A DNA stretch of 63,331 nucleotides from an uncultured Lentisphaeraceae bacterium (GTDB lineage: Bacteria; Verrucomicrobiota; Kiritimatiellia; RFP12; DVOR01). The stretch is taken from positions 1-63,331 of the forward strand of contig CAYZIC010000003.1 of the NCBI GenBank assembly GCA_964478335.1. Direction: 5' to 3'. The notes beneath the pieces were generated by a model. It had not been told where the DNA came from, did not search any database, and saw nothing but the letters and a program-made list of their open reading frames with translations. Position numbers and translations under genes: made by a program. Below, piece by piece: positions 1 to 63,331 of the stretch; within the stretch, counting starts at the first letter, position 1; every line of letters begins with the position of its first letter.

Positions 1-68
1 ATTTCCTCTCTTCTTTAGTGTATAGTAATGGCGTTGATAAAAAGAATTTATTGAGTGAGGATTATGCT

Positions 69-584
69 ATGAAATTAATGCCTATTTTACTCGTTTCTAC
101 ACTACTCTCGTGTGTGGGCTGCTTGTCCTTTTTTAAGGATGCGCATGTAGTGCTACGTTATGAAAACACGTTAGACAATTACTGCCAGGCTATTGGCCCG
201 GCAGTAACAGCAGATATGCTCTCGACCAATTCGGTGTCGGCACGTTTTATCGGTGTCGAGGAGCGAGGATGTCCAGGCTATCGGACGACGCTGTGTCCAG
301 AGAAATGCAAGCATGGTGGCAAGATGGCAATTTTTAAAATCTTGAAGTACAAGCACTATGAGAAGCTCAGTCAGTATGGGGATGAGCAACAGGATGAATT
401 GATCGTAAAGATCTCAGAGCTCAATGACAAGCCGACGATCGCAAAGGGGCTCTATTCCACGATCACCAGTTTGCGCCCAGGGTGTATGGTTGACCTCGAC
501 TGGAATCATATCTATGTTAAGACGCAACAAGCACACTACCCCGTCCGCTTCATCTCTTTTTTGGCCCTATCTACGAAGCAATAA
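69..584 (+). CDS. hypothetical lipoprotein-like secreted protein
   Basis: ORF 18..584. The internal ATG at 69 gives MKLMPILLVSTLLSC-VGC, a hydrophobic signal ending in a lipobox-like Cys. The protein is Cys-rich and no family was recognised. It lies 3 nt upstream of gspF. Confidence 0.45.
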   Translation: MKLMPILLVSTLLSCVGCLSFFKDAHVVLRYENTLDNYCQAIGPAVTADMLSTNSVSARFIGVEERGCPGYRTTLCPEKCKHGGKMAIFKILKYKHYEKLSQYGDEQQDELIVKISELNDKPTIAKGLYSTITSLRPGCMVDLDWNHIYVKTQQAHYPVRFISFLALSTKQ

Positions 585-587
585 TCT

Positions 588-1820
588 ATGGCACATTTCG
601 TTTATCGCGCAATCGACAAGCAAGGGGGGCGTCACGAAGGGCAAATCGAGGCGTCGGATCGTCGTGCAGTCATGTCTCAATTAGCGCAAAAAGGCCTTAC
701 GACGCTTTTTGTAAAGGAAAATAAAGAGACACTCGATGCCCCCAAAGTCTCATTCTGGCAATTAAACACAGCAAAAAAGGAACGCATGAAACCAGCGGAA
801 GTGTTACTTTTCACTTCCGAGTTAAGCGATCTGCTTGATGCAGGGATGACACTTGGAGCGGCGCTGAATTCCTTGGCCAATCAAGGCGATCCTGCGAGCG
901 GTCTCTGTGTGGTGGCAAGCGATTTGCGAGATCGTATTATGCGTGGTGAGAGCTTCTCTGATGCAGCAGATGCACACCCCAAGACCTTTCCATCGATCTA
1001 TGGCAATATGATTCGAGCGGGAGAGGCATCCGGAGCCATGGTGGAGGTTTTGCAGCGACTTGTCGAGCACTACGAGCGAGGTCAAAACATGAAGTCAAAA
1101 ATCATTGGTGCGCTCACCTATCCTGCGATTGTTTTGGGGTTTGGCGTAGTTGCAGTCATCTTTGCGATGGTCAAAATCGTGCCGCAATTCACAGCACTCT
1201 TTAAGGACATGGGCCAAACGCTCCCCCTCTCGACGCAAATTTTGATAGCCATCAGCGATGCCCTCATCAAATATGGGATTTTTTATGCGATTGCCGCAGT
1301 CGCCGCAATCTTAAGCCTCAAGCGCTACATCACAGGTAAGGGGCGCTATCAATGGGATCGCCTCAAGCTTAAGGCACCCTTGATCAAAGGGATTATTGCA
1401 GCAGGTTCATTTGCTAGCTTAGCCTACACACTGCAGACGCTCTTATCCAATGGGGTTAACGTCTTAAATGCCCTACGCATCGCCGAGGAAACTGCGGGCA
1501 ACGCCGTGATTAGCCAAGAGCTACGCCATGCCCGCGAACGCGTCACCGACGGCACAACCATTTCAGGCCCCTTGGCAGCGAGTGGCGTTTTCCCGCGGAT
1601 GATGACCGACATGATTGCTCTCGGCGAGCAAACAGGAGACCTCCCCTCAGCACTGGGGCACATTGGTAAGCGCTACGAATCGGACTTGGATCGCAACATC
1701 AAGATTTTTACGACAGCCCTTGAGCCCTTACTCATCATTACAGTGGCCATCATGGTTGGCTTTGTCGCGGTCAGTATTCTCTCAGCGGTCTTTAAGGCGA
1801 CAGCCTCAATGGGCGCATAA
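588..1820 (+). CDS. gspF: type II secretion / type IV pilus platform protein (GspF/PilC family)
   Basis: 410 aa. The N-terminus MAHFVYRAIDKQG..EGQIEA is typical of GspF. Two repeated cytoplasmic halves are each followed by TM segments. It is followed by pseudopilin genes. Confidence 0.85.
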   Translation: MAHFVYRAIDKQGGRHEGQIEASDRRAVMSQLAQKGLTTLFVKENKETLDAPKVSFWQLNTAKKERMKPAEVLLFTSELSDLLDAGMTLGAALNSLANQGDPASGLCVVASDLRDRIMRGESFSDAADAHPKTFPSIYGNMIRAGEASGAMVEVLQRLVEHYERGQNMKSKIIGALTYPAIVLGFGVVAVIFAMVKIVPQFTALFKDMGQTLPLSTQILIAISDALIKYGIFYAIAAVAAILSLKRYITGKGRYQWDRLKLKAPLIKGIIAAGSFASLAYTLQTLLSNGVNVLNALRIAEETAGNAVISQELRHARERVTDGTTISGPLAASGVFPRMMTDMIALGEQTGDLPSALGHIGKRYESDLDRNIKIFTTALEPLLIITVAIMVGFVAVSILSAVFKATASMGA

Positions 1821-1856
1821 ACCACGTTAATTATCAAACAAATAAGGAATCATCAT

Positions 1857-2234
1857 ATGAAACATCCCTCACGTAAACAAGGTTTCACCTTGATCGAACT
1901 ACTTCTCGTTGTTGCCATCATTGGCATTTTGGGCTCAATGGCCGTGATGCAATTAGGAGGCCAAGGCGAAAAGGCCTCAAAGACGACCACCTTGGCCAGT
2001 ATCGGCAGCATCGAAACAGCCGTACATGCTTTTGAGTTTGAAGCCCGTCGTTATCCCAAGAGCCTCGAAGAGCTCACCCGTGGTATCAATGACAATCCCC
2101 CCCTACTCAAAAAGGCCGCCCTCAATGACTCTTGGGGCATACCATTTGAATACAAGGTCAAAGGCAAGCAATTTGAGATCCGCTCGGCGGGGCCTGATAC
2201 GATCATGAATACCGAGGACGATTTGACGAACTAG
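1857..2234 (+). CDS. gspG: major pseudopilin GspG
   Basis: 125 aa with the prepilin cleavage/methylation motif KQGFTLIELLLVVAIIGIL. The C-terminus has the GspG-type D-W-G-x-PF-x-Y ... GPD ... EDD motif. An AGGA-type RBS lies upstream. Confidence 0.85.
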   Translation: MKHPSRKQGFTLIELLLVVAIIGILGSMAVMQLGGQGEKASKTTTLASIGSIETAVHAFEFEARRYPKSLEELTRGINDNPPLLKKAALNDSWGIPFEYKVKGKQFEIRSAGPDTIMNTEDDLTN

Positions 2235-2293
2235 TTGTAAGGTGGAGATGCCCCCTGCTCGCCTGCTCTATTGATAGGCTACCTATTACCACT

Positions 2294-3022
2294 ATGTTGC
2301 GCAAAGGCTTTACACTCATTGAATTACTCATCGTTATCGCCATTATGGGGATAGCGATGATGGTTGCAATGCCTAATTTTAGTGCAATCAACCACACGCA
2401 AGCAGCCGTTGCGGCGCAAGATGCGATTCAGCTCATGAAGTATGCCCGCAACATGGCGATCTTAAACCAAACGCCGATCGATGTGGAATTTGCCAGTGAT
2501 GGGACGTTACGCGTCTCTGCGCAGCAAATGCAAGCGGTGAATTCGATAGCCAACACCTCCGAAACAGGCAATGCGTCGACAGCCCAGGAGCTCCTCGAGC
2601 GAGATCAATCTGATGCGGGTGAGGATGAGCCCATAGACGCATTCTCCAAGCCATCGTCTTCACAAAAAGAAGGCGTTGTACTCAGTGCTCTTGATGAAAT
2701 CTCGATAGAGAAGCGTCATCGAGGTATAGCCTTTACCTTTGTTGACTACCTCGATGACTTTGATCAGATGCATCCGCGCAAAAAGCACACCTCTCGCTAC
2801 GCCTCAGCCAAGCGCTCCCCCCCAGATGGAGTCACCGATTTCGAGGTAGAGGCGAAGCTAACGGGCCATAAACGATCAGGCTCTGGCTTTAAAGTCTCTC
2901 TCAAGTCCAATGGCACCTGTCGGCCATTCTCCATCCGTATTCACGACCATGAGGGCGATGAGGGCGGTATCGTTATTCAATTTGACCTGCTTGCAACAGG
3001 AAAGGTCACAAATGATGACTAG
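2294..3022 (+). CDS. minor pseudopilin with a prepilin-type N-terminal methylation domain (GspH-like)
   Basis: N-terminus MLRKGFTLIELLIVIAIMGIAMM. The assignment rests on position after gspG; the rest of the protein is not recognisably conserved. Confidence 0.6.
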   Translation: MLRKGFTLIELLIVIAIMGIAMMVAMPNFSAINHTQAAVAAQDAIQLMKYARNMAILNQTPIDVEFASDGTLRVSAQQMQAVNSIANTSETGNASTAQELLERDQSDAGEDEPIDAFSKPSSSQKEGVVLSALDEISIEKRHRGIAFTFVDYLDDFDQMHPRKKHTSRYASAKRSPPDGVTDFEVEAKLTGHKRSGSGFKVSLKSNGTCRPFSIRIHDHEGDEGGIVIQFDLLATGKVTNDD

Positions 3023-3416
3023 TAATCAAGCTCGTCTCTCTTGCGGATTTACCCTACTCGAAGTGCTGATTGCGCTGATCATTCTCTCGCTGGGACTAAC
3101 TGGGCTATTTCGTAGCTTAAATAGTTGCATGAAGATGGTTGCGCTCTCAAAAGATCGACAAGACGTGATGTTTGTCTTTTCTCTTGGAGACATGAAGTAC
3201 CCCATCGGGCTTGTAGATAATATTGAGGAAGATGGCGCCGTCGACAAGGACTACACGCTCAAAGATGGCTATGCTTATGAGCGTCTCGTTGATGAAAAAG
3301 AGGATCCCGAAGAAGGCGTTGAAGAAGACCACCTCTATGTAGTACGTACCCGTGTCACGTGGAATAATGGCCGAGAAAGTGAGGAGATCGTCCGCTATGT
3401 TAGACAAGCAGACTAA
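3012..3416 (+). CDS. minor pseudopilin (GspI-like)
   Basis: ORF 2910..3416 trimmed to the ATG at 3012, giving MMTSNQARLSCGFTLLEVLIALIILSLGL, a prepilin-type leader plus hydrophobic helix. It overlaps the stop of the previous gene. Confidence 0.6.
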   Translation: MMTSNQARLSCGFTLLEVLIALIILSLGLTGLFRSLNSCMKMVALSKDRQDVMFVFSLGDMKYPIGLVDNIEEDGAVDKDYTLKDGYAYERLVDEKEDPEEGVEEDHLYVVRTRVTWNNGRESEEIVRYVRQAD

Positions 3417-4197
3417 TCGACATGGCTCACTGGGGTTCACTCTGCTCGAGCTTTTACTAGCGATGATGATCCTGGCGGGAATCACGACCTTGACCTTTGT
3501 GTCGTTTCATGCGGTTAATCAAGCATGGAAAACGGGACGTAGCGTGATCAATGCCACAAGCCACGCCGACTACATCATGGATCAGCTCTCATCTGCGCTT
3601 CGCTCAGCGTACACACCAGGCATGGGCGACAAACATGGTTTTGAATTTGAGGATGATGGAGATGGCGCAAGTGCGAGAGATCAGATTTCGTGGAGTAAGA
3701 TTGGGCATGCTTTAATTGGTGATGACACAGACTTTGCAGGTGTCCCCCATCGGGTGGAAGTCTCGATTACCGATCCAGACCAAAGCCATCATGTAGTGGG
3801 TGGTTTTACCATCAAATCCTGGCGGCAAGACCTCCAGACGGATGAATTTAACCCCGAAGACAACGTTCAAGCAATCTACCTCTCCCCCGAAGTCATGGGC
3901 TTAAACTGCCGAATGCTCGACCCCACCTCAGCTAAAACCGAGGGGGAGCCCAACTGGCTAGATGCGTGGGAAAAGACCGACATTATCCCCTCAGCTGTCG
4001 AGGTGACGCTCTATCTCAAACCACCAGAAGGCAATGACGAGCCAATCGAGATTCAACGCATCATCGAGATTCCCATTGCCACGCTCTCTCAAAATCCAGA
4101 CCTCAAGAGCAAGGATAAAGCAAGCTCTCACTCAAAGCGTCCAGGTGGAGGCAACCGTCCAGGCTGGGGGGGCACTGGTGGTGGACTTCGTCCCTAA
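3397..4197 (+). CDS. minor pseudopilin (GspJ-like) with a Gly-rich tail
   Basis: ORF 3352..4197 trimmed to the ATG at 3397, giving MLDKQTNRHGSLGFTLLELLLAMMILAGI. The C-terminal tail is GGGNRPGWGGTGGGLRP. Confidence 0.55.
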   Translation: MLDKQTNRHGSLGFTLLELLLAMMILAGITTLTFVSFHAVNQAWKTGRSVINATSHADYIMDQLSSALRSAYTPGMGDKHGFEFEDDGDGASARDQISWSKIGHALIGDDTDFAGVPHRVEVSITDPDQSHHVVGGFTIKSWRQDLQTDEFNPEDNVQAIYLSPEVMGLNCRMLDPTSAKTEGEPNWLDAWEKTDIIPSAVEVTLYLKPPEGNDEPIEIQRIIEIPIATLSQNPDLKSKDKASSHSKRPGGGNRPGWGGTGGGLRP

Positions 4198-4242
4198 CGG
4201 CTCTCCTTTACCCTTAATCCCAACCTTTTCCGGGGCTCATTG

Positions 4243-4749
4243 ATGCAGATACAACAGACCACGCAATCACTTTTTGCAAAAAAATCCTTTCCCATTGCAA
4301 ACAAATGGATCTATACAGCAGCGATTGCAATAGATATTTTAGTGCTTGTCTTGTCGAATGACATTTTGGGTCATATTCGTCTACCGGGTGAAGCGATACA
4401 AGATCCTGATTCGATCGTTCAAAATGCTTCCTGGTGGGAGCAAACGACTCAATCTCGATGCATCCGCACGACAGAAGTCAAACTTCTGACCCTGTCTGAG
4501 CTGATAGCCCTCTACCATGATGTGACAGGTGCTCTACCTCAATCGCTCAATGGACTCCGTGGGTCGCTAGGTCTCACCAATGGTGATATCGAGGACTGCT
4601 GGCAGGAGCCCTTTGCCTACTATACGAGTCAAATCGGTTACGTGATTCTGTCGCGTGGTCCTGATCAATCTTTAGGTACGCGTGATGACATCTGGCGTAT
4701 CGTCCCCATCAATCAGCTTAACTGGATAAAGGAATCTCAAACCAAATGA
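4243..4749 (+). CDS. membrane-anchored protein with a GspG-like C-terminal domain but no prepilin leader
   Basis: One N-terminal TM segment (WIYTAAIAIDILVLVL). The C-terminus CWQEPFAYY..VILSRGPDQSLGTRDD parallels gspG in this window (SWGIPFEYK..EIRSAGPDTIMNTEDD). There is no G-F-T-L-x-E motif. Confidence 0.45.
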   Translation: MQIQQTTQSLFAKKSFPIANKWIYTAAIAIDILVLVLSNDILGHIRLPGEAIQDPDSIVQNASWWEQTTQSRCIRTTEVKLLTLSELIALYHDVTGALPQSLNGLRGSLGLTNGDIEDCWQEPFAYYTSQIGYVILSRGPDQSLGTRDDIWRIVPINQLNWIKESQTK

Positions 4750-4907
4750 AAACGCATACCCTACTACTCATCCTACTCACCTCTGCACTTCTTTTAGCGG
4801 CAACACTCATCTATATTCATCATCTACAAGACGATATCAATCGACTGGAGGGAAAAACGACCTCAGTGCACGGGTGGATGACTGGCATCAATCCATCTTG
4901 CTGTTAG
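4746..4907 (+). CDS. small single-pass membrane protein (53 aa), possibly translationally coupled
   Basis: Not in the ORF track (under 60 aa). The ATG at 4746 overlaps the upstream TGA (ATGA). The product MKTHTLLLILLTSALLLAATLIYI..., ending CC, has one clear TM helix. Confidence 0.3.
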   Translation: MKTHTLLLILLTSALLLAATLIYIHHLQDDINRLEGKTTSVHGWMTGINPSCC

Positions 4908-4948
4908 GGGCGACACATTCGACCTTTGTGAATAGCAACGCCCTACAT

Positions 4949-5593
4949 TTATAAATGCCAAGAGCTCAGGTCATCTAGGATGATGTCTGCGGCGCAAAGA
5001 TCCTGACTGGGAGCAGAGGGATTGCGATAGGCAATGGTGTAGATACCCGCAGCATGGGCGGATTGTGTGCCGACTTGCGAATCCTCAAATGCGATGCATT
5101 GCGCAGGATCTGCACCTAGGCCTGCGACAGCTTTAAGGTAACTCTCAGGGTGCGGTTTACCTTGGACGACATCGTCAGCAGAGACGATTAGCTTGACTTG
5201 ATCAAGGAGACCGATCTTACACAGCGTACGCGTGATCATCGCTCGCGGAGAGCCCGAGACGACCGCCATTGTCCAACCTTCGCTAGCTAAGCGCTTAAAG
5301 AGTGTAACAGATCCTGGTATCACGGGTACTTGCCTGTCAAAGAGGCGCGCAAAGTAGCTACTTAATAGCACACCGATGCGTTCGGCGGACTCATCAAGAA
5401 AAGCATTTGGCCATTTGTCTTGCATTTTAGCAAAGACATCTTCCCAAGCGAGGCCATAGGAGAAGCTTAGGCAATTGGCCGCAGAGAAACGAATGTTGCG
5501 ATCTTCTAGGAGTAGGCATTGAGCCTCAGCCCAGAGCTTTTCACTATCCACGAGAGTCCCATCCATATCAAATAGAGCGATAGATTTATCCAC
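4949..5593 (-). CDS. HAD-superfamily hydrolase (beta-phosphoglucomutase-like subfamily IA)
   Basis: Motif I is FDMDGTLVDSE, followed by ..VVSGS.. and a late ..FEDS..G motif. GTG start with a GAGGTG RBS. Confidence 0.8.
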   Translation of the reverse strand: MDKSIALFDMDGTLVDSEKLWAEAQCLLLEDRNIRFSAANCLSFSYGLAWEDVFAKMQDKWPNAFLDESAERIGVLLSSYFARLFDRQVPVIPGSVTLFKRLASEGWTMAVVSGSPRAMITRTLCKIGLLDQVKLIVSADDVVQGKPHPESYLKAVAGLGADPAQCIAFEDSQVGTQSAHAAGIYTIAYRNPSAPSQDLCAADIILDDLSSWHL

Positions 5594-5658
5594 GATTCAC
5601 CTCATTAACAGGGTACAAAAAAGCCCCTACTCGATTATTCAAGTAAGGGCTTTTGGGC

Positions 5659-6153
5659 TTATTTACCGCAGCACTTCTTGTACTTTTTACAAGAACCGCA
5701 TGGGCAGGGGTCATTGCGACCGACTTTGGGCTCTTCGCGGCGGATAGGCTCTGGATTCACAATGAAGCCATCAATGAAGCGCCATTCGCCGTTGACCTTC
5801 TTAAAAGTCGCTTGCTCGTGGTGCTCAAACTCTTTATCTTGCACGCTGTAAAGGGCGACGAATTCGACGATGCCGTCTTCGTCAGCAGCAGTACCGGCCT
5901 CAGTTGCGACGATTTCCATACCCAACCAGGTTGCTGATTTAGACCAAGTGCGAGAGCTCTCTTCATCGAAGTCCTTTTGAACGGCTTCACCAGATGTTTT
6001 GAAGAGGTAATCGATATCCCCCTCAGCGTAGGCAGAGTAGCGAGAACGCATGAGAGCCTCCGCGGTTGGGGCGATCTTCTCACCTGAGAGGTAGGGTTTG
6101 CAACAGTCTGCATAGGGCAAGCCAGAGCAGCAAGGGCAGAGTTTAGCTTCCAT
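5659..6153 (-). CDS. ychJ: YchJ-family protein (SEC-C metal-binding motifs at both ends)
   Basis: N-terminal [13 protein letters not shown] and C-terminal [15 protein letters not shown] flank an NTF2-like core, the UPF0225 architecture. Confidence 0.7.
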
Positions 6154-6177
6154 GAAAGAATCCTTTTCTAATTAGAA

Positions 6178-7197
6178 TTAACGCAATAAGCCGCGTTGGG
6201 CCAATGCTTCAGCGATTTGCACGGCGTTGAGGGCCGCACCTTTACGGATGTTGTCACCCGAGCACCACAGCGCAATACCATTTTGGACGCTAGGGTCAAT
6301 GCGGATACGGCCGATAGCCACATCATCTTGCCCTGCAGCATCCTTAGGCATCGGGTAGATCCCATTAGCGACATCGTCCGTGAGCACCACGCCAGGAGCA
6401 GCGGTAAAGACATCGCGCATTTCTGCGACAGAGAATGGACGCTCAAACTGAGCATGCACAGCGATTGAGTGAGCGTAAGCGACAGGGACGCGCACACAGG
6501 TGCAAGCGATCTGCAAATTGGGGTTCCCCAAGATCTTACGAGATTCGAAAGTCAGCTTGGCTTCTTCTGAGGTGAAGCCTGGCATTTCGTCCTTAAGACC
6601 GCCGATTTGAGGGATTACGTTGCAAGCGATTTGGTGAGCAAAAGCCTTGACTTGAGGCTCTTCGCCAGCAGCAACAGCCTTAATTTGGTCGTCTAATTCC
6701 ACAATTGCAGCACGGCCAGCACCGGAAACAGACTGAAAGGTCACCGCAGTCATGTGCTTCAAAGGATTCACCTTATTTAGCGCAGCAATACCCATTAGCG
6801 TAATGATCGTCGAGCAATTGGGGTTGGCGATAAAGCCTTGGTGATTGTCGAGTGCTTCGGCGTTAATTTCAGGAATAACGAGAGGAACGGTCGGGTCCAT
6901 GCGGAAGTCGTCGCCATTGTCAATCACAATAGCACCCTTTTCGATAGCAATCTTTCCCCACATTTTAGACGCGCCCTTGGAACCTTCTGTTCCGGCGAAA
7001 AGAACCACATCGAGGCCTTCGAAAGCTTCGGGGGTCGTTTCAAGCACATGGAATGTTTCGCCAGCAATTTCTTCATCGCGCTCACGTGTAGCCAATACAC
7101 GAATTTCAGATGCGGGGAAGTTGCGTTGACGAAGGATCTTGATCATTTCGGTACCGACTGCACCGATACCAACGAGACCGACTTTATACTGCTTCAT
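6178..7197 (-). CDS. asd: aspartate-semialdehyde dehydrogenase
   Basis: 339 aa with the NAD-binding motif VGLVGIGAVGTEM, an active-site region IANPNCSTI, and a conserved C-terminus ..GDNIRKGAALNAVQIAE. Confidence 0.93.
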   Translation of the reverse strand: MKQYKVGLVGIGAVGTEMIKILRQRNFPASEIRVLATRERDEEIAGETFHVLETTPEAFEGLDVVLFAGTEGSKGASKMWGKIAIEKGAIVIDNGDDFRMDPTVPLVIPEINAEALDNHQGFIANPNCSTIITLMGIAALNKVNPLKHMTAVTFQSVSGAGRAAIVELDDQIKAVAAGEEPQVKAFAHQIACNVIPQIGGLKDEMPGFTSEEAKLTFESRKILGNPNLQIACTCVRVPVAYAHSIAVHAQFERPFSVAEMRDVFTAAPGVVLTDDVANGIYPMPKDAAGQDDVAIGRIRIDPSVQNGIALWCSGDNIRKGAALNAVQIAEALAQRGLLR

Positions 7198-7295
7198 TTA
7201 TTCTCTCCATGTATCTCAGAAAAGCTGAGATGAGGTGTAGCGTTTGTCTTGCTTCTTGAGTACACAATTGTGTACAAAAGGAAAAGATGGAGGAA

Positions 7296-7304
7296 ATAAT
7301 AGCA
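7296..7304 (-). promoter_or_regulatory. candidate extended -10 element (TGCTATTAT) for asd
   Basis: The minus strand reads TATGCTATTAT about 100 nt upstream of the asd ATG. The same TGnYATWRT motif recurs upstream of several genes in this window. Confidence 0.3.
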
Positions 7305-7356
7305 TAATTTGGCAAAAAAGAAAAGCACAAAGGCACACAAGTAGGGGAAAAAATGG

Positions 7357-7459
7357 GGCTCTTGTGCGATTTTAGTGGATTGAAATACAAAAGAGGGGAA
7401 ATGACAGCCCCTGTATCCTTCTAATTAATGGAGATGTCGTGTGCGTGAGAGCACCCAGC
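7357..7459 (+). repeat. roughly 100-nt dispersed element, copy 1 (shared with 46281..46378)
   Basis: Near-identical by eye to 46281..46378. It starts with the TIR-like head GGCTCTTGTGCGATTTTAGTGG and contains GCCCCTGTATCCTTCTAATTAATGGAGATG.CGTGTGCGTGAGAG. Confidence 0.75.
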
Positions 7460-7536
7460 CACACTGGCCGAGGCTCGCTCAAGCTCAAATGTCTCACTGT
7501 GCTAAATTTAACATAGTGAGATATTTGAAGATATCT

Positions 7537-7755
7537 GGCTCTTGTTTAATTTTAGTGGGTCGGAAATTAAAAGGTAGGAGCGTAGCGACTGTTCTTGGCG
7601 GCAAAGCCGAGGCACGGCTCCAAGCCGTAATCAGGCATCGCGCAGCGTCCTTTTGCGGCTAAAAATCTGGCAGTCCTACGCGCCCCCCAAAGACTCCGCA
7701 CGACTCGACAAAGCCACAAGCGCCCCGTTTTACCCATTAAAATCGTGCAAGAGCC
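7537..7755. mobile_element. MITE-like element (219 bp) with 23-bp terminal inverted repeats
   Basis: The left end GGCTCTTGTTTAATTTTAGTGGG (7537..7559) pairs with the right end CCCATTAAAATCGTGCAAGAGCC (7733..7755). The interior aligns with 32628..32856 and, inverted, with 18309..18420. No ORF. Confidence 0.7.
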
Positions 7756-7760
7756 TTTGC

Positions 7761-7783
7761 GGCTTTTGTGCGATTATCGTGAG
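7761..7783 (+). repeat. solo or degenerate copy of the 23-bp TIR
   Basis: GGCTTTTGTGCGATTATCGTGAG lies immediately after the right end of the MITE-like element. Confidence 0.5.
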
Positions 7784-7881
7784 TAATAAACCGAGCAAAG
7801 AGAAGAGCTAGAGATATAAACGTTTACATCTCCGTTTTTGCCACATTTAAGAGCTTGCGATCGGTTCTCGGCTATGGGTAG

Positions 7882-8598
7882 CTAATGGCTTACTCGTGGT
7901 GCGGAATCAGATAGTGCACGCAGATCACGAATAATTTGTGTAGCCAGGATAATGCCCATGGGACCAGTGACGCATAGGGTTGATCCTAGGGGTTGGCCAG
8001 GTACTTGTGGGGTGGCTGGCTCGACGCTGTAGGCGCAGGTAATACCGCGGGTGATACCATCAATGCGTAGCTGGCTACGCACTTGCTTGGCAAGGGGGCA
8101 CATGGTTGTTTTGGCAATGTCGGCGACCTTGATCTGAAGAGGATCGGTTTTGCGGGCTGCGCCCATAGATGAGTAGGTCGGGATCTTTACTCGAACACTT
8201 GCAGCAAGAAGGGCAACTTTTGCGGGGAGGTCGTCAATGGCATCAAGGAGGATGTCTGGGGCAATTTCGTCCAAAAGTGTTGCGCAGTTATCAGGGGTTA
8301 GACGAAGGGTCTTGATCTCGACGTGGGCATCGGGAGCAATACTCAGGATGCGGTCTTTTGCAACCTCAGTTTTGATCTGCCCCAAAGTGTCATGGGTGGC
8401 GTAGAGCTGGCGATTGATATTACTGATCTCAAAGTAATCTGAATCGATGAGGGTAAAATGACGGACGCCATTACGGACGAGCGTCTCAATGGCAAATGTG
8501 CCGACCGCACCGCATCCGCAAATCAGCACGTGAGCTACGGCAAAGCGATCAAGAGCTGCTTGACCAAAAAGGATTCGTGATCGGGTAAGTGTTGGCAT
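7882..8598 (-). CDS. tcdA: tRNA threonylcarbamoyladenosine dehydratase (ThiF/HesA-family E1-like)
   Basis: 238 aa with the Rossmann motif VLICGCGAVGTFAIETL, ..NINRQL.., and a size and layout typical of TcdA/CsdL. Confidence 0.7.
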   Translation of the reverse strand: MPTLTRSRILFGQAALDRFAVAHVLICGCGAVGTFAIETLVRNGVRHFTLIDSDYFEISNINRQLYATHDTLGQIKTEVAKDRILSIAPDAHVEIKTLRLTPDNCATLLDEIAPDILLDAIDDLPAKVALLAASVRVKIPTYSSMGAARKTDPLQIKVADIAKTTMCPLAKQVRSQLRIDGITRGITCAYSVEPATPQVPGQPLGSTLCVTGPMGIILATQIIRDLRALSDSAPRVSH

Positions 8599-8626
8599 CG
8601 TGGTGAGGACTTAGTTAGATGGCAGG

Positions 8627-9079
8627 CTACTGCTGATTGAGGTATCTATCAAGTGCACGGATGGCCCATTCGTAACCGGCCGCCCCAAACCCGAGGATTT
8701 GTCCAATACAAGGCGCGACAGTTAGGCTGATGTGGCGAAAGTCTTCTCTGCGGTGGACGTTGGAGAGGTGGACTTCGATGGCGGGCAGATCAATTGCAGC
8801 AAGGGCATCTCGTATGGCGACGCTGGTATGGGTGTAAGCAGCGGGGTTAATCACAATCCCCACAAATCCCTCTGTAGGAGCGAGGCCAATGCAATGGACT
8901 AATTCGCCCTCGATGTCACTCTGCTTAGCGATGAGGGTATAGCCGAGGCTTTGGGCGACGGCTTTGGCTTCACGCTCAATATCTGCCAGGGTGGTGGTGC
9001 CGTAAATGGTGGGCTCGCGGTGTCCGAGAAGGGCGAGATTGGGGCCATTGAGGAGGAGGATTTTAGGTGCAGATGTCAT
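8627..9079 (-). CDS. aroQ: type II 3-dehydroquinate dehydratase
   Basis: ORF 8627..9115 trimmed to the ATG at 9079, giving [27 protein letters not shown]. The ..[16 protein letters not shown].. and ..[12 protein letters not shown].. signatures are present. Confidence 0.9.
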
Positions 9080-9090
9080 GCTGGATCTCC

Positions 9091-10194
9091 TTAAATAAAA
9101 AATCGATCTATCCAATAGGGTAAGATTTGGACTTCGTACATGTTGCGGTCAAGCTGTGAGACGAATGCCTGGAGGAGGCTTGGATTTTCGAGGAGCTTGG
9201 CGAGGGGGTAACGTTTAGCGCGGGCGGTGAGCACTTCGCGATAGAGGGGGTAATAGAGAGGGATCACCTCATCAGTTTTGGCAGCCTTGATGCGGATGAG
9301 GTCTTGCATCCAGCGGCCAATGAGCTGAATGAGGTCTTCGCGCATGTCTTTGTACCGAGCAACAATGCGAGCTTTGAGGGCGGCATCGTCGATAATCACA
9401 GAGGCATTGGCTTTATTTTCTTGCTTGATCTCGACCTCGGCAGTCTTTTGAAAGGTTCCCAAGATCCCACAAAAGATCCCCGATAGGGCATTTGCTTGAA
9501 TCGGATTACCAGCAACCGATGGCTTGATATCATAGGCGGCGAGCGCATCGAGGGCTTTGGTGCGGTAAGGCTCAGCTAATTGTCGATCTCGACCGAGGTC
9601 GATGACTTGGCACCGTGAAATAATCGTGGGGAGCAAGTCCATGGTGGAATCAGCCAACAAGACAAAGAGGGTTTTTGCTGGGGGCTCTTCGAGTGTCTTG
9701 AGGAGGGCGTTGGCGGCAGTTTCATTCATGCGGTTAGCCCATGAGATCACCATGATTTTCCAAGAGCCACACATGGCCGATCGGATGGCTTGTGGGATAA
9801 TACGCTCGCGCATCATCTGGGCATCAATGGTGCGGCTGACCTTTTCGGGCTCATACCAGTGCATGTCGGCAAAGGCATGTGCAGAGACCTGTCTGCAAAA
9901 TGCACAAAGTCCGCAGGGGCGCTTGGTTGGGTCTGGATTTTCGCAAAGGAGCTGGTGACCGATCCATGTGGCCATGGGATAGCCACTCTCTTTAACGGCG
10001 CCGACAATCAAATAGGCTTGAGCGGTGCGGCCGTGGGTAAAGGCGTGGGCGAGATTGCTTTGAGCCATCTTAAATGCCGATTGATGAGCGATGGAGGTGG
10101 AAACGTGGGGGGATGAGTCTTCATTCTCGTCTTGATCAGCATCAAAAGGATCGAGCAGATCGTCTTCGAAATCAGAGTAGTCAGGTGGGACCAT
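9091..10194 (-). CDS. holB: DNA polymerase III delta-prime subunit-like AAA+ clamp-loader protein
   Basis: Contains ..[16 protein letters not shown].., the zinc-module-like C..C..C cluster ([10 protein letters not shown]), and ..[11 protein letters not shown].., with an acidic N-terminal extension. Confidence 0.75.
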
Positions 10195-10943
10195 TAGCGA
10201 TGTACTCCTAGGAAACGATTGGTGTCAAAGAGCACGCCTGCCGAGAAGAGGGCACAAAAGCTCAATGATAGATAAAGGAATAGAGCAGGCAGGGAAACCA
10301 ATCCCCAGGCACAGTCGTAAACATGCACGTGAATAGGCGACCAAAACCACGCCCCTTGAAAAAGCGGAAACCAGCTCTGTAGGAGGATGCGCACGGCGAT
10401 GGGTAAGATGCCACAGAGGGAGATTACCCAAATCGTTACACCAGTGGTTGTCTTGGAAAAGAACGACGCCAGCATGGCAACCGAGCACCAGACGAGAGCT
10501 TGCAGAGAGAGCATCATCAGGGTTAACCCGACTCGAGTCCACTCGAGGGTAATCGTTTGGGCGGGGTAGACTTTAAGTACGAGATATTGTTGGAGCAGGC
10601 TAAAGAGCAAAAAGACGACACAGCAGCACCACAGGCTCAGCGTGCGCGCCACCACCCACGTCCGTGCGCGGATCGGAGTGGAATAGATCAGGGGCATCAT
10701 GCCGAGACTACGTTCATGTACGAAGCCTTGAGTAGCGAGAATTGCCGCATAAAAGATCGTCCACGGCGCAGTGGCCAATGCCCAAATCGATGCGAAAGTT
10801 TCCGTGCTACCCTCAAAGCGCCTAAGCAAGACGAGCTGCACCCACCCACTAATGGCGAGGAGCAAAACGAGCGGCAACTTGCCACGAGATGAACGAAAAG
10901 CCGCAATTAGATCGCGGCGAATCAAGATGTAGAGGATATTCAT
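10194..10943 (-). CDS. ABC-2-type transporter permease-like membrane protein
   Basis: 249 aa with about 6 predicted TM helices. It overlaps the upstream ABC ATPase gene by 4 nt. No specific family was recognised. Confidence 0.5.
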   Translation of the reverse strand: MNILYILIRRDLIAAFRSSRGKLPLVLLLAISGWVQLVLLRRFEGSTETFASIWALATAPWTIFYAAILATQGFVHERSLGMMPLIYSTPIRARTWVVARTLSLWCCCVVFLLFSLLQQYLVLKVYPAQTITLEWTRVGLTLMMLSLQALVWCSVAMLASFFSKTTTGVTIWVISLCGILPIAVRILLQSWFPLFQGAWFWSPIHVHVYDCAWGLVSLPALFLYLSLSFCALFSAGVLFDTNRFLGVHR

Positions 10944-11611
10944 ACTAGGTCAACCTCATGAATTTGATTGTTGTCGAGTTGAATCATGCGTGAGCAGCAG
11001 CGTTTAAGCTGCTCTCGGTCATGTCCACTAATCACGATGTGGGCGAATTCTGTAAGCGTCACAATGATCTGCTCCAGAGTGGCACAAAATGCAGGATCCA
11101 ATCCAGAGAAAGGGTCATCGAGTATCAAGACTGGGGGCAAGAGGAGGATGGCTTCAGCTAATGCCACTCGGCGCTGCAACCCATACGATAATTGCCCAAT
11201 CTGCGTCGACTCATAAGGCTCAAGTTGGCACCGCGCCACAGCCTCATGGACGCGACGACGGAGGCGGAGATAACGCTCCCCCTTGAGCTGGGCGCGATAG
11301 CGTAAGAATTCTTTAACCGTCATCTCTGGGTAGAGAGGGGTACCCTCACTCAAGTAGCCGACCTTGCGGCGGTAGCCGAGTCCCTCACTAGAGGCAAAGG
11401 TTCGCTTACGTGCGCCGCGCAGCTCGTAGGTCAAGCGCAATCCCCCCTCTTGCGGCACTAAGGCGGCAGCCATTAATGCGAGCAAGGTGCTCTTGCCTGA
11501 GCCATTCCTCCCCGTCACGCCTAGACATTCACCTTGGGCGATTTGCAGAGAGACTTTTGTCACACCGCAACCTGGGCAATAGAGATAGGTTACCTGATCG
11601 AGTGTCAGCAT
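10940..11611 (-). CDS. ABC transporter ATP-binding protein
   Basis: Walker A is GRNGSGKST, the signature-like motif is LSYGLQRR, and Walker B is ILDDPFSGLD. Confidence 0.85.
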   Translation of the reverse strand: MLTLDQVTYLYCPGCGVTKVSLQIAQGECLGVTGRNGSGKSTLLALMAAALVPQEGGLRLTYELRGARKRTFASSEGLGYRRKVGYLSEGTPLYPEMTVKEFLRYRAQLKGERYLRLRRRVHEAVARCQLEPYESTQIGQLSYGLQRRVALAEAILLLPPVLILDDPFSGLDPAFCATLEQIIVTLTEFAHIVISGHDREQLKRCCSRMIQLDNNQIHEVDLV

Positions 11612-11639
11612 GGCGAGGGGGTCCTTTCTGCAAGCTAGA

Positions 11640-12836
11640 TTAAAAGAGTTGATAGCCTTGAGCCTTCAGGGCCATGGTAATCTGCTCGATTTGCGTGAAG
11701 TCGCGCGTCTCCATCGTGATACGCAAGCGGCAACTATTGAGTGCAGTATCGACAGAGCTATGGTTGTATTGGACACCGACGACATTACCACCACATTGCG
11801 AAATAATCGCCGAAACGGCAGTCAATTGACCTGGCTTGTCTGGCAAGGCAATCGACAATTCACTGCGACGGCCAGAGGCAAGCAGACCGCGCGTAATGAC
11901 ACGGCTAAGGATATTGACATCAATATTGCCACCCGAGAGCAGACAGCACACCTTTTTACCCTTGACATGAGGGATCTTGTCAGAGAGCACCGCTGCGACA
12001 GAGACCGCACCTGCACCCTCGCAAACGAGTTTGCGCTTTTCCATCAAAAAGAGAATCGCAGCGGCAATTTCGTCTTCAGAAACCGTGACGATCGCATCGA
12101 CATACTGCTTGACCAATTGGTATGTCAGATCACCAGGGCGCTTGACGGCAATGCCATCAGCAAAGGTATTGACTCGATCGAGAGTAACCATCGTACCAGT
12201 AGAGAGTGATTGCTCCATTGATGGTGCAGCAGCAGCCTGCACGCCGTAGACTTGGCAATTGGGCTTAAGTTGCTTAATAGCATAGGCGACGCCACTGATC
12301 AAGCCACCACCACCGATTGGCACGATAACGACATCGACATCGGGCAACTGCTCGAGGATTTCCAACCCCACGGTGCCCTGCCCTGCGATCACATCAGGAT
12401 CATCAAAAGGATGCACAAAGGTCATGCCCTTTTCATCGCGCAATTTGCAAGCGTAGGCATAGGCGTCATCATAAGCACCTGGCACGAGGCAAACCTGTGC
12501 GCCGTAGCTTTTAGTTGCCTCAACCTTAGAGATAGGCGCAACGTCAGGCATACAAATGACCGCCTTAGAGCCGACATGCTGAGCCGCCAGAGCGACACCT
12601 TGAGCGTGATTGCCTGCACTACAAGCGATAATGCCACGATCGAGCTCTGCGGGGGTGAGGGTGCTAATTTTGTAGTAAGCGCCACGCACTTTAAAAGACC
12701 CCGTCACTTGGAGATTTTCAGTCTTGAGGTAAACTTCTGCATCCTTGCTCAATTTAGGAGCATGGATCATATCTGTCTTGCGAGCGACCTCTTTGAGGAC
12801 ATTGGCTGCATCACGAATGGTATCTAACGTAAACAT
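11640..12836 (-). CDS. ilvA: threonine ammonia-lyase (short form with one regulatory domain)
   Basis: PLP-lysine motif ..QVTGSFKVRGA.., Gly loop GGGGLISG, and a C-terminal ACT-like domain. Confidence 0.85.
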   Translation of the reverse strand: MFTLDTIRDAANVLKEVARKTDMIHAPKLSKDAEVYLKTENLQVTGSFKVRGAYYKISTLTPAELDRGIIACSAGNHAQGVALAAQHVGSKAVICMPDVAPISKVEATKSYGAQVCLVPGAYDDAYAYACKLRDEKGMTFVHPFDDPDVIAGQGTVGLEILEQLPDVDVVIVPIGGGGLISGVAYAIKQLKPNCQVYGVQAAAAPSMEQSLSTGTMVTLDRVNTFADGIAVKRPGDLTYQLVKQYVDAIVTVSEDEIAAAILFLMEKRKLVCEGAGAVSVAAVLSDKIPHVKGKKVCCLLSGGNIDVNILSRVITRGLLASGRRSELSIALPDKPGQLTAVSAIISQCGGNVVGVQYNHSSVDTALNSCRLRITMETRDFTQIEQITMALKAQGYQLF

Positions 12837-12866
12837 ATCTATTCCTTTAGCCAGAGAGTGGCCAGA

Positions 12867-13715
12867 TTAACGTGATGGCGAGACAGCCATCAGGTGTGCA
12901 ATTTCCGTAGCCCAAAGCGTCTCATCGGGCGTTTCAAGGATAAGCGGAATTGATTCAAATCGTTTTTGTGAGGCAATCGCCTCGAATACTGTCCAGCCGA
13001 TTTTACCTTGGCCCAATGGGGCATGGCGGTCGACATGCGACTCGTAATCGACCTTGGCATCATTGAGGTGCATACCAGCGAGCTTATCAGCACCGACCAA
13101 TTGGTCAAATCTCGCCATCATCGCATCGAGCCCATCCGCTTCTCTCAGGTCAAATCCCGCCGCAAAGGCATGGGCCGTGTCGAGGCAAAAGGCCACGCGG
13201 CTGGGGTCTTTGACTCCATCAAGGATTCGAGCTAGCTCTTCAAAAGTCGAGCCGAGATAGGCACCCTGTCCGGCAGTATTTTCAATCACGACGGTGACGC
13301 CTTGGGTATCACAGAGCGCTTGGCTGATGCTCTGAGCGACACGCAGACACGCAGCTTGTGGGGTAATCTTTTTGAGATGGCTACCAGGGTGTAGGTTGAG
13401 TAAAGGGAGCCCCAAGCGCTCACAGCGCTGGAGCTCATCCATAAAGGAGAGCATGCTTTTAGCGTGGGCTTCGTCATCAGGATTAGCTAGATTGATCAAA
13501 TAGCCAGCGTGGGGCAAGACTGCCTCTGGCGGGATTTGGCTACGAGCGAGAGCCTCTTTAAAGGCATCGACATCGGCATCCTCCATGGGCTTACCTACCC
13601 ATTGACGCTGATTTTTGACGAATAAAGCAAATGCCGTCGCCCCAATAGCCGTCGCATTGGCGGGGGCATTTTGCACGCCACCGGCAGCCGAGACATGTGC
13701 GCCAATTTTAAACAT
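12867..13715 (-). CDS. nfo: deoxyribonuclease IV (endonuclease IV)
   Basis: 282 aa, MFKIGAHVS.AGG.., ..HAGYLINLA.., ..LNLHPGS.., ..CLDTAHAFAAG.., ..LETP: the AP endonuclease family 2 pattern. Confidence 0.9.
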   Translation of the reverse strand: MFKIGAHVSAAGGVQNAPANATAIGATAFALFVKNQRQWVGKPMEDADVDAFKEALARSQIPPEAVLPHAGYLINLANPDDEAHAKSMLSFMDELQRCERLGLPLLNLHPGSHLKKITPQAACLRVAQSISQALCDTQGVTVVIENTAGQGAYLGSTFEELARILDGVKDPSRVAFCLDTAHAFAAGFDLREADGLDAMMARFDQLVGADKLAGMHLNDAKVDYESHVDRHAPLGQGKIGWTVFEAIASQKRFESIPLILETPDETLWATEIAHLMAVSPSR

Positions 13716-13748
13716 GGTTCTCTCCTCATCCGTCCGCAGTTATGCGAA

Positions 13749-15068
13749 CTATTTTTTGGTAGTCTTGCGCTTGGTGGGCTTTTTAACTGGCGAAGCCTGC
13801 TTGAGCATCTCAATGATCGCCCCTGGTGTGGCCAACTGAGCTTGGACCATTTCGCGGGTGATCATGACATCGATCTCTCCCTTAGCCTCACTGGGGACCT
13901 CATACATGACATCCGTCATCACTTGCTCCATGATGGCGCGCAAACCACGAGCACCGGTCTTACGGGCAATGGCTTGGCTAGCGATTTCGTCGAGGGCATC
14001 GGTAGTAAAGCTCAAGTTCGCCCCGCTCATCTTTAAGAGCTTGCGATATTGATTGACGATGCAATTTTTGGGTTCAGTCAAAATGCGCACGAGGTCGGCT
14101 TGGGTCAATTCCTCCATCTTAGCAATGACTGGAATACGCCCAACCAATTCGGGGATCAAACCAAACTTCACCAAATCATCAGGCTGCACCGTTGACAAAA
14201 GCTTGTTGGTGGCATCGCGTTCTTTTTCCTCACTATCGATAAAGCCGATAGAGGCTTTACCGAGGCGATTTTTGATCACGTCGTCGATACCGACAAAAGC
14301 GCCCCCGCAGATAAAGAGGATATTGCTGGTGTCGATGGTGATGTAGTCGGCATTGGGGTGCTTGCGGCCACCCTTTTCGGGTACTTTGCAAGAGGTCCCC
14401 TCGATAATTTTAAGCAAAGCTTGTTGGACACCCTCACCTGAGACGTCACGGGTGATGGAGGTATTCTCTGATTTGCGAGAGATCTTATCGATTTCATCAA
14501 TGTAAATAATGCCACGCTCAGCCTTTTTGACATCCATATCAGCAGCTTGCAAGAGGTAGAGCAAGATATTCTCGACATCCTCACCCACGTAGCCAGCCTC
14601 GGTCACAGTCGTGGCATCGGCAATGGCAAAGGGTACATTGAGCATCTTAGCCAAGGTCTTAGCAAAGAGCGTCTTACCACACCCCGTAGGACCGAGGAGC
14701 AGGACGTTGCTTTTCTCAATCTGAACATCGACAAACTCAGGATCGGCCTCTTGTTGGAGTCGACGATAATGGTTATACACGGCTACAGCGAGGACTTTTT
14801 TGGTCGAATCATGGCCGATGATATACTCATCCAAAAAGGCCTTAATTCCCATCGGCACCGGGACTTTGCCCAAAGCAGGAGTATCTTTGGATGGTGCTAC
14901 TGCCTTGGGGGCACTTTCCCCAAAGGTATCAATGATTGCATTGAGACAATTTTCGCAGATTGGCACATCGGTAATCGGGCTACGAATAAATCCATCATAG
15001 ATCGGCTGTCCACAAAATGCACACGCTTCTTTGAGGGCGTTGGGATCACGCGTCGAATGCTTGGCCAT
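13749..15068 (-). CDS. clpX: ATP-dependent Clp protease ATP-binding subunit ClpX
   Basis: N-terminal zinc ribbon C.FCG..C..C, Walker [18 protein letters not shown], and a position downstream of clpP. Confidence 0.95.
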
Positions 15069-15670
15069 TACTTGATGTCCTTTTTAGTGACGACGTGGTC
15101 AACCAAGCCGTAAGTCTGGGCCTCTTCAGCCGACATAAAGTTGTCACGATCGGTATCAACGATCATCTTGTCCATCGGTTGACCAGTGTGGTCACACAAA
15201 ATACCATTGAGAATATCACGTATGCGTTGGATTTCAGCAGCTTGGATCTGGATATCTGCACACTGTCCCTCGGCTCCGCCCAAAGGCTGGTGAATCATGA
15301 TACGGGCATTAGGCAAGGCAAAGCGCTTACCTTGAGCACCAGCAGCCAACAAGACTGCGCCCATGCTGGCAGCTTGCCCAACGCAATAGGTAGCCACATC
15401 ACACGAAATAAATTGCATCGTGTCGTAGATCGCCAAACCTGCAGTCACGGAGCCACCCGGTGAATTGATATAGAGCGAGATGTCCTTTTTAGGGTCTTGA
15501 GATTGCAAAAAGAGCAACTGCGCGACCAGCGTATTGGCCACAGTATCATCGATTGCAGAGCCCAAGAAGATCACACGATCAAGCAATAGACGAGAATAGA
15601 TGTCATACGAGCGCTCACCTCGGCTCGTCTGCTCAATCACATAGGGGATAAGGGTGTTTTCGGGATTCAT
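15068..15670 (-). CDS. clpP: ATP-dependent Clp protease proteolytic subunit
   Basis: ORF 15068..15694 trimmed to the ATG at 15670, which has an AGGA RBS 8 nt upstream. Contains ..[11 protein letters not shown].., the active Ser in GQAASMGA, and IMIHQPLGG. Confidence 0.95.
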
Positions 15671-15776
15671 GGAGATTCCTAATCTTTGTGTCAAGGTTAA
15701 TTAAATGGACAAAGGAACCGAACAGATTGTGGATCAACCGTTCGGTTCCTTAAATCTAAGCCAAAACGGCGCCAGC

Positions 15777-17054
15777 TTACTTAGCCAATTCTTCGATCAA
15801 TTGATTCATGACCTTAGCCGTCACCTGCTCAGTCATGAAATCATCCAAACGGTTATTCTTGATGAGCAATTGGATGACTTCGTTGACCTTCTTATTCGCA
15901 GAAGCAGCGATACGCTCAAATGCGCCATCCATCTCTTCCTTGGTCAAGGAGATCTTGCGATCCTTAGCGATCTTTTCTGCGATGTAGCGCAAACGGACGT
16001 TGCGTTCGCCATTCTTAGTAGCGACTTCGCGCAATTCGTCTTGGTGGGCGGTAATTTCTTCCTTAGAGATACCTTGAGCGCGTGACAAGATGGCGCGGAC
16101 TTCGTCCTCGACAGCAAGCTGGATAACCGATTCGGGGCATTCAAAAGGAGCAGCATCGACGAGCGCTTGGACCAATTCGCCTTCCACGCGAGTCTTTTCT
16201 GCAGCAGCAGCTTCGCTCTCCATAGCATCCTTGACAGCCGCCTTGACTGCATCGATATCAGCCAAACCAAAGCGCTGAGCGATCATTTCGTCATTGGCAG
16301 GGACTTGCTTACGGAAGCTCTTGACCGTGATGTCGTAGGCGACCTTTTTGCCGGCCAAATCAGCGAGGGTGAAATCTGCGGGATATTCAGCAGTGAAGCT
16401 CACTTGAGCACCGACAGTCTTACCGACGAGCTGATCCTTCAAACCAGGGATGTAGCTATCGTTGGCCATTTGTGCCCAGTATTCATCATCCTTAACCCAG
16501 TGCTTAGCCTTTGCATCGACGGTTTCAGGATCAATATCGGAGCTCACGCTCAAAGCGATCAAGCTTTGCTCATTGATGGCATCTGCCTCGGTGCCATCCT
16601 CAAAGCTCGCCATCATACCGCGGAATTGATCAATGCGTTCGCCGATTTGATCTTCGGTCACTTGAGGGTTAGCCTTGGCAATGGAGATCTTGGAGAGGTC
16701 AATTTCAGGCACGGTAGGATTGGTGTCGATGACGAGGGAGAATGTAGCCCCAGTAGACTCATCAGCCTTAAAATCCACAACGTCGATCAAGTTGCAGTAG
16801 CTGATCTTGGTGTCGTCAATGATGGTCTTAAGCAAATCGCGGATGATGCGCTGCTCGGTTTCGCGAGCAATTTCGGCGCTATAGAGACGAGCGACCTTGT
16901 CCCAAGGTGCTTTACCAGGACGGAAACCAGGGATCTTTGCTTCGTTTGTAAAAGCTTGCTTAACACCTTGGAGAGTCTTTTTAACATCTGCAGCATCCGC
17001 TTCAACGGCAACAGTTACGCGGCACTTACCCATATCTTTGACTTCGGTCTTCAT
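15777..17054 (-). CDS. tig: trigger factor
   Basis: 425 aa with the ribosome-binding signature IPGFRPGKAP, in tig-clpP-clpX order. Confidence 0.9.
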   Translation of the reverse strand: MKTEVKDMGKCRVTVAVEADAADVKKTLQGVKQAFTNEAKIPGFRPGKAPWDKVARLYSAEIARETEQRIIRDLLKTIIDDTKISYCNLIDVVDFKADESTGATFSLVIDTNPTVPEIDLSKISIAKANPQVTEDQIGERIDQFRGMMASFEDGTEADAINEQSLIALSVSSDIDPETVDAKAKHWVKDDEYWAQMANDSYIPGLKDQLVGKTVGAQVSFTAEYPADFTLADLAGKKVAYDITVKSFRKQVPANDEMIAQRFGLADIDAVKAAVKDAMESEAAAAEKTRVEGELVQALVDAAPFECPESVIQLAVEDEVRAILSRAQGISKEEITAHQDELREVATKNGERNVRLRYIAEKIAKDRKISLTKEEMDGAFERIAASANKKVNEVIQLLIKNNRLDDFMTEQVTAKVMNQLIEELAK

Positions 17055-17270
17055 TTCGTTTGTATCCTTCTAATATAGAATTACGTGTTTATAAAGGGGT
17101 TCTTTTGGGCACAATTAGCCCATAAAATGCGATTACTTTACCACAAAAGGCCGATTTCTGCAAGGAGATAATCGACAAAAAGCCACAAAATCTACCCCAT
17201 CGCCCTATTTTAACGAGCAAGTAAGCTCGCCAAGAGCGAGAGATCCGAGAGCTCCTTTGCAGATATCTCC

Positions 17271-18194
17271 CTACGCCTGATGGACAACCAATTGTTGAAA
17301 GGGTATCTCGATCCCTTCGCGCTCCAAGATCTCCATGCCCGCCTTATTCATATCAAAGGTCGCAGTCCAGTAGTCGGCATTGTTTACCCAAAAACGCACA
17401 GTAATGTCGATCGACGACGCACTCAGCGCAACAACCTCTGTTGTAATCTCTTCGCCTTTGAGCACATACTCTTTAGTTGCGACAAGATCACGCAATAACG
17501 CTATGGCCTTGGAGATATCGGTGCCATAGGCTACGTTAAAGACAAAGTCCACTCGACGCGTTGGCAGTGCTGAGTAATTGGTGATCACCGACCCCCAAAC
17601 AGACTTATTGGGCACAATGACGAGCTTATTGTCTGCGGTATTCATCGTCGTGGCCATCATATTGAGCTCGCGAATCTTGCCTGATACGCCACCAATATTC
17701 ACAAAATCACCCACATTAAAGGGCTGATTAATCGCAATCATGAGCCCAGAGGCGATATTACTCAGCGAATCCTGACAAGCAAAACCGACAATAATACCTG
17801 TCACCCCTAAACCTGCAATGAAAGGCGCAATCGAAATCCCAAGCTGCGACAAAACGATGATCCACAACACCCCATACAACAGCTTGCGGCAAGTCGACAA
17901 GATCAACGTCTTGAGCAATGTGTGGATGTACTTCGAATTACTCACCCCCTTATTAACGGCCATCAATGCAAAGAAGATCACAACGCGCCCCATCAGATAA
18001 ATGAGGATGGCCAAAATCACGTGATTGAGGAAATCGACCCCGTGACTATTGATCCACGTATGCACCAAATACATGTGGGGAGAAAAGAACTGCACCAAAA
18101 GCGATCCCAAAGAGGGGGTTGCGGTCGTACAAGCCTGCTCCGCAGCTGGCACTGCGGCAGGAGCTGCGGCAAACAGTATGGTTAATACGCTCAT
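17271..18194 (-). CDS. mechanosensitive ion channel (MscS family)
   Basis: TM helices are followed by the MscS beta-domain ..PFNVGDFVNIGGVSGKIRELNMMATTM....VIVPN. Confidence 0.8.
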   Translation of the reverse strand: MSVLTILFAAAPAAVPAAEQACTTATPSLGSLLVQFFSPHMYLVHTWINSHGVDFLNHVILAILIYLMGRVVIFFALMAVNKGVSNSKYIHTLLKTLILSTCRKLLYGVLWIIVLSQLGISIAPFIAGLGVTGIIVGFACQDSLSNIASGLMIAINQPFNVGDFVNIGGVSGKIRELNMMATTMNTADNKLVIVPNKSVWGSVITNYSALPTRRVDFVFNVAYGTDISKAIALLRDLVATKEYVLKGEEITTEVVALSASSIDITVRFWVNNADYWTATFDMNKAGMEILEREGIEIPFQQLVVHQA

Positions 18195-18532
18195 AACAAT
18201 GGTCCTTTAAAAATAAGATAAAAATGCTTCTAAATCAATATTCTAAATAATAACACAGTCGTGGCTCTCTTGTCAAAAGAAATATGGCTCTTGTGCGATT
18301 TTAATGGGTGAAATGGGGCTCTTGTGGCTTTGTCGAGTCGTGCGGGATCTTTTCTAGGGGTAGCGTAGGTCAGCCAGGGGTAGCGTAGGGGGCGCTTTTT
18401 CTCCCACAAAAGGTTCACAAAGGGGATCGCTTAGATAAAACTCGCAAGCCCATTTTAATCTAAGCGCTCCCTAGTTATCTTTGGGAAATGGATGGGGCTG
18501 CAGTCCCATACCCCACTTGCGGCCTGCGGCGG

Positions 18533-18569
18533 AGCGGCTACGCCGCTGGCATGTAGAATGTAGAATGTA
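18533..18569 (-). repeat. hairpin plus (GAATGTA)n heptamer element, intergenic copy
   Basis: AGCGGC-TAC-GCCGCT hairpin followed by GCATGTA GAATGTA GAATGTA. The same architecture occurs inside gluQ and the S8 protease gene. Confidence 0.8.
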
Positions 18570-18602
18570 CCAGTGTTAGCGACTGGCTCGTTGCAGGGCA
18601 TA

Positions 18603-18795
18603 GCGACTGCGTCGCTAGATTTTGGGAATTGGGATATGGGATTTAGTCTCTGATAGCGGCCTATGGCCTTAGAGCGCTCCCGCGGGTCGCTTGTGGAGAG
18701 TCCCCAACACCTAAACTCTAAACCCTACACTCCCGTAGAGATGACCTTGGTCCTCGCTACGGGAGCCGCGATACTCCTGCCTTTTATCCTTCCGC
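18603..18795 (+). repeat. conserved module B, copy 1 (candidate structured RNA or MITE cargo)
   Basis: Aligns along its length with 33182..33367. It contains GGGATTT-type microrepeats, CGGCC-TAT-GGCC and TCGC...GCGA hairpins, and TCCCGTAGAGATGACCTTGG. Confidence 0.7.
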
Positions 18796-18850
18796 CCCAT
18801 TAAAATCGCACAAGAGCCCTAAAAGTCCGCAGGAGTGCTTCGGGTGAGCG

Positions 18851-19619
18851 TCAGCGAGCTCTGCCTGATGCGTGTTGCGGGCGGGCGTCAGCGAGTCCCT
18901 GCGGGCGACTGATCGTGATGGGGAGGCGTAGATCACAGGTGGTGAGGTGCAAAATGAGGTCTCCAGGGCCGTCAGGGAGCGGGCCGGGGATGGTAAAGAG
19001 GAGATGTCGGGGTGATGGAGATTGAATGGCACTAGCTTGAATGGGGCTACTATCAGCGGGTTCTACGACGACGGCGGTGTCGAGGTACTCTTCAGATAGG
19101 GTGAGGTTGCGGCCTTGCACGAGGATCTCGGCATCGGGCTCGATGGTATTGGGAGCGTCTGCATGGGTAGGGGTAATGCGGGTGACAAGGGGATCTTGGC
19201 GGGCTTCAACTGACATATTGGCATTAGTGATATTATGTGCACTGCCAGTGATTTGTCTATTTTTTGCACGGGTTTGCTGGGCATCGATTACGATGCGGTG
19301 GCGCGTGGGGTCGAATTGGTCTTCGCTATCGATGAAGCGGCCTTTGATGACGGGGTAAAGCTGAATGAGTCCATCGAGATTAATGCGGTAACCTTGGGCG
19401 ATAAGCTTTTGCATGAGGTTGATCAAATCATCGAGCATCATCCGACTAGAGAGAGGCGTTGATGTGGCCCTCGTCGGCGAGACGCTGGGCAAGGGTCTCA
19501 ACATTGTAGGTGGTGCCGGTCTTGACGCTGGCAACATAGGGGGCACTTGTCCCTGCAAGCAACGGGGGCTGGTGTAGGGTAAAAGTCAAGTCTGCTGATG
19601 GGGTTGTTGTTGCGCTCAT
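18851..19619 (-). pseudogene. HU-like DNA-binding domain plus DUF4469-like (Ig-like) protein, split by a frame change
   Basis: A 57-aa ORF (19446..19619, MSATTT..APYVASVKTGTTYNVETLAQRLADEGHINASL*) carries the first half of an HU-like fold. The ORF from the ATG at 19441 (MMLDDLINLMQKLIAQGYRINLDGL..) continues that fold in the +1 frame. An (AG)4/(CT)4 tract lies at the junction. Confidence 0.5.
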
Positions 19620-19690
19620 GGTGCTCCCTCCGTGTGGTTGATGGTGTCGATGGCTCTAGTTTAATCTCACTGTCTACTAAGGTATCACAA

Positions 19691-19771
19691 AATAGGTTGC
19701 AATGCGAGTGAAAAATGGGTTGCAACCCAATCTATTTTTGCCTTGCAACCTATTCGTCTTTTGGGTTGCAA
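19691..19771. promoter_or_regulatory. array of four GGTTGCAA / TTGCAACC boxes (candidate operator or iterons)
   Basis: Boxes at 19695..19702, 19717..19728 (the 12-bp palindrome GGGTTGCAACCC), 19743..19750 (inverted) and 19764..19771, spaced about 22-25 bp. They lie 75-150 nt upstream of the HU-like gene. Confidence 0.45.
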
Positions 19772-20054
19772 GGCAAATGCGCAATGGGTTCTAATCTAAT
19801 TACTCAATCGGTTGAAATGGATTATTCAATTGCATTGTAATGTGTCATGGGACGCCTTGCTGAGGTCTCTATCCAAGAGAGCGCAGCGACCGTTCTAAGA
19901 GGACGTAGGCCGTTCTAAAAGGGAGCGCAGCGACCTTTTAGGGTACTTTTGTATGCAGATGTTGCTCATTTGGCCAATTTACGGCTTGCTTTATTAAGAA
20001 GAATCTGCTAGATTAAGGACGTTGATTTATTAGTAAAGAAAGGTTCATTGACAG

Positions 20055-21956
20055 ATGAAAACAAAACTTCTCCTTTTGACGGTTCTAGCCGTCGCTCTCA
20101 CAACAGGCTTTGCAGCCGACCATTTTGACAAAAGCTACCTCTTGCCCAATGACCTAGCGCTTGCACCGAGCCAAGACCAATTGGCCATCTCCCTCTTTAA
20201 CGCCAAGCAAATCCGCGTAACGACCTTACAAGGTCAAGCGATCAAAAAGATTAACTTGGAGCGCACAACAGGCGGCTTTCTTGGCTTGGGCGGGCACACT
20301 GTAAGCTATCCAGCCCTAAGCGTAGCCTATTCTCGTGACGGTAAGAGCCTCTATGCTACTGCGGAGAATGGTAATGAGGGACTCCTCTTTAAGATTAATT
20401 GCGAGTCTGGTCGGATCGTTAAGAGCACGGTCGCAGGCAATCACCCGATGGGGGTCATTGTTTCGGCAGATGGCCAATCGGTCTATGTCTGTAATCGCTT
20501 TGACAGCTCGGTGCAACGCTTTGATGCCGACACGCTCGATAGCCAAGCGACTGGCAAAGTCACCCGCGAAGCCCACGCCTGCGCTTTAGGCCAAGACGAC
20601 AAGCTCCTATTTGTCGCCAACCATCTACCGCTGATTGCCACAGAGCCCATGGGCGCTGTTTCTGCAGTAGTCTCAGTGCTTGATGCCAAGACCCTCCGCA
20701 AGAAGTATGACATTCCCTTAGCCAATGGCGCAACTGGTGTGCGCGATGCGGTGGCCTCGCCTGACGGCCGCTATATCTATGTCTCTCACACGCTTGCGCG
20801 ATTCCAATTGCCCACGACTCAGCTCGAACGCGGCTGGATGAATACTGCAGCGCTCTCAGTTATTGATGGGCAAGCTGGCGTTTTGATCAACACAGTCCTC
20901 TTGGATGATGTAGACTTAGGCGCAGCCAATCCTTGGGCAATCACGGTCACCCCAGATGGCAAATCATTGGTCATCACTCATGCTGGCACCCGCGAGGTCA
21001 GCGTCATTGACCGTGTCAAGTTGCACAAGCAGCTCGATATGGCTCGCCTCAATCAAAAGGTCACCTCTGTCACCAGCTCGGCAGCTGATGTCTCTTACGA
21101 TTTGTCATTCCTCTCGGGAATTCGCCGTCGCATCACCTTTACTGCTGATGGACCTCGCAGTGCTGTGGCGACCAATGATCGTATCTACACAGCAGCATAT
21201 TTTGCTGACGGACTCGTAGAAATTCCCTTTAAAGATCGCGTCGTGCGTCCTCGCATCTACCCCTTGCAAAATGGTAAGCTTATCGACCTCTCTAAGGATC
21301 GTGTGCTACGCGGTGAAATGCTTTTTAATGATGCGTCCATGTGCTTCCAACAATGGCAATCCTGTGCGACATGTCACCCTGACGGCCGTGTCGACGGGCT
21401 CAACTGGGATCTTCTCAATGACGGCATTGGTAACCCCAAGCAAACCAAGAGCCTATACCTCTCTGGTTTCACCCCCCCCACAATGATCACAGGGATTCGT
21501 GCAGACATGGGGCACTGTAATCGCGCAGGCATTCGCCATATTCAATTCTGCACACGCCCTGAAGAAGACCCCATCTGCCTTGACGAATATGTCATGGCGA
21601 TGCGCGCTCACCCATCGCCTTATACTCGCGACAGTGCTGCAATTGCCCGTGGCCGCAAAGTATTTGATCTTGCAGGATGTGCAGTCTGCCATCCCCATCC
21701 TGCTGATGGCGAGGACTATTACACTGACCTCAAGCAGTATGACATGGGCTTAGGCATTCGCAACGAAGTCGGCCGCAAGTTTGACACCCCCACCCTACGT
21801 GAAGTCTGGCGTACAGCTCCCTACCTCTACGATGGTCGAGCGGTCACAATGATGGATGTCCTCACGACATGCAATCCCAAAGACACCCATGGCAAGACGA
21901 GCACCCTGACACCACAGCAGCTCAAAGATCTCGAAATCTTTGTTCTTTCGCTCTAA
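20055..21956 (+). CDS. secreted beta-propeller (YVTN/YncE-like) fused to a di-haem cytochrome c peroxidase-like domain
   Basis: A signal peptide is followed by repeated ..DGKSLYAT.., ..DGQSVYVCN.., ..DGRYIYVSH.., ..DGKSLVITH.. blades. The C-terminal half has two CxxCH haem sites (CATCH, CAVCH). Confidence 0.75.
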   Translation: MKTKLLLLTVLAVALTTGFAADHFDKSYLLPNDLALAPSQDQLAISLFNAKQIRVTTLQGQAIKKINLERTTGGFLGLGGHTVSYPALSVAYSRDGKSLYATAENGNEGLLFKINCESGRIVKSTVAGNHPMGVIVSADGQSVYVCNRFDSSVQRFDADTLDSQATGKVTREAHACALGQDDKLLFVANHLPLIATEPMGAVSAVVSVLDAKTLRKKYDIPLANGATGVRDAVASPDGRYIYVSHTLARFQLPTTQLERGWMNTAALSVIDGQAGVLINTVLLDDVDLGAANPWAITVTPDGKSLVITHAGTREVSVIDRVKLHKQLDMARLNQKVTSVTSSAADVSYDLSFLSGIRRRITFTADGPRSAVATNDRIYTAAYFADGLVEIPFKDRVVRPRIYPLQNGKLIDLSKDRVLRGEMLFNDASMCFQQWQSCATCHPDGRVDGLNWDLLNDGIGNPKQTKSLYLSGFTPPTMITGIRADMGHCNRAGIRHIQFCTRPEEDPICLDEYVMAMRAHPSPYTRDSAAIARGRKVFDLAGCAVCHPHPADGEDYYTDLKQYDMGLGIRNEVGRKFDTPTLREVWRTAPYLYDGRAVTMMDVLTTCNPKDTHGKTSTLTPQQLKDLEIFVLSL

Positions 21957-21986
21957 TCCTTTCACGCTTATCCTTAAGGTCTCACC

Positions 21987-22982
21987 ATGTTAATCCACCA
22001 AAATAGCCTTGCATCCGCCCCACTACTCTATGCCACACTGACGCAAATCTCGACTGCGGGGTGGTCTGCAGCGGCACAAGCCCCGCGATTCAACCTTCTC
22101 GATGCCACCCCGACCCTCTGGCTCACCCACCCAACGGAGACGACCTACCCCGCCGTCTCACAACGCACATTCCTACCAGATGGGCAAGCAGGCATCCCCA
22201 TCGTGCTCAATGGCCGAACCGTTGGCTACACCTATGAAGATGACTTTGCCACCTACGCCCTCTTGACAGGCGTCCTGCCACAAGATCTCAAGGCAAGCCG
22301 GTTTGACCAAACGACCTCCGCCTTTGAATCCATCGAAGCGGCCCTATTTCAAGTAGGCATGACCTTTAAGCACGTCGTGCGCACCTGGCTCTATATGGAT
22401 GATGTCCTCAGTTGGTATGACCAGCTCAACCAAGCTCGCGATGCATTCTTTGAGAGCCGCCAAATCTTTGGCGGATTCATCCCAGCAAGTACAGGCATTG
22501 GCACTGCGAACTGGTCCGGGTCAGCGATTGCGACCTGCGCCATTGCGATGAAACCTAAGAGCGACGCGGCCTCGGCCTACATGGTTGATTCGCCCCTGCA
22601 ATGCTCGGCACTCAATTATCGTAGCACCTTTAGCCGTGCAGCGGAGATCAAAACCCCCACTCAGCGTACGCTTTTCATTTCTGGTACAGCGAGCATCAAG
22701 CCCGCCAGCCACGACGTGGCCTACATTGGCGACATTGTCAAGCAGATTGACTGCACGATGAATGCCGTGGAGGCGATCCTCACCTCGCGCAAAATGACCT
22801 TCGCAGATGTCTCGCGCGCTGTCGTCTACCTCAAGGATCCAGCATTCTTAGAGCCTTGGCGCAACTGGCTCGCCCAAAAGGGCTTGCCGGCCTTTGCCCA
22901 AGAGATTGTCGCCGACGTTTGTCGAGACGAATGGCTCTTTGAGATCGAGCTTGATGCCATCACCACCCAACAGATTGACTGA
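21987..22982 (+). CDS. chorismatase-like protein (FkbO/Hyg5/XanB2 family, RidA-type fold)
   Basis: ..RTWLYMDDVLSWYDQLNQARDAFF.., ..ASTGIG.., ..LNYRSTFSRAAEI.. and ..LFISGTASI.. followed by ..IGDIVKQIDCTMNAVEAIL match my recollection of FkbO-type chorismatases. Not verified by search. Confidence 0.5.
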   Translation: MLIHQNSLASAPLLYATLTQISTAGWSAAAQAPRFNLLDATPTLWLTHPTETTYPAVSQRTFLPDGQAGIPIVLNGRTVGYTYEDDFATYALLTGVLPQDLKASRFDQTTSAFESIEAALFQVGMTFKHVVRTWLYMDDVLSWYDQLNQARDAFFESRQIFGGFIPASTGIGTANWSGSAIATCAIAMKPKSDAASAYMVDSPLQCSALNYRSTFSRAAEIKTPTQRTLFISGTASIKPASHDVAYIGDIVKQIDCTMNAVEAILTSRKMTFADVSRAVVYLKDPAFLEPWRNWLAQKGLPAFAQEIVADVCRDEWLFEIELDAITTQQID

Positions 22983-22988
22983 TACCCT

Positions 22989-23696
22989 ATGCCCTATTTC
23001 GTTAATATGATTCTCTACGTTCTTGTAGCAGCATCCATCTATTTGGCCTTTCCACAACCGCACAGCTGGCTTACCAGCAATGCGGTTTATGCAGTCTTAT
23101 GGGGACTGCTTCTCATCAATGGATTGGTTGCGCTGCGTGCGCTATGCAGATGGATCAAGCACCCAAGCGGTTTTGCCATTGCATCGCTGGGATTTCACCT
23201 CGGCTTTCTCCTGCTGATTGTCGCAGGTGGACTCTCAAGAAATAGCACCTCTGGCTACGTACCGTTGGCCGCAGGCGACCGCGAACGCCGCCTCTTTGAC
23301 AAAGCCATTCGTACGCCCTTGTCGACGCTCCCCTTTTATATTCATCTAGATAATTTCACGATTGACACCTATCCCTCTGGAATGCACCGTCAGTACTATT
23401 CACAGCTACGACTCATCGACACCGCCACAGGCGAGCAGTACCAAGGCACCGCCTCGGTGAATCATCCCGTGCGTCATGCTGGTTGGACCATCTATCAAAT
23501 GAGCTACCAGCACTTTACCGATCCCCAAACAGGCGCACCGCTGTGGGTCACCATCTTGCAAGTCAAGCACGACCCTGGCTTGCCTTACCTCTTTACGGCC
23601 TATGGGCTGATCGTTTTTGCTGCGCTTGCCTTTGCCATTGCCATCTTACGTCGCAAACGTCCCACCAAGCACCAGGAGGCTCACGATGGACATTAA
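22989..23696 (+). CDS. short ResB/Ccs1-like cytochrome c biogenesis protein
   Basis: Four TM segments, and a C-terminal ResB-type block ..FYIHLDNFTIDTYPSG..YYSQLRLID...SVNHPVRHAGWTIYQMSY. At 235 aa it is much shorter than the usual ResB of over 400 aa. Confidence 0.6.
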   Translation: MPYFVNMILYVLVAASIYLAFPQPHSWLTSNAVYAVLWGLLLINGLVALRALCRWIKHPSGFAIASLGFHLGFLLLIVAGGLSRNSTSGYVPLAAGDRERRLFDKAIRTPLSTLPFYIHLDNFTIDTYPSGMHRQYYSQLRLIDTATGEQYQGTASVNHPVRHAGWTIYQMSYQHFTDPQTGAPLWVTILQVKHDPGLPYLFTAYGLIVFAALAFAIAILRRKRPTKHQEAHDGH

Positions 23697-24408
23697 ACTA
23701 TCCCTACTCGGCTGGCTGCTCAATATCACCTTTATTCTCATTGGTGCGACCGCCATCACGCGTAAACGCCTCCTCTGGGCTGCTGTTTTTTGTTGTGGTA
23801 TAGCGATCCTTGCAGTGCGTGGTTGGAGCGCAGGTCATATGCCCATGCGCAACCTCTTTGAGTCGTTCTTATGGTTTGCCATGCTCTTTCCCCTCTGCAC
23901 GGCACTAGAATGGCACTTCACGCGCGTCGATACGCTTCGTCTCGATGCTGCGCTTGCTCTGGTATTTTTCTTTCCCGTCGTCTTTGTCTTTAAAGAGACC
24001 CTCTCACCGCTGCCGCCAGCCCTGCAGAGTCCATTCTTTGTGCCCCACGTCTTTGCTTACATGGCTGGCTACGCCCTCATGGCCAGAGCGGCCTTTTTGA
24101 GCTGGCGTAGCGACCTCCACCTCGCAGACCGCTCGGCGGTGATAGGATTCTTTTGCATCACAGTAGGCCTAGCACTAGGCTCGTGGTGGGGCAACGAGGC
24201 TTGGGGCGGCTATTGGCAATGGGACCCCAAAGAGATGTGGTCCTTAGCCACGTGGCTCATCTACGTCGGATACTTTCATATTCGCCTTAAACCACGCGCC
24301 ACGATTTGGGCTAGGGTCCTCTTGTGGCTCGGTCTGCTATTCATTATCCTGACAGTCACGTGGATTAACCTCTCAAAGCTTTTTCCAGGAATGCACAACT
24401 ATGCCTAA
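23686..24408 (+). CDS. ccsA: cytochrome c biogenesis protein CcsA/ResC
   Basis: ORF 23617..24408 trimmed to the ATG at 23686 (MDIKLSLLGWLL..). It has the Trp-rich WWD motif WGGYWQWDPKE and flanking conserved His residues. Confidence 0.85.
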   Translation: MDIKLSLLGWLLNITFILIGATAITRKRLLWAAVFCCGIAILAVRGWSAGHMPMRNLFESFLWFAMLFPLCTALEWHFTRVDTLRLDAALALVFFFPVVFVFKETLSPLPPALQSPFFVPHVFAYMAGYALMARAAFLSWRSDLHLADRSAVIGFFCITVGLALGSWWGNEAWGGYWQWDPKEMWSLATWLIYVGYFHIRLKPRATIWARVLLWLGLLFIILTVTWINLSKLFPGMHNYA

Positions 24409-25213
24409 CCCCCCCCCAGATCCCAGCGAAGAAGCCGCTGCACATCCTGCTATTTGCGTCATCGATGAATTGATTGATGCGCTTGAATTCGCCCGAGAAT
24501 CGGGCGTAAAGCGCATCCCCGTCGACCCTGTAGTCTGGCGTGAATTTGTGAGTCCGCGCAAGCAGGCTCAAGTCCAGCAAGCCACCGCACAAGTGGTGGC
24601 AGCGAGTCAATCTACCGATTCCAATATCCCCAGCCATGATGCTGCAGCATTGTCCACGCTCAATAGCGCCATTGAATCCTGCGAAAAGTGCCCCCTACAC
24701 AAGACCTGCACCAAGCGTCTTGTCGGCCAAGGCAATAGCCAATCGCCAGACATCATGTTGATCAATGGCATGACCTCGCATGCAGACATTCTCGCAGGCC
24801 AAATCATCTCAGGAGCTGCGGGGCAACTCCTAGACAAAATGCTTGCCGCAATCGGTCAAAGCCGCCAATCGGTCTACCTGACCAGTGCCTGCAAATGCGC
24901 CACACAAACCGGTAGACAAGACCCCGTTGCCCAAGAAACCTGCGCAGCGCTCCTCCAACGCGAAATCGCCGCCGTCAACCCCAAGATCATCATCATGCTT
25001 GGCCCTGTCGCCGTCAAGGGCACATTTGCCAATTCATCAGCTGGGCTCTGCGACACCATTGGCAACTGGCATCACTGGCAAAATAAAATTCTTGCTGTAG
25101 CCATCCATCATCCCATGCGCATGCAAATCCTCCCAGAGGCTACCGCACACCCCCTCAAAGCAGACACCTGGCAAACACTCCTTGCAGTAAAAAGAAAGCT
25201 AACCAATGGCTAA
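24401..25213 (+). CDS. uracil-DNA glycosylase, family 4, with an N-terminal extension
   Basis: ..CEKCPLHKTC.. Fe-S Cys pattern, ..GQGNSQSPDIMLING.., ..GAAGQLLDKML.., ..IHHPMRM. Confidence 0.75.
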   Translation: MPNPPPDPSEEAAAHPAICVIDELIDALEFARESGVKRIPVDPVVWREFVSPRKQAQVQQATAQVVAASQSTDSNIPSHDAAALSTLNSAIESCEKCPLHKTCTKRLVGQGNSQSPDIMLINGMTSHADILAGQIISGAAGQLLDKMLAAIGQSRQSVYLTSACKCATQTGRQDPVAQETCAALLQREIAAVNPKIIIMLGPVAVKGTFANSSAGLCDTIGNWHHWQNKILAVAIHHPMRMQILPEATAHPLKADTWQTLLAVKRKLTNG

Positions 25214-26483
25214 GTTTATCATCAAAGGCGGCAAGACAATCTCAGGCACGCATCGCGTTTCGGGCAATAAGAATGCAGCCCTCCCCATGCTTGCGGCTGC
25301 ACTGCTAACCCAAGATCCCGTCACGCTAACAAACCTCCCCAACATTCTCGATGTCCAAGTCATGCTCCAAGGCATCCAAAAGCTCGGCGCTCGAGTCGAT
25401 TATCGACCAGAGGTCAACCAAGTCACCATCCGAGCTAAAAAGATCAGCGACACCGTTTCAAAAGAAATCTGCGACAAAGTCCGCACCTCAATTCTCTTTG
25501 CAGCCCCCCTACTCGCCCGCACAGGCAAAGCCAAACTCTACCCACCTGGTGGCGATGTCATTGGCAAGCGTCGGCTCGACACCCATATCAATGGCTTTAA
25601 AGCTCTCGGTGCATCCGTCTCTAAGGCCCTTCTTTTCAAAGCGCCCACCCGCCTAACAGGCACCTACTTTCTCCTCGATGAAGCCAGCGTCACCGCCACA
25701 GAAAACCTCATCATGGCAGCAGTCTGCGCCCAAGGTCAAACCACCTTTTACAATACCGCATGTGAGCCCCACATCTGCGACCTCTGTAAGATGCTCAATA
25801 CCATGGGGGCTAAAATTACAGGCTACGGCACTAACCGCCTAATCATTGACGGCGTAGATAAGCTCCATGGCACGACAGTCTCCGTTGGGCCAGACTTTAT
25901 TGAAGCTGCCTCCTATCTGGTGGCAGCGCTAGTCACAGACGGATCGATGACCCTGACCCACATTCGCAAAGATGAGTTTGACATTATGCAAGGCGCCTTT
26001 GCCAAATTTGGCGTCAAGTGGACGATTCATGACGACACGCTCATACTACCTAAGCAAAAGCTCAAAACCACCTATGATTTTGGGCAAGCGATTCCCAAGA
26101 TTGATGATGGGCCATGGCCAATGTTACCCTCTGATCTTATTAGCATTTTGATTGTATTAGCGACCCAAACGCGCGGCACCATGCTGTTTTTTGAGAAAAT
26201 GTACGAGAGCCGCCTCTACTTCGTTGACAGGCTGATCGATATGGGGGCTAGGATCGTGCAATGTGATCCCCATCGTGTGGTCGTGACTGGTGTCAGCAAC
26301 CTCCATGGAGAGATTGTCGCCAGCCCAGACATACGCGCAGGCATTGCACTCGTCATAGCAGCACTCTGCACCAAAAAGGGACAAACCACCGAGATCGGCA
26401 TGGCCGAACGCATCGACCGAGGCTACGAAAAACTCCACATTCGCCTCCAAGAGCTCGGTGCCGACATCATCAGAGAGGACTAA
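25206..26483 (+). CDS. murA: UDP-N-acetylglucosamine 1-carboxyvinyltransferase (Asp at the Cys115-equivalent position)
   Basis: 425 aa with ..SGNKNAALP.. near the N-terminus. The active-site loop reads PPGGDVIGKRRLDTH, against LPGGCxIGARPVDLH in E. coli. Confidence 0.93.
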   Translation: MAKFIIKGGKTISGTHRVSGNKNAALPMLAAALLTQDPVTLTNLPNILDVQVMLQGIQKLGARVDYRPEVNQVTIRAKKISDTVSKEICDKVRTSILFAAPLLARTGKAKLYPPGGDVIGKRRLDTHINGFKALGASVSKALLFKAPTRLTGTYFLLDEASVTATENLIMAAVCAQGQTTFYNTACEPHICDLCKMLNTMGAKITGYGTNRLIIDGVDKLHGTTVSVGPDFIEAASYLVAALVTDGSMTLTHIRKDEFDIMQGAFAKFGVKWTIHDDTLILPKQKLKTTYDFGQAIPKIDDGPWPMLPSDLISILIVLATQTRGTMLFFEKMYESRLYFVDRLIDMGARIVQCDPHRVVVTGVSNLHGEIVASPDIRAGIALVIAALCTKKGQTTEIGMAERIDRGYEKLHIRLQELGADIIRED

Positions 26484-26486
26484 TTT

Positions 26487-27623
26487 ATGAAGATCTTGTG
26501 CGACATCAACCTCCCCCTAGCTGAATCCCTCTTTAGCCGTCTTGGAGACGTGCAGATGATAGAGGGTCGCAGCCTCACCCCCGAAATGGTCCACGATGCC
26601 GACCTCCTCATGATTCGTAGCACAGCCAAGATGAATGAATCCCTCTTGGCAGGCTCATCTGTCAAGATGATTGGCTCTGGCGTCATTGGCACCGACCACC
26701 TCGACCAAGCCTACTTAGCGCAAGCCGGGATCCCGTGGGTCAATGCTCCTGGGTGCAATGCCCAGAGCGTCGCCGACTACTGGACGACCGCCATTTTGCA
26801 GCTAGGACAAGTCAGAGGGATCACTTGGGCTGGCAAAACCGTTGGCATCATTGGTATGGGCAATGTCGGCCAAGCCGTCAATTGTCGCGCACAAGCCCTC
26901 GGCATGACCGTGATTGGTTGTGACCCCTTTATCCCCGGGCAAGGCTACGTCGACATCGATACCCTCCTGCCCCAGTGCGACATCATCACCCTCCACACCC
27001 CCCTCACCCACGACGGCCCCCACCCCACCTACCACCTCTTTGCTGGACCACGCGTCCGCAAAGTCAAGCCCGGCGCCGTCCTCGTCAATATGGCCAGAGG
27101 CCCCATTCTCGAATCTGAGATCGTCTGTGCAGCCATTGACCACGGATTCCTATCCGATGCCATTATCGACTGCTGGGAGGGCGAGCCAGACTGGTCTGCC
27201 AACCTCGCAAGCCACGCCTTTAGGACAACCCCCCACGTCGCCGGCCACGCTTACGAAGGTCGCATCAATGGCACCATCGCCATCTACCGCGCAGCCTGTG
27301 AATTTGTGGGCGTGCCCACAGGCGAAATCCCCCCCTTGCCAGCTGCGCCATGCGCAGAAATCACTTGCGATGCAGCCAATTACCCTACCGACCAAGCCCT
27401 CCTTTGCGACATCACCAGTCAAGTCTGTGACATTGCTGGAGACGACAGGCGATTTCGTGCGGCCTATACAGACGACCCAGCAAGCCGCCGCAAAAACTTC
27501 GACACCCTACGCAAGACCTACCCCCTACGTCGACTCTTTGCCGCATCGACAATCCTCCTCAAAAATGCGACACCCACACTCATCAAAACAATCAACGCCC
27601 TTGGATTTAACTGCATCGCGTAA
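26487..27623 (+). CDS. pdxB: 4-phosphoerythronate dehydrogenase
   Basis: N-terminus MKILCD.N.P typical of PdxB, NAD-binding motif GIIGMGNVG, and the extra C-terminal dimerisation domain (378 aa). Confidence 0.85.
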   Translation: MKILCDINLPLAESLFSRLGDVQMIEGRSLTPEMVHDADLLMIRSTAKMNESLLAGSSVKMIGSGVIGTDHLDQAYLAQAGIPWVNAPGCNAQSVADYWTTAILQLGQVRGITWAGKTVGIIGMGNVGQAVNCRAQALGMTVIGCDPFIPGQGYVDIDTLLPQCDIITLHTPLTHDGPHPTYHLFAGPRVRKVKPGAVLVNMARGPILESEIVCAAIDHGFLSDAIIDCWEGEPDWSANLASHAFRTTPHVAGHAYEGRINGTIAIYRAACEFVGVPTGEIPPLPAAPCAEITCDAANYPTDQALLCDITSQVCDIAGDDRRFRAAYTDDPASRRKNFDTLRKTYPLRRLFAASTILLKNATPTLIKTINALGFNCIA

Positions 27624-27637
27624 AAAGGTCCTCAACC

Positions 27638-29050
27638 ATGTCCGCATCCTCCGCATCAAGCAATAAGCCTCAAGCAAACGATGCTCTCGCGCCAAAAACT
27701 AAAGGCCGTAGACCAAAGGCAATAGGTGGTAAAGCCACCCATGAATTCACCCCCACTAATGCCACGAAGTTTTTTGTACCCTTGGTGATCCAAACGGCCT
27801 CCCAATGCCTCACCTATCCCCTCGTAGGAGCGATTGTTGCCCACGGCATCCATGGCAAGCTCGAATTTGGAGCATTCTCCCAAGGCCTCATGGTGATGTT
27901 TTTGTTTGGATGCTTAGGTTATGGGCTAATCACCACAGGCATGGTATTTGCAAAGGACAAAGTCAGCTACGCACGATTTATTCGCGTCAACCATATTGTG
28001 ATGGGCTGTACAATCGCTCTGCAATGTATCTGCATGCTCCCACCGATATCAAATGTCCTCTTTAAGACGCTACTTGGATTATCGGGCTTTCAATTTGACA
28101 TTGCGCGCTACTCAATGTTCTCTGCGATTATTGCACAGATCGGATTTTTCATTCGTAATATTCCACAAGTCATTCTTTATAATGCCCACCAGACCTCTCG
28201 CGCAAACTTTGCGACGATTTTACGCATCATCATCACCGCACTCCTCTCGCCACTTTTTCTCACCCTTGGGCTATTTGGATGGCTCTGGGGCATCATCGCA
28301 CTGACGCTCCCTATCTTTCTTGAAATAGGGCTCATGTTTATCTTTGCCTGGCCCCATATCAAATCCCTCCCCACCTACACCTCAGAGACAAGAGAAGCCA
28401 GAATCTTGCGTCAATTTCTCTTTAACATCCCCCTCTCACTGGGAGGGCTACTCCTGGCAGCATCCAGTATCGTACTCAATGCCGTGATCAATCGCACCCC
28501 AGATGGTGCCAATATGCAAACGATTCACGTCATTGCCATGGGCATCATCAACCCGATCTCGCTTGGTGCACTGCGCACCCAAGCCGTCGCGATTGGCTTT
28601 CCACAATGCGGCAAACACGATCATCGTACCTTTTACTTTTCGCTCTATGCGGGGATCGTTCTTTGCGGAGTCATACTCCTGCTACAGCTCCCTCTCTTTA
28701 GCAACTGGTACTTCATTGATCTACAAAACTTGCTACCCAAAGACCTCCCCCTCGCCAAAGAGTCCCTACTGCTTGCAGCCATCATTCCCCTTTTGCAAAC
28801 CATACGCGGTCACGCAGAAGGTCTCGCCTCCTACCGTAAACGCCCCAACGCCGTGCTTGCAGGACAAGCAGCCTTTCTCTCGACCCTCGTTATTAGCCTG
28901 CTCATCTGCTTCGAGCTCAATGTACCAGGCTACAAAATGGGCGTTATATCACTCGCCATCTCCATGCTTGCAACGGGATTAACCGTTCGCCTCGGCCTTC
29001 TCCTTGCCCAATTTGAGCCACCATCCACACCTAACGGGATCCACCAATGA
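27638..29050 (+). CDS. polytopic membrane protein (possible MATE/MOP-superfamily transporter)
   Basis: 470 aa with about 12 hydrophobic segments after a basic N-terminal tail. No diagnostic motif was recognised. Confidence 0.4.
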   Translation: MSASSASSNKPQANDALAPKTKGRRPKAIGGKATHEFTPTNATKFFVPLVIQTASQCLTYPLVGAIVAHGIHGKLEFGAFSQGLMVMFLFGCLGYGLITTGMVFAKDKVSYARFIRVNHIVMGCTIALQCICMLPPISNVLFKTLLGLSGFQFDIARYSMFSAIIAQIGFFIRNIPQVILYNAHQTSRANFATILRIIITALLSPLFLTLGLFGWLWGIIALTLPIFLEIGLMFIFAWPHIKSLPTYTSETREARILRQFLFNIPLSLGGLLLAASSIVLNAVINRTPDGANMQTIHVIAMGIINPISLGALRTQAVAIGFPQCGKHDHRTFYFSLYAGIVLCGVILLLQLPLFSNWYFIDLQNLLPKDLPLAKESLLLAAIIPLLQTIRGHAEGLASYRKRPNAVLAGQAAFLSTLVISLLICFELNVPGYKMGVISLAISMLATGLTVRLGLLLAQFEPPSTPNGIHQ

Positions 29051-30204
29051 GCACCCGCATCGGCAGACTAGCCCCCAGCCCAACAGGCGCCCTACACCTA
29101 GGCAACATCCGCACCTTTATGATTGCCTGGCTACAAATGCGCGCCTGCGGCGGCCAAATCCGTATGCGCATCGAGGACCTCGACCACCCCAAACACAAAC
29201 CCGGAGCCACCGCAGCCCTGCTTGACGACCTCCAGTGGTTAGGCTTTGATTGGGATGGCCCCATTGTCACCCAGAGCCATCGCCACCCCCTCTATCAAAC
29301 CGCCCTCGAGCAGCTCATTCGTAATGAGCAGGTCTACCCTTGCATTTGTAGTCGTCGCGACATCCAACAAGCCGCCTCCGCCCCCCACGCAGGTGAAATC
29401 CTCCATTACCCAGGCACATGCCGCGGCCGCTTCACCAGCGGCGCAGCCGCCCTCAAGGCTATATCTGGCGGCGCAGCCGCCCCACATTCTACATTCGACA
29501 TTCCACATGCTAGCGGCTCCGCCGCTGTCGCGTGGCGATTCAAGATTCCCACCGGCAGCATCGCCAGCCTCATCGACCGCTTTGCAGGCCCCTATACAGA
29601 GGAGCCATCCACCAGCAGCGGCGACTTCGTCGTTGCCCGTGGCTACGCCCCACTAGAACAAGAGGCAAGCTACGCTTGCGCAACAAGCAAAGCAAGCGCA
29701 GCTTGCACGCAGTCAATGCCTGATGCTAGAGGCGGGGCACCTGCCTCTTATTGCGCAATGCCTGTTGCAGGCGGCTCTGCCGCTCCACATTCCACATTCC
29801 ACATTCCACATTCTAGTGGCTCCGCCGCTATCGCCTACACCCTCGCCGTAGTTCTAGACGATGCAGAGATGGGAGTCACCGATGTCGTACGAGGAGACGA
29901 TCTACTCGCAGCCACGCCCTCACAACTACACCTCTACCAAGCCTTTGGCAAGACACCCCCGACCTTTTGCCACGTGCCCCTCGTCATCGGTACCGACGGA
30001 CGCCGCCTTGCCAAACGCCACGGCGACACCCGCATCAGCACCTATCGCGCAGCCGGCATCACCCCAGAGCAAATCATTGGCACCCTCGCCCGCAGTTGCC
30101 GCTGGACAAACAGCCCCACCATGACACTCGGACAACTCATTCCCCACTTTGATTTAGCCACGATTCCCCATTCACCCCTCATTTGGCAGGAGACCCTCTT
30201 ATGA
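29047..30204 (+). CDS. gluQ: tRNA glutamyl-Q(34) synthetase (GluQRS) carrying repeat-derived in-frame insertions
   Basis: Class-I signature RLAPSPTGALHLGN, then ..AYTLAVVLDD.., ..VVRGDDLL.., ..RRLAKRHGD. It is 385 aa, against about 300 aa for the family. Confidence 0.8.
   Translation: MSTRIGRLAPSPTGALHLGNIRTFMIAWLQMRACGGQIRMRIEDLDHPKHKPGATAALLDDLQWLGFDWDGPIVTQSHRHPLYQTALEQLIRNEQVYPCICSRRDIQQAASAPHAGEILHYPGTCRGRFTSGAAALKAISGGAAAPHSTFDIPHASGSAAVAWRFKIPTGSIASLIDRFAGPYTEEPSTSSGDFVVARGYAPLEQEASYACATSKASAACTQSMPDARGGAPASYCAMPVAGGSAAPHSTFHIPHSSGSAAIAYTLAVVLDDAEMGVTDVVRGDDLLAATPSQLHLYQAFGKTPPTFCHVPLVIGTDGRRLAKRHGDTRISTYRAAGITPEQIIGTLARSCRWTNSPTMTLGQLIPHFDLATIPHSPLIWQETLL
29467..29526 (+). repeat. 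hairpin plus heptamer element, in-frame copy 1 in gluQ (60 nt)
   Basis: GGCGGCGCAGCCGCC, CACATTC TACATTC GACATTC CACAT, then the AGCGGC-TCC-GCCGCT hairpin. Translated as GGAAAPHSTFDIPHASGSAA. Confidence 0.8.
29770..29829 (+). repeat. hairpin plus heptamer element, in-frame copy 2 in gluQ (60 nt)
   Basis: GGCGGCTCTGCCGCT, four copies of CACATTC, then TAGTGGCTCCGCCGCT. Translated as GGSAAPHSTFHIPHSSGSAA. Confidence 0.8.
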
Positions 30205-31043
30205 GCAAACCATGCAAACAATGCCCTGTTGCCCTCACCATCGCAGGTAGCGACAGCGGCGGCAATGCCGGCATCCAAGCCGACCTACGAGCCTTTCACG
30301 TCTTTGGCGTGCACGGGTGCACCGCCATTACCGCACTCACCGCGCAAAACCCCACCAGCGTCAGCCACGTCCACCCCACGACCCCAGAGAACCTCACCGC
30401 ACAGCTCAGCCAAATTAGCGCAGCGTATAACGTTGGCGCCATCAAAACCGGCATGCTCGTCAACGCCTCACTCATTGAGGCCGTTCATCGCCATTTACAA
30501 GATAGCCCCATCCCCCTCATCATCGACCCCGTCATGATTGCCACCAGCGGTGCCAAGCTCATTGACGACGATGCCATTGCCGCACTCAAGGACCTCTTGC
30601 ACCACGCCACCCTCATCACGCCGAATATTCCAGAAGCCTACGCTCTCGCAGAGCGAACCACTCCAATTAACGATCAATTCAGCATGATTGATACCGCCCA
30701 CGGTCTAGCCCATAGCTATCAATGCGCCATTTTACTCAAAGGCGGCCACAGTGCAAGCCACCCCGCCCAAGACATCTTTTACGACGGCCACGCCACCTAC
30801 CTCATCCAAACCCCCACCGTGCACAACCCCATCAGCACCCACGGCACTGGGTGTAGCCTCAGCGCAGCCCTCGCAGCCGCCATCAGCCGAGATCCTACAG
30901 CCCCCCTCCTCGACGCCATCATCGCGGCCAAAGCCTACATTTATGCCGCCATCCAAGGAGGCGTCCGCATCGGTCCTCACGACGGCGTACTCGGCACCCC
31001 CACATCCATTGACACCAGCATCGTCTCCGTAGAGACGATCTAA
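30201..31043 (+). CDS. thiD: hydroxymethylpyrimidine/phosphomethylpyrimidine kinase
   Basis: ORF trimmed to the ATG at 30201, which overlaps the gluQ stop (ATGA). Contains ..ALTIAGSDSGGNAGIQADL.., ..IKTGML.., ..GTGCSLSAA. Confidence 0.9.
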   Translation: MSKPCKQCPVALTIAGSDSGGNAGIQADLRAFHVFGVHGCTAITALTAQNPTSVSHVHPTTPENLTAQLSQISAAYNVGAIKTGMLVNASLIEAVHRHLQDSPIPLIIDPVMIATSGAKLIDDDAIAALKDLLHHATLITPNIPEAYALAERTTPINDQFSMIDTAHGLAHSYQCAILLKGGHSASHPAQDIFYDGHATYLIQTPTVHNPISTHGTGCSLSAALAAAISRDPTAPLLDAIIAAKAYIYAAIQGGVRIGPHDGVLGTPTSIDTSIVSVETI

Positions 31044-31106
31044 CCCCTCTACACCGCAACTGTCCACTATTCACCCGATGCGTAGCCTCAAAAAAGGAAT
31101 CCCATC

Positions 31107-32479
31107 ATGCAAACATTTGATCTCATCATCATCGGCTGGGGCAAAGCCAGCAAAACCCTTGCCAGCCATGCCGCAGCTAACAACCTCCAAGTCGCCATGA
31201 TTGAAAAAGACCCCACCATGTATGGCGGAACCTGCGTCAATGTCGGCTGCATTCCCAGCAAATCACTCATCACCCAAGCCAGCAGAGCCCACTGGGCCAA
31301 TCTCACCACCTGGGCAGACAAAGAGGGAGCCTTTCAAGCAGCGATTGCCGAAAAACGCCGCCTCACGACCCTCCTACGTGGCAAAATGCACACCAAGCTC
31401 GCCACCGCAGATGGCGTTACGCTCTTTGACGGAATGGGTTCATTCACAGGGCCCAACCAAGTCACCGTCACCACCGCCGATGGCACCACGACCATCCTGA
31501 CCGCCCCACGGATTGTCATCAATACCGGCTCCACCCCCGTCATGCCCCCCATTCCAGGTTTGGCAGACAATCCCTACGTCCACACCAGCACCGGACTGCT
31601 CGACCTCGACACCCTACCCAAACGCCTCCTCATCATTGGCGGCGGCTACATTGGCCTCGAATTCGCCTCTCTCTATAGCCGCTTTGGTTCAGCAGTGACC
31701 GTCGTCGACCCCGGTGACACCTTCATCCCCCGCGAAGACCGCGACATCGCCCAAACGATAGCCAGCATCTTAGCCGACGCGGCGTCACCATTCGCCTCGA
31801 GACCCACTGCACCCAGATCACCCAGAGCGACAGCTGCGCCCAAGCCCGACTTGAGACCTCCAACGGGACAAGCGAAGTGTCCGATTACGATGCAGTCTTG
31901 GTCGCCACAGGCCGCCGCCCCAATACCGATGGGCTCAATGCCCAAGCAGCTGGGGTTGAGCTCACCGCACGAGGAGCCATTGTCGTCGACGACCTCTTAC
32001 GCACCTCCGCTCCTGGCGTTTGGGCTGCAGGCGACATCGCAGGTGGACACCAATTCACCTACATCTCCCTCGACGACTACCGCATCATTGCCCCCCAAAT
32101 CATCGGCCAAGAAAGTAACCGCACCACCCAAAACCGCACCCCAGTGCCCTACAACGTTTTCCTTGAGCCCTCCTTCGCCCGCGTCGGCCTCAACGAAACC
32201 GATGCCCGCAACCTGGGTCTCAATTACCGCATCGTCACCCTCCCCACTGCAGCTATTCCCAAAGCTCAAGTGTTGCGCGAGACAGCCGGCATGCTCAAAG
32301 CCCTCATCGACAACCAGACCAACGAAATCCTCGGCGCGATGCTGATTTGTCCCGATGCGCACGAATTGATCAATCTCATTGTTGATGCCATGGCCAACCA
32401 CGCCCCCTACACCAGCCTCCGCGACCGCATCTACACCCACCCCTCCATGAGCGAAGCCCTCAACGACCTCTTTGTCTAA
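31107..32479 (+). pseudogene. class-I pyridine nucleotide-disulfide oxidoreductase (RclA/Lpd-like), frameshifted near 31780
   Basis: The N-terminal frame has FDLIIIGWGKA.. and the redox disulfide GGTCVNVGCIPSK, readable up to ..ILADA. The sense sequence continues in the +2 frame from 31781 (GVTIRLETHC..DAVLVATGRRPNTDGL..GVWAAGDI..THPSMSEAL). The original frame runs on as P/S/T-rich nonsense to 32345. Confidence 0.7.
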
Positions 32480-32509
32480 TCTGAGCGCTAATCGGCCCAA
32501 TAACGAAAC

Positions 32510-32566
32510 CTACGCCATACACACATGACCGCTCGTACAACGAGCGATCATGTGTGTATGGCGTAG
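32510..32566. repeat. 57-nt perfect palindrome (19-bp arms plus an inner 5-bp hairpin)
   Basis: CTACGCCATACACACATGA (32510..32528) pairs with TCATGTGTGTATGGCGTAG (32548..32566). The centre is GCTCG-TACAA-CGAGC. It lies 31 nt after the stop at 32479 and has no U-tract. Confidence 0.8.
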
Positions 32567-32627
32567 ATTGTGGATGTTGGAGTTGAGAGGTTGCTGGGGC
32601 AAGAATTGCCAATAAGCGACAAAAAAA

Positions 32628-32856
32628 GGCTCTTGTTTGATTTTAGTGAGTCGAAAGTATAAAAGGTAGGAGTTCCAAGAGGCGGAGTCTCCTCACGGCT
32701 CCCAGCCGTAATCAGGCATAGCGCAGCGTCCCTTTGTGACATCTTTGTGAACCTTTTGTGGGAGAAAAAGCACCTCCATATGTAGCTTCCCAAAAAGATC
32801 CCGTATGACTCGACAAAGCCACAACAGCATTTGACCCATTAAATAGAAGAAGAGCC
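32628..32856. mobile_element. MITE-like element (229 bp), homologous to 7537..7755
   Basis: The left end GGCTCTTGTTTGATTTTAGTGAG pairs with the right end CCCATTAAATAGAAGAAGAGCC. The interior shares ..AAAAGGTAGGAG.., ..CGGCTCC.AGCCGTAATCAGGCAT.GCGCAGCGTCC.., ..GACTCGACAAAGCCACAA.. with the 7537 copy. Confidence 0.7.
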
Positions 32857-33181
32857 CAAAGAGGTGAAAATGAAACAGCAGAAATGTACCTAAAATGCTC
32901 AGAGAAAGCAAGCACTAACTTTAGAAGCTAGACTTAAACTTTCAGGACTTGTCTTAGAGTTCCTAAGAGGGAAGCCTAAGAAAGAGAAGAATGGTCATAG
33001 TCCATCTGTGGGAAGGTGTAATTCCTGGCCTAAGGACTCCTGCTTCCCTCACAGGGGGGATCTCTTATACAAAGAGGGCTATTTTATTATACAATAGCCT
33101 TTACGAAAGGCCCTAGAATGGAGATTGGGGAAGGAGCGGAGCCTCCTAGCTCGAGTCTAGAGTGCGAGTGCTAATGGTGGG

Positions 33182-33389
33182 GCGGCTGCGTCGCTGGATT
33201 TTGGGATTTGGGATTTACTCTCTGATAGCGGCCTGTGGCCTTTGAGGGCTCTCGCTGGTCGCTTGTGGTGGGACCCCCAACTCCTAACAGCTAAACCCTA
33301 ACTCCCGTAGAGATGACCTTGGCCCTCGCTACGACAGCTGCGATACTCCTGCTTCTTATCCTTTAGCCCCGCTAAAATCGCACAAGAGC
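33182..33389 (+). repeat. module B copy 2, ending in a TIR copy
   Basis: Aligns with 18603..18818 and ends CCCGCTAAAATCGCACAAGAGC (33368..33389). With the left TIR at 32628 this could be a 762-bp composite element. Confidence 0.7.
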
Positions 33390-33567
33390 GGCTCTTATCT
33401 CAAGCATCTCTCATACGGGTCTATTGTTGCCTCCTCTACCTAGGATCGGTCTAGATATGTTGCAATGGGCTTTTGGGCGACTTGTGGCGCTTTGGCTTGC
33501 GACTTGCGCCGTGGGGGGGCGTTTTTTTGGGGGAAGTGTCGACAACTGGTCTAATCTGGGTAGCTCT

Positions 33568-36500
33568 CTACCGAAGGTAGAGGCGGAGACCGGGTTGATA
33601 GAGGTCGTAGTTGGCGCGTAGCTCGAGAATTTGATTGCGGTCGCCTTTGACATCAAAGGTGACTGTGGGGCTAAAAATGTGGGGCAGGAGGTGGCTGGCG
33701 GTGCCTGACCACCGTCTAAAGCGTTGGCGGGAAAAGGTTGGGGCGGTGAGGGTGAGGAGGTCGCCTGCGTGCTTGGGGTGGTCGGTCTGGTGGTCAAGGG
33801 CTAGGAGGCGAATGGTCACGGGCCAGGTCTCGCGGGTGAGGGTCTTGGTGATGATGGGGGAATCGATGAAGTTGCGTTTTATGGCGATGGCGCATAGGGT
33901 GGCATCTTCTCTGAGGGGAATGGGGGCTGTGTAAATGGGGGATGCTCCTGTGGGGGTGCTGCCGTCTAGGGTATAGTGTAGGGTGGCGCCTTTTGTGGGG
34001 CTGGTCAGGACGATCATCATGGAGCCGGGGAAATAGGTGGCATCGCCCCACACGCCATCGACGATTGGTCGGCTACACTGTGGTCGGGCAAAGGGGGTGT
34101 AGGTGACGATGAGCGGAACGCTCTGGCTTTCGCCTTGTTTGGCAATAAGGGTGAGGGTATACGCTCGGTCTGTGGTCAGGGGGATGGGCTGGGTGTAGGG
34201 GAGCATTTTATCCTCTCCTTGGATGGTATAGAGGACCTGCGCATCGGGTGTATCTGTGGGTGGGGTGATGGTCAACTCAAATGGGTCTATGAAAAAGCCT
34301 GGGCTATGGCTGAGCTGGGGTTGACCAAGGGGCATGGTCTTGGGGCTGGTGAGTGTCAAGGTGGGCAATCCCTCTGTGGGATGGCTCCCCCACCCTGCTT
34401 GGCCAGCTTGAAGGTCGGTGAGTACTTGGGGGGCTTTGAGCGCGGCTAGGGTCTGCATCTGCAGGTCGGCGGCGTTGGTCGTGGTGGCGGTTTGTTCGAG
34501 GAGATAAACGGATTGTGCTTGGGCGAGGCTGAGGGTGCCGATAGCGGTGCCATACACTAAGCCGCAACCTTGGCCATCTGCGTTGGTAAAGGTTGGGGCG
34601 ATGAGGGCGCGGGTTAAGGAAAAGGTTTTAGCGTCGGGGCCGGGTTCGAAGGTGCCGATGATGCCGCCTGCGGCGACTCCGTCGCCTGAGCTACGAATAA
34701 TGGTGCGAATGTCGAGGTCGGTCAGGGGGACATTGCCGATGAGGGTACCAATGGCGCCGCCGAGTGTGAGCTGGCCTGTGCTGGCATTCTCTCCGCTCAG
34801 GGTGGTCGTGTGGCTGGCGCAGTGGGTGACGCTGGGGACGAGCTCGCTGCGCTCGCTGGAATGTAGAATGTTGAATGTAGAATGTGAGGCTGGGTCGCTT
34901 AGGGTCGCATCTGCTCGGCCAACGAGGGCGCCGAGGGTGTAGGGGCGAAAGGCGGAACTGGTGGAGGATTTGTTGGCAAGCTTGAGGTCGCTGACGCTGC
35001 TTTGCTCAAGGGTGCCATAGAGGGCGCCGACAAGGCCGCCGAGGGTGCCATTCCCATGAATGGTGCCACCTTGCACGTGGAGGTTGTGGAGGTGACCAAA
35101 GCTACTCCCTGCAAAGGCGCCGATTGTGCGATTGGCTTCTCCGCCGTCAAGGGTGGGATTGACGAGGGTGAGGTCTTTGACATGGGCTGATGCGGTGAGG
35201 GTGGCGAAGAGGCCGAGCATGGTATTGTTTGCGAGAAACGCATGATCTTTGGCGGGCAATTCTGTGGGGAGTGCGTGGCGTAGGCGCAGGTTATACCAGG
35301 TGTGATGGCCGCCATCGAGGGTGCCGCTAAAGGGGCGCATCTTGCCGTCGGGGAGGCTTTGGGTAGTGTCGAGGCCAATGGTTGGTTGGGCGGGGCTATT
35401 GGCGAAGTCAAGATCGCGGTCAACGTGAATGGTCTTGCCGGTAAAGGCGTTGCCGCGGTTGACGAGTTGGGCGAGGACGTAGAGGTCTGTGGGGGTGGAG
35501 AGGGTGTAGGGGGAATCAACGCTGCCAGTGCCGCGCTGCACCCAATAGGAGGCGGTGACGGATTGGGAGGCGCTCCAGCCGTCTCTAAAGGCTCGTGCGC
35601 GTAGGGTGGCGGATTGGGTGAGGCGGATGGGGCGGGTGTATTCGAGCGAGGTCGCGGGGGTGGGTTCGCTGCCGTCGAGGGTATAATAGATGGTGGCCTC
35701 GGGTGTGGTGCAGCTCATGGAGATTTCAGGCGTTTGGCCTTGGAAAATGCCGCCTTGGTGGGAGAGGGTTGCGGGGGCGACGAGGTGGGCGATTTGAACG
35801 TCATCGAGCCAGAGTGCGCCCTCGGTATCATTTGCGTGGGCGGCTTTGTCGAGGACCCAACGCAGGGTGTAGCGGCCGCTTTTCTCAATAGCGTGGGTGA
35901 CGGTCTCCCAGTCATCGGTGGTTTGGGTGAGGGTGGTGAGGGGTTCACCAAAGGCACTGGGCTGGGTGCCGTGGGGTTGCTTGACGACATAAAATGCGCC
36001 GCGGGCTTGCTCGGTCAGGCCATTGCCTCGCCAGCGGAAACGAATTGTCGCGGGGGTTTCGATCTCGGTGTCGAGGAGGGAACGTTCTAGCGCGGAGACT
36101 TCTCCCGCTTGGGCGGCCCATCCGCCAGTGGCGGATGGATCCTCAACCGGTCGCCAGGCGTAGGTGTCTTTGATGGTGAGGTTGGGGGTGTCGATTGCGT
36201 GAAGGAGTGTGGGCAGGGGTTTGGTGGGGGCTGTGACCTCAAAGGCAGGTGACTGCGCCATAAAGGCTGTGTCAAAGATGTCAAAGGCGTGGATGAACCA
36301 TTTGCTGCCGACAAAAGATTCTGGGAGGGTAATGGTGAAGGTGCGATTGGCGATGTCGGTGCTGCCATCGATGTCGCCATCGAGCCAGATCTGTTTGATC
36401 TCGTAGGATTCGGAGAGGTCCTCTTTAGCTAAAAAGAAGTAGTAGAGGTCGGACATCGGTAAGAAGTGCTTGACGCGGATCGGTTCGCCAGCTACATAAC

Positions 36501-38700
36501 TGGGAGGATTGTCTAGCTCTGGTGCATCAGCACTGGCGGTGGAGACGACAATGGCACAGGAGCTGCGGTCGATGTCAAAGGTTGCGCTGTCGCCGTAGAT
36601 GGTGCGGTCGTCTTCGTCGTAGATGCGAATGAAGTAGACTTCGCCCTCGGGGGTTTCCCAGCCATTGCCAACGAGTGTGATCTCTTTGCGAATCTCGGTG
36701 TCGGGGGAAATAGATAGGCGTCCGACGCGTTTCTCAAAGGTGACCTCGCCGCCTGTGGCTTGTCTGCGCATAAGCGAAACAATGACAGTCGGTGCGTGGG
36801 AAACGCGAAAGGTAAAGGGCACGTGTGCTGCGTCGACCTTTTGGTCGGCGGTGGGATTAGAGACGCGGATCCATTCGACGACGCCGGGGGCTTTGACCTT
36901 GAAGCGCTGCGTGTAGGCAAAGGAGCCTGCGGTGCGAGCTGGAATGTCGAATGTAGAATGTGGACTGTTGGTGGTGTCTGCGGTGTGGACTTTGATAAAA
37001 TACTGGCGGCCGATGAGGTCTTTGGGGAGGGGTACAGCAATTGGGGTGGATTGATTAGGGGTAATCGAGGAGAGGGTTTTGAGGAGGATGGGGGCAAAGG
37101 CGGGATCTTGATTCATGAGGGTGAATTTGAGGGGCTGATCATGCGATGCAGTTACCGTAAGGGTCAGCGTGTCGCCAGATTCGTAGGTGACGCGGGTGAG
37201 AGCTTGGACGCTCAAGAAGTGGGCGTCTTTGGAGAGGGCTTTGGCGCAATCAACGCGCGCGCCGGTCGTGCAGATCGATTTGAGCTCGGGCACGGGATGG
37301 GCGGTTTGGTAGAGACGACGAATGACGTCGCGATAGGTCCAGGTGGGGTTTTGTTCGTAAATCATGGACACGGTCGCAGCGACAATTGGCGTGGCCATGG
37401 AGGTGCCGTCCCAAGAGGCGTAGGCATTGGGGGCATCTGAGGTGCAGGAGATAATATTCGTACCCGGAGCTGCAATATCTGTCGAGGTGGCTCCGTAGCT
37501 CGTCTGCCAACCATGACTTGCGGGGAGATCATTTGGATCGGTGGCGACAACGGTCACGATATTATCCGAATCATAGCTCGCAGGATAGGTCGGCAAGATG
37601 TCGTTGTCATTGCCATCATTGCCCGCTGCGACGACGAGGATTGTGCCATTGTCTGCACCCATTTCATTGATGAGGGCGTGCTCAGCAGGATCATAGCCGG
37701 CGAATGTGGGGTTGCGACCAAAGCTGCAGCTCAAGACTTTGATTTGGTTGTCGTAGGCCCACTGATAGCCGTCAATAATATCGGCATCGCCCATATAGCT
37801 GATGGGGCCACGAATGGAGGTCAAGTTGGCCACTTGTGCAACCCCACAAATACCCAAATCGTTATTGGGATCTGCACCAATGATACCCGAACAGTGCGAG
37901 CCGTGTCCATGGTGATCGGCAGGACTCGGATCATCTCGCAGAGCCGACACTCGTTGCGTGATATTCGCTTGCAGATCCTCATGATCAACCCGAATGCCCG
38001 TATCAAAGACCGCACAGGCCGTCTGTGTAAACCCAAAGAGCCCACGCTCCCACACGGTGCGTACTCCGATTTGATCCAAATGCCACTGCTGTTTGGCCAA
38101 TGGGTCATTGGGATTGGGCGATGGCTGCGGAGCCTCAATCTGTGGCAAACTAAAGGTCATCGGTGAAAGATACGCTGCCTTGACCGAGTCATCGACTCCT
38201 GCCTTAAAATGCGCGAGCCAGGCTTCGTTGCCTTGCCAATCTTTAAGTGAGAGGCGCACGCGCACAATTAATCCACGGCCGTAGCGACGAATGATCCTTG
38301 CACGGCCACCGAGCTGACAGTAACGCTGCTCAAAATCCTCCACCGCTGCGTGGGTTGAGAAAATCATCATGACCTCATCGAGTCTCTCTCCTGAGAGAAA
38401 GCGCCGCACCTCTGTCGTCTGCCCGGTCGTGCTAGAGGCAAGGGTCTCAATAGTCTCGGTAATGCGAAAATAACGCATCGATGCCGATCGCATCACGCGC
38501 GTCTCGATGGTTTGCCCACTACTACCTGCGGTCATCCCCATAGGGCCTGCTCCGTGCTGTCGCGAACGCGACACCGCGATCTCTTTAGCATCCCAATCAA
38601 TATTTGAGGGGGCGTAATCAACCACCCATGGCTTTGCCAAGATCGTAGTCACTGGCATACTCAAAACAACAACAAGTATCGCAAAAAGCATCTTAATCAT
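33568..38700 (-). CDS. giant secreted subtilisin-like (S8) serine protease with Ig-like, GLUG-like and chitobiase/Fn3-associated-type repeats
   Basis: 1710 aa with a signal peptide MIKMLFAILVVVLSMPVTTILA and an S8 triad context: VFDTGIRVDHEDL (Asp), HGHGSHCSG (His), AAGNDGN, GTSMATP (Ser). Three ..(I/L)(Y/H)YT(L/I)(D/Q)G(S/E).. modules follow. A GLUG-like region reads ..IGAFAGSSFG..LGGLVGALYG. Confidence 0.85.
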   Translation of the reverse strand: MIKMLFAILVVVLSMPVTTILAKPWVVDYAPSNIDWDAKEIAVSRSRQHGAGPMGMTAGSSGQTIETRVMRSASMRYFRITETIETLASSTTGQTTEVRRFLSGERLDEVMMIFSTHAAVEDFEQRYCQLGGRARIIRRYGRGLIVRVRLSLKDWQGNEAWLAHFKAGVDDSVKAAYLSPMTFSLPQIEAPQPSPNPNDPLAKQQWHLDQIGVRTVWERGLFGFTQTACAVFDTGIRVDHEDLQANITQRVSALRDDPSPADHHGHGSHCSGIIGADPNNDLGICGVAQVANLTSIRGPISYMGDADIIDGYQWAYDNQIKVLSCSFGRNPTFAGYDPAEHALINEMGADNGTILVVAAGNDGNDNDILPTYPASYDSDNIVTVVATDPNDLPASHGWQTSYGATSTDIAAPGTNIISCTSDAPNAYASWDGTSMATPIVAATVSMIYEQNPTWTYRDVIRRLYQTAHPVPELKSICTTGARVDCAKALSKDAHFLSVQALTRVTYESGDTLTLTVTASHDQPLKFTLMNQDPAFAPILLKTLSSITPNQSTPIAVPLPKDLIGRQYFIKVHTADTTNSPHSTFDIPARTAGSFAYTQRFKVKAPGVVEWIRVSNPTADQKVDAAHVPFTFRVSHAPTVIVSLMRRQATGGEVTFEKRVGRLSISPDTEIRKEITLVGNGWETPEGEVYFIRIYDEDDRTIYGDSATFDIDRSSCAIVVSTASADAPELDNPPSYVAGEPIRVKHFLPMSDLYYFFLAKEDLSESYEIKQIWLDGDIDGSTDIANRTFTITLPESFVGSKWFIHAFDIFDTAFMAQSPAFEVTAPTKPLPTLLHAIDTPNLTIKDTYAWRPVEDPSATGGWAAQAGEVSALERSLLDTEIETPATIRFRWRGNGLTEQARGAFYVVKQPHGTQPSAFGEPLTTLTQTTDDWETVTHAIEKSGRYTLRWVLDKAAHANDTEGALWLDDVQIAHLVAPATLSHQGGIFQGQTPEISMSCTTPEATIYYTLDGSEPTPATSLEYTRPIRLTQSATLRARAFRDGWSASQSVTASYWVQRGTGSVDSPYTLSTPTDLYVLAQLVNRGNAFTGKTIHVDRDLDFANSPAQPTIGLDTTQSLPDGKMRPFSGTLDGGHHTWYNLRLRHALPTELPAKDHAFLANNTMLGLFATLTASAHVKDLTLVNPTLDGGEANRTIGAFAGSSFGHLHNLHVQGGTIHGNGTLGGLVGALYGTLEQSSVSDLKLANKSSTSSAFRPYTLGALVGRADATLSDPASHSTFNILHSSERSELVPSVTHCASHTTTLSGENASTGQLTLGGAIGTLIGNVPLTDLDIRTIIRSSGDGVAAGGIIGTFEPGPDAKTFSLTRALIAPTFTNADGQGCGLVYGTAIGTLSLAQAQSVYLLEQTATTTNAADLQMQTLAALKAPQVLTDLQAGQAGWGSHPTEGLPTLTLTSPKTMPLGQPQLSHSPGFFIDPFELTITPPTDTPDAQVLYTIQGEDKMLPYTQPIPLTTDRAYTLTLIAKQGESQSVPLIVTYTPFARPQCSRPIVDGVWGDATYFPGSMMIVLTSPTKGATLHYTLDGSTPTGASPIYTAPIPLREDATLCAIAIKRNFIDSPIITKTLTRETWPVTIRLLALDHQTDHPKHAGDLLTLTAPTFSRQRFRRWSGTASHLLPHIFSPTVTFDVKGDRNQILELRANYDLYQPGLRLYLR
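34841..34886 (-). repeat. hairpin plus heptamer element, in-frame copy in the protease gene
   Basis: The plus strand reads AGCTCGCTGCGCTCGCT GGAATGT AGAATGT TGAATGT AGAATGT G. Translated on the minus strand as ..ASHSTFNILHSSERSEL. Confidence 0.75.
36941..36963 (-). repeat. heptamer element, second in-frame copy in the protease gene
   Basis: The plus strand reads GGAATGT CGAATGT AGAATGT GG. Translated as ..SPHSTFDIPA. Confidence 0.7.
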
Positions 38701-38731
38701 GGGTGTCCTCCTAAAACGGCCTGGGACTGAT

Positions 38732-38760
38732 TGGCTACGCCGCTAGAATGTGGGATGTGG
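38732..38760 (-). repeat. hairpin plus heptamer element, intergenic copy between sdaA and the protease gene
   Basis: TGGC-TAC-GCCGCT followed by AGAATGT GGGATGT GG, 32-60 nt upstream of the protease start codon. Confidence 0.65.
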
Positions 38761-38783
38761 TCACAGTTCACGGTCTGGTGGCT

Positions 38784-40007
38784 TTAATTATCGACGATTG
38801 CGAGACCACCGGTGGAGGTCTCTTTATAAAGGGATGGTAGGTCGTGGCCTGTTTGGAGCATGGTGCGGACAACTTTGTCAAAGCTGACGCGGTGCTGTCC
38901 GTCTGAGAGGGCTGAGTAAAGGTTTGCATCCATGGCACGTGCAGCTGCGAAGGCGTTGCGCTCGATGCAGGGGATCTGCACGAGGCCACAAATGGGGTCA
39001 CAGGTAAGACCGAGGTGGTGCTCGAGCCCCATCTCGGCGGCATATTCAATCTGTAGGGGTGAACCGCCAAAGAGCTGCGAGGCTGCTGCTGCAGCCATGG
39101 AGCAGGCGACACCGATCTCGCCTTGGCAGCCGACCTCTGCTCCAGAGAGTGAGGCATTGGTCTTGGCGATGAGCGCGACGATACCTGCGGTGGCAAGGGC
39201 ACGAATAATGCGGGTCTCGCTAAAGTTGTGGTGCTTGTAGAGGTAATAGAGCACTGCGGGTAGGACACCTGCTGAGCCGCAGGTGGGGGCGGTAACGATG
39301 GGACTAGTTGAGGCGGCGTTTTCTTCTGCTACGGCTAGAGCATAGGCATAGAGGTAACCGCGGCCTTGGATGCCGGTGCGTAGACCGCAGGCGCGTTGAT
39401 AATAGATGGCGGCTTTGCGCTGGAGGCCGAGGCCTCCTGGCAGGACTCCCTCGGCCTCGAGGCCTGCCTCGACGGCGATTTTCATCGTTTCCCAAACGGA
39501 TTTGAGCTCTTCTAAAAGAGTGGGCTCGTGAGCGAGGGCGTATTCCCAAATGGCGCAGCCGGTCTTTTTACACCAGTCTAGGATATCGGCCATGGTGGAG
39601 AGCTCGTAGATGTCGCGGGTGGGATCGACCCAGTCGGCACGGACGTCGCCAAGCTTGGTGGTGGGGTCTTCGTTAAGGAAGCCTCCGCCAATACTATAGA
39701 CGCGCCAGATGCCTAATGAGTGGTCGTCTGCGTCGAAGGCTTCAAAGTCCATGCCGTTGGGGTGGAATGGTAAAAATACAGTCGGTTGCCAATCGATCGT
39801 ACATGGCGTGCCCTCGAGCATCTTGATAATGGCGGTATCGGTGGCGTGGCCTTTACCAGTGGCGGCAAGGCTACCATACAAAATGACATGGATGCGCTTG
39901 GCCTCTGTATAAACAGATTTAAAGCGCTTGGCGGCGCGTTCTGGCCCCATTGTATGGGAGCTTGATGGGCCGAAGCCGACTTTGTAGATTTGCATGACTG
40001 ATTGCAT
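38784..40007 (-). CDS. sdaA: L-serine ammonia-lyase (iron-sulfur-dependent, single chain)
   Basis: N-terminus ..IYKVGFGPSSSHTMGP.., with Cys-containing motifs ..TAPTCGSAGV.. and ..GLTCDPICGLVQIPCIERN. Confidence 0.88.
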   Translation of the reverse strand: MQSVMQIYKVGFGPSSSHTMGPERAAKRFKSVYTEAKRIHVILYGSLAATGKGHATDTAIIKMLEGTPCTIDWQPTVFLPFHPNGMDFEAFDADDHSLGIWRVYSIGGGFLNEDPTTKLGDVRADWVDPTRDIYELSTMADILDWCKKTGCAIWEYALAHEPTLLEELKSVWETMKIAVEAGLEAEGVLPGGLGLQRKAAIYYQRACGLRTGIQGRGYLYAYALAVAEENAASTSPIVTAPTCGSAGVLPAVLYYLYKHHNFSETRIIRALATAGIVALIAKTNASLSGAEVGCQGEIGVACSMAAAAASQLFGGSPLQIEYAAEMGLEHHLGLTCDPICGLVQIPCIERNAFAAARAMDANLYSALSDGQHRVSFDKVVRTMLQTGHDLPSLYKETSTGGLAIVDN

Positions 40008-40087
40008 AATATTTCTCCAGGGTGGAGCGATGCTCGCTATTGAAACGCCCGAGCTTGGGCTCGGGCGTGTTTTTTTGACTTGGGCTG

Positions 40088-41377
40088 CTAGAGGCCTTCA
40101 CGCATGCGCTTGGATGTGCGGACTGCGCAAAATGCTTTGCCACACATGGAGCAGTGATCGTCGTCGTGGGCGGCGCCGGATTCATTGCGGGTCGCTTGCC
40201 AGCGGGTACGGGCTGCACAGGGGTCGATGGCGCATTCGAACTGGCGATTCCAGTCAAAGTCATAGCGGGCTTGACTCATGGCATCATCGGCATCTCGCGC
40301 ACCTCTAAATCCGCGAGCGACATCGCCTGCATGGGCTGCAATCAAATAGGTGATGCAACCGACGTGCACTTCTTTGGCATCGGGCAGGCCGAGATGCTCT
40401 GCAGGAGTGACGTAGCAGAGGAGAGAGGCCCCATAGGTAGCGGCTGCGGTTGCACCAATGGCGGAGGTGATGTGGTCATACGCAGGGGCGATATCGGTCA
40501 CCAAGGGGCCAAGCACATAAAAGGGTGCCTCATCGCAGACGCGCTGTTCGCGCGCCATTTGCTCTTGAATTTGGTTAAATGGGACGTGTCCGGGGCCTTC
40601 GACCATGACTTGTACGCCGCGCTCACGGCAGCGGTGGACCAATTCCCCAAGGACATCGAGCTCTGCATATTGAGCTTCGTCACCAGCATCAGCAAGTGCG
40701 CCAGGGCGCAGGCCGTCGCCGAGAGAGACGGTGACATCATACTCAGCGAGGATATCCATAACTTCGTCCCAGTGGGTGTAGAGGGGGTTTTCTTGGTTGT
40801 GCTGCTTCATCCATTCGGCCATGATGGCTCCACCACGGCTGACGATACCAAGCTTGCGCTTGAGGGTCATAGGGATATGACGCTGGAGGAGGCCTGCATG
40901 CAGAGTCATGAAGTCGACACCTTGAGCGGCTTGCTCACGAATAACACCGAGAAGTAATTCTGGCTCCATCACGGGGATGTCTCCATCGAGGCGGGAGATG
41001 GTTTCATAGATAGGTACGGTGCCCAATGGTGCTGGGGAGGCCTCGAGCATGCCTTGGCGAATGTCTGCCAAATCGTTGCCCACACTCAAATCCATGACAA
41101 ATTGCGCTCCTGCGTCAAGGGCGACTTGGAGCTTCTCGAGCTCGTCGCCTTTGCCACTGCGTAATTGTGAACGGCCCAAGTTGGCGTTGATCTTGGTCTT
41201 AAACATGCGCCCGACACCTGTAGGTTTACAGTTTTTGTGGGCGGGGTTAAATGGGATAACAGCGCGTCCAGATGCGATAGCTTCGCGCACGAGCTCTGCT
41301 GTCAGGCCCTCTTCAGATGCAACGGCCTCCATTTGTGGCGTGATAATCCCTTGGCGAGCAGCTTCTAATTGAGTCAT
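40088..41377 (-). CDS. thiC: phosphomethylpyrimidine synthase
   Basis: ORF 40088..41614 trimmed to the ATG at 41377 (MTQLEAARQGIITPQMEAVA..). Contains ..TVPIYE.., ..GIVSRGG.., ..EGPGHVP.. and the C-terminal CSMCG..FC cluster. Confidence 0.93.
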   Translation of the reverse strand: MTQLEAARQGIITPQMEAVASEEGLTAELVREAIASGRAVIPFNPAHKNCKPTGVGRMFKTKINANLGRSQLRSGKGDELEKLQVALDAGAQFVMDLSVGNDLADIRQGMLEASPAPLGTVPIYETISRLDGDIPVMEPELLLGVIREQAAQGVDFMTLHAGLLQRHIPMTLKRKLGIVSRGGAIMAEWMKQHNQENPLYTHWDEVMDILAEYDVTVSLGDGLRPGALADAGDEAQYAELDVLGELVHRCRERGVQVMVEGPGHVPFNQIQEQMAREQRVCDEAPFYVLGPLVTDIAPAYDHITSAIGATAAATYGASLLCYVTPAEHLGLPDAKEVHVGCITYLIAAHAGDVARGFRGARDADDAMSQARYDFDWNRQFECAIDPCAARTRWQATRNESGAAHDDDHCSMCGKAFCAVRTSKRMREGL

Positions 41378-41485
41378 TATAAATATCCTTTTTTTGGGGC
41401 GACTACGTCGCCAGCTCACAGACCGCATTCGTGAGCGTAGCGAACACAATTCGCACCGTACGCGCAACGGATGGGTCATGGCATT

Positions 41486-41515
41486 ACTATACGCTAATTG
41501 AGGCTCATTTGTCAA
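41486..41515 (-). promoter_or_regulatory. candidate sigma70-type promoter for thiC (TTGACA-N18-TATAGT)
   Basis: On the minus strand, TTGACA is at 41515..41510 and TATAGT at 41491..41486. This would give a leader of about 100 nt. Confidence 0.4.
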
Positions 41516-41726
41516 GCTCAAAGTTTGAGTGGCCAGCGGCCTTTTGGGGTGCTCACTACGCTCTCTCTTGGTTGTGTCTACGCCGCAGGACGAAGTGCCT
41601 GTGAGACTGCACATTTGGGATGGATCGTCGGCGGATGGCTAGTCAGAGGTGTAGACGGGTAAGTGTGGATGCTTTTAGGTCTGCAAGTCGACCATTGGCG
41701 CCTAGGTTGGCAAAGAGGGAAAGGGG

Positions 41727-43931
41727 CTATTGCGTAAGCTTGGGCTCTTGTGATGGTGTCACTGTCTCGCCGGTGGCGCCTGTGGTTAGGCGGTGGGCGA
41801 GGGTGGTGTGGCGCTCGATGATAGGGTTATTTTGCAGGGCGATGCGGAGGGCTTTTGTCGAGCCGACGATGCAGACTAGCTTTTTGCCGCGGGTTAATGC
41901 GGTATAGATGAGGTTGCGCTGGAGTAACTTAAAGTGCTGGGTGTGAAGCACGATAATGATGGCGGGGTATTCGCTGCCTTGAGATTTGTGGATGCTACAG
42001 GCGTAGGCGAGAGTGATTTGGTTGAGCTCGGTGCGTTTGTACTGGACAGGGCGACCGTCGTACATAACGACAAGTGAATCGTCTGTCGGGTTGATCCTCT
42101 GAACAAACCCGATGTCGCCATTGTAAACGTCTTTGTCGTAATTATTTGAGATTTGCATGACTCGATCAAGCTCTCGAAAGATCTCTACGCCGTGGGTAAC
42201 CTGTCTGCCGTGTGGATTGACGGCGGCCTGAATGCGGGCATTGAGGTTGTCTGTGCCGAGGAGGGCGCGTCGCATGGGGGTGAGGACTTGGATTTCGCGG
42301 AGGGGGTCGAGGTGAAACTCTCGGGGGATGCGGCGGGTCATGAGGTCGATGACGCGGGTGAGGATCTTGTCGGGATCTGCGGTCTCTACAAAATAAAAGT
42401 CGCTCTTGGTATTGGGGGGGGGAAGGATGAGGGATTGGCCTTGGTTGATGCGGTGGGCATTTTTTACAATATAGCCAGTGGTGTCTTGTCTAAAAATGAG
42501 ATTGAGGCGGGCGGTGGGGAAGATTTTGGCATGAATGAGGTCGCCTAGGACGTGGCCTGCTCCAACGCTGGGTAGCTGGTCGGTGTCGCCAACAACAATG
42601 AGCATAGCGTGGTCGGGGAGGGCCTCAACAAATTGTCTCATGAGGATGATGTCAAACATGGAGGCTTCGTCAATGATAAAGCAGTCGCCGTCGAGGGGGT
42701 TGAGTAAGTTGTGGGCGAAGCGGTTGGTGGCGGGCTGAAATTTGAGGAGGCGATGTAGGGTGGTCGCTTTGCGACCAGTGGATTCACTCATGCGCTTAGC
42801 AGCTCGGCCTGTGGGCGCAGCTAGGAAAAAATTGATCTTGCGACGCTCGAGTATCATGCAGAGGGCTTTGATAATGGTGGTCTTGCCAACGCCTGGGCCG
42901 CCTGTAATGATAGAGACCTTGGCTGAGATGGCTTGTCCAAGAGCGGTAAATTGCGCGGTGGCCAGGTTGAATCCGATCTCTTTCTCGACCCATGCGAGGG
43001 CTTTGGGGACATGAATGGGCTCAAAGCGTGTGGGGGTCTGCTGGATAGCGAGTAATTTTCGCGCGACGGCATATTCTGCATGGTAGTAGTTTTTGAGGTA
43101 GACGCGAGGGTGGTCTCTGACAAGCAGTCCGCGCTCGGTGTCAATTGCGAGGGCTTCTGTGAGGCGCTCAATAGGGATGTCAAGCATCTCTTGGGTAGAG
43201 AGTAGGAGCTCAGACTCGAGCATGTAGCAGTGACCTTGGTCGTCGGCGGCTTGCATTAAACAGTGAAGGAGGCCTCCCTCAGCGCGGAGAATAGAGTCTT
43301 TTTGAATGCCGTGGGCAAGGGCGATGTCGTCGGCTTTTTTAAAGCCGATGCCGTAGACATCGCGGGCGAGGCGGTAAGGATTACGCTTGACGATGGCAAT
43401 GGCATCTGCACCATATTGGCGCACAATATTAGCTGCGGTACGTGTGCCAATGCCATGGGCTTGCAAGAAAATCATGACGTCTCTAATGGCTGCACCTTTG
43501 GACCAGGCATCTTTGATTTTAGTGACGACGCTCTTGCCTAAGCCACGGATTTCACTCAGTGCTTGGGGGTTTTGCTCCAAGATGTCGAGGGTGGATTCAC
43601 CAAACTTTGCGACGATCTTTTGGGCGGTTTTGGGGCCGACACCTTTAATCATGCCGCTGGAGAGGTAGCGGGTAATCCCCTCGACTGATGAGGGGGCGAT
43701 GCAGGTGATTTTTTCGGCGGCAAATTGACGACCATACTGGGCGTTGTCTCGCCAGTCGCCTTCGAGGATGACTTCTTCGCCCTCCCAGATGGTGGCGCAA
43801 TTGCCGACGATGATGGTACGTGAATTGCCTGTGAGGGATGCAGTGGCGGGTCTAATCGCAAAGACGGTATAACCAGTCTCATCATTACGATAGACAACGC
43901 TTTGAACGGTGCCAGATAAACAGTCTGCCAT
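41727..43931 (-). CDS. recD2: RecD2-type SF1 DNA helicase (RecD-like)
   Basis: ORF 41727..44063 trimmed to the ATG at 43931 (MADCLSGTVQSVVYRNDETGYTVF..), which removes the overlap with the upstream gene. Contains Walker A GGPGVGKTT, ..IIDEASM.. and ..YACSIHKSQGSEYP. Confidence 0.88.
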   Translation of the reverse strand: MADCLSGTVQSVVYRNDETGYTVFAIRPATASLTGNSRTIIVGNCATIWEGEEVILEGDWRDNAQYGRQFAAEKITCIAPSSVEGITRYLSSGMIKGVGPKTAQKIVAKFGESTLDILEQNPQALSEIRGLGKSVVTKIKDAWSKGAAIRDVMIFLQAHGIGTRTAANIVRQYGADAIAIVKRNPYRLARDVYGIGFKKADDIALAHGIQKDSILRAEGGLLHCLMQAADDQGHCYMLESELLLSTQEMLDIPIERLTEALAIDTERGLLVRDHPRVYLKNYYHAEYAVARKLLAIQQTPTRFEPIHVPKALAWVEKEIGFNLATAQFTALGQAISAKVSIITGGPGVGKTTIIKALCMILERRKINFFLAAPTGRAAKRMSESTGRKATTLHRLLKFQPATNRFAHNLLNPLDGDCFIIDEASMFDIILMRQFVEALPDHAMLIVVGDTDQLPSVGAGHVLGDLIHAKIFPTARLNLIFRQDTTGYIVKNAHRINQGQSLILPPPNTKSDFYFVETADPDKILTRVIDLMTRRIPREFHLDPLREIQVLTPMRRALLGTDNLNARIQAAVNPHGRQVTHGVEIFRELDRVMQISNNYDKDVYNGDIGFVQRINPTDDSLVVMYDGRPVQYKRTELNQITLAYACSIHKSQGSEYPAIIIVLHTQHFKLLQRNLIYTALTRGKKLVCIVGSTKALRIALQNNPIIERHTTLAHRLTTGATGETVTPSQEPKLTQ

Positions 43932-44001
43932 GGCGCACCTCCTTGAGAGAGAGAAAGAGCCTCTAACCTGGAGGCAAGAGGCTCTTTTGGGGTCGCTGGA
44001 A

Positions 44002-44928
44002 TTACCAGAGCTTAGCGGGATAAACGCCTGCATCAACCATCTTTTGGATGGCGTTGACGACAATGGGTTTATCTTCTTGATAGGTCACGCCAAACCAACG
44101 ACTGTCAGTCGGCAAGACGGTGACAGACGCGGTACCCTCTTTGAGCAATTCATCGACGTAAAAGGGGATGAACCATTCAGACTTAAGGTTGGCCTTGTTT
44201 GCTTCAAACCAGGTGGAGAAGCGTTCTTCCATGCCGTCAAACAGAGCGGGGGTGAAGCCCCAGAGGTTCATCGAGACGCGAGTGTCATCTGCAATGATAT
44301 CGGGGGTGTCGGTTTCTTTATTACGAATGACACCATCGTCGTCGCGGGCGATCTTGGTCATTTCGCGGATGTCGGTCAAGAGGGCTGCGTCATTGACTTG
44401 GCACACGCCGCGGGCAACGGAGCCGTTGTCTGAAAGGGTTTGATCCATGCGGTAGCCGACCATTGCGAAAGGGAGAGGCTTTTGGTCCACATCAAGGTTA
44501 GCCAAGTACTTGCCCAATTGCATAAAGGCATCGGTGCCATAAAAGTCATCGGCATTGATCACGGCAAAGGGTGCATCGATCACTTTGCGAGCGGCGCGGA
44601 TGGCGTGGGTCGTACCCCAGGGCTTAACGCGACCTTCTGGCACGGAGCAGCCTGGAGGCAAATCATCAAAGTCTTGAAAAACTAGGTCGACTTTGATCTT
44701 GCCCTCATACTTGGTGACGATCTTTTCGCGGAAGGCTTCCTCAAAATCACGACGAATAATAAAGACTACGCGATCAAAACCTGCGTTGATTGCATCAAAG
44801 ACAGAATAATCCAAAATCACTTCGCCTGACGGACCTACTGAGTCGAGCTGCTTTAAGCCGCCATAACGGCTACCCATACCTGCTGCAAGAATAAGCAAGG
44901 TCGGTTTTTTAGTTGTTGTCATCATCAA
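44002..44928 (-). CDS. sugar-phosphate nucleotidyltransferase family protein
   Basis: The N-terminal LAAGMGSRYGG motif is the G-x-G-(T/S)-R nucleotide-binding loop. 308 aa; substrate not assignable. Confidence 0.7.
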   Translation of the reverse strand: MMMTTTKKPTLLILAAGMGSRYGGLKQLDSVGPSGEVILDYSVFDAINAGFDRVVFIIRRDFEEAFREKIVTKYEGKIKVDLVFQDFDDLPPGCSVPEGRVKPWGTTHAIRAARKVIDAPFAVINADDFYGTDAFMQLGKYLANLDVDQKPLPFAMVGYRMDQTLSDNGSVARGVCQVNDAALLTDIREMTKIARDDDGVIRNKETDTPDIIADDTRVSMNLWGFTPALFDGMEERFSTWFEANKANLKSEWFIPFYVDELLKEGTASVTVLPTDSRWFGVTYQEDKPIVVNAIQKMVDAGVYPAKLW

Positions 44929-44973
44929 TCTCCTAATTTATTACGGTGTTAAAAAAACTTTCAACAAATTCCT

Positions 44974-44985
44974 ATTACTATGCCA
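44974..44985 (-). promoter_or_regulatory. candidate extended -10 element (TGGCATAGTAAT)
   Basis: Read on the minus strand, about 45 nt upstream of the ATG at 44928. An AGGAG RBS follows. Confidence 0.3.
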
Positions 44986-45008
44986 CAAATCGCTCAACAA
45001 AGCAAGTC

Positions 45009-45028
45009 AAAAAGGCACCGCAGGTGCC
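45009..45028 (-). terminator. intrinsic terminator-like hairpin flanked by A and T runs on both sides (bidirectional)
   Basis: AAAAA-GGCACC-GCA-GGTGCC-TTTTTT, downstream of the glycosyltransferase stop at 45121. Confidence 0.55.
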
Positions 45029-45120
45029 TTTTTTAGGTGACAGAGCCTTAAGGCGAGCAAGCTCGCCGTATCAGGCAACAAGCATCAAGCCAGAAACTGA
45101 AATTCGGAGGCGAAGCCTCC

Positions 45121-46167
45121 CTAAAGCGGCAAGCTTGCTTGCCCAAAAGCGGCGGCGAAGCGGCGTGCGCAGGTTGCTGGCTGAGCAAAGGTTGCGCCGG
45201 TCAATGCGGCTTGTCCGTGTCTATAGGCGAGGTGGGGGTGACTGGCGTAAATGAGCATGGCCTCGGCTAATGCGTCGACGGATTGGGCGGAGACGACATA
45301 TCCTGAGATTCCTTGCTCGATGAGGTCAAGTGCGGAGCCAACTTGATCGGTGCCGATCATGGCGAGGGCGTTGCGGGCACCTTCTGGTAGGGTCATGCCC
45401 CAGCCATCAAAGCGACTGGGGAGGACGATGACATCAGCTTGTCGCATCAGTGTGTCGATCTGCTCTGGAGCAACATAGCCAACATAATGGGTGCCTGCTG
45501 GCTCGCCTGTCTCGGGGGGGGGGCCTGTTAGGAGTAAACGGCTGGTGGGATGGGTGGCGTGGACTCGCGCAAAGGCGGCCAAAAGGATGTCAACGCCTTT
45601 ACGGGGGATTTGTATGCCGCAAAAAAGGTAGGTGATGCCTTGGTATGGGGTCTTGGGTGAACGGATGGGCGGTGGCGTTTGGCAAGGTGGGGTGCTATGA
45701 GCGTGATGGATCAGCTTTTTAGGATCGATGCCGAGTCGTTGATAACAGCTCATCGCAAGGGAGCTGATTGCAAACAGTCGAGAGCCTGTCCAATTGAGGA
45801 GTCTAACCAATAGCCATCGGTGGATGGCGGTCTTCCAAGAGCCTCGACTCGGCTCTAGCACTGCGCTCCAAGGTAAGTGCCGTCTCACGCAATAGGCAAT
45901 CACTCGCCAGTGGGTCCAATTGTAAAAACTTGTCACGACGTGGTGGTAGCTGGCGAGATCGGGGATCTGAGCATCGGCCTCTTGAGGGGTACACACAAAG
46001 TGCTCCCAGGGGGCATACTCGCCCTCTGCGCCCCACCCCATAGAGAGACGGTAGGCGTCGTAGTGCTGAAAATAACAGACGTGCAATTCGTGTCCTTGTG
46101 CGCGTAAAGCCTCAAAGAAAACTCGATGGTGTCCATTAGGATAATTTGTCCAATAGCAAAATTTCAT
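45121..46167 (-). CDS. glycosyltransferase (GT4-like, GT-B fold)
   Basis: ORF 45121..46248 trimmed to the ATG at 46167 (MKFCYWTNYPNGHHRVFFEAL..). The C-terminal domain has ..VLPSRFDGWGMTLPEG. Confidence 0.7.
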   Translation of the reverse strand: MKFCYWTNYPNGHHRVFFEALRAQGHELHVCYFQHYDAYRLSMGWGAEGEYAPWEHFVCTPQEADAQIPDLASYHHVVTSFYNWTHWRVIAYCVRRHLPWSAVLEPSRGSWKTAIHRWLLVRLLNWTGSRLFAISSLAMSCYQRLGIDPKKLIHHAHSTPPCQTPPPIRSPKTPYQGITYLFCGIQIPRKGVDILLAAFARVHATHPTSRLLLTGPPPETGEPAGTHYVGYVAPEQIDTLMRQADVIVLPSRFDGWGMTLPEGARNALAMIGTDQVGSALDLIEQGISGYVVSAQSVDALAEAMLIYASHPHLAYRHGQAALTGATFAQPATCARRFAAAFGQASLPL

Positions 46168-46171
46168 AACG

Positions 46172-46182
46172 ATACTATGCCA
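46172..46182 (-). promoter_or_regulatory. candidate extended -10 element (TGGCATAGTAT) abutting the start codon
   Basis: The minus strand reads TGGCATAGTATCGTTATG. No RBS is visible, which would imply a leaderless or near-leaderless mRNA. Confidence 0.25.
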
Positions 46183-46280
46183 TAAATGAATCAATAAATC
46201 AAGTCTAAAAAGGCACCTGAGCGCAAGAATGTAGAGAGTGTGCGCCACTAGGACAGCAGCGCAGTGACCATTTCCGACGT

Positions 46281-46378
46281 GTGTGCGATTTTAGTGGATG
46301 GAAAGACAAAAGAGTGCCAATGACTGCCCCTGTATCCTTCTAATTAATGGAAATGCCGTGTGCGTGAGAGTATCCAGC
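46281..46378 (+). repeat. roughly 100-nt dispersed element, copy 2 (shared with 7357..7459)
   Basis: GTGTGCGATTTTAGTGGATGGAAAGACAAAAGAG...GCCCCTGTATCCTTCTAATTAATGGAAATGCCGTGTGCGTGAGAG is nearly identical to copy 1 by eye. Confidence 0.75.
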
Positions 46379-46570
46379 TCATTCTGGCAGCTTCTTTCCC
46401 AACAGTCATCCCTGCTCCTCTTTTATCACCAGCACCCAAAACCTGTCTAATTTTGGTCGGGTATTATACGCTTTGCCAACTTTTTCAAGTGCGACATCTA
46501 TTATTGTAGGTTTCAAGACACTGTCGTCCTAAAAAGTTGGCGTTTTAGGCTATTTTGTACTTGCATTTCG

Positions 46571-46599
46571 AGTTGTGACCTTGTATACTGTCTTTAACA
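46571..46599 (+). promoter_or_regulatory. candidate promoter for dfx (TTGCAT-N17-TATACT)
   Basis: TTGCAT at 46571..46576, a 17-nt spacer, TATACT at 46594..46599, then an AAAGGA RBS and the ATG at 46617. Confidence 0.45.
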
Positions 46600-46616
46600 A
46601 ATGAAAGGATGTGTAT

Positions 46617-46985
46617 ATGGCTACTCAATTTTATCAATGTCCGACCTGTAAAACCGTCGTCATGGCTCTCTCCAAAGAAATCCCCCCCAGCTGTTGCAAT
46701 GTAGCACCTAAGGCGATTAAACCTGGTGAAGTCGAAGCCGCCACAGAAAAACACAAGCCCGTCATCGATATCGATGGTCGGCAAGTGACAGTCTCGGTAG
46801 GCTCAATCGCTCATCCTGCAACACCTGAGCATTACATTGAATGGGTCGTCCTCGAAACGACTCAAGGACGTACCTGTAAGACTCTTGGGCCAACCGTTTC
46901 CCCCAAGGCAATCTTTGCATTGCTTCCAGACGAAACGGTCATCGGTGCCTATGCCTACTGCAACCTGCATGGCTTGTGGGATTGA
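46617..46985 (+). CDS. dfx: desulfoferrodoxin (2Fe superoxide reductase)
   Basis: N-terminal desulforedoxin Cys motif C.TC....CC. The neelaredoxin domain has ..EKHKPVI.., ..HP...EHYIEW.. and ..CNLHGLW. Confidence 0.9.
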   Translation: MATQFYQCPTCKTVVMALSKEIPPSCCNVAPKAIKPGEVEAATEKHKPVIDIDGRQVTVSVGSIAHPATPEHYIEWVVLETTQGRTCKTLGPTVSPKAIFALLPDETVIGAYAYCNLHGLWD

Positions 46986-47065
46986 GCTCCCCCCATTAAC
47001 AAATTCAAGCAAACTCATGAAACGTTTGCCATCGACTCTCGTTGCAACACCACGAGAGGCACACC

Positions 47066-49186
47066 ATGAATGATTCTTTCAAAGCCATTGCCGAGCGTTA
47101 TCTTGCACAGGCTCTCAATCGCCCTGCGGGGACTTTTCGTGCGGGACAGTGGGAATGTATCGCCCCGCTCTTACACCACAAGCGCGTCTTGGTTGTGCAA
47201 CGCACTGGCTGGGGCAAGAGTATGGTCTACTTTTTGGCGACTCGCCTATTGAGAGACCAAGGTCTTGGACCGGCGATCTTAATCTCGCCACTGCTCTCAC
47301 TCATGCGCAACCAAATCGAAGCGGCAACCCGCATTGGACTCGTTGCTCGCACAATCAATAGCACCAACGGAGACAACTGGGAATCTATTTGCGACGAAGT
47401 GCTCACGGGGCAAGTCGACATTTTACTCATCTCGCCAGAACGGCTCGCAAATGAAAATTTTCGACAAAAGATTCTCTCCAAGATCTTGCCTATTTTAAGC
47501 CTATTTGTCATCGATGAGGCGCATTGTATTTCCGACTGGGGACACGACTTTCGTCCAGATTACCGACGTATCATTCGCATCCTGCAAGCACTCCCTAACG
47601 AAGTTGCCGTCTTGGCGACGACCGCTACTGCAAATGACCGAGTCGTCAAGGATGTCCAGCAACAAATGGGCTCTGCTATTACTGTTCAACGAGGGTCTCT
47701 GGTTCGCAAAAGTCTATCCCTACAAAATATCACCATCCCCAAAATGTGCGACCGCATGGCTTGGCTCGTGCAAACAATTCCGCATTTACCTGGCAGTGGC
47801 ATCGTCTACACATTAACTCAGCGTGATGCGGAGCGATTGACTGAATGGCTTTGCCTCAATCAAATTAATGCCAAGGCCTACCATGCAGGCATCGATCGGT
47901 ACGCCGTCAATACCACGACAAAAGAATCTCTTGAACAAGCCCTCCTCTCCAATAAGATCAAAGTCCTCGTTGCCACAGTTGCGCTGGGGATGGGCTTTGA
48001 CAAACCCGACCTCGGCTTTGTCATCCATTTTCAGCGACCAGCATCTGTCGTGCACTATTACCAACAGGTTGGGCGTGCTGGGCGCGGTGTCGAGCACGCC
48101 TATGGCATCCTCCTCTCTGGAGAGGAGGATGATCGCATTGCGGACTACTTTATCCAAACGGCTTTTCCTACACAGCACTACATCGACATCGTCTTAGGGG
48201 CTTTACGCAATGCTCCAGACGGGCTCTCTATCCCAGAAATGCAACGCAAGCTCAACCTCAGTCGAGGGCAACTCGAAAAAACCATCAAGTATTTAACTGT
48301 GGAGGAGCCCTGCCCCATCTCCAAATCAAAGACGCGTTGGCTCGCCACTCCTACAGCAGAGTACTACACCATTGACCAAGCGTATGTCGAGGCGATCACC
48401 AAAATTCGCCGTGCCGAACAGCAACAAATGCGCGACTACATGGTTTATAATGGGTGCTTGATGACCTTTTTACAGCGTGCGCTTGACGACCCCAATCCGT
48501 CACCTTGCGGGCGATGTTATCGCTGTGCCCTAGAAACGAGACTCGATCCGAGCGTTGATCCTGTATTATCCAATACCGCCGGGCTCTACCTCTGCCACAG
48601 CTACCACCCGATCCAACCTCGCAAACAGTGGCCAATCAAAGGCACCTTTACACATTACCCCTTTAAGTCATTCAAAATCTCAGATGAGCTACAAGCTGCT
48701 ACAGGGCGCACGCTCTCGATGTGGCGGGATGAGGGATGGGGTAACCTCGTTGCTCAAGGGCGCACGCTCGACAATCGCTTTGACGACAAGCTCATTGGTG
48801 CTTGTGCTGAAATGCTCCACATCTGGCACCCCAACCCAGCCCCTACTTGGCTCACCTGTGTACCATCTATACGCACCCCCTCCTTGCTAGAAGATTTCGC
48901 TCAGCGCCTCGCAAGAGTACTCAATATCCCCTTTGTCCTCTGCATCAAAAAGATAATCGACACCCCCCCACAACGGGAAATGGGCAATGGATTTATGCGT
49001 GCTAAAAATCTCGATGGGGCATTTGAGATTAATCCAAAGCTCGTCATCCAAGGCCCCTGCTTACTACTCGATGATACGATAGACACGGGCTGGACAATGA
49101 CTGTCCTGGCGGCACTATTGCGCAAGGCCCAGGCTACGACCGTCTACCCGCTCGTACTTGCCTACAATCCTCAAAGCATCGACTAA
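47066..49186 (+). CDS. RecQ-family DEAH helicase fused to a C-terminal ComF/type-I phosphoribosyltransferase-like domain
   Basis: ORF trimmed to the ATG at 47066. Helicase motifs are TGWGKS, FVIDEAHCISDWGHDFRPDY, ATTATAN, VATVALGMGFDKPD and QQVGRAGR. The C-terminus LLLDDTIDTGWTMTV is a PRPP-loop-like motif. Confidence 0.75.
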   Translation: MNDSFKAIAERYLAQALNRPAGTFRAGQWECIAPLLHHKRVLVVQRTGWGKSMVYFLATRLLRDQGLGPAILISPLLSLMRNQIEAATRIGLVARTINSTNGDNWESICDEVLTGQVDILLISPERLANENFRQKILSKILPILSLFVIDEAHCISDWGHDFRPDYRRIIRILQALPNEVAVLATTATANDRVVKDVQQQMGSAITVQRGSLVRKSLSLQNITIPKMCDRMAWLVQTIPHLPGSGIVYTLTQRDAERLTEWLCLNQINAKAYHAGIDRYAVNTTTKESLEQALLSNKIKVLVATVALGMGFDKPDLGFVIHFQRPASVVHYYQQVGRAGRGVEHAYGILLSGEEDDRIADYFIQTAFPTQHYIDIVLGALRNAPDGLSIPEMQRKLNLSRGQLEKTIKYLTVEEPCPISKSKTRWLATPTAEYYTIDQAYVEAITKIRRAEQQQMRDYMVYNGCLMTFLQRALDDPNPSPCGRCYRCALETRLDPSVDPVLSNTAGLYLCHSYHPIQPRKQWPIKGTFTHYPFKSFKISDELQAATGRTLSMWRDEGWGNLVAQGRTLDNRFDDKLIGACAEMLHIWHPNPAPTWLTCVPSIRTPSLLEDFAQRLARVLNIPFVLCIKKIIDTPPQREMGNGFMRAKNLDGAFEINPKLVIQGPCLLLDDTIDTGWTMTVLAALLRKAQATTVYPLVLAYNPQSID

Positions 49187-49800
49187 AGCGATCTACAATC
49201 AATCGCATCGTGGACGAATTGATCAACGGCACCTTGTAGCATATAATCGGCAGATTTTTTGTAGTCTGAGACTGCATTTGTGGCGCCACTATTAGAGACG
49301 ACCTTGTAGATCGATGCGGGGATTTGTAAGCGCTTGCAGATTGCGACAATGTCGTAGGCCTCCATATCAATCAAGCATGGGAAGCCATGGTTAAGCGTTT
49401 CGGTGAAGCGCGACTCTGTCAATAAGAGCATGGACGCCTCATCAGATTGAGGATTATTGCACCCTGCAGGGTCACGTGTGATCACCCCAAAATTCGTCAA
49501 ATCAAAGTCGCCATCGATGAAGACTGTCGGCTGGAGGAGCCTCCCTGTAAGGTCATCAGGATACAAGGAGCCACATGTTCCAAAATTAATGATTTCAGAG
49601 CACCCCTGTTGTATGAGCCAAGCAGTTGATGCTGCGGCATTCGCTCGCCCAACCCCTGACTGACTGATCAAGAAATGCGTTTGGTTGCGTCTCACTTGAT
49701 AGACCAGGCACCCAGCCACTTCGACAGCCTCTGCCTCGATCGCATTGACTAGGGGGATAAGCTCTCTCTCTAATGCGATCACAATGCCAACTTGATTCAT
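49183..49800 (-). CDS. PNP_UDP_1-family nucleosidase (MTA/SAH nucleosidase or futalosine hydrolase-like)
   Basis: 205 aa with ..IGIVIALERE.., ..SGVGRANAA.. and ..FGTCGSL.. Its stop codon overlaps the helicase stop, tail to tail. Confidence 0.6.
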   Translation of the reverse strand: MNQVGIVIALERELIPLVNAIEAEAVEVAGCLVYQVRRNQTHFLISQSGVGRANAAASTAWLIQQGCSEIINFGTCGSLYPDDLTGRLLQPTVFIDGDFDLTNFGVITRDPAGCNNPQSDEASMLLLTESRFTETLNHGFPCLIDMEAYDIVAICKRLQIPASIYKVVSNSGATNAVSDYKKSADYMLQGAVDQFVHDAIDCRSL

Positions 49801-49864
49801 ACTGATTCCTCATAATTAGGGCTAACAGCGGTAGCGTAGCCACCATTGCTTTTTGTACTTCCAC

Positions 49865-49888
49865 CCCATTAACTACTAAACAAGAGCC
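49865..49888 (-). repeat. solo degenerate copy of the 23-bp TIR
   Basis: CCCATTAACTACTAAACAAGAGCC. Its reverse complement GGCTCTTGTTTAGTAGTTAATGGG resembles the TIR at 7537. Confidence 0.45.
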
Positions 49889-49919
49889 TTAAAATTATAC
49901 AAGGCCCAACAATGTTTTT

Positions 49920-49928
49920 ATAATAGCA
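49920..49928 (-). promoter_or_regulatory. candidate extended -10 element (TGCTATTAT)
   Basis: The minus strand reads TATGCTATTATAAAA about 120 nt upstream of the ATG at 49800, identical to the asd-proximal motif. Confidence 0.3.
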
Positions 49929-50039
49929 TACTCAGCCTCAATAATCAAGAGGGAATATTACGCTTGCACGCAAATATTGCAACATTTGCTCTGTGGGGTG
50001 TTTCGATAGGGATTATAGGTGAATTAGCTGCTTTTTGGG

Positions 50040-50068
50040 TTGCATTTTCCCAATAGCTCTGCTATAGT
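50040..50068 (+). promoter_or_regulatory. candidate promoter (TTGCAT-N17-TATAGT with TG extension)
   Basis: TTGCAT at 50040..50045 and TGCTATAGT at 50060..50068. A GAGGAG RBS precedes the ATG at 50096. Confidence 0.45.
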
Positions 50069-50095
50069 AATCGTTGTTTTTAGTGAGGAGTTGGT

Positions 50096-51223
50096 ATGCA
50101 TCGAGTATTACATTGTATTGCTGGACTTGGAGCTGAGGGGGGGGGCTTGGTTGAGCTCGTGCCCATGTTTGCCCTTGAAGCCAAGCGCGCTGGTCTAGAG
50201 GTAGGTCTCGCCTCCCCTATGCACGCTGGACAAACGCTCTCTCCTCCGACACTCGATGCTCTCTCGCACGGTGTCGATGCACACTTTTTCCGTCCTTCAC
50301 ACCCTTACTTCTTTGTTTTTTCATGGCAGATGTGTTTTAGGTTACCGCATGTGATTGCGCAGTATGACTGGGTGCACGTGCATGGCAATTGGACTTTTTT
50401 GGTCTATTGGTCATGCCTGTGGGCGTGCCTGCTAGGTAAACCGTATGTCATGAGCCCACAAGGTAGCTTTGATCCTGTGCGACTGGCCTATTCTGCATGG
50501 AAAAAGAAGCTCGTTGGCTGGATCGATCGATTCTTTTTGCGTCGTGCACGCTTGATTCATGTCACAGCACCAATTGAAGGCGACTGGGCGGAACGTTTTG
50601 CACGATGCCGTTTACCCCTGCAGATCATCCCCAATGGTGTATCGATGCCCGCACACCTATCTCCCCCAAAACCCCTATCCGACGAGAGGACCATCCTTTA
50701 CATTGGTCGCATTCATCCGCTCAAAGGGATCGACTTATTGCTCGAAGCTTGGCGTAGCTTAGCACCGGCTAATGGTCGGTTGATCATTGCTGGGCCAGAC
50801 GCCCCCAATCAGGTGGACATCTCAGACCTCACCAACGTCTCTGTCTTGCCAGGAGTCTTTGGACAAGGTAAATGGGAGCTCATTCAGTCATGCGACTATT
50901 TAGTCTTGCCCACCCGTAGTGAAAATTTTGGTATCGTCGTAGCAGAGGCTTTAGCCTGTGGTAAACCCGTAATCTGCACGCAAGGAGCACCTTGGCGCGA
51001 CCTGCTTGATGGACTCGATGGCGCACATCGCTGTGGCTGGTGGACTCCCGTCTCCCAAGCAGCCATTGCTGATGCCCTAACCGAGGCAATCAATCTCCCT
51101 GAAGCGACCTATCGCACCTACCAGAGCAACGGCATCAATTTAATTCGAAACCGCTATCAATGGCAAGCCGTTGGGCGAGATTTAGTCAAGGCATACCAAC
51201 AGGCAAGCACGCGCAATAGCTAG
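50096..51223 (+). CDS. glycosyltransferase family 4
   Basis: GT-B fold with an E-x7-E region: ..LPTRSENFGIVVAEALACGKPVICT. Confidence 0.8.
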   Translation: MHRVLHCIAGLGAEGGGLVELVPMFALEAKRAGLEVGLASPMHAGQTLSPPTLDALSHGVDAHFFRPSHPYFFVFSWQMCFRLPHVIAQYDWVHVHGNWTFLVYWSCLWACLLGKPYVMSPQGSFDPVRLAYSAWKKKLVGWIDRFFLRRARLIHVTAPIEGDWAERFARCRLPLQIIPNGVSMPAHLSPPKPLSDERTILYIGRIHPLKGIDLLLEAWRSLAPANGRLIIAGPDAPNQVDISDLTNVSVLPGVFGQGKWELIQSCDYLVLPTRSENFGIVVAEALACGKPVICTQGAPWRDLLDGLDGAHRCGWWTPVSQAAIADALTEAINLPEATYRTYQSNGINLIRNRYQWQAVGRDLVKAYQQASTRNS

Positions 51224-51274
51224 TCAATCGAGCGTGCAAATAGACATACAAATTAAATAAAAGGAATCGTCATT

Positions 51275-52060
51275 ATGCGTATTTTAATGGTTGGAGATAT
51301 CGTAGGTAGTCCTGGGCGAGCGATCTTTAAACGAGTCGTACCCAAGCTCCTCAAAGAAGGCCGCGTGCACGCTGTCATTGCCAATGGCGAAAACTCAGCT
51401 GCGGGCAATGGCATCACCGCAGCATTAGCCAAAGAGCTCTTTGACGCAGGAGCCACCGTTATTACCCTAGGAGACCACATCTGGGGCCAAAAGGGCTTTG
51501 ACCAGCAGATTGGCGGAGAAAAGCTCATTGTTGCGCCAGCCAATATGCCACCAGCCTGCCCAGGACAGCGAGTCGTCGTGGCGCAAACTGCCCAGGGACC
51601 ATTTGCCGTGATCTCACTCTTGGGGCGCGTCTTTATGACCCCCACTGACTGCCCCTTTAGAGGCGCAGATCAAATCCTCAAGCAAGTACCAGGCGGCATG
51701 CCGATCTTTGTAGATTTCCATGCGGAGGCGACATCTGAAAAAATTGCCATGGGGCACTACCTTGACGGTCGTGTCACCGCTGTCGTCGGCACCCATACCC
51801 ACGTGCAAACTAGCGATGCGATCGTCCTCCCCGGCAAAACGGCCTATCTCACAGACTTAGGCATGACTGGCCCCTATCGCTCTGTCATCGGTCGAGAAAT
51901 CCCCGCCGTGCTCAAAAAATTCACCTCCAACCTCCCGGGCCGCTTTGATGTAGCCTCTGGTCCATGCGTCCTCGAAGGAGCCATCATTGAGGTCGAACGT
52001 GGTTGCCGTGAGGCAACATCCATTGAGACATTTCGCTACAGAGAGGGCGACGAAGCATGA
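51275..52060 (+). CDS. ymdB: YmdB-like metallophosphoesterase (TIGR00282-type 2',3'-cyclic-nucleotide phosphodiesterase)
   Basis: MRILMVGDIVGSPGR.., ..NGENSAAGNGIT.., ..TLGDHIW.., ..DFHAEATSEK.., ..GTHTHVQT. Confidence 0.85.
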   Translation: MRILMVGDIVGSPGRAIFKRVVPKLLKEGRVHAVIANGENSAAGNGITAALAKELFDAGATVITLGDHIWGQKGFDQQIGGEKLIVAPANMPPACPGQRVVVAQTAQGPFAVISLLGRVFMTPTDCPFRGADQILKQVPGGMPIFVDFHAEATSEKIAMGHYLDGRVTAVVGTHTHVQTSDAIVLPGKTAYLTDLGMTGPYRSVIGREIPAVLKKFTSNLPGRFDVASGPCVLEGAIIEVERGCREATSIETFRYREGDEA

Positions 52061-53532
52061 GACTCTTGGTCGTTTCAGACTGCCATGCACAAGCTACGGC
52101 CGCCAAACGAGGCCGTGGTGATTTAGCAGCCACACTCTTTGCCAAGGCGATCACCCATGCGACCCAATCATACGGCCCACTTGATCAAGCGGTCATTTTG
52201 GGTGACATCTGCCATGATCAATCTGCTGAGCGAGCTCACTTTCACATCACCTCAATCTTAGCCCAAGCAGCCCAAGTCGCTCTGCCTACGCTCTGCGTAC
52301 GAGGCAACCACGATCCTGCTGGTGATGATTTTGTCCGCTTGACAGGCACGCCTCCTGGCTTACACGTTTGCCAAGGCATCGGCCTCTACGTCCTCAATGA
52401 GTCCTACACCTCAAGCCGCATTGCCTACCCAATCACCGACTGGCTCGACCACGAGCTCTCAATCATTCGGGCAACCTATCCCGATCTCCCCCTCGTCGTC
52501 TTACAGCACGGCCCAGCAGTTGATGCCCAAGCACACGCTCGCCGTCCTGATGAATCACAACTCGTACCTCTCTACGCCAAGCACCATGTCGCCCTCGTAC
52601 TCAGTGGACATGACCACGATGGACACCCCCCTCATGATGTCATGGGGGTCATGCACTACTGTGTGCCAACAATTTATCGTGCGCCATTCGCCTGCGCAGT
52701 CGTCGAGATCTCCGACAATGGCCTCGCAATCCACCCTCTACAATTGGCAGCTCCTCAAAATTGGGACTGGATAGACTACCACGCTCACACAGAGTTTGCC
52801 TACTGCGGCCGCGGCATAGAGGTCGCCAAGACCACCTCCATTGCACAATCTCTCGGGTTGCGCTATCAAGGTATAGCAGAACACGCCTGCGCACTCTATT
52901 TTAGCCGCGAGCACATGATGAATTTTGACTGGCTTGATCGCCCAGGCTACGTGCAGGAGATCTGGGACAGCCCCACCCGCGGCCGCATGGTCGCCTACAA
53001 AAAGTGGATCACCCTCCACCGGAGTCCCTTTGTCTTAGCCAGCCTCGAAGTCGACCTCTTTGACAAAGGCCGTCTCAACCTCGCTCCACAAGATGCCGAC
53101 GACTGGGATTATCTCATTGGTGCCATTCACGAAATACAAGGTATCAGCGCAGCCACCCCACAAACAGAAACAATCAGAGCCTTTATGCGCGACATTGAGG
53201 CATTTTGTCAAAGCCCCATCCGCATCTTAGCCCATCCAATGCGTTACTTTGCTTGGCATGGTCGCCCCGTCCCCAGCGAAATCTATCGCCCCGTAGCCAA
53301 GATGCTCAAGCAAGCCAATATCGCAGCAGAGATCAACCATCACAAAAATCCCTTTGATCCACTCTTTTTCCGCATCTGCCTTGAAGAAGGAGTCAAACTC
53401 TCATGGGGGACCGATGCTCACATCACCAACGACATCGCCAATCTCTGGCCGCATATGCGCACCCTCCAAGCCATTGGCATCACCACACCAGACGCAGCGC
53501 GAGCAGTCATGCTTTCGCCAGAAATGCTCTAA
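52057..53532 (+). CDS. fusion of a calcineurin-like metallophosphoesterase and a PHP-domain phosphoesterase
   Basis: The N-terminal half has VVSDCH, GDICHD, GNHD and SGHDHDGH. The C-terminal half has IDYHAHTEF.., ..GIAEH.., ..GAIHE.., ..AHP.., ..GTDAH, the PHP His/Asp pattern. Confidence 0.65.
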   Translation: MRLLVVSDCHAQATAAKRGRGDLAATLFAKAITHATQSYGPLDQAVILGDICHDQSAERAHFHITSILAQAAQVALPTLCVRGNHDPAGDDFVRLTGTPPGLHVCQGIGLYVLNESYTSSRIAYPITDWLDHELSIIRATYPDLPLVVLQHGPAVDAQAHARRPDESQLVPLYAKHHVALVLSGHDHDGHPPHDVMGVMHYCVPTIYRAPFACAVVEISDNGLAIHPLQLAAPQNWDWIDYHAHTEFAYCGRGIEVAKTTSIAQSLGLRYQGIAEHACALYFSREHMMNFDWLDRPGYVQEIWDSPTRGRMVAYKKWITLHRSPFVLASLEVDLFDKGRLNLAPQDADDWDYLIGAIHEIQGISAATPQTETIRAFMRDIEAFCQSPIRILAHPMRYFAWHGRPVPSEIYRPVAKMLKQANIAAEINHHKNPFDPLFFRICLEEGVKLSWGTDAHITNDIANLWPHMRTLQAIGITTPDAARAVMLSPEML

Positions 53533-53535
53533 CTC

Positions 53536-54495
53536 ATGAGTAGCCTCCCGCTCATACCGCGAATCATTGCCTGCACCCTACCTAACGACTTAGTGCAACA
53601 GCCTCTCCTACCCTATCTCGTAGCACGCTTCACCTATCATACCGCCACAGAATGGCAAGCTGCCATTGACGGCCACCTCTTGCTCATCAATGACCACCCC
53701 GCCACAGCTCAAATGGACATTCATCCTAATGACCATCTCCGCTACGATGCCACACACGTGCCAGAGCCCCCTGTTAATCAAGCCCTCGAGACTCTCTACG
53801 AGGACGACGAGCTCCTCGTCTATAACAAACCCCCCAACCTACCCGTTCATCCAAGTGGACGCTACTTCAACCACACCGTTTGGGGAGTTGTCCAGCGACA
53901 AGGCACGCCTGCGCCACACTTCGTCAACCGCCTCGACCGCGAAACCTCTGGCGTGCTACTCTGCACCAAAGTCAGTAAGCTCGTGCGCCCTCTCTCCCGC
54001 CAAATTCTTACAAAACGCTATCAAGTGCTCGTCCATGGACACTTCCCTCAAGGCCATCAATTCGTCTCTGGTAGGTTAATCCCACACCCATCGTCCCCCA
54101 TTCGCAAGCAACTCCAACTCACCGACCTCAAGATTGCCACCACCTGCCCCCCACTCACCCCTCTCACACCAGACCAAGCCATCACCGAGCTACGCACTCT
54201 ACATCAACAAACCGACACCACCCTCGTCGAAGCGACCCTACACACTGGCCGCCTCCATCAAATCCGTGCCACAATGCTCGCTCTAGGCTATCCCGTGGTC
54301 GGAGACAAACTCTACGGCCTCGACCCCAACTATTTCCAACGCCTCATTGATGACACCCTCACCCCTGAGGACTGGCAAGCCCTTCGCCTCCCCCACCAGG
54401 CACTCCACGCCCACACCCTTATTCTCACCCATGCTGGCAAAGAATACACCTTCACAGCACCCTGCCCATGGTTCACCAACCAGCGCCACCCCTGA
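53536..54495 (+). CDS. RluA-family pseudouridine synthase
   Basis: ..VHPSGRY.., the catalytic-Asp motif NRLDRETSGVLL, and ..GRLHQIRATM..GYPVVGDKLYG. Confidence 0.85.
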   Translation: MSSLPLIPRIIACTLPNDLVQQPLLPYLVARFTYHTATEWQAAIDGHLLLINDHPATAQMDIHPNDHLRYDATHVPEPPVNQALETLYEDDELLVYNKPPNLPVHPSGRYFNHTVWGVVQRQGTPAPHFVNRLDRETSGVLLCTKVSKLVRPLSRQILTKRYQVLVHGHFPQGHQFVSGRLIPHPSSPIRKQLQLTDLKIATTCPPLTPLTPDQAITELRTLHQQTDTTLVEATLHTGRLHQIRATMLALGYPVVGDKLYGLDPNYFQRLIDDTLTPEDWQALRLPHQALHAHTLILTHAGKEYTFTAPCPWFTNQRHP

Positions 54496-54600
54496 CCCCA
54501 TCCACCTCTATTGCGCTGTCCCGTAAGCGTAGTGACCGATACAAAAGCCAACAAAAGACGCAGCCTCCTCAAAAAGACTGCACATAAGACACTTTTAAGC

Positions 54601-54629
54601 TTGTTTTATCTATCATTTTGTGGCATAAT
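54601..54629 (+). promoter_or_regulatory. candidate promoter (TTGTTT-N17-CATAAT with TG extension)
   Basis: TTGTTT at 54601..54606 and TGGCATAAT at 54621..54629, 55 nt upstream of the ATG at 54684. Confidence 0.4.
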
Positions 54630-54683
54630 CCCCTGCGATTTTGTTCACCTTATGCTGTCTACTGATAATGAAAGGGTTTTATA

Positions 54684-55760
54684 ATGAGTATGGAATTGCT
54701 CTCACGCCTCGACAAACTACAAAAGCAACTCATCGACAATCAAATAGATGTAGCCTTTCTTTACACTGAAGTCAACCGCTTTTACTTCACAGGCCTCAAG
54801 ACATCCAATGGTCTGCTCCTCGTCCAACCTGGACAACGACCAATCTTTTACACTGATTTCCGTTATCTAGAAGTCGCCCAAAAGACTTTATCGAGCTTCA
54901 TTGACGTACGCAAGTTCAAGAAAAACGATCCCCAGCTCGCCGACTATGTCGCCATGGGACAAGCTTGGAAAACCGTTGCCTATGAACCAACCATCACCGT
55001 AGCCCAATACCTTCCCCTCCACGATAAACTCGCCGACAAGAAATGGGTTAGCATCGCTGACATTGTCACCCGCCTACGCGGTATCAAATCCCAATCCGAG
55101 ATCGATGCCATTCGCATCAGTGCAGCGGCCAACGACCAAGCTCTCAAAGAACTCCTCGATATCGTCAAACCTGGCATGAGCGAGCTCGAAATCGAGCACT
55201 CATTCAAAAAGATTGTCTGCGAGCACGGTTGGGGGCTTTCATTTGACCCCATCTGCTGCGCAGGGATCAACGCAGTTGAATGCCACCACCATCCCGACGG
55301 CTCAATCTTGCAACCAGAGAGCGAACTTTTACTCGATTTAGGGGTAACGGCGGGTGATTACCTCAGCGATATGACCCGTACCGTTTACTTCGGCACCCCC
55401 ACCAAGCGCTTTACTGAGATCTTTGACCTCGTGCTCGCTGCCAATCAAGCGGTCATTGCCGCAATTCAGCCGGGTAAGACCTGCGGCGAAATGGACTCAA
55501 TTGCCCGTAAGGTCATTGGCGATGCTGGATACGGCCAGTACTTCGATCACGGATTAGGACACAGCGTTGGCCTCGAAATCCACGAATCCCCCAACCTATC
55601 CACAGGATCAACCGTCGTCCTTGAACCAGGCATGGTCGTCACCGTCGAGCCAGGCGTTTATATCAGTGGCGATGTCGGCGTGCGCATCGAAGACCTCGTC
55701 TGCGTAACAGAGACTGGCTGCAAAGTTTTGAGTCACACCCCGCATCAGATTATCTTATAA
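54684..55760 (+). CDS. M24-family Xaa-Pro aminopeptidase/dipeptidase
   Basis: Creatinase-like N-domain plus the pita-bread domain metal-ligand pattern ..DLG....YLSDMTRT.., ..[10 protein letters not shown].., ..VEPG.Y.., ..RIED. Confidence 0.85.
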
Positions 55761-55776
55761 ATAAAGGAGTCCACCC

Positions 55777-56334
55777 ATGGCTGACCCCACTAAAATTGCC
55801 GCACTTGTCAAGCAACTCCTCATCGAGCTCGGTGAAGATCCCGAGCGCGAAGGCCTTCTCAAAACCCCCGAACGAGTCGCCAAGTCATTGATGTTTCTAA
55901 CCAAAGGCTATTCCGAAACACCCCAAAAAGTCATGAATGATGCCATCTTTGCATCAAGTAGCAACAACATGGTTATCGTGCGCGACATTGAAGTCTACAG
56001 CATGTGCGAACACCACCTCTTGCCTTTTTATGGACGTTGCCACGTCGGCTACATCTCCAATGGTAAAGTATTAGGCTTGAGCAAAGTTGCCCGTATCGTT
56101 GATTGCTTTGCTCGACGCTTCCAGATCCAAGAACGTCTCACCGAAGAGATCGCCAAGGCCATCATGGAGCTCACTGGTGCAGAGGGTGTCGGCGTCGTCA
56201 TGGATTGCCAGCATTTGTGCATGATGATGCGTGGTGTCGAGAAACAAAACTCCGTCACTGTCACCTCATCGGTATTGGGTTCTTTCCGTACGCATCCAGA
56301 AGTGCGTGCAGAATTCATGACATTGCTTAAATAA
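55777..56334 (+). CDS. folE: GTP cyclohydrolase I
   Basis: 185 aa with ..[10 protein letters not shown].., ..[10 protein letters not shown].., ..QERLT. Confidence 0.93.
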
Positions 56335-56343
56335 GGAGTCATC

Positions 56344-57726
56344 ATGGCTACCATTACAAAAGAAGCCGTCCAAACCTGGGCAGCAACCAACCACGACCGC
56401 ATTCAAGCAGACTATTTTGAGCTCTTAAAATTCCCCTCCATTGGTGCCGACCAAAACCATTTGGGTGATTGCGCCAATTGCGCAACCTGGATCAAGAAAC
56501 AACTCCGCGCACTCGGTTTTGATGTCACCCTCAAGCAAGACACCCTCGCCTCCCCCCCCATCGTCTTTGCAGAGCGCCTCGTCGAAGACAGCTCCCACAC
56601 GATCCTCTTTTACGGACACTACGACGTGCAGCCTGTAGACCCCCTCAATCTCTGGGAGAGCGACCCTTTCACCCCGACACGCCGAGGCGACCGCGTTTAC
56701 GCCCGTGGCGCACAAGATGACAAAGGCCAATGGTTTGCATTCTTGCAAGGCCTACGCGCCGTGCAAGAGCTCGGAGGAGAATTGCCCAGTATGCGCATTC
56801 TACTCGAAGGCCAAGAAGAGAGCGGCAGCACCGCCCTTGCCAACATCGCCGCTGAATTGCGTCAAGACATCGCTGCGGATATCCTCTTAGTTGCAGATAC
56901 AGGCATGGATGACGACTCTGGTCGCCCCTCAATTGTCGCAGGCCTCCGCGGAGTTGTTCACTTTACCCTCACCCTCAAAGGCGCCGGCTACGATTTGCAC
57001 TCTGGACTCCATGGTGGCCTCGCGCCCAATCCTGCCCAAGGTATGGCCGAGCTCATCGCCTCCCTCCATACCGCCACTGGCGGCATCGCCGTTGAGGGAT
57101 TTTTAGATCGAGTTGTCCCCCCAAACGACCAAGAACTCGCCCTCTCCAATGAAGTACCCTTTGACGAAGCCAACTACACCGCCTCCGTCGGTGTAGCCCC
57201 CTGCGGTGGCGAAAAGGGGCTTTCCCCACGCATTCGTAATGCCTTCATGCCAACAATCGAGATCAATGGCATTCACACCGGTTACGGTGGCCCTGGCTCC
57301 AAGACGGTCATTCCCTGCGAAGCACTCGCCAAGCTCTCCTGTCGCCTCGTGCCAGATCAGTCTCCTGCTGAGATCGTCGATTGCCTCCAAGCCCACATCC
57401 AAGCCCACTGCCCAGAAGGCATGGTCGCAGAGATAAGCGAGATCACGGGGTGTGAACCAGGCTTCCGCCTCCCAATCAGCTCGCCTGTCATGCAGCTCGC
57501 CCGCGATGTCTTGACAGGCATCGATCCACGTGGTGCCGTGATTGCGTGGGAAGGTGCCTCGATTCCCATTGTCGCAAGATTGCGCGATGTCACCGGTGCC
57601 GCCCCCCTCATGGTGGGCTGGGGCCTCCAGGCTGACCGCATCCACAGCCCAAACGAATCTTTCAGTGATGAACAATTTGCCAAGGGAGTTCTTTGGGGAG
57701 CACTCATCCTCTCCGCCCTTGCCTAA
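56344..57726 (+). CDS. M20-family dipeptidase
   Basis: ..LFYGHYDVQP.., ..RGAQDDKGQ.., ..EGQEESGS.., and a late ..HSPNE. Confidence 0.8.
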   Translation: MATITKEAVQTWAATNHDRIQADYFELLKFPSIGADQNHLGDCANCATWIKKQLRALGFDVTLKQDTLASPPIVFAERLVEDSSHTILFYGHYDVQPVDPLNLWESDPFTPTRRGDRVYARGAQDDKGQWFAFLQGLRAVQELGGELPSMRILLEGQEESGSTALANIAAELRQDIAADILLVADTGMDDDSGRPSIVAGLRGVVHFTLTLKGAGYDLHSGLHGGLAPNPAQGMAELIASLHTATGGIAVEGFLDRVVPPNDQELALSNEVPFDEANYTASVGVAPCGGEKGLSPRIRNAFMPTIEINGIHTGYGGPGSKTVIPCEALAKLSCRLVPDQSPAEIVDCLQAHIQAHCPEGMVAEISEITGCEPGFRLPISSPVMQLARDVLTGIDPRGAVIAWEGASIPIVARLRDVTGAAPLMVGWGLQADRIHSPNESFSDEQFAKGVLWGALILSALA

Positions 57727-57745
57727 ATCAAAGTGATATAAACCA

Positions 57746-58588
57746 ATGGATATACTACACACAGCTCAAGCCATGAATCAATGGTGTGCCGATCGCAAGC
57801 GCCAAGGACGCACGATCGCACTCGTACCGACCATGGGATACCTCCATGCCGGCCACCTCTCTCTCGTCACCCGCGCCAAAGCAACAGCCGACGACATCGT
57901 CGTCAGCATCTTCGTCAACCCCACACAATTTGGTCCCACAGAGGACTACGCCTGCTACCCCCGCAAAGAAGAGGCCGATTGCGCCCTGTGCCGAGATGCA
58001 GGTGTCGCAGCAATCTACCTCCCCTCCCCCGAGGAAATGTACCCCGCCAACGCTTCCACCTGGGTCGAAGAGGCTACCCTCAGCAAAGGCTTTTGTGGCG
58101 CATCACGCCCCATTCACTTTAGAGGTGTCTGCACCGTCGTCGCCAAGCTCTTTAACATCATCATGCCAGACTACGCAATCTTTGGTCAAAAGGACTTCCA
58201 GCAAGTCGCCGTGATCAAACGCATGGTGCGCGACCTCAATTTCCCAATACGCATTATCCGGTCTCCAATCATTCGCGAAGCAGATGGTTTAGCCATGTCC
58301 TCGCGCAACACCTACTTGAGCGAGACCTCCCGCAAACAAGCCCTCAGCCTCTCCCAATCCCTCATAGCCGCCCAAGCCGCCTTTGACGCTGGTGAAAAGC
58401 AGAGTACCGTCCTCGAAGCCTCCATCCGCTGCCATGTCGAAGCCAGCAACTGGACGATCGAATACGCCACCGTCATTGATGCCGATACCCTCGAGCCAAT
58501 CAGCGAAGTGCGCGCACCTGCCGCCATCCTCATTGCCGCCAAACAAGGCAACATCCGCCTCATTGACAACAGGATCCTCTGCGAATGA
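57746..58588 (+). CDS. panC: pantoate--beta-alanine ligase
   Basis: ..VPTMGYLHAGHLSL.., ..VSIFVNPTQF.., ..FGQKDFQQ.., ..MSSRN. Confidence 0.93.
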   Translation: MDILHTAQAMNQWCADRKRQGRTIALVPTMGYLHAGHLSLVTRAKATADDIVVSIFVNPTQFGPTEDYACYPRKEEADCALCRDAGVAAIYLPSPEEMYPANASTWVEEATLSKGFCGASRPIHFRGVCTVVAKLFNIIMPDYAIFGQKDFQQVAVIKRMVRDLNFPIRIIRSPIIREADGLAMSSRNTYLSETSRKQALSLSQSLIAAQAAFDAGEKQSTVLEASIRCHVEASNWTIEYATVIDADTLEPISEVRAPAAILIAAKQGNIRLIDNRILCE

Positions 58589-60000
58589 TTCACCGCCTGA
58601 TGCCTCTTTTATGCCTGACACTCTCGCTGAGCACCTGGTGCTCAGCGAAGCCTCTGCCTGAATTAGGCATCGACTTCCCCATCCCGGAGACCAGCTTTCA
58701 CATCCCACCCAGGATGCCAGAGCAGCCCTATACCACACGAGACCTCTGGTTAGAGAGCCAATTCATCGCTAATTGGATCACACCAGAGGGCTATGCCTTT
58801 AGACTCCTGCAGCTACGATTCACCCCACCAGATGACAACAGCGAGACCACCCAGCGCGACCTCTACGACCGCGCCACCCCAAACTTCCCCAAAAACAATT
58901 TAGATGCCTGCAAAGACTGGCTCTCCACCGACACACTCACCCTCATTGCCCGCGACTCCTATAACCTCGCCAAAATCTACCAAGTCCCCACAGACGACCC
59001 CACCTCTCTCACCTATCTCATCCGCACCAAAGACAACCGCTACGTACGCAACCCTTGGTTCCTCTTTGAAGTCTCCGCCCCCGCCCCCACCCCCACAGCG
59101 CAAGCACAGAGCCACATAGCCAATACCATCTTTAGCCAAGTCCGCAAGTTACCCGAGCACGTCACCAAACCCACGCCCCCCCAACCTACTTTTCTCCAGC
59201 GCCTCCTCTCCCGACTCACCCACCACGCCAACTGGCCCATTCACGCCGTAGGCGACACCATTCTCACAACCGACCTCAGTGCAGATGCCGCAAAAACCCT
59301 CTTCGCCGAATACCACGCACAAGTCCTCCCCGTCACCCGCGCCATGGGCAGACTCGTGCCTCCCTTAACCGATCAAAAGCCCCCCCGTGTCCTCATTCGA
59401 CTCATTGCCAACGACAGCCGATACGCATTTTATTCAGGCGATACAACCGGCCGTAGCAGCGGAGTCTTCATCCCACAACGCAAAGTCCTCGTCATACACG
59501 TCAACCAAGGCCTCCTCGCCTCATTGCCCACTCTCAAGCATGAATCCTTCCACCAATATCTCGACGCTGCCTGGGGCGAACGTCCCACCTCTCCGTGGTT
59601 CAACGAGGGCCATGCAGTCTATTTCCAATACGTCAGCGGCGACCTAGAGATCAGTCAGCCCGACCACTACTCCACCCTCATCGATGCCAATCCAGACACC
59701 TTCGCCAACTACCTCCCCACCCTCCTGACACTCGACTACACAGACTTCTATGCAGGCGGCACCCAAAACTACGCTCTCGCCTGGGCCTGGATTTACCTCC
59801 TTCGTCACACAGACTATCCACAATTCACCTCCATTCTCCCCACCTACCAAGACGCTATCGAGCGCGGCCTCACACCACAAGAAGCGACCGCGGAGGCCAC
59901 AGCACACCTCACACCAGATCAAATAGCCAACCGCTTCAGGCAATTTTGGAATAGCGACCGCATCAAAGCCTCCCAAGCCAACCCCCTCCTCATCCACTAA
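58585..60000 (+). CDS. secreted hypothetical protein with HExxH-like motif (DUF1570-like putative metallopeptidase)
   Basis: Signal peptide MIHRLMPLLCLTLSLSTWCSA, with ..LKHESFHQYL.. followed by ..WFNEGHAVYF.. The family assignment is from memory only. Confidence 0.4.
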   Translation: MIHRLMPLLCLTLSLSTWCSAKPLPELGIDFPIPETSFHIPPRMPEQPYTTRDLWLESQFIANWITPEGYAFRLLQLRFTPPDDNSETTQRDLYDRATPNFPKNNLDACKDWLSTDTLTLIARDSYNLAKIYQVPTDDPTSLTYLIRTKDNRYVRNPWFLFEVSAPAPTPTAQAQSHIANTIFSQVRKLPEHVTKPTPPQPTFLQRLLSRLTHHANWPIHAVGDTILTTDLSADAAKTLFAEYHAQVLPVTRAMGRLVPPLTDQKPPRVLIRLIANDSRYAFYSGDTTGRSSGVFIPQRKVLVIHVNQGLLASLPTLKHESFHQYLDAAWGERPTSPWFNEGHAVYFQYVSGDLEISQPDHYSTLIDANPDTFANYLPTLLTLDYTDFYAGGTQNYALAWAWIYLLRHTDYPQFTSILPTYQDAIERGLTPQEATAEATAHLTPDQIANRFRQFWNSDRIKASQANPLLIH

Positions 60001-60008
60001 GCCCCATC

Positions 60009-60701
60009 ATGCCAGAAACTACCGCCAGCAATAGCCTCCAATCACTCATCGGTGCTCTAATTTTTAGCGCACACGAGCCCCTATCCATCGCAGACCTCCA
60101 CAAATCCCTCACTCAGACAGGGCAAAAAGCAGAGCCAGGCACACCCGAAGCAAACTTCGCCACCGTCACCAAGACAGAAATCAAGCACCTACTCAAAGGC
60201 CTCAAAGCCTCCATCCTCCACGCAGAGATCGGACTCACCCTAGACGAATCTGACGGACACTTCTCCCTCAGAACCCTCCCCGGCGCAGGCAAGTGGCTCG
60301 CAGCCCTCCAAAAAGTCACCACCCCACAAAAGCTCTCCCGCCCCGCCATCGAAACTCTCGCCATCATCGCCTACCGTCAACCCATCTCACGCGCAGAAAT
60401 CGAATCCGTCAGAGGTGTCGCCGTCGATCACATCATTCGGCTCCTACTCGAACTCGACCTCATCCGCACCATCGGCAGAAGCGAATTACCCGGTAGACCA
60501 TTTCTCTACGCCACCACATCGACCTTTTTAGAACACTTCGGCCTCACCAACCTCAACGCCCTCAACGACATCGATCCCACCATTCAGCGAGATGACCCCG
60601 CAGAGCGCCGCAAACAGCACATCAAGCAAGCCAAAACCACCACACTGACAGATTCCGACGACCCCAGACAAGCCATCCTCGACTTCCAAGCAGAACCCTA
60701 A
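60009..60701 (+). CDS. scpB: segregation and condensation protein B
   Basis: ..LIGALIFSAHEPLS.., ..LSRPAIETLAIIAYRQPISRAEIE..RGV.., tandem winged-helix pattern. Confidence 0.88.
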   Translation: MPETTASNSLQSLIGALIFSAHEPLSIADLHKSLTQTGQKAEPGTPEANFATVTKTEIKHLLKGLKASILHAEIGLTLDESDGHFSLRTLPGAGKWLAALQKVTTPQKLSRPAIETLAIIAYRQPISRAEIESVRGVAVDHIIRLLLELDLIRTIGRSELPGRPFLYATTSTFLEHFGLTNLNALNDIDPTIQRDDPAERRKQHIKQAKTTTLTDSDDPRQAILDFQAEP

Positions 60702-60775
60702 CCCGCCCCCCACACATAACTCCGATCCCGTTCCACGGTTAACCATTCACTCGAGGCGTAGCCTCTGCCACGCCA

Positions 60776-61798
60776 ATGCCTGACCACCTCTACTTCCATA
60801 CTCCCTACTGTTCTGGCAAGTGCGCCTATTGCGCCTTTTACTCCCAAGTCGCCAAATCGGTCCCCCTAGCCTATCTCACCGAAACCCTAGCACCTGTGCT
60901 CGGTCAAAGCTTTGAGACCATCTATTTTGGCGGCGGTACACCCGCACTAATCGGCCCAGCAGGATTTGACTGGATCGCCCAAAATGGCCTCCACGCCAAA
61001 CAAGAATGGACCGTCGAGCTCCATCCAGCAGCCGTCACCCCCCAGCTCCTAACCGCCATGCAAGCCTGCGGTGTCAACCGCCTTAGCATCGGTGTACAAA
61101 GCTTCAACGACACAGCCCTAGCCTTTGCCAACCGCCGCCACACCGCCCAACAAGCTCTCACAGCCATCCAGCTTGCCCAGTCAATCATACCAGACACTGG
61201 CATCGACCTCATTGCCGGTCTCCCCCACGACACCCCCCAAACCTGGCAAGCCACCCTAGACCAAGCGATCACCCTAGACCTCCCCCACTACTCCATTTAT
61301 AGCCTCTCAATAGAGACTGGATCCGCTTGGCAAAACCGCCCACCCCCTGACGACGATCTGCTCATGGATGCCATCGACATCGCCCAAGAAATGCTCGCCA
61401 CCCATGGCATTGAGCGTTACGAAACCTCCAACTACGCCAAAGCAGGCTTCACCTGCCGACATAACCTCAACACCTGGCAAGGTGGCGACTACCTCGGCCT
61501 AGGCCCTACTGCATCAAGCCGTATCGGTCTTATTCGTCAAACAAACCCCTCCCCACCAGAGGTCCTCTCTCCAGAAGCCGACGCCTTAGAGCGCGCTCTC
61601 ACCACCCTTCGCCTCAACCAAGGCTTCCATCCCGACAGCCTCATTGCCCGTTATCCAATCCTCGCCCCCTACCACGACCACTGGCAGCAAATCCTCACCC
61701 TTTGCCAAAAGCAAGACCTCCTAACCTCAAAAAACGCCCCCACCACTCGCGGCTACGAAGTCCTCGACACCATCACCCGTCTCCTAGTCAGCCTGTAG
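60776..61798 (+). CDS. hemW: radical SAM haem chaperone HemW (HemN-like, oxygen-independent coproporphyrinogen oxidase family)
   Basis: LYFHTPYCSGKCAYCAFY (CxxxCxxC), ..IYFGGGTP.., ..NRLSIGVQSF.., with a C-terminal HemN_C-like domain. Confidence 0.85.
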   Translation: MPDHLYFHTPYCSGKCAYCAFYSQVAKSVPLAYLTETLAPVLGQSFETIYFGGGTPALIGPAGFDWIAQNGLHAKQEWTVELHPAAVTPQLLTAMQACGVNRLSIGVQSFNDTALAFANRRHTAQQALTAIQLAQSIIPDTGIDLIAGLPHDTPQTWQATLDQAITLDLPHYSIYSLSIETGSAWQNRPPPDDDLLMDAIDIAQEMLATHGIERYETSNYAKAGFTCRHNLNTWQGGDYLGLGPTASSRIGLIRQTNPSPPEVLSPEADALERALTTLRLNQGFHPDSLIARYPILAPYHDHWQQILTLCQKQDLLTSKNAPTTRGYEVLDTITRLLVSL

Positions 61799-62036
61799 CG
61801 GCCTACGGATTACACGGCTTCTGCGATGCAGAAACGGCCTGCGGCCGTGTGAGCTAGCGATCAACTAGAAGCGGAGTAAGCTCTACCAGAGAGATGCCTG
61901 TCAATCTCTTGGAGCGGGGATGACACTGGTGTGGATGCAAGCACGCTCGTCGCCCAAGAGGCTGAAGGCCGTTTTAAGAGCGAGCTCTATGACATTACTG
62001 CGGCACGTTAATGTTATTTTTTTGGTCAATTGACAG

Positions 62037-62795
62037 AGTAAGTTAAACCTTGTAAGACTAAGTTAGATGGCCGTCTCTTTTAGTCTTACCCCAAACGAAG
62101 ATTTTGCAGCTAGATTTTATGAGGGCTAGGCATCATTTGAATAAATCATTCTATCTGCGGTGTAGAATTTGGTATAAAAGTGTACAGTTCTATTGTGATG
62201 ACTCAAAAACTCTTTCGGGATAAGAGTAAGTTAGACCCCATTATGAGGATTCATTTCTTGCTCCGACCTACTTTTTAAATATGCTTGAGTTGAGTGTAAT
62301 CTCCTTAGGTTTATGAGGGGCTGACTTAGTTTGACACGAGTTTCTGTCGTATGAAAAGTACCAAATCTCTCCAATAAAGTTCGTGCAAACTTTATTATAC
62401 GAGACAGATTTACAGAGATTGCATTTCTTTTTCGCAACCAGGGTTGTTAATGCAAACCTCTTAACGTTGCATGAATACCGATGAACGCAACAGTTTGCGG
62501 CTCTAAAAGCCACTCCTTTAAAAATTTCAGTAGACCGAGCAAACAATCTTACGTTTAATAGTTGATGGATGCTTGCCTAGTTCTATTGAGATTTTTCTCA
62601 AAGAAACACCCCTGTTAAGAAGTGTCTCGATTCGCTGTCGTTCTGGTAACGACAAATGATTCTAGCCTTGTTTCATAGAGCACCACCTTTCCTTTATGGA
62701 TTAGCGTTTCTTAAGGTTAGTGCGCACTAGTAAGTTAGACTCTCTATTTGTCATAGTAACTGCAACGGCTATCGTTTGTCAAGGTCTAACTTACT
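62037..62795 (-). mobile_element. decayed IS30-like element in an AT-rich island
   Basis: Candidate inverted ends are AGTAAGTTAAACC (62037..62049, plus) and GGTCTAACTTACT (62783..62795). Extra copies of AGTAAGTTAGAC(C) lie at 62225 and 62729. It encloses an IS30-type transposase N-terminal fragment and is visibly AT-rich compared with the flanks. Confidence 0.45.
62527..62676 (-). pseudogene. IS30-family transposase N-terminal HTH fragment (in-frame stop, then frame decay)
   Basis: The minus strand reads MKQG*NHLSLPERQRIETLLNRGVSLRKISIELGKHPSTIKRKI.. This matches the IS30 HTH pattern (L-T/S-x-x-E-R-x-x-I..G.S.R.IA..LG...STI.R). Downstream ORFs 62268..62546 and 62231..62437 are unrecognisable remnants. 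Confidence 0.55.
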
Positions 62796-62967
62796 TTTTC
62801 AATTAACGAAAAGTCATTTTTTTACCTGCATTAGCCATTTTACGCTTTACATTCTGTTTAAAATCAGTTACCCTATACATGTCAAATAAGTCTTCGTGCC
62901 TTGTTTTGATAGATACAATTGTGTGTTAACTAACTGAGTCTAATTGACTCTTAAAAGGAATACCGCT

Positions 62968-63331
62968 ATGGAAATGTTTTGTTACCAATGTCAAGAGGCA
63001 ATGCGCAATACTGGCTGCACGCGCGGTGGGATGTGTGGTAAACGCCCTGATGTCGCCAACACGATGGATGAGCTCCTCCAAGCACTGAAAGTCTTGGCTC
63101 TCACTCAATCTCCCTCACGTGAGCTGGGACGTTTTGTCATGCAGTCACTCTTTATGACAATCACGAATGCGAACTTTGATCGCGATCGTCTGCTTGCCCA
63201 AATCCAATGCGCTCGCGCTTACTCAGGCTCTACGGATGCCACAGCTCCTTGTGGAGTGCTCTCGACTAGCGATGACGATATTCGCTCTTTGCGTGAATTA
63301 TTGACGTATGGTCTAAAGGGTGTGGCGGCCT
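62968..63331 (+). CDS. hcp: hydroxylamine reductase / hybrid-cluster protein, 5' partial (runs off the window)
   Basis: Not in the ORF track because no stop lies in the window. The ATG at 62968 gives MEMFCYQCQEAMRNTGCTRGGMCGKRPDVAN.., the N-terminal Cys cluster typical of Hcp. Confidence 0.85.
   Translation, partial: MEMFCYQCQEAMRNTGCTRGGMCGKRPDVANTMDELLQALKVLALTQSPSRELGRFVMQSLFMTITNANFDRDRLLAQIQCARAYSGSTDATAPCGVLSTSDDDIRSLRELLTYGLKGVAA

Follow-up and report, generated by a model that had tools for sequence, protein, structure and literature searches.

Gene content of the contig and location of E2

The window examined here is an entire contig of 63,331 bp, of which 89 % is coding and 6,949 nt (11 %) is intergenic. 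Pfam annotation of essentially every ORF returned housekeeping genes only, including those for T2SS pseudopilins, asd, ClpXP, trigger factor, mscS, aroA, thiC, thiD and recD2, and no transposase, integrase or Y1/RAYT gene was detected. The proteins of the contig cluster as singletons, and the named relatives of its Asd (71-77 % identity) and GluQRS proteins are from Kiritimatiellae/Kiritimatiellia MAGs.

The element under study, here called E2, is a non-coding segment of 533 bp (18286-18818) situated between the stop codon of an ORF of 235 aa (18851-19558, minus strand), which has a weak match to an HU-like domain that is below the Pfam cut-off, and the mscS gene (17271-18194, minus strand). 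A good candidate for the mscS promoter is found 10 bp beyond the left end of E2, and its -35 box falls within a degenerate remnant, GGCTCTCTTGTCAA, that resembles the terminal inverted repeat (TIR) of the element. An outward-facing sigma-70 promoter in the TIR itself (TAAAAT) was considered and rejected, as no acceptable -35 box was seen on inspection and the scans gave no consistent sites. Scans of the equivalent internal positions of the other family loci described below found no consistent promoter or terminator signal, and no regulatory role is therefore assigned to the family. The features of E2 and its immediate surroundings are as follows.

18247..18276, minus strand: sigma-70-like promoter of mscS, TTGACA-18-TATTAT with TG, 11/12 matches; context, outside the element
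18286..18308, plus strand: R-type TIR of E2 (GGCTCTTGTGCGATTTTAATGGG), exact reverse complement of 18796-18818 and identical to the family consensus
18309..18422, minus strand: R-end subterminal region, inverted homologue of 7667-7755 and 32743-32856
18317-18327: second GGCTCTTGTGG in the R-end, 31 nt inward of the terminus
18322-18339, minus strand: 18-mer GACTCGACAAAGCCACAA, invariant in 3/3 R-ends
18357-18369 and 18377-18389: two direct 13-mers, GGGGTAGCGTAGG, in the R-end
18423..18519, no strand: interior segment with a hairpin of 8-bp stem (18429-18436 / 18458-18465), weakly alignable to 33053-33165
18520..18575, minus strand: hairpin-heptamer micro-repeat, absent from the otherwise homologous 33053-33390
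18533-18547: hairpin AGCGGC-TAC-GCCGCT (AGCGGCTACGCCGCT)
18551-18569: ATGTAGA x2.7 (ACATTCT on the minus strand), after the AGCGGCTACGCCGCT hairpin
18602..18645, no strand: second micro-repeat, an AGCGAC-TGC-GTCGCT hairpin with TTTGGGA-type heptamers, also present at 33180-33216
18603..18817, minus strand: module B, 84 % identical over 216 nt to 33182-33389
18711-18732: CTAAACY heptamers in module B, detected by TRF
18731-18738 / 18757-18764: TCCCGTAG/CTACGGGA hairpin in module B
18774..18795, minus strand: L-end subterminal region (GCGGAAGGATAAAAGGCAGGAG), common to all L-type ends
18796..18818, minus strand: L-type TIR of E2, top nhmmer match to the L-end profile (E = 6e-12)

The TIRs and interior of E2

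The perfect 23-bp TIR reported in an initial annotation of this DNA is real, as 18286-18308 and 18796-18818 are exact reverse complements and none would be expected by chance. The 23-mer GGCTCTTGTGCGATTTTAATGGG has five sites in the window at up to three mismatches, against 0.00 expected from 100 shuffles. However, the perfect match is less telling than it appears, because the E2 23-mer is also the consensus of the family, from which the remaining termini differ by only 2-6 nt (17-21/23 matching). A perfect TIR demands no more than that both ends are at consensus, and in C1, one of the partial copies listed below, the L-type TIR already matches at 21/23.

That E2 includes no credible ORF also held up. 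The longest ORFs overlapping it are 62 aa or less and none has a Pfam match. A small ORF that seemed to be conserved across the R-end was discarded, as a TGA breaks the frame in E3, a shorter relative. When folded as single-stranded DNA, E2 gives -109.9 kcal/mol compared to -80.5 +/- 4.6 for shuffled sequences (z = -6.3), and this strong folding is due to the TIR stem together with several internal hairpins. An identity as a structured RNA was rejected. Rfam 15 gave zero matches in E2 at E <= 1 and nothing at the gathering level across the window, where the only matches at E <= 0.1 were spurious miRNA matches to a hairpin at 32507-32569, and RNAalifold applied to the short relatives E1 and E3 was uninformative.

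Related elements in the contig

Further members of the family were identified with nhmmer profiles of the two ends and by self-BLAST. Apart from E2, they are:

7357..7468, plus strand: C1, an L-end with about 85 nt of a third type of interior and without R-end; 88 % identical over 107 nt to 46282-46388
7537..7755, plus strand: E1, complete short member, 219 bp, imperfect TIRs (18/23)
7761..7783, plus strand: solo degenerate TIR-like 23-mer, back-to-back with the right end of E1; nhmmer E = 0.036, 18/23 to the consensus
32628..32856, plus strand: E3, complete short member, 229 bp, degenerate right TIR
33053..33390, minus strand: B3, an L-end and module B without R-end; either an E2-like copy that has been truncated or a unit with a single end
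46276..46388, plus strand: C2, second copy of the C unit, with the first 7 nt of the TIR replaced; 28 nt upstream of a glycosyltransferase start codon
49821..49888, minus strand: solo degenerate L-end fragment; nhmmer E = 0.012

In the nhmmer profile search of the window, six solid L-type termini (7357+, 7537+, 18818-, 32628+, 33390- and 46276+), three R-type termini (7755-, 18286+ and 32856-) and two weak termini (49888- and 7761+) were found. L-type ends thus number six, or eight with the two weak ones, against three R-type ends. The 11 termini (9 solid and 2 weak) are at five loci, in both orientations and all intergenic, and the earlier count of at least 10 related TIR copies, in both orientations and only between genes, was about right. 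These termini make up three complete and five partial copies at five loci in 63 kb and, from the sum of the element lengths, the family accounts for approximately a quarter of the intergenic DNA of the contig. E2 is the longest and best-preserved copy, with TIRs that pair at 23/23 positions compared to 18/23 for E1 and about 16/23 for E3. Conservation across the family is higher at the ends than in the interiors. Pairwise identities are 64-89 % for L-ends, 73-84 % for R-ends and 84 % for module B. The 18-mer GACTCGACAAAGCCACAA is present in three exact copies against 0.05 expected, though the R-ends that include it are overall just 73-84 % identical. Better-conserved ends and an invariant 18-mer would fit ends that are bound by a protein.

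Relationship of E2 to E1, E3 and B3

Module homologies were taken from self-BLAST and the ends of E1, E2 and E3 were aligned using MAFFT. The segment 18286-18422 corresponds to the inverted R-end of 7537-7755 (84 % over 92 nt) and of 32628-32856 (74 % over 137 nt), and 18773-18818 corresponds to the inverted L-end of the same two elements (83 % over 46 nt). Hence, read on the minus strand, E2 opens with the L-end of E1 and E3, about 45 nt that comprise the TIR and GCGGAAGGATAAAAGGCAGGAG, and the R-end is common to E2 and E1 over about 90 nt and to E2 and E3 over about 135 nt. The L- and R-ends diverge from each other beyond about 25 nt, and the interior of E2, of about 350 nt, is different from the interior of about 80 nt found in E1 and E3. 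The initial annotation described E2 as holding an inverted copy of the module found at 7537 and 32628. The homology is genuine, but E2 is not a container for that module. As the asymmetric L-end and R-end are both common to these elements, the whole of E2 is a longer, inverted member of the E1/E3 family.

The homology of module B to 33182-33389 was borne out, and a weaker homology between E2 and B3 probably reaches out to about 18420 / 33053. The ATGTAGA micro-repeat of E2 is missing from B3, which suggests either insertion in E2 or loss from B3. L-end-only units recur with equal structure at different loci (C1 and C2, and B3 when compared to E2), and this recurrence is not predicted by a simple two-ended model. 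Both this and the excess of L-type over R-type ends count against the MITE-like reading preferred below.

These relationships also allow E2 to be read as a tail-to-tail juxtaposition or recombinant, in which an E3-like R-end fragment (18286-18422) abuts a B-type L-end unit (18420-18818) and the perfect TIR would only reflect two ends that are near consensus. The homology to E3 stops at 18422 and that to B3 starts at about 18420 with nothing between them, a B unit without R-end is present at 33053-33390, and the L-end-only C1 and C2 recur. That the E2 23-mer equals the consensus and that the TIR of C1 is already close to it are also consistent with this reading, which would, in addition, explain why no duplication surrounds the 533-bp unit (see below). 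Against this, the two ends are correctly inverted and 23/23 identical, and the L-type TIR of E2 has an A at position 19 where 5/6 other L-type ends have a G, its partner being the better match. E1 and E3 show L and R ends joined as single units, and juxtaposition is not needed to account for the missing duplication, as the short complete E1 and E3 also lack one. We consider a juxtaposition unlikely, though worth bearing in mind, and it is partly compatible with the reading that we prefer, namely that E2 is a TIR-bounded repeat resembling a miniature element (MITE).

Target site duplications and age

No target site duplication of 2-12 bp was found at E1, E2 or E3 when offsets of up to 4 nt were allowed, and the best scores (3-5) were typical of those from 2,000 random position pairs. 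The same search (2-12 bp, offsets up to 4 nt) of conceivable composite elements also found none. The 8-mers flanking E2 (AGAAATAT/CTAAAAGT), E1 (AGATATCT/TTTGCGGC) and E3 (CAAAAAAA/CAAAGAGG) do not represent 8-bp duplications. A TA duplication, as made by IS630-like elements, was hinted at by an extended pairing of 26 nt in E2 and was rejected, as E1 and E3 are not flanked by TA. A consistent duplication is missing from all three complete copies, an outcome that the initial annotation had itself listed as counting against its reading.

Copies in the family are 64-90 % identical and no two exceed 90 % identity over 100 nt, hence the family is old and recent activity is unsupported. With neither duplications nor an autonomous element found, the earlier suggestion of an active or recently active MITE family was not upheld. 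The combination of a perfect TIR in E2 with no duplication is also awkward for a recent cut-and-paste insertion. The family does have TIRs, its complete members are small (219-533 bp) with no transposase ORF, and its copies are multiple and dispersed, all of which are properties of MITEs. However, formal membership fails on the duplication, which was not found.

An alternative is that the enzyme moving the family leaves no duplication, candidates being an HUH/Y1 enzyme acting on single-stranded hairpins, as RAYTs do on REPINs, or a site-specific recombinase. The substrate would then be the folded element, and E2 would have retained its perfect stem for this reason. REPINs, of about 100 nt, and REP units, which are short and imperfectly palindromic, are mobilized by RAYT (Y1) transposases. 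The missing duplications at every complete copy, the restriction to intergenic DNA, the presence of doublets (E1, E2 and E3) beside many singlet ends, the low folding energy of E2 and the abundance of small hairpins, GC-rich and with 3-nt loops, within and near the elements all point in this direction. But a reading of the 23-mer found no internal dyad and, unlike REP units, it is non-palindromic. The TIR mismatches in E1 (18/23) and E3 (about 16/23) are uncompensated, which argues against selection for the hairpin. In addition, elements of 219-533 bp with two different conserved ends are far above the typical size of REPINs, and the contig has no Y1 or RAYT gene. We regard mobilization of this kind as distinctly improbable, and continue to favour a TIR-bounded, MITE-like repeat.

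Hairpin-heptamer micro-repeats

Most of the interior of E2 is made up of small hairpins, GC-rich and with loops of 3 nt, and a few heptamers in tandem follow each of them. The hairpin/heptamer element noted earlier is one of these, the AGCGGCTACGCCGCT hairpin at 18533-18547 followed by ATGTAGA x2.7. The general form of this micro-repeat is (ACATTCY)3-4 followed by AGCGGC-NNN-GCCGCT, and it is often preceded by GGCGGC-NNN-GCCGCC. Matches to the pattern ACATTCNACATTC number 15, where 0.26 would be expected. Five further copies of the (ACATTCY)n micro-repeat were located in the window:

29467-29531: in frame inside a gene
29770-29834: in frame inside a gene
34854-34890: in frame inside a gene
36937-36963: in frame inside a gene
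38717-38758: intergenic

The GluQRS-like ORF at 29047-30204 includes two in-frame micro-repeats that add the peptides GGAAAPHSTFDIPHASGSAA and AGGSAAPHSTFHIPHSSGSAA, and an ORF for a subtilase of 1,710 aa also includes two (peptides HSTFNILHS and PHSTFDIPA). The GluQRS inserts are missing in all of the aligned homologues, including that of the syntenic closest relative described below (310 aa, against 385 aa here). In the AlphaFold model pLDDT is below 50 at residues 142-159 and 201-260 and the remaining fold is confident, so that the inserts are predicted to be disordered in an otherwise confident fold. The insert in the GluQRS homologue P0270 was examined as a possible related micro-repeat and rejected as unrelated. 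The heptamers had first suggested a cyanobacterial origin (HIP1, STRR), and this was also rejected, as HIP1 (GCGATCGC) is absent from the window and the named protein matches are to Kiritimatiellae.

Searches beyond the contig and the closest relative

A degenerate 22-mer version of the TIR had no matches in 185,579 species genomes or in the JGI metagenomes. A relaxed TIR pattern had 13 single matches in metagenomes, which were attributed to chance because none had extended similarity or a second, inverted copy. The viral collection yielded no matches to either the TIR or the R-end pattern, blastn of E2 against plasmids found nothing, and a literature search for the exact TIR found nothing relevant. 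Thus, the further copies or autonomous partner elsewhere that had been anticipated were not seen in the genome and viral scans, and the metagenomes gave chance-level matches only. The related statement that the family is non-autonomous, TIR-bounded and intergenic, with its partner absent from the window, is supported by the 23-mer counts, the alignments of the ends and the profile search, and by the Pfam annotation of the whole contig.

A protein scan of genome contigs with the neighbouring MscS found no relative above 50 % identity, and MscS therefore gave no usable orthologous locus. Searches with Asd and GluQRS led to the closest relative, represented by two Logan contigs (34 kb in total) from sample ERR6050773, with an Asd that is 87 % identical and a gene order that matches 20055-31043 of the window. 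No copies of the family were found in these 34 kb. One of the two contigs, L095, stops short of the E2 site, with its end 562 nt upstream of the gene orthologous to that at 20055. The family loci in the window fall at the edges of the blocks that are syntenic with this relative and, based on 34 kb without a copy, the family appears to be lineage-specific.

A further reading is that the repeats are not mobile at all. They would then be host cis-elements, such as sites bound by a nucleoid protein or a regulator, or RNA hairpins with a terminator or stabiliser role, that were multiplied by recombination and kept by selection. The TIR and the 18-mer of the R-end are more conserved than the remainder, several copies are just upstream of the starts of asd, of two GT4 glycosyltransferase genes and of mscS, the -35 box of mscS lies in a TIR-like remnant, and duplications are absent, all of which speak for this reading. 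However, convergent 3' ends are equally occupied (e.g. by the R-end of E1, the L-end of E3 and B3), equivalent internal positions show no consistent promoter or terminator signals, and the elements are long, mosaic and variable, unlike operators. No Rfam match was found, nor any covariation in E1/E3, where two sequences provide almost no power, and the family is absent from the syntenic block of the closest relative. A non-mobile origin is, in our judgement, very unlikely.

Origin of the E2 family

The reading that we favour, and consider somewhat probable, is that E2 is an old, lineage-specific, non-autonomous, TIR-bounded intergenic repeat, a type II MITE in kind, whose interior is a mosaic. 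A type II MITE, in published terms, is one in which only the ends are common with any parent element. We infer mobilization in trans, whereby a transposase encoded elsewhere in the genome would have recognised the 23-bp termini together with subterminal sites, and would have moved the elements into A/T-rich intergenic DNA. Candidates for these subterminal sites are, in the R-end, the invariant 18-mer and the second GGCTCTTGTGG and, in the L-end, the conserved stretch of about 22 nt. The GGCTCTT terminus points, as a best guess, to a DDE enzyme similar to those of ISL3. The interior would serve no function itself, being passenger DNA, and that of E2 may have been enlarged by accretion or by nested insertion of hairpin-plus-heptamer micro-repeats. 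By now, decay would have reduced most of the family to imperfect or truncated copies and solo ends.

The E2 family is new, though of a well-known sort, and its phylum is an unstudied one. Should it prove to be a true MITE family, none would have been described earlier in the Kiritimatiellota, as far as the literature search shows, and if the absence of duplications holds genome-wide, it would point to an unusual mobilization mechanism. Its loci coincide with breaks in synteny to the closest relative, and only 10 bp separate E2 from the mscS promoter. Together with its share of the intergenic DNA, this gives the family a bearing on gene regulation, genome plasticity and assembly breaks in an uncultivated lineage. 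Its most noteworthy aspect is the hairpin-heptamer inserts found in frame. Through the micro-repeat, a conserved enzyme of tRNA modification (the GluQRS-like protein) gains in-frame loops that are predicted to be disordered, and these inserts would provide a second, independent system, besides the Rickettsia palindromic elements (RPEs), for the study of how proteins tolerate repeat insertion.

Comparison with known systems

TIRs of the ISL3 type measure 15-39 bp. ISL3 elements and an ISL3-derived MITE, the latter carried by Microcystis aeruginosa PCC 7806 (PMC11448079), have ends of about 24 bp that start with GGCTCTTCG, with direct repeats of 8 bp on either side (PMC11448079, PMC6305408). The E2 family resembles these elements and MITEs in the GGCTCTT start, in a TIR of about 23-24 bp and in being small, non-coding and dispersed between genes (PMC11448079, PMC6305408). 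It differs in lacking the 8-bp direct repeats, and the TIR sequence departs past base 7 (GTGCGATTTTAATGGG vs CGCGGTTGGTGGTGAAT). In our own pairwise comparison with the end of ISArsp7 (GGCTCTTCGCGGTTGGTGGTGAAT; PMC6305408), the E2 terminus matched at 13/24 positions, made up of the 7 terminal bases and 6 scattered ones. No ISL3 transposase is encoded on the contig.

Type II MITEs, namely Chunjie of Geobacter, QMITE1/2 of Coxiella and the Correia elements of Neisseria, are like the E2 family in their conserved TIRs and variable interior and length, and also in their truncated one-ended copies, intergenic sites and lack of homology to transposase genes (PMC10969869). Size ranges have been described for the QMITE families, and truncated copies and solo ends for Chunjie (PMC10969869); by analogy, the truncated and solo ends seen here would be decay products. 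Intact copies of Chunjie, QMITE and Correia elements have direct repeats, and most have a candidate parent IS (PMC10969869). The E2 family has neither, and its complete copies number three.

REP units and REPINs are alike in having no duplications, in being strictly extragenic, in occurring as inverted doublets and decaying singlets, and in their strong hairpin potential. The E2 family differs in its non-palindromic 23-mer, its length of 219-533 bp, its two distinct ends and the lack of a RAYT gene on the contig. The pneumococcal BOX element is modular (boxA-boxB(n)-boxC), with modules that are defined blocks, and is similar in its mosaic build, with conserved end modules around variable internal modules, and in having no ORF. 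However, BOX elements have no sequence relationship to the E2 family, are found in a host of a different phylum and do not include hairpin-heptamer micro-repeats.

For the micro-repeat, the nearest parallels are the small dispersed repeats of Nostoc, reportedly described by Elhai et al. in 2008 as embedded in tandem heptamers, and the RPEs. All are tiny hairpin-forming repeats that occur in intergenic DNA as well as within unrelated housekeeping genes, to which they add a peptide while the reading frame stays intact, and they share tandem heptamers and nesting in MITE-like elements. RPEs are about 150 nt long (PMC10969869), whereas the micro-repeat is about 45-65 nt, is distinct in sequence, with AGCGGC-NNN-GCCGCT flanking (ACATTCY)n, and is from a Kiritimatiellia-like host; its mobility is putative. 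A bolder proposal, which we hold to be speculative and rather unlikely, is that the E2 family and the nested hairpin-(ACATTCY)n micro-repeats together form an undescribed mobile-repeat system of Kiritimatiellia, moved without duplication by a non-DDE (e.g. HUH) enzyme. Essential genes (GluQRS, subtilase) would receive in-frame insertions of its smallest units, and the interiors of the larger elements would be built from these units too. The system would then be the counterpart, in a PVC phylum and with a mechanism of its own, of the Rickettsia RPEs and the small dispersed repeats of Nostoc.

Genes and intergenic DNA adjoining the repeats

The MscS gene (17271-18194) adjoins E2, the 533 bp element with perfect 23 bp terminal inverted repeats, and lies in DNA of lower local GC content (0.46). 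No homologues sharing >50 % identity with the MscS gene were found among 5.8 billion proteins, whereas Asd, encoded on the same contig, has a relative at 87 %. The MscS gene may have been horizontally acquired.

Motifs of the form GGTTGCAA/TTGCAACC occur at eight sites in the window (2.75 expected), and five of the eight are clustered in a nested inverted-repeat arrangement at 19691-19801, upstream of the gene at 20055 for a 633 aa lactonase/cytochrome-c-peroxidase-like protein. This cluster looks like a putative regulator binding array. Direct repeats containing AGCGCAGCGACC (GAGCGCAGCGACCGTTCTAAGAGG ... GGAGCGCAGCGACCTTTTAGGG) are present at 19840-19950, and their similarity to the GCGCAGCGTCC motif within E1 and E3, the short complete members of the E2 family, suggests that there are further small GC-rich repeat families in the intergenic DNA.

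The pyridine-nucleotide disulfide oxidoreductase gene (31107-32479) is split: its two ORFs (31107-32345 and 31877-32479) overlap, are read in different frames and match different portions of the Pyr_redox_2/Pyr_redox_dim architecture. The split is a frameshift, reflecting either pseudogenization or misassembly. We note that this gene is located directly upstream of the repeat cluster formed by E3 and B3, a family left end with module B. A hairpin at 32507-32569 (30 bp arms, 93 % complementary, 3 nt loop) lies 28 nt past the oxidoreductase stop codon and 59 nt ahead of E3. In Rfam this hairpin has only spurious miRNA matches, and it may be a terminator or a further palindromic element.

Composition and the low-GC contig end

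Across the whole window, composition is strongly strand-specific, with C-rich coding strands; GC skew is -0.15 to -0.43 over blocks of + strand genes and +0.15 to +0.33 over - strand blocks. A non-coding stretch of about 1.1 kb (61900-62968) has a GC content of 0.37, and GTAAGTTAGAC occurs in it four times, with both orientations represented (0.22 expected). The stretch is directly followed by a gene starting at 62969 that is truncated by the contig end and, judged on its N-terminus alone, presumably encodes a hybrid-cluster-protein-like product.

The micro-repeat within and between genes

The unit hairpin-(ACATTCY)3-4-hairpin found in E2 (18520-18575) recurs in frame within two unrelated genes, and there is also an intergenic copy.

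Locations of the micro-repeat outside E2
29437-29531 and 29640-29834, in the GluQRS-like ORF (29047-30204)
34854-34890 and 36937-36963, in the subtilase ORF (33568-38700, - strand)
38717-38758, intergenic

In the closest relative, the intergenic contig end upstream of the ortholog of gene 20055 (L095, 1-562) has its own 50 nt direct repeat (124-173 and 361-410, 84 % identical). Within this repeat, TTAGGGATTAGGTGTTG shows a weak, non-significant similarity (E=2.5-7) to the CTAAACY heptamer tract of E2 and B3, and the repeat may be distantly related to the micro-repeats.

All four coding copies run the same way round within their genes. The inserts in the GluQRS-like ORF, one of about 20-30 aa and the other of about 60 aa, have no counterpart in any aligned homologue, including that of the syntenic closest relative, and are predicted to be disordered loops in the structure model. 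The pattern of in-frame micro-repeats in the GluQRS-like and subtilase genes is similar to that of the Rickettsia palindromic elements.

Follow-up and report, generated by a model that had tools for sequence, protein, structure and literature searches.

Two 60-nt blocks in the GluQRS (tRNA glutamyl-Q34 synthetase) gene of an uncultured Lentisphaeraceae bacterium are, with a probability that we put at about 0.7, copies of a lineage-specific dispersed DNA repeat, similar to REPs and to Rickettsia palindromic elements (RPEs), that is tolerated in surface loops. In the window, which is the whole 63,331-nt stretch of DNA that we analyzed, the same composite architecture of GC-rich hairpins and tandem NACATTC heptamers occurs at six sites, and two further sites carry a variant of it.

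The GluQRS gene contains two in-frame blocks

The host gene is an intact open reading frame (ORF) of 385 amino acids (aa), with the following features.

29047..30204, forward strand: GluQRS ORF (TIGR03838; Pfam tRNA-synt_1c)
29437..29451, forward strand: upstream hairpin AGCGGC-GCA-GCCGCC, encoding SGAAA; directly repeats the first 15 nt of block 1
29467..29526, forward strand: block 1 (insert A; repeat family D9), translated GGAAAPHSTFDIPHASGSAA; hairpin 29467-29481, heptamer array 29482-29510, hairpin 29512-29526
29644..29769, forward strand: upstream part of insert B (42 aa), with the palindrome TTGCGCAA; hairpins 29665-29679 (GCAAGC-TAC-GCTTGC), 29692-29706 (GCAAGC-GCA-GCTTGC), and 29728-29748
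29770..29829, forward strand: block 2 (3' end of insert B), translated GGSAAPHSTFHIPHSSGSAA; hairpin 29770-29784, heptamers 29785-29813, hairpin 29815-29829

In each block, a run of four NACATTC heptamers lies between a GC triloop hairpin and a second hairpin. Block 1 reads GGCGGC-GCA-GCCGCC + CCACATTC TACATTC GACATTC CACATGC + T + AGCGGC-TCC-GCCGCT, and block 2 reads GGCGGC-TCT-GCCGCT + CCACATTC (CACATTC)x3 + T + AGTGGC-TCC-GCCGCT; in the latter, two stems are closed by a G.T wobble instead of a Watson-Crick pair. Both blocks are 60 nt long and start at a codon boundary, and 53 of the 60 positions are identical between them. Tandem Repeats Finder reported the block 2 array as period 7 with 4.3 copies and 100% matches. 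The two blocks may reflect either two independent insertions or a single one that was then copied within the gene by duplication or gene conversion. The first-pass annotation of this DNA had described two in-frame 60-nt blocks with this architecture, extra triloop hairpins at 29665-29679 and 29692-29706, and a duplicate GC arm near 29437; all of these are present at the positions given, and its block translations are exactly right.

The hairpin at 29437 resembles the intergenic hairpins at 33180-33197 (17/18 positions) and 18534-18549 (15/16 positions). Judged from the alignment, it may be native loop sequence, because SGAAALKAIS aligns with SWAEAADAIA of homologues. Insert B is about 177 nt long and lineage-specific, and only its last 60 nt are the dispersed element; no second copy of its upstream 126 nt was found within the 63-kb window. 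The RNA fold of positions 29644-29835 had a z score of -2.5.

Several lines of evidence bear out the initial reading of the ORF as a GluQRS that is some 85 aa longer than a family norm of about 300 aa. TIGR03838 matched at 254.8 bits in two stretches with the inserts between them, and Pfam tRNA-synt_1c was also matched. The AF2 model gave target-normalized TM scores of 0.80 to 0.82 against Escherichia coli GluQRS (4a91/1nzj), all 73 invariant columns of a 120-sequence alignment are retained, and most homologues are 298 to 330 aa long. As is characteristic of GluQRS, the catalytic domain is GluRS-like and of class I and keeps the family-invariant residues, and the protein lacks an anticodon-binding domain. 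Both GluQRS NCBIfam scores fall slightly under their curated cut-offs (254.8 versus 276.7 and 248.6 versus 250) because the inserts split the match in two.

Alignment with homologues, a check that the first-pass annotation had named, showed that none of the 119 homologues has residues at positions 202 to 258 (insert B). Insert A lies in a length-variable loop in which residues 140 to 156 are filled in just 1 to 68 of the 119. Block 2 ends five codons ahead of the invariant Tyr264 in the YTLAVVLDD helix of the conserved core. In the AF2 model, the core had pLDDT values above 90 and the inserts 34 to 60, with about 60 for residues 141 to 160 of insert A (below 50 for residues 151 to 155) and 34 to 56 for the upstream part of insert B.

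The repeat recurs in a second gene and between genes

Outside GluQRS, the window contains the following copies and variants.

33568-38700, reverse strand: S8 peptidase ORF, 1710 aa
36923..36969, reverse strand: S8 site 1 (repeat family D5), translated SPHSTFDIPARTAG; heptamers 36942-36969
34840..34887, reverse strand: S8 site 2 (repeat family D5), translated SHSTFNILHSSERSEL; heptamers 34859-34887
18533..18570, reverse strand: intergenic copy, (GTACATTC TACATTC TACATGC) + C + AGCGGC-GTA-GCCGCT
38730..38759, reverse strand: intergenic copy with a decayed hairpin, CACATCC CACATTC + T + AGCGGC-GTA-GCCAAT
18602..18645, forward strand: variant module, hairpin AGCGAC-TGC-GTCGCT followed by AGATTTT GGGAATT GGGATAT GGGATTT
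33181..33220, forward strand: variant module (repeat family D6), hairpin GGCGGC-TGC-GTCGCT followed by GGATTTT GGGATTT GGGATTT

Both copies in the S8 peptidase gene had been overlooked in the first-pass annotation. Site 1 fills a gap of about 9 to 14 residues that 20 homologues show between conserved blocks, and site 2 lies inside a larger segment that is missing in 20 of 20 homologues. The hairpins of these copies are degenerate. A 24-mer, CCACATTCTACATTCGACATTCCA, is identical in GluQRS block 1 and S8 site 1, two unrelated genes 7 kb apart, and it keeps the order of the variable heptamer positions, which argues for copying of a preformed array and not for independent slippage.

The two intergenic copies both lie between ORFs, as had been claimed for the element in noncoding DNA. 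The copy at 18533-18570 is nested in a unit with 26-nt inverted termini (18283-18308 and 18796-18821) that are 96% complementary, and the copy at 38730-38759 is directly upstream of the ribosome-binding site of the S8 gene. Taken together, the copies in noncoding DNA and in an unrelated gene, the shared 24-mer, the absence of the inserts from homologues, and the absence of the peptide from other proteins (see below) support the original proposal of a dispersed DNA repeat rather than a protein motif.

The variant modules have the hairpin of the main module joined to a different heptamer. These paralogous modules, at 18602 and 33181, differ by exactly one 7-nt unit, which shows that slippage changes the heptamer number. 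We rejected presence versus absence of the NACATTC module between the paralogous units 18 and 33 as a clean indel because the left flanks are nonhomologous; the one-heptamer difference alone is solid.

The repeat family stands well above chance in the window. A two-heptamer pattern had 12 matches versus 0.08 expected, and AGCGGC-N3-GCCGCT with at most one mismatch had 5 versus 0.33 expected. Perfect GC-rich hairpins with a 6-bp stem and a 3-nt loop numbered 23, versus 7.3 +/- 3.0 in shuffled sequences, and 4 of the 23 are in the GluQRS inserts. Tandem Repeats Finder placed period-7 arrays at 18551, 29484, 29784, 34859, and 36942. Across nine copies, the hairpins had 6-bp stems, 3-nt loops, and 90.6% paired cells. 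Covariation in these hairpins was not significant (two compensatory changes, a score reached by 107 to 142 of 500 shuffles), and we rejected it as evidence of selection on structure. Minimum-energy folds contained local 15-nt hairpins only, with the heptamer core unpaired. A Pfam scan found no transposase or RAYT among 10 small ORFs of the window, and Rfam and tRNA scans found no known RNA genes in it.

A model for insertion and persistence

Four of the six NACATTC copies in the window are intragenic. All four are in frame and without stops, and their shared phase yields PHSTF... or HSTF.... None of the six arrays has a stop in any of the three sense frames, four of them have antisense stops, and every copy has the orientation of the local genes (6/6).

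We propose that the repeat is a mosaic in which GC-rich hairpins (6-bp stem, 3-nt loop) flank two to four tandem NACATTC heptamers, and that copies sitting in intergenic DNA have counterparts that entered at least two unrelated genes, those for GluQRS and the S8 peptidase. Copies would persist in genes since the insert length preserves the reading frame, since the NACATTC strand, which is sense in every coding copy, is stop-free in any frame, and since the sites appear to be loops outside the conserved core. They would be translated into low-complexity Gly/Ala/Ser and PHSTF(H/D)IPH peptides that form disordered loops on an otherwise intact enzyme. Preformed modules may spread in the manner of REPs or RPEs, either by single-strand hairpin-dependent transposition or by recombination between copies. 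We infer that the copies are neutral or selfish passengers and not functional domains. We also infer that both the mRNA and the protein keep the inserts, and we set aside splicing, an intein, and translational bypass: the frame is kept, there are no stops, and the features expected of these processes are absent. If translated, the peptide stretch spanning the repeat reads ...AAPHSTFHIPHSSGSAA....

Alternative explanations

The repeats could have arisen in place without any mobility, with slippage building heptamer arrays beside existing GC hairpins, palindrome-templated duplication making the arms, and intragenic duplication or gene conversion accounting for the two GluQRS blocks. Such an origin would fit the one-unit difference between paralogues, the direct repetition at 29467 of the 15-nt hairpin at 29437, which may be native loop codons, and the joining of the same hairpin to different heptamers at 18602 and 33181; moreover, among the long simple-sequence repeats of prokaryotes, those with a 7-nt unit are the most common (PMC4679880). 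However, it does not readily account for two unrelated genes sharing a 24-mer exactly, down to the order of its variable positions, nor for the recurrence of the composite architecture at six to eight sites. We also rejected the idea that hairpins generally adjoin NACATTC arrays: in other genomes, hairpins were present in 4.7% of array flanks versus 3.0% of control windows, so hairpins generally do not seed such arrays. An origin in place is therefore unlikely in our estimation.

Selection at the protein level, for example of a His-rich PHSTFHIPH loop that both host proteins would have recruited as a module for metal binding or interaction, would agree with the histidine-rich peptide and with the single phase of the four coding copies, but a 7-nt array yields the same cyclic peptide in any frame. 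The nucleotide module is also present in noncoding DNA, the host proteins are functionally unrelated, and the inserts have low pLDDT. An exhaustive HMMER search of 1.84 billion representative proteins found no peptide like the inserts, as its matches were limited to the protein of the window itself and one spurious hit to a cadherin-like repeat protein, so the peptide is not a conserved protein motif. A word-based search with the insert peptide gave no candidates and likewise missed the window's own protein, which makes it a weak negative. We regard protein-level selection as very improbable.

We give similarly little credence to the arrays being contingency (phase-variation) loci, that is, slippage-prone on/off switches of GluQRS and of a surface protease. 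In favor of this reading, paralogues differ by slippage of one unit, gain or loss of a single unit shifts the frame because 7 is not divisible by 3, and the large secreted or surface S8 protein belongs to a class typical for phase variation. Yet the arrays have just three or four units, far fewer than experimentally characterized switches, three of the four coding arrays are imperfect, and GluQRS is not a typical contingency gene.

Misassembly, to which repeats are prone, or a decaying GluQRS pseudogene gathering junk, for which the slightly low NCBIfam scores might speak, is hardly credible given four of four coding copies in frame without stops, intact family-invariant residues, a core predicted with high confidence, and the explanation of the low scores by the split match.

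Comparison with known repeats

The dispersed DNA repeat that we favor is closest in several respects to the GTAG/CGTC-tagged REP superfamilies, which are small, dispersed GC-rich stem-loops, many of them arranged as dimers or groups, with stems of 6 to 13 bp and loops that are often 2 to 3 nt long (Di Nocera et al. 2013, PMC3733652). Some REPs lie wholly within ORFs, in frame, adding 20 to 30 aa per dimer or 43 to 82 aa per cluster and in some cases occurring twice per ORF; their hosts include tRNA synthetase genes, and they are most numerous in the PVC bacterium Opitutus terrae (PMC3733652). The element described here likewise has short 6-bp/3-nt stem-loops and in-frame intragenic copies, two of them in one ORF. 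On the antisense strand, GT(A/G/C/T)G is found within every heptamer, and GTGG adjoins the 5' hairpin in both GluQRS blocks, comparable to GTAG-20 of O. terrae. The tetranucleotide before the 3' hairpin, which is the best conserved, is however CTAG or CCAG (CYAG), whereas the unpaired tag at one end of a REP stem is GTAG or a GYAG, GTRG, or GTGG variant, and hairpins flanking a tandem heptamer array are not described for REPs. REPs also have high genome-wide copy numbers and are mostly extragenic, whereas the 63-kb window has six NACATTC copies, four of them intragenic, plus two variants; and REPs are associated with RAYTs, which we did not detect among the 10 small ORFs.

RPEs are reportedly selfish repeats that lie in frame in functional genes, including housekeeping and RNA-related ones, and are translated at surface positions compatible with function. 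The copies in GluQRS and the S8 gene resemble them in being in-frame insertions in functional ORFs at fold-sparing positions. RPE-1, however, is said to be a long palindrome of about 100 to 150 bp that folds as a whole, whereas the module here is 60 nt long, its hairpins are only local and span 15 nt, and its core lacks self-complementarity. RPEs come from another phylum, and we detected no sequence relationship.

Cyanobacterial STRR heptamers are dispersed heptanucleotide direct repeats. Sets of the heptanucleotide TAACTGA are present in Beggiatoaceae, Cyanobacteria, and Bacteroidetes (PMC4679880). These repeats share with ours short tandem sets (2 to 6 or more units) of one heptamer at many loci and across phyla, and in TAACTGA sets, too, stop codons in one strand constrain orientation to genes (PMC4679880). 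Unlike the present element, with four of six copies in ORFs, they are almost all intergenic, often directly upstream of start codons, and they are neither coupled to a conserved hairpin nor reported in frame in housekeeping enzymes.

The MITEs of Coxiella burnetii are described as insertion sequences without their transposase, small nonautonomous repeats tied to protein evolution, which probably includes insertion within ORFs (PMC5896051). Our module, by comparison, has no terminal inverted repeats of the MITE kind and no visible target duplication.

Heptamer arrays in other genomes and implications

The hairpin-plus-heptamer mosaic had no match in the literature or databases searched; a literature search for the array sequences returned unrelated eukaryotic papers only, and metagenome scans gave no match to the composite element or the terminal inverted-repeat sequence. 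We found no close relative of the genome and thus no empty site with which to prove or date an insertion. The first-pass annotation knew of no described equivalent and cited RPEs as the precedent. Its first point stands, in that this particular element is undescribed, but the phenomenon is less novel than supposed and the precedent wider than RPEs, because in-frame intragenic REPs are documented in many bacteria (PMC3733652).

A three-heptamer scan of genome contigs found at least 119 loci, and none of the matches listed had the hairpin. In other phyla, NACATTC arrays alone are read in frame within the genes for DnaX, TilS, CinA, and NadB, and further hosts include RsmB and GT9, with Bacteroidota and Verrucomicrobiota among the phyla. 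It is conceivable, though we consider it doubtful, that NACATTC arrays are an unrecognized class of DNA element, spread across phyla and repeatedly making its way in frame into housekeeping ORFs, captured here by REP-like hairpins, with GT(A/G)G of the heptamer acting as the cleavage tag of a RAYT-type enzyme.

For annotation, the GluQRS gene is a warning, as the inserts alone push both family-model scores under their curated cut-offs. A putatively selfish repeat adds about 80 residues to an intact tRNA-modification enzyme in a poorly sampled PVC-like lineage. The cross-phylum reading, if true, would mean a new kind of mobile mosaic, which would also give rise, within genes, to frameshift switches prone to slippage. 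In-frame heptamer arrays in housekeeping genes of several phyla, if upheld, would challenge the usual idea that coding DNA excludes repeats with a unit length not divisible by three and would provide a natural data set of permissive loop-insertion sites.

Two in-frame repeat blocks in GluQRS

Each of the two blocks in the gene for tRNA glutamyl-Q34 synthetase (GluQRS; ORF 29047-30204, forward strand, 385 aa) consists of a GC hairpin (6-bp stem, 3-nt loop), followed by four NACATTC heptamers, one spacer base, and a second hairpin, AG(C/T)GGC-TCC-GCCGCT. Rereading the sequence bore out the block sequences and the architecture described in the first-pass annotation, and the two blocks are identical at 53 of 60 positions. 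Both start at a codon boundary of the ORF and are translated, as had been read, as GGAAAPHSTFDIPHASGSAA (block 1) and GGSAAPHSTFHIPHSSGSAA (block 2). The claim that the blocks lie in frame holds. In an alignment of 120 sequences (the query and 119 homologues), every family-invariant column is intact in this protein. Their components are far above chance in the window: a two-heptamer pattern had 12 matches (0.08 expected), the hairpin pattern 5 (0.33 expected), and a looser hairpin pattern 37 (10.7 ± 3.7 expected), and perfect GC-rich triloop hairpins numbered 23, four of them in the GluQRS inserts, versus 7.3 ± 3.0 in dinucleotide shuffles.

Copies elsewhere in the window

The window holds six NACATTC arrays, all with one polarity, heptamers and then hairpin. 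The intergenic copies claimed earlier are present, and two arrays in an S8 peptidase gene had been overlooked.

Members of the repeat family in the window
29467-29526 (+), block 1 with its NACATTC array, inside GluQRS (insert A)
29770-29829 (+), block 2 with its NACATTC array, inside GluQRS (3' end of insert B)
18549-18570 (-), intergenic NACATTC array
38746-38759 (-), intergenic NACATTC array
36942-36969 (-), S8 site 1 array, in the 1710-aa S8 peptidase ORF 33568-38700 (-), reads SPHSTFDIPARTAG
34859-34887 (-), S8 site 2 array, in the same S8 peptidase ORF, reads SHSTFNILHSSERSEL
18602-18645, variant module, hairpin kept, heptamer GGGAWWT instead
33181-33220, variant module, hairpin kept, heptamer GGGAWWT instead

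Block 1 and S8 site 1 have in common an identical 24-mer, CCACATTCTACATTCGACATTCCA, down to the order of each unit's variable first base. Independent slippage would hardly yield the same ordered 24-mer twice, which argues that a ready-made module was copied. The intergenic copy at 18533 lies inside a 539-bp unit with 26-nt inverted termini (96% complementary). Slippage does alter heptamer number: the GGGATTT arrays of this unit and of a paralogous unit at ~33170-33390 differ by exactly one 7-nt unit.

The inverted termini (18283-18308 and 18796-18821) belong to a second family of repeats, GGCTCTTGTGCGATTTTA(A/G)TGGG on either strand, with about 10 intergenic occurrences in the window (18283-18821, 7354-7377, 7534-7557, 7733-7781, 32625-32648, 33368-33390, and 46273-46296). 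They bound a MITE-like unit, 18283-18821, that encloses intergenic hairpin-heptamer modules; the terminal sequence had no exact match in JGI metagenome contigs. There are also three long intergenic paralogous segments, 18629-18817 versus 33201-33389 (189 nt, 82% identity), 7363-7459 versus 46282-46378 (97 nt, 90%), and 7613-7655 versus 32694-32736 (43 nt, 93%). An Rfam search with them gave no match, and they may either belong to MITE-like units or be non-coding RNAs of an unknown kind. A long, near-perfect palindrome at 32510-32560, CTACGCCATACACACATGA(C/T)CGCTCGT-ACA-ACGAGCG(A/G)TCATGTGTGTATGGCGTAG, directly downstream of an ORF ending at 32345, could act as a terminator or be a further repeat element.

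Host genes and insert positions

ORF 29047-30204 is GluQRS by its matches to TIGR03838 (254.8 bits) and Pfam tRNA-synt_1c, each in two stretches. Its NCBIfam equivalog scores fall slightly under the curated cut-offs (254.8 versus 276.7; 248.6 versus 250) because the inserts break the match into two pieces, and automatic annotation could miss naming the gene. The nearest sequences in a collection of 5.8 billion proteins have lengths of 298-330 aa and share 54-66% identity in aligned columns. The named hits, Kiritimatiellia in the case of GluQRS and Candidatus Spyradenecus (Lentisphaerota) in that of the S8 peptidase, both have low identity, and the window probably comes from a thinly sampled PVC lineage.

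Insert B, ~57-59 aa between GDFVVARG and AYTLAVVLDD, covers query positions 202-258, where none of the 119 homologues has residues. Residues 140-156, the block 1 core, are occupied in only 1-68 of the 119, a sparseness that puts block 1 in a length-variable loop. Two homologues from other lineages (P0030 and P0090) also carry long insertions there, of ~40-50 aa and rich in Pro, Ala, and Gly, and it seems that this loop has repeatedly accepted insertions. An AlphaFold2 model built on the alignment had a mean pLDDT of 83, with the core above 90 in most 10-residue blocks, and matched E. coli GluQRS (4a91, 1nzj) with a target-normalised TM of 0.80-0.82. The pLDDT was ~60 at residues 141-160 and 34-56 at residues 201-260, which have no regular secondary structure except a short helix. 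Insert B ends five residues ahead of invariant Tyr264, presumably the counterpart of the tyrosine lining the glutamate pocket in GluRS/GluQRS structures.

In the S8 peptidase, the 20 homologues nearest to it, at 31-36% identity, show a ~9-14-residue gap exactly at SPHSTFDIPARTAG of site 1 (36923-36969, minus strand), flanked by conserved RGY...V and FAYSS.FRVK blocks. Site 2 (34840-34887, minus strand) lies within a longer segment missing altogether from these homologues. From the gaps at the GluQRS and S8 sites, three or more of the four coding copies appear to be clean lineage-specific insertions.

A protein motif can be set aside: an exhaustive HMMER search of 1.84 billion representative proteins with the 64-aa insert B found no conserved homologue; apart from the window's own protein, the sole match was an unrelated cadherin-like repeat protein. 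The block peptides had no match in a word-based search, a result of little weight, as that search also missed the window's own protein. With no family for the peptide and the same modules in intergenic DNA and the S8 gene, the earlier view of a dispersed DNA repeat stands.

Tolerance and structure of the copies

The NACATTC strand is stop-free in every frame in all six arrays, the opposite strand has stop codons in four of them, and all six copies run the same way as the local genes. The encoded peptides are of low complexity and predicted to be disordered. These three properties, stop-free sense strand, orientation, and disordered product, would allow the copies to be tolerated. All four coding copies share the phase xCA CAT TCx ACA TTC, an agreement that chance might explain in so few cases (about 1 in 27). 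Compared with shuffled sequence, the insert regions have somewhat more stable folds (z = -2.5 and -3.0), due only to local hairpins. Across nine copies hairpin pairing is 90.6%. Just two changes are compensatory, and since 107-142 of 500 shuffles reach an equally high covariation score, the pairing is not significant evidence of selection on hairpin structure.

NACATTC arrays in other genomes

In the GTDB species genomes scanned, NACATTC stands three times in tandem at 119 loci or more, in many phyla. The AGCGGC hairpin was at none of the 119 loci listed, and hairpins beside arrays were not generally enriched (4.7% of flanks versus 3.0% of control windows), which together make the hairpin-array coupling specific to the window's lineage; the composite element was also absent from JGI metagenome contigs. 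Among the matches listed, arrays often occur as inverted pairs or adjoin different heptamer arrays (loci L006, L018, L070, and L091). Inverted pairs, (GAATGTT)n, a short spacer, and (AACATTC)n, are found in many unrelated genomes (L003, L019, L021, L031, L039, L054, L069, L077, L088, L095, L102, L105, L106, and L118) and would form long hairpins built of heptamers.

Among the 119 loci, at least 12 arrays, in at least 10 ORFs, sit 80 or more codons inside reading frames that start with ATG, including housekeeping genes of other phyla (L016, L027, L030, L050, L057, L071, L085, L106, and L112), and read as HSTF(N/D)I(Q/R)... Pfam confirmed six hosts (DnaX, RsmB/F, CinA, NadB, GT9 heptosyltransferase, and TilS); the identification of Mfd, DsbD, and a Kelch-transporter fusion was by eye only. 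The MoCF domain of CinA extends over 223 residues against 144 profile positions, and the PP-loop domain of TilS over 214 against 182, consistent with insertions containing the arrays. CinA carries ~60 aa of HSTFDI(Q/R) repeats, and in TilS both arms of an inverted pair are translated. In-frame NACATTC arrays are thus not confined to the window's genome.

Relation to known repeats

GTAG- and CGTC-tagged REPs have 6-13 bp stems, with loops of 2-3 bp in many families, and lie wholly within ORFs in many species, with Opitutus terrae and Rickettsia conorii showing the highest counts (Di Nocera et al., PMC3733652). There, dimers add 20-30 aa and clusters 43-82 aa, some ORFs have two insertions, and tRNA synthetase genes are among the hosts (PMC3733652). 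These documented cases remove most of the conceptual novelty of in-frame insertion. The earlier statement that no equivalent of this element is known survives for the hairpin-heptamer mosaic; the phenomenon itself is not new.

The signs for membership in the GTAG superfamily are mixed. A GTGG adjoins the hairpin on the antisense strand in both GluQRS blocks, and GTGG is the tag variant in most O. terrae GTAG-20 elements (PMC3733652). CYAG, however, precedes the hairpin that is best conserved, and nothing like the heptamer array has been described for REPs. No RAYT was found among 10 small ORFs tested in the window. Structurally the mosaic is no Rickettsia palindromic element (RPE), since no palindrome spans it as a whole. 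What most resembles the core is dispersed sets of heptamers, for example TAACTGA; nearly all of these are intergenic, and none is paired with a hairpin. The array sequences did not turn up in any bacterial context in the literature searched.

We put at roughly 70% the probability that the blocks belong to a mosaic repeat of REP/RPE-like type, specific to the lineage, that was copied into surface loops of GluQRS and the S8 peptidase and is translated as a disordered passenger. Its heptamer number drifts through slippage, and we infer the route by which it spreads. The phenomenon is already known, and the hairpin-heptamer mosaic is a new form of in-frame repeat; the in-frame heptamer arrays across phyla are the part most worth following up.
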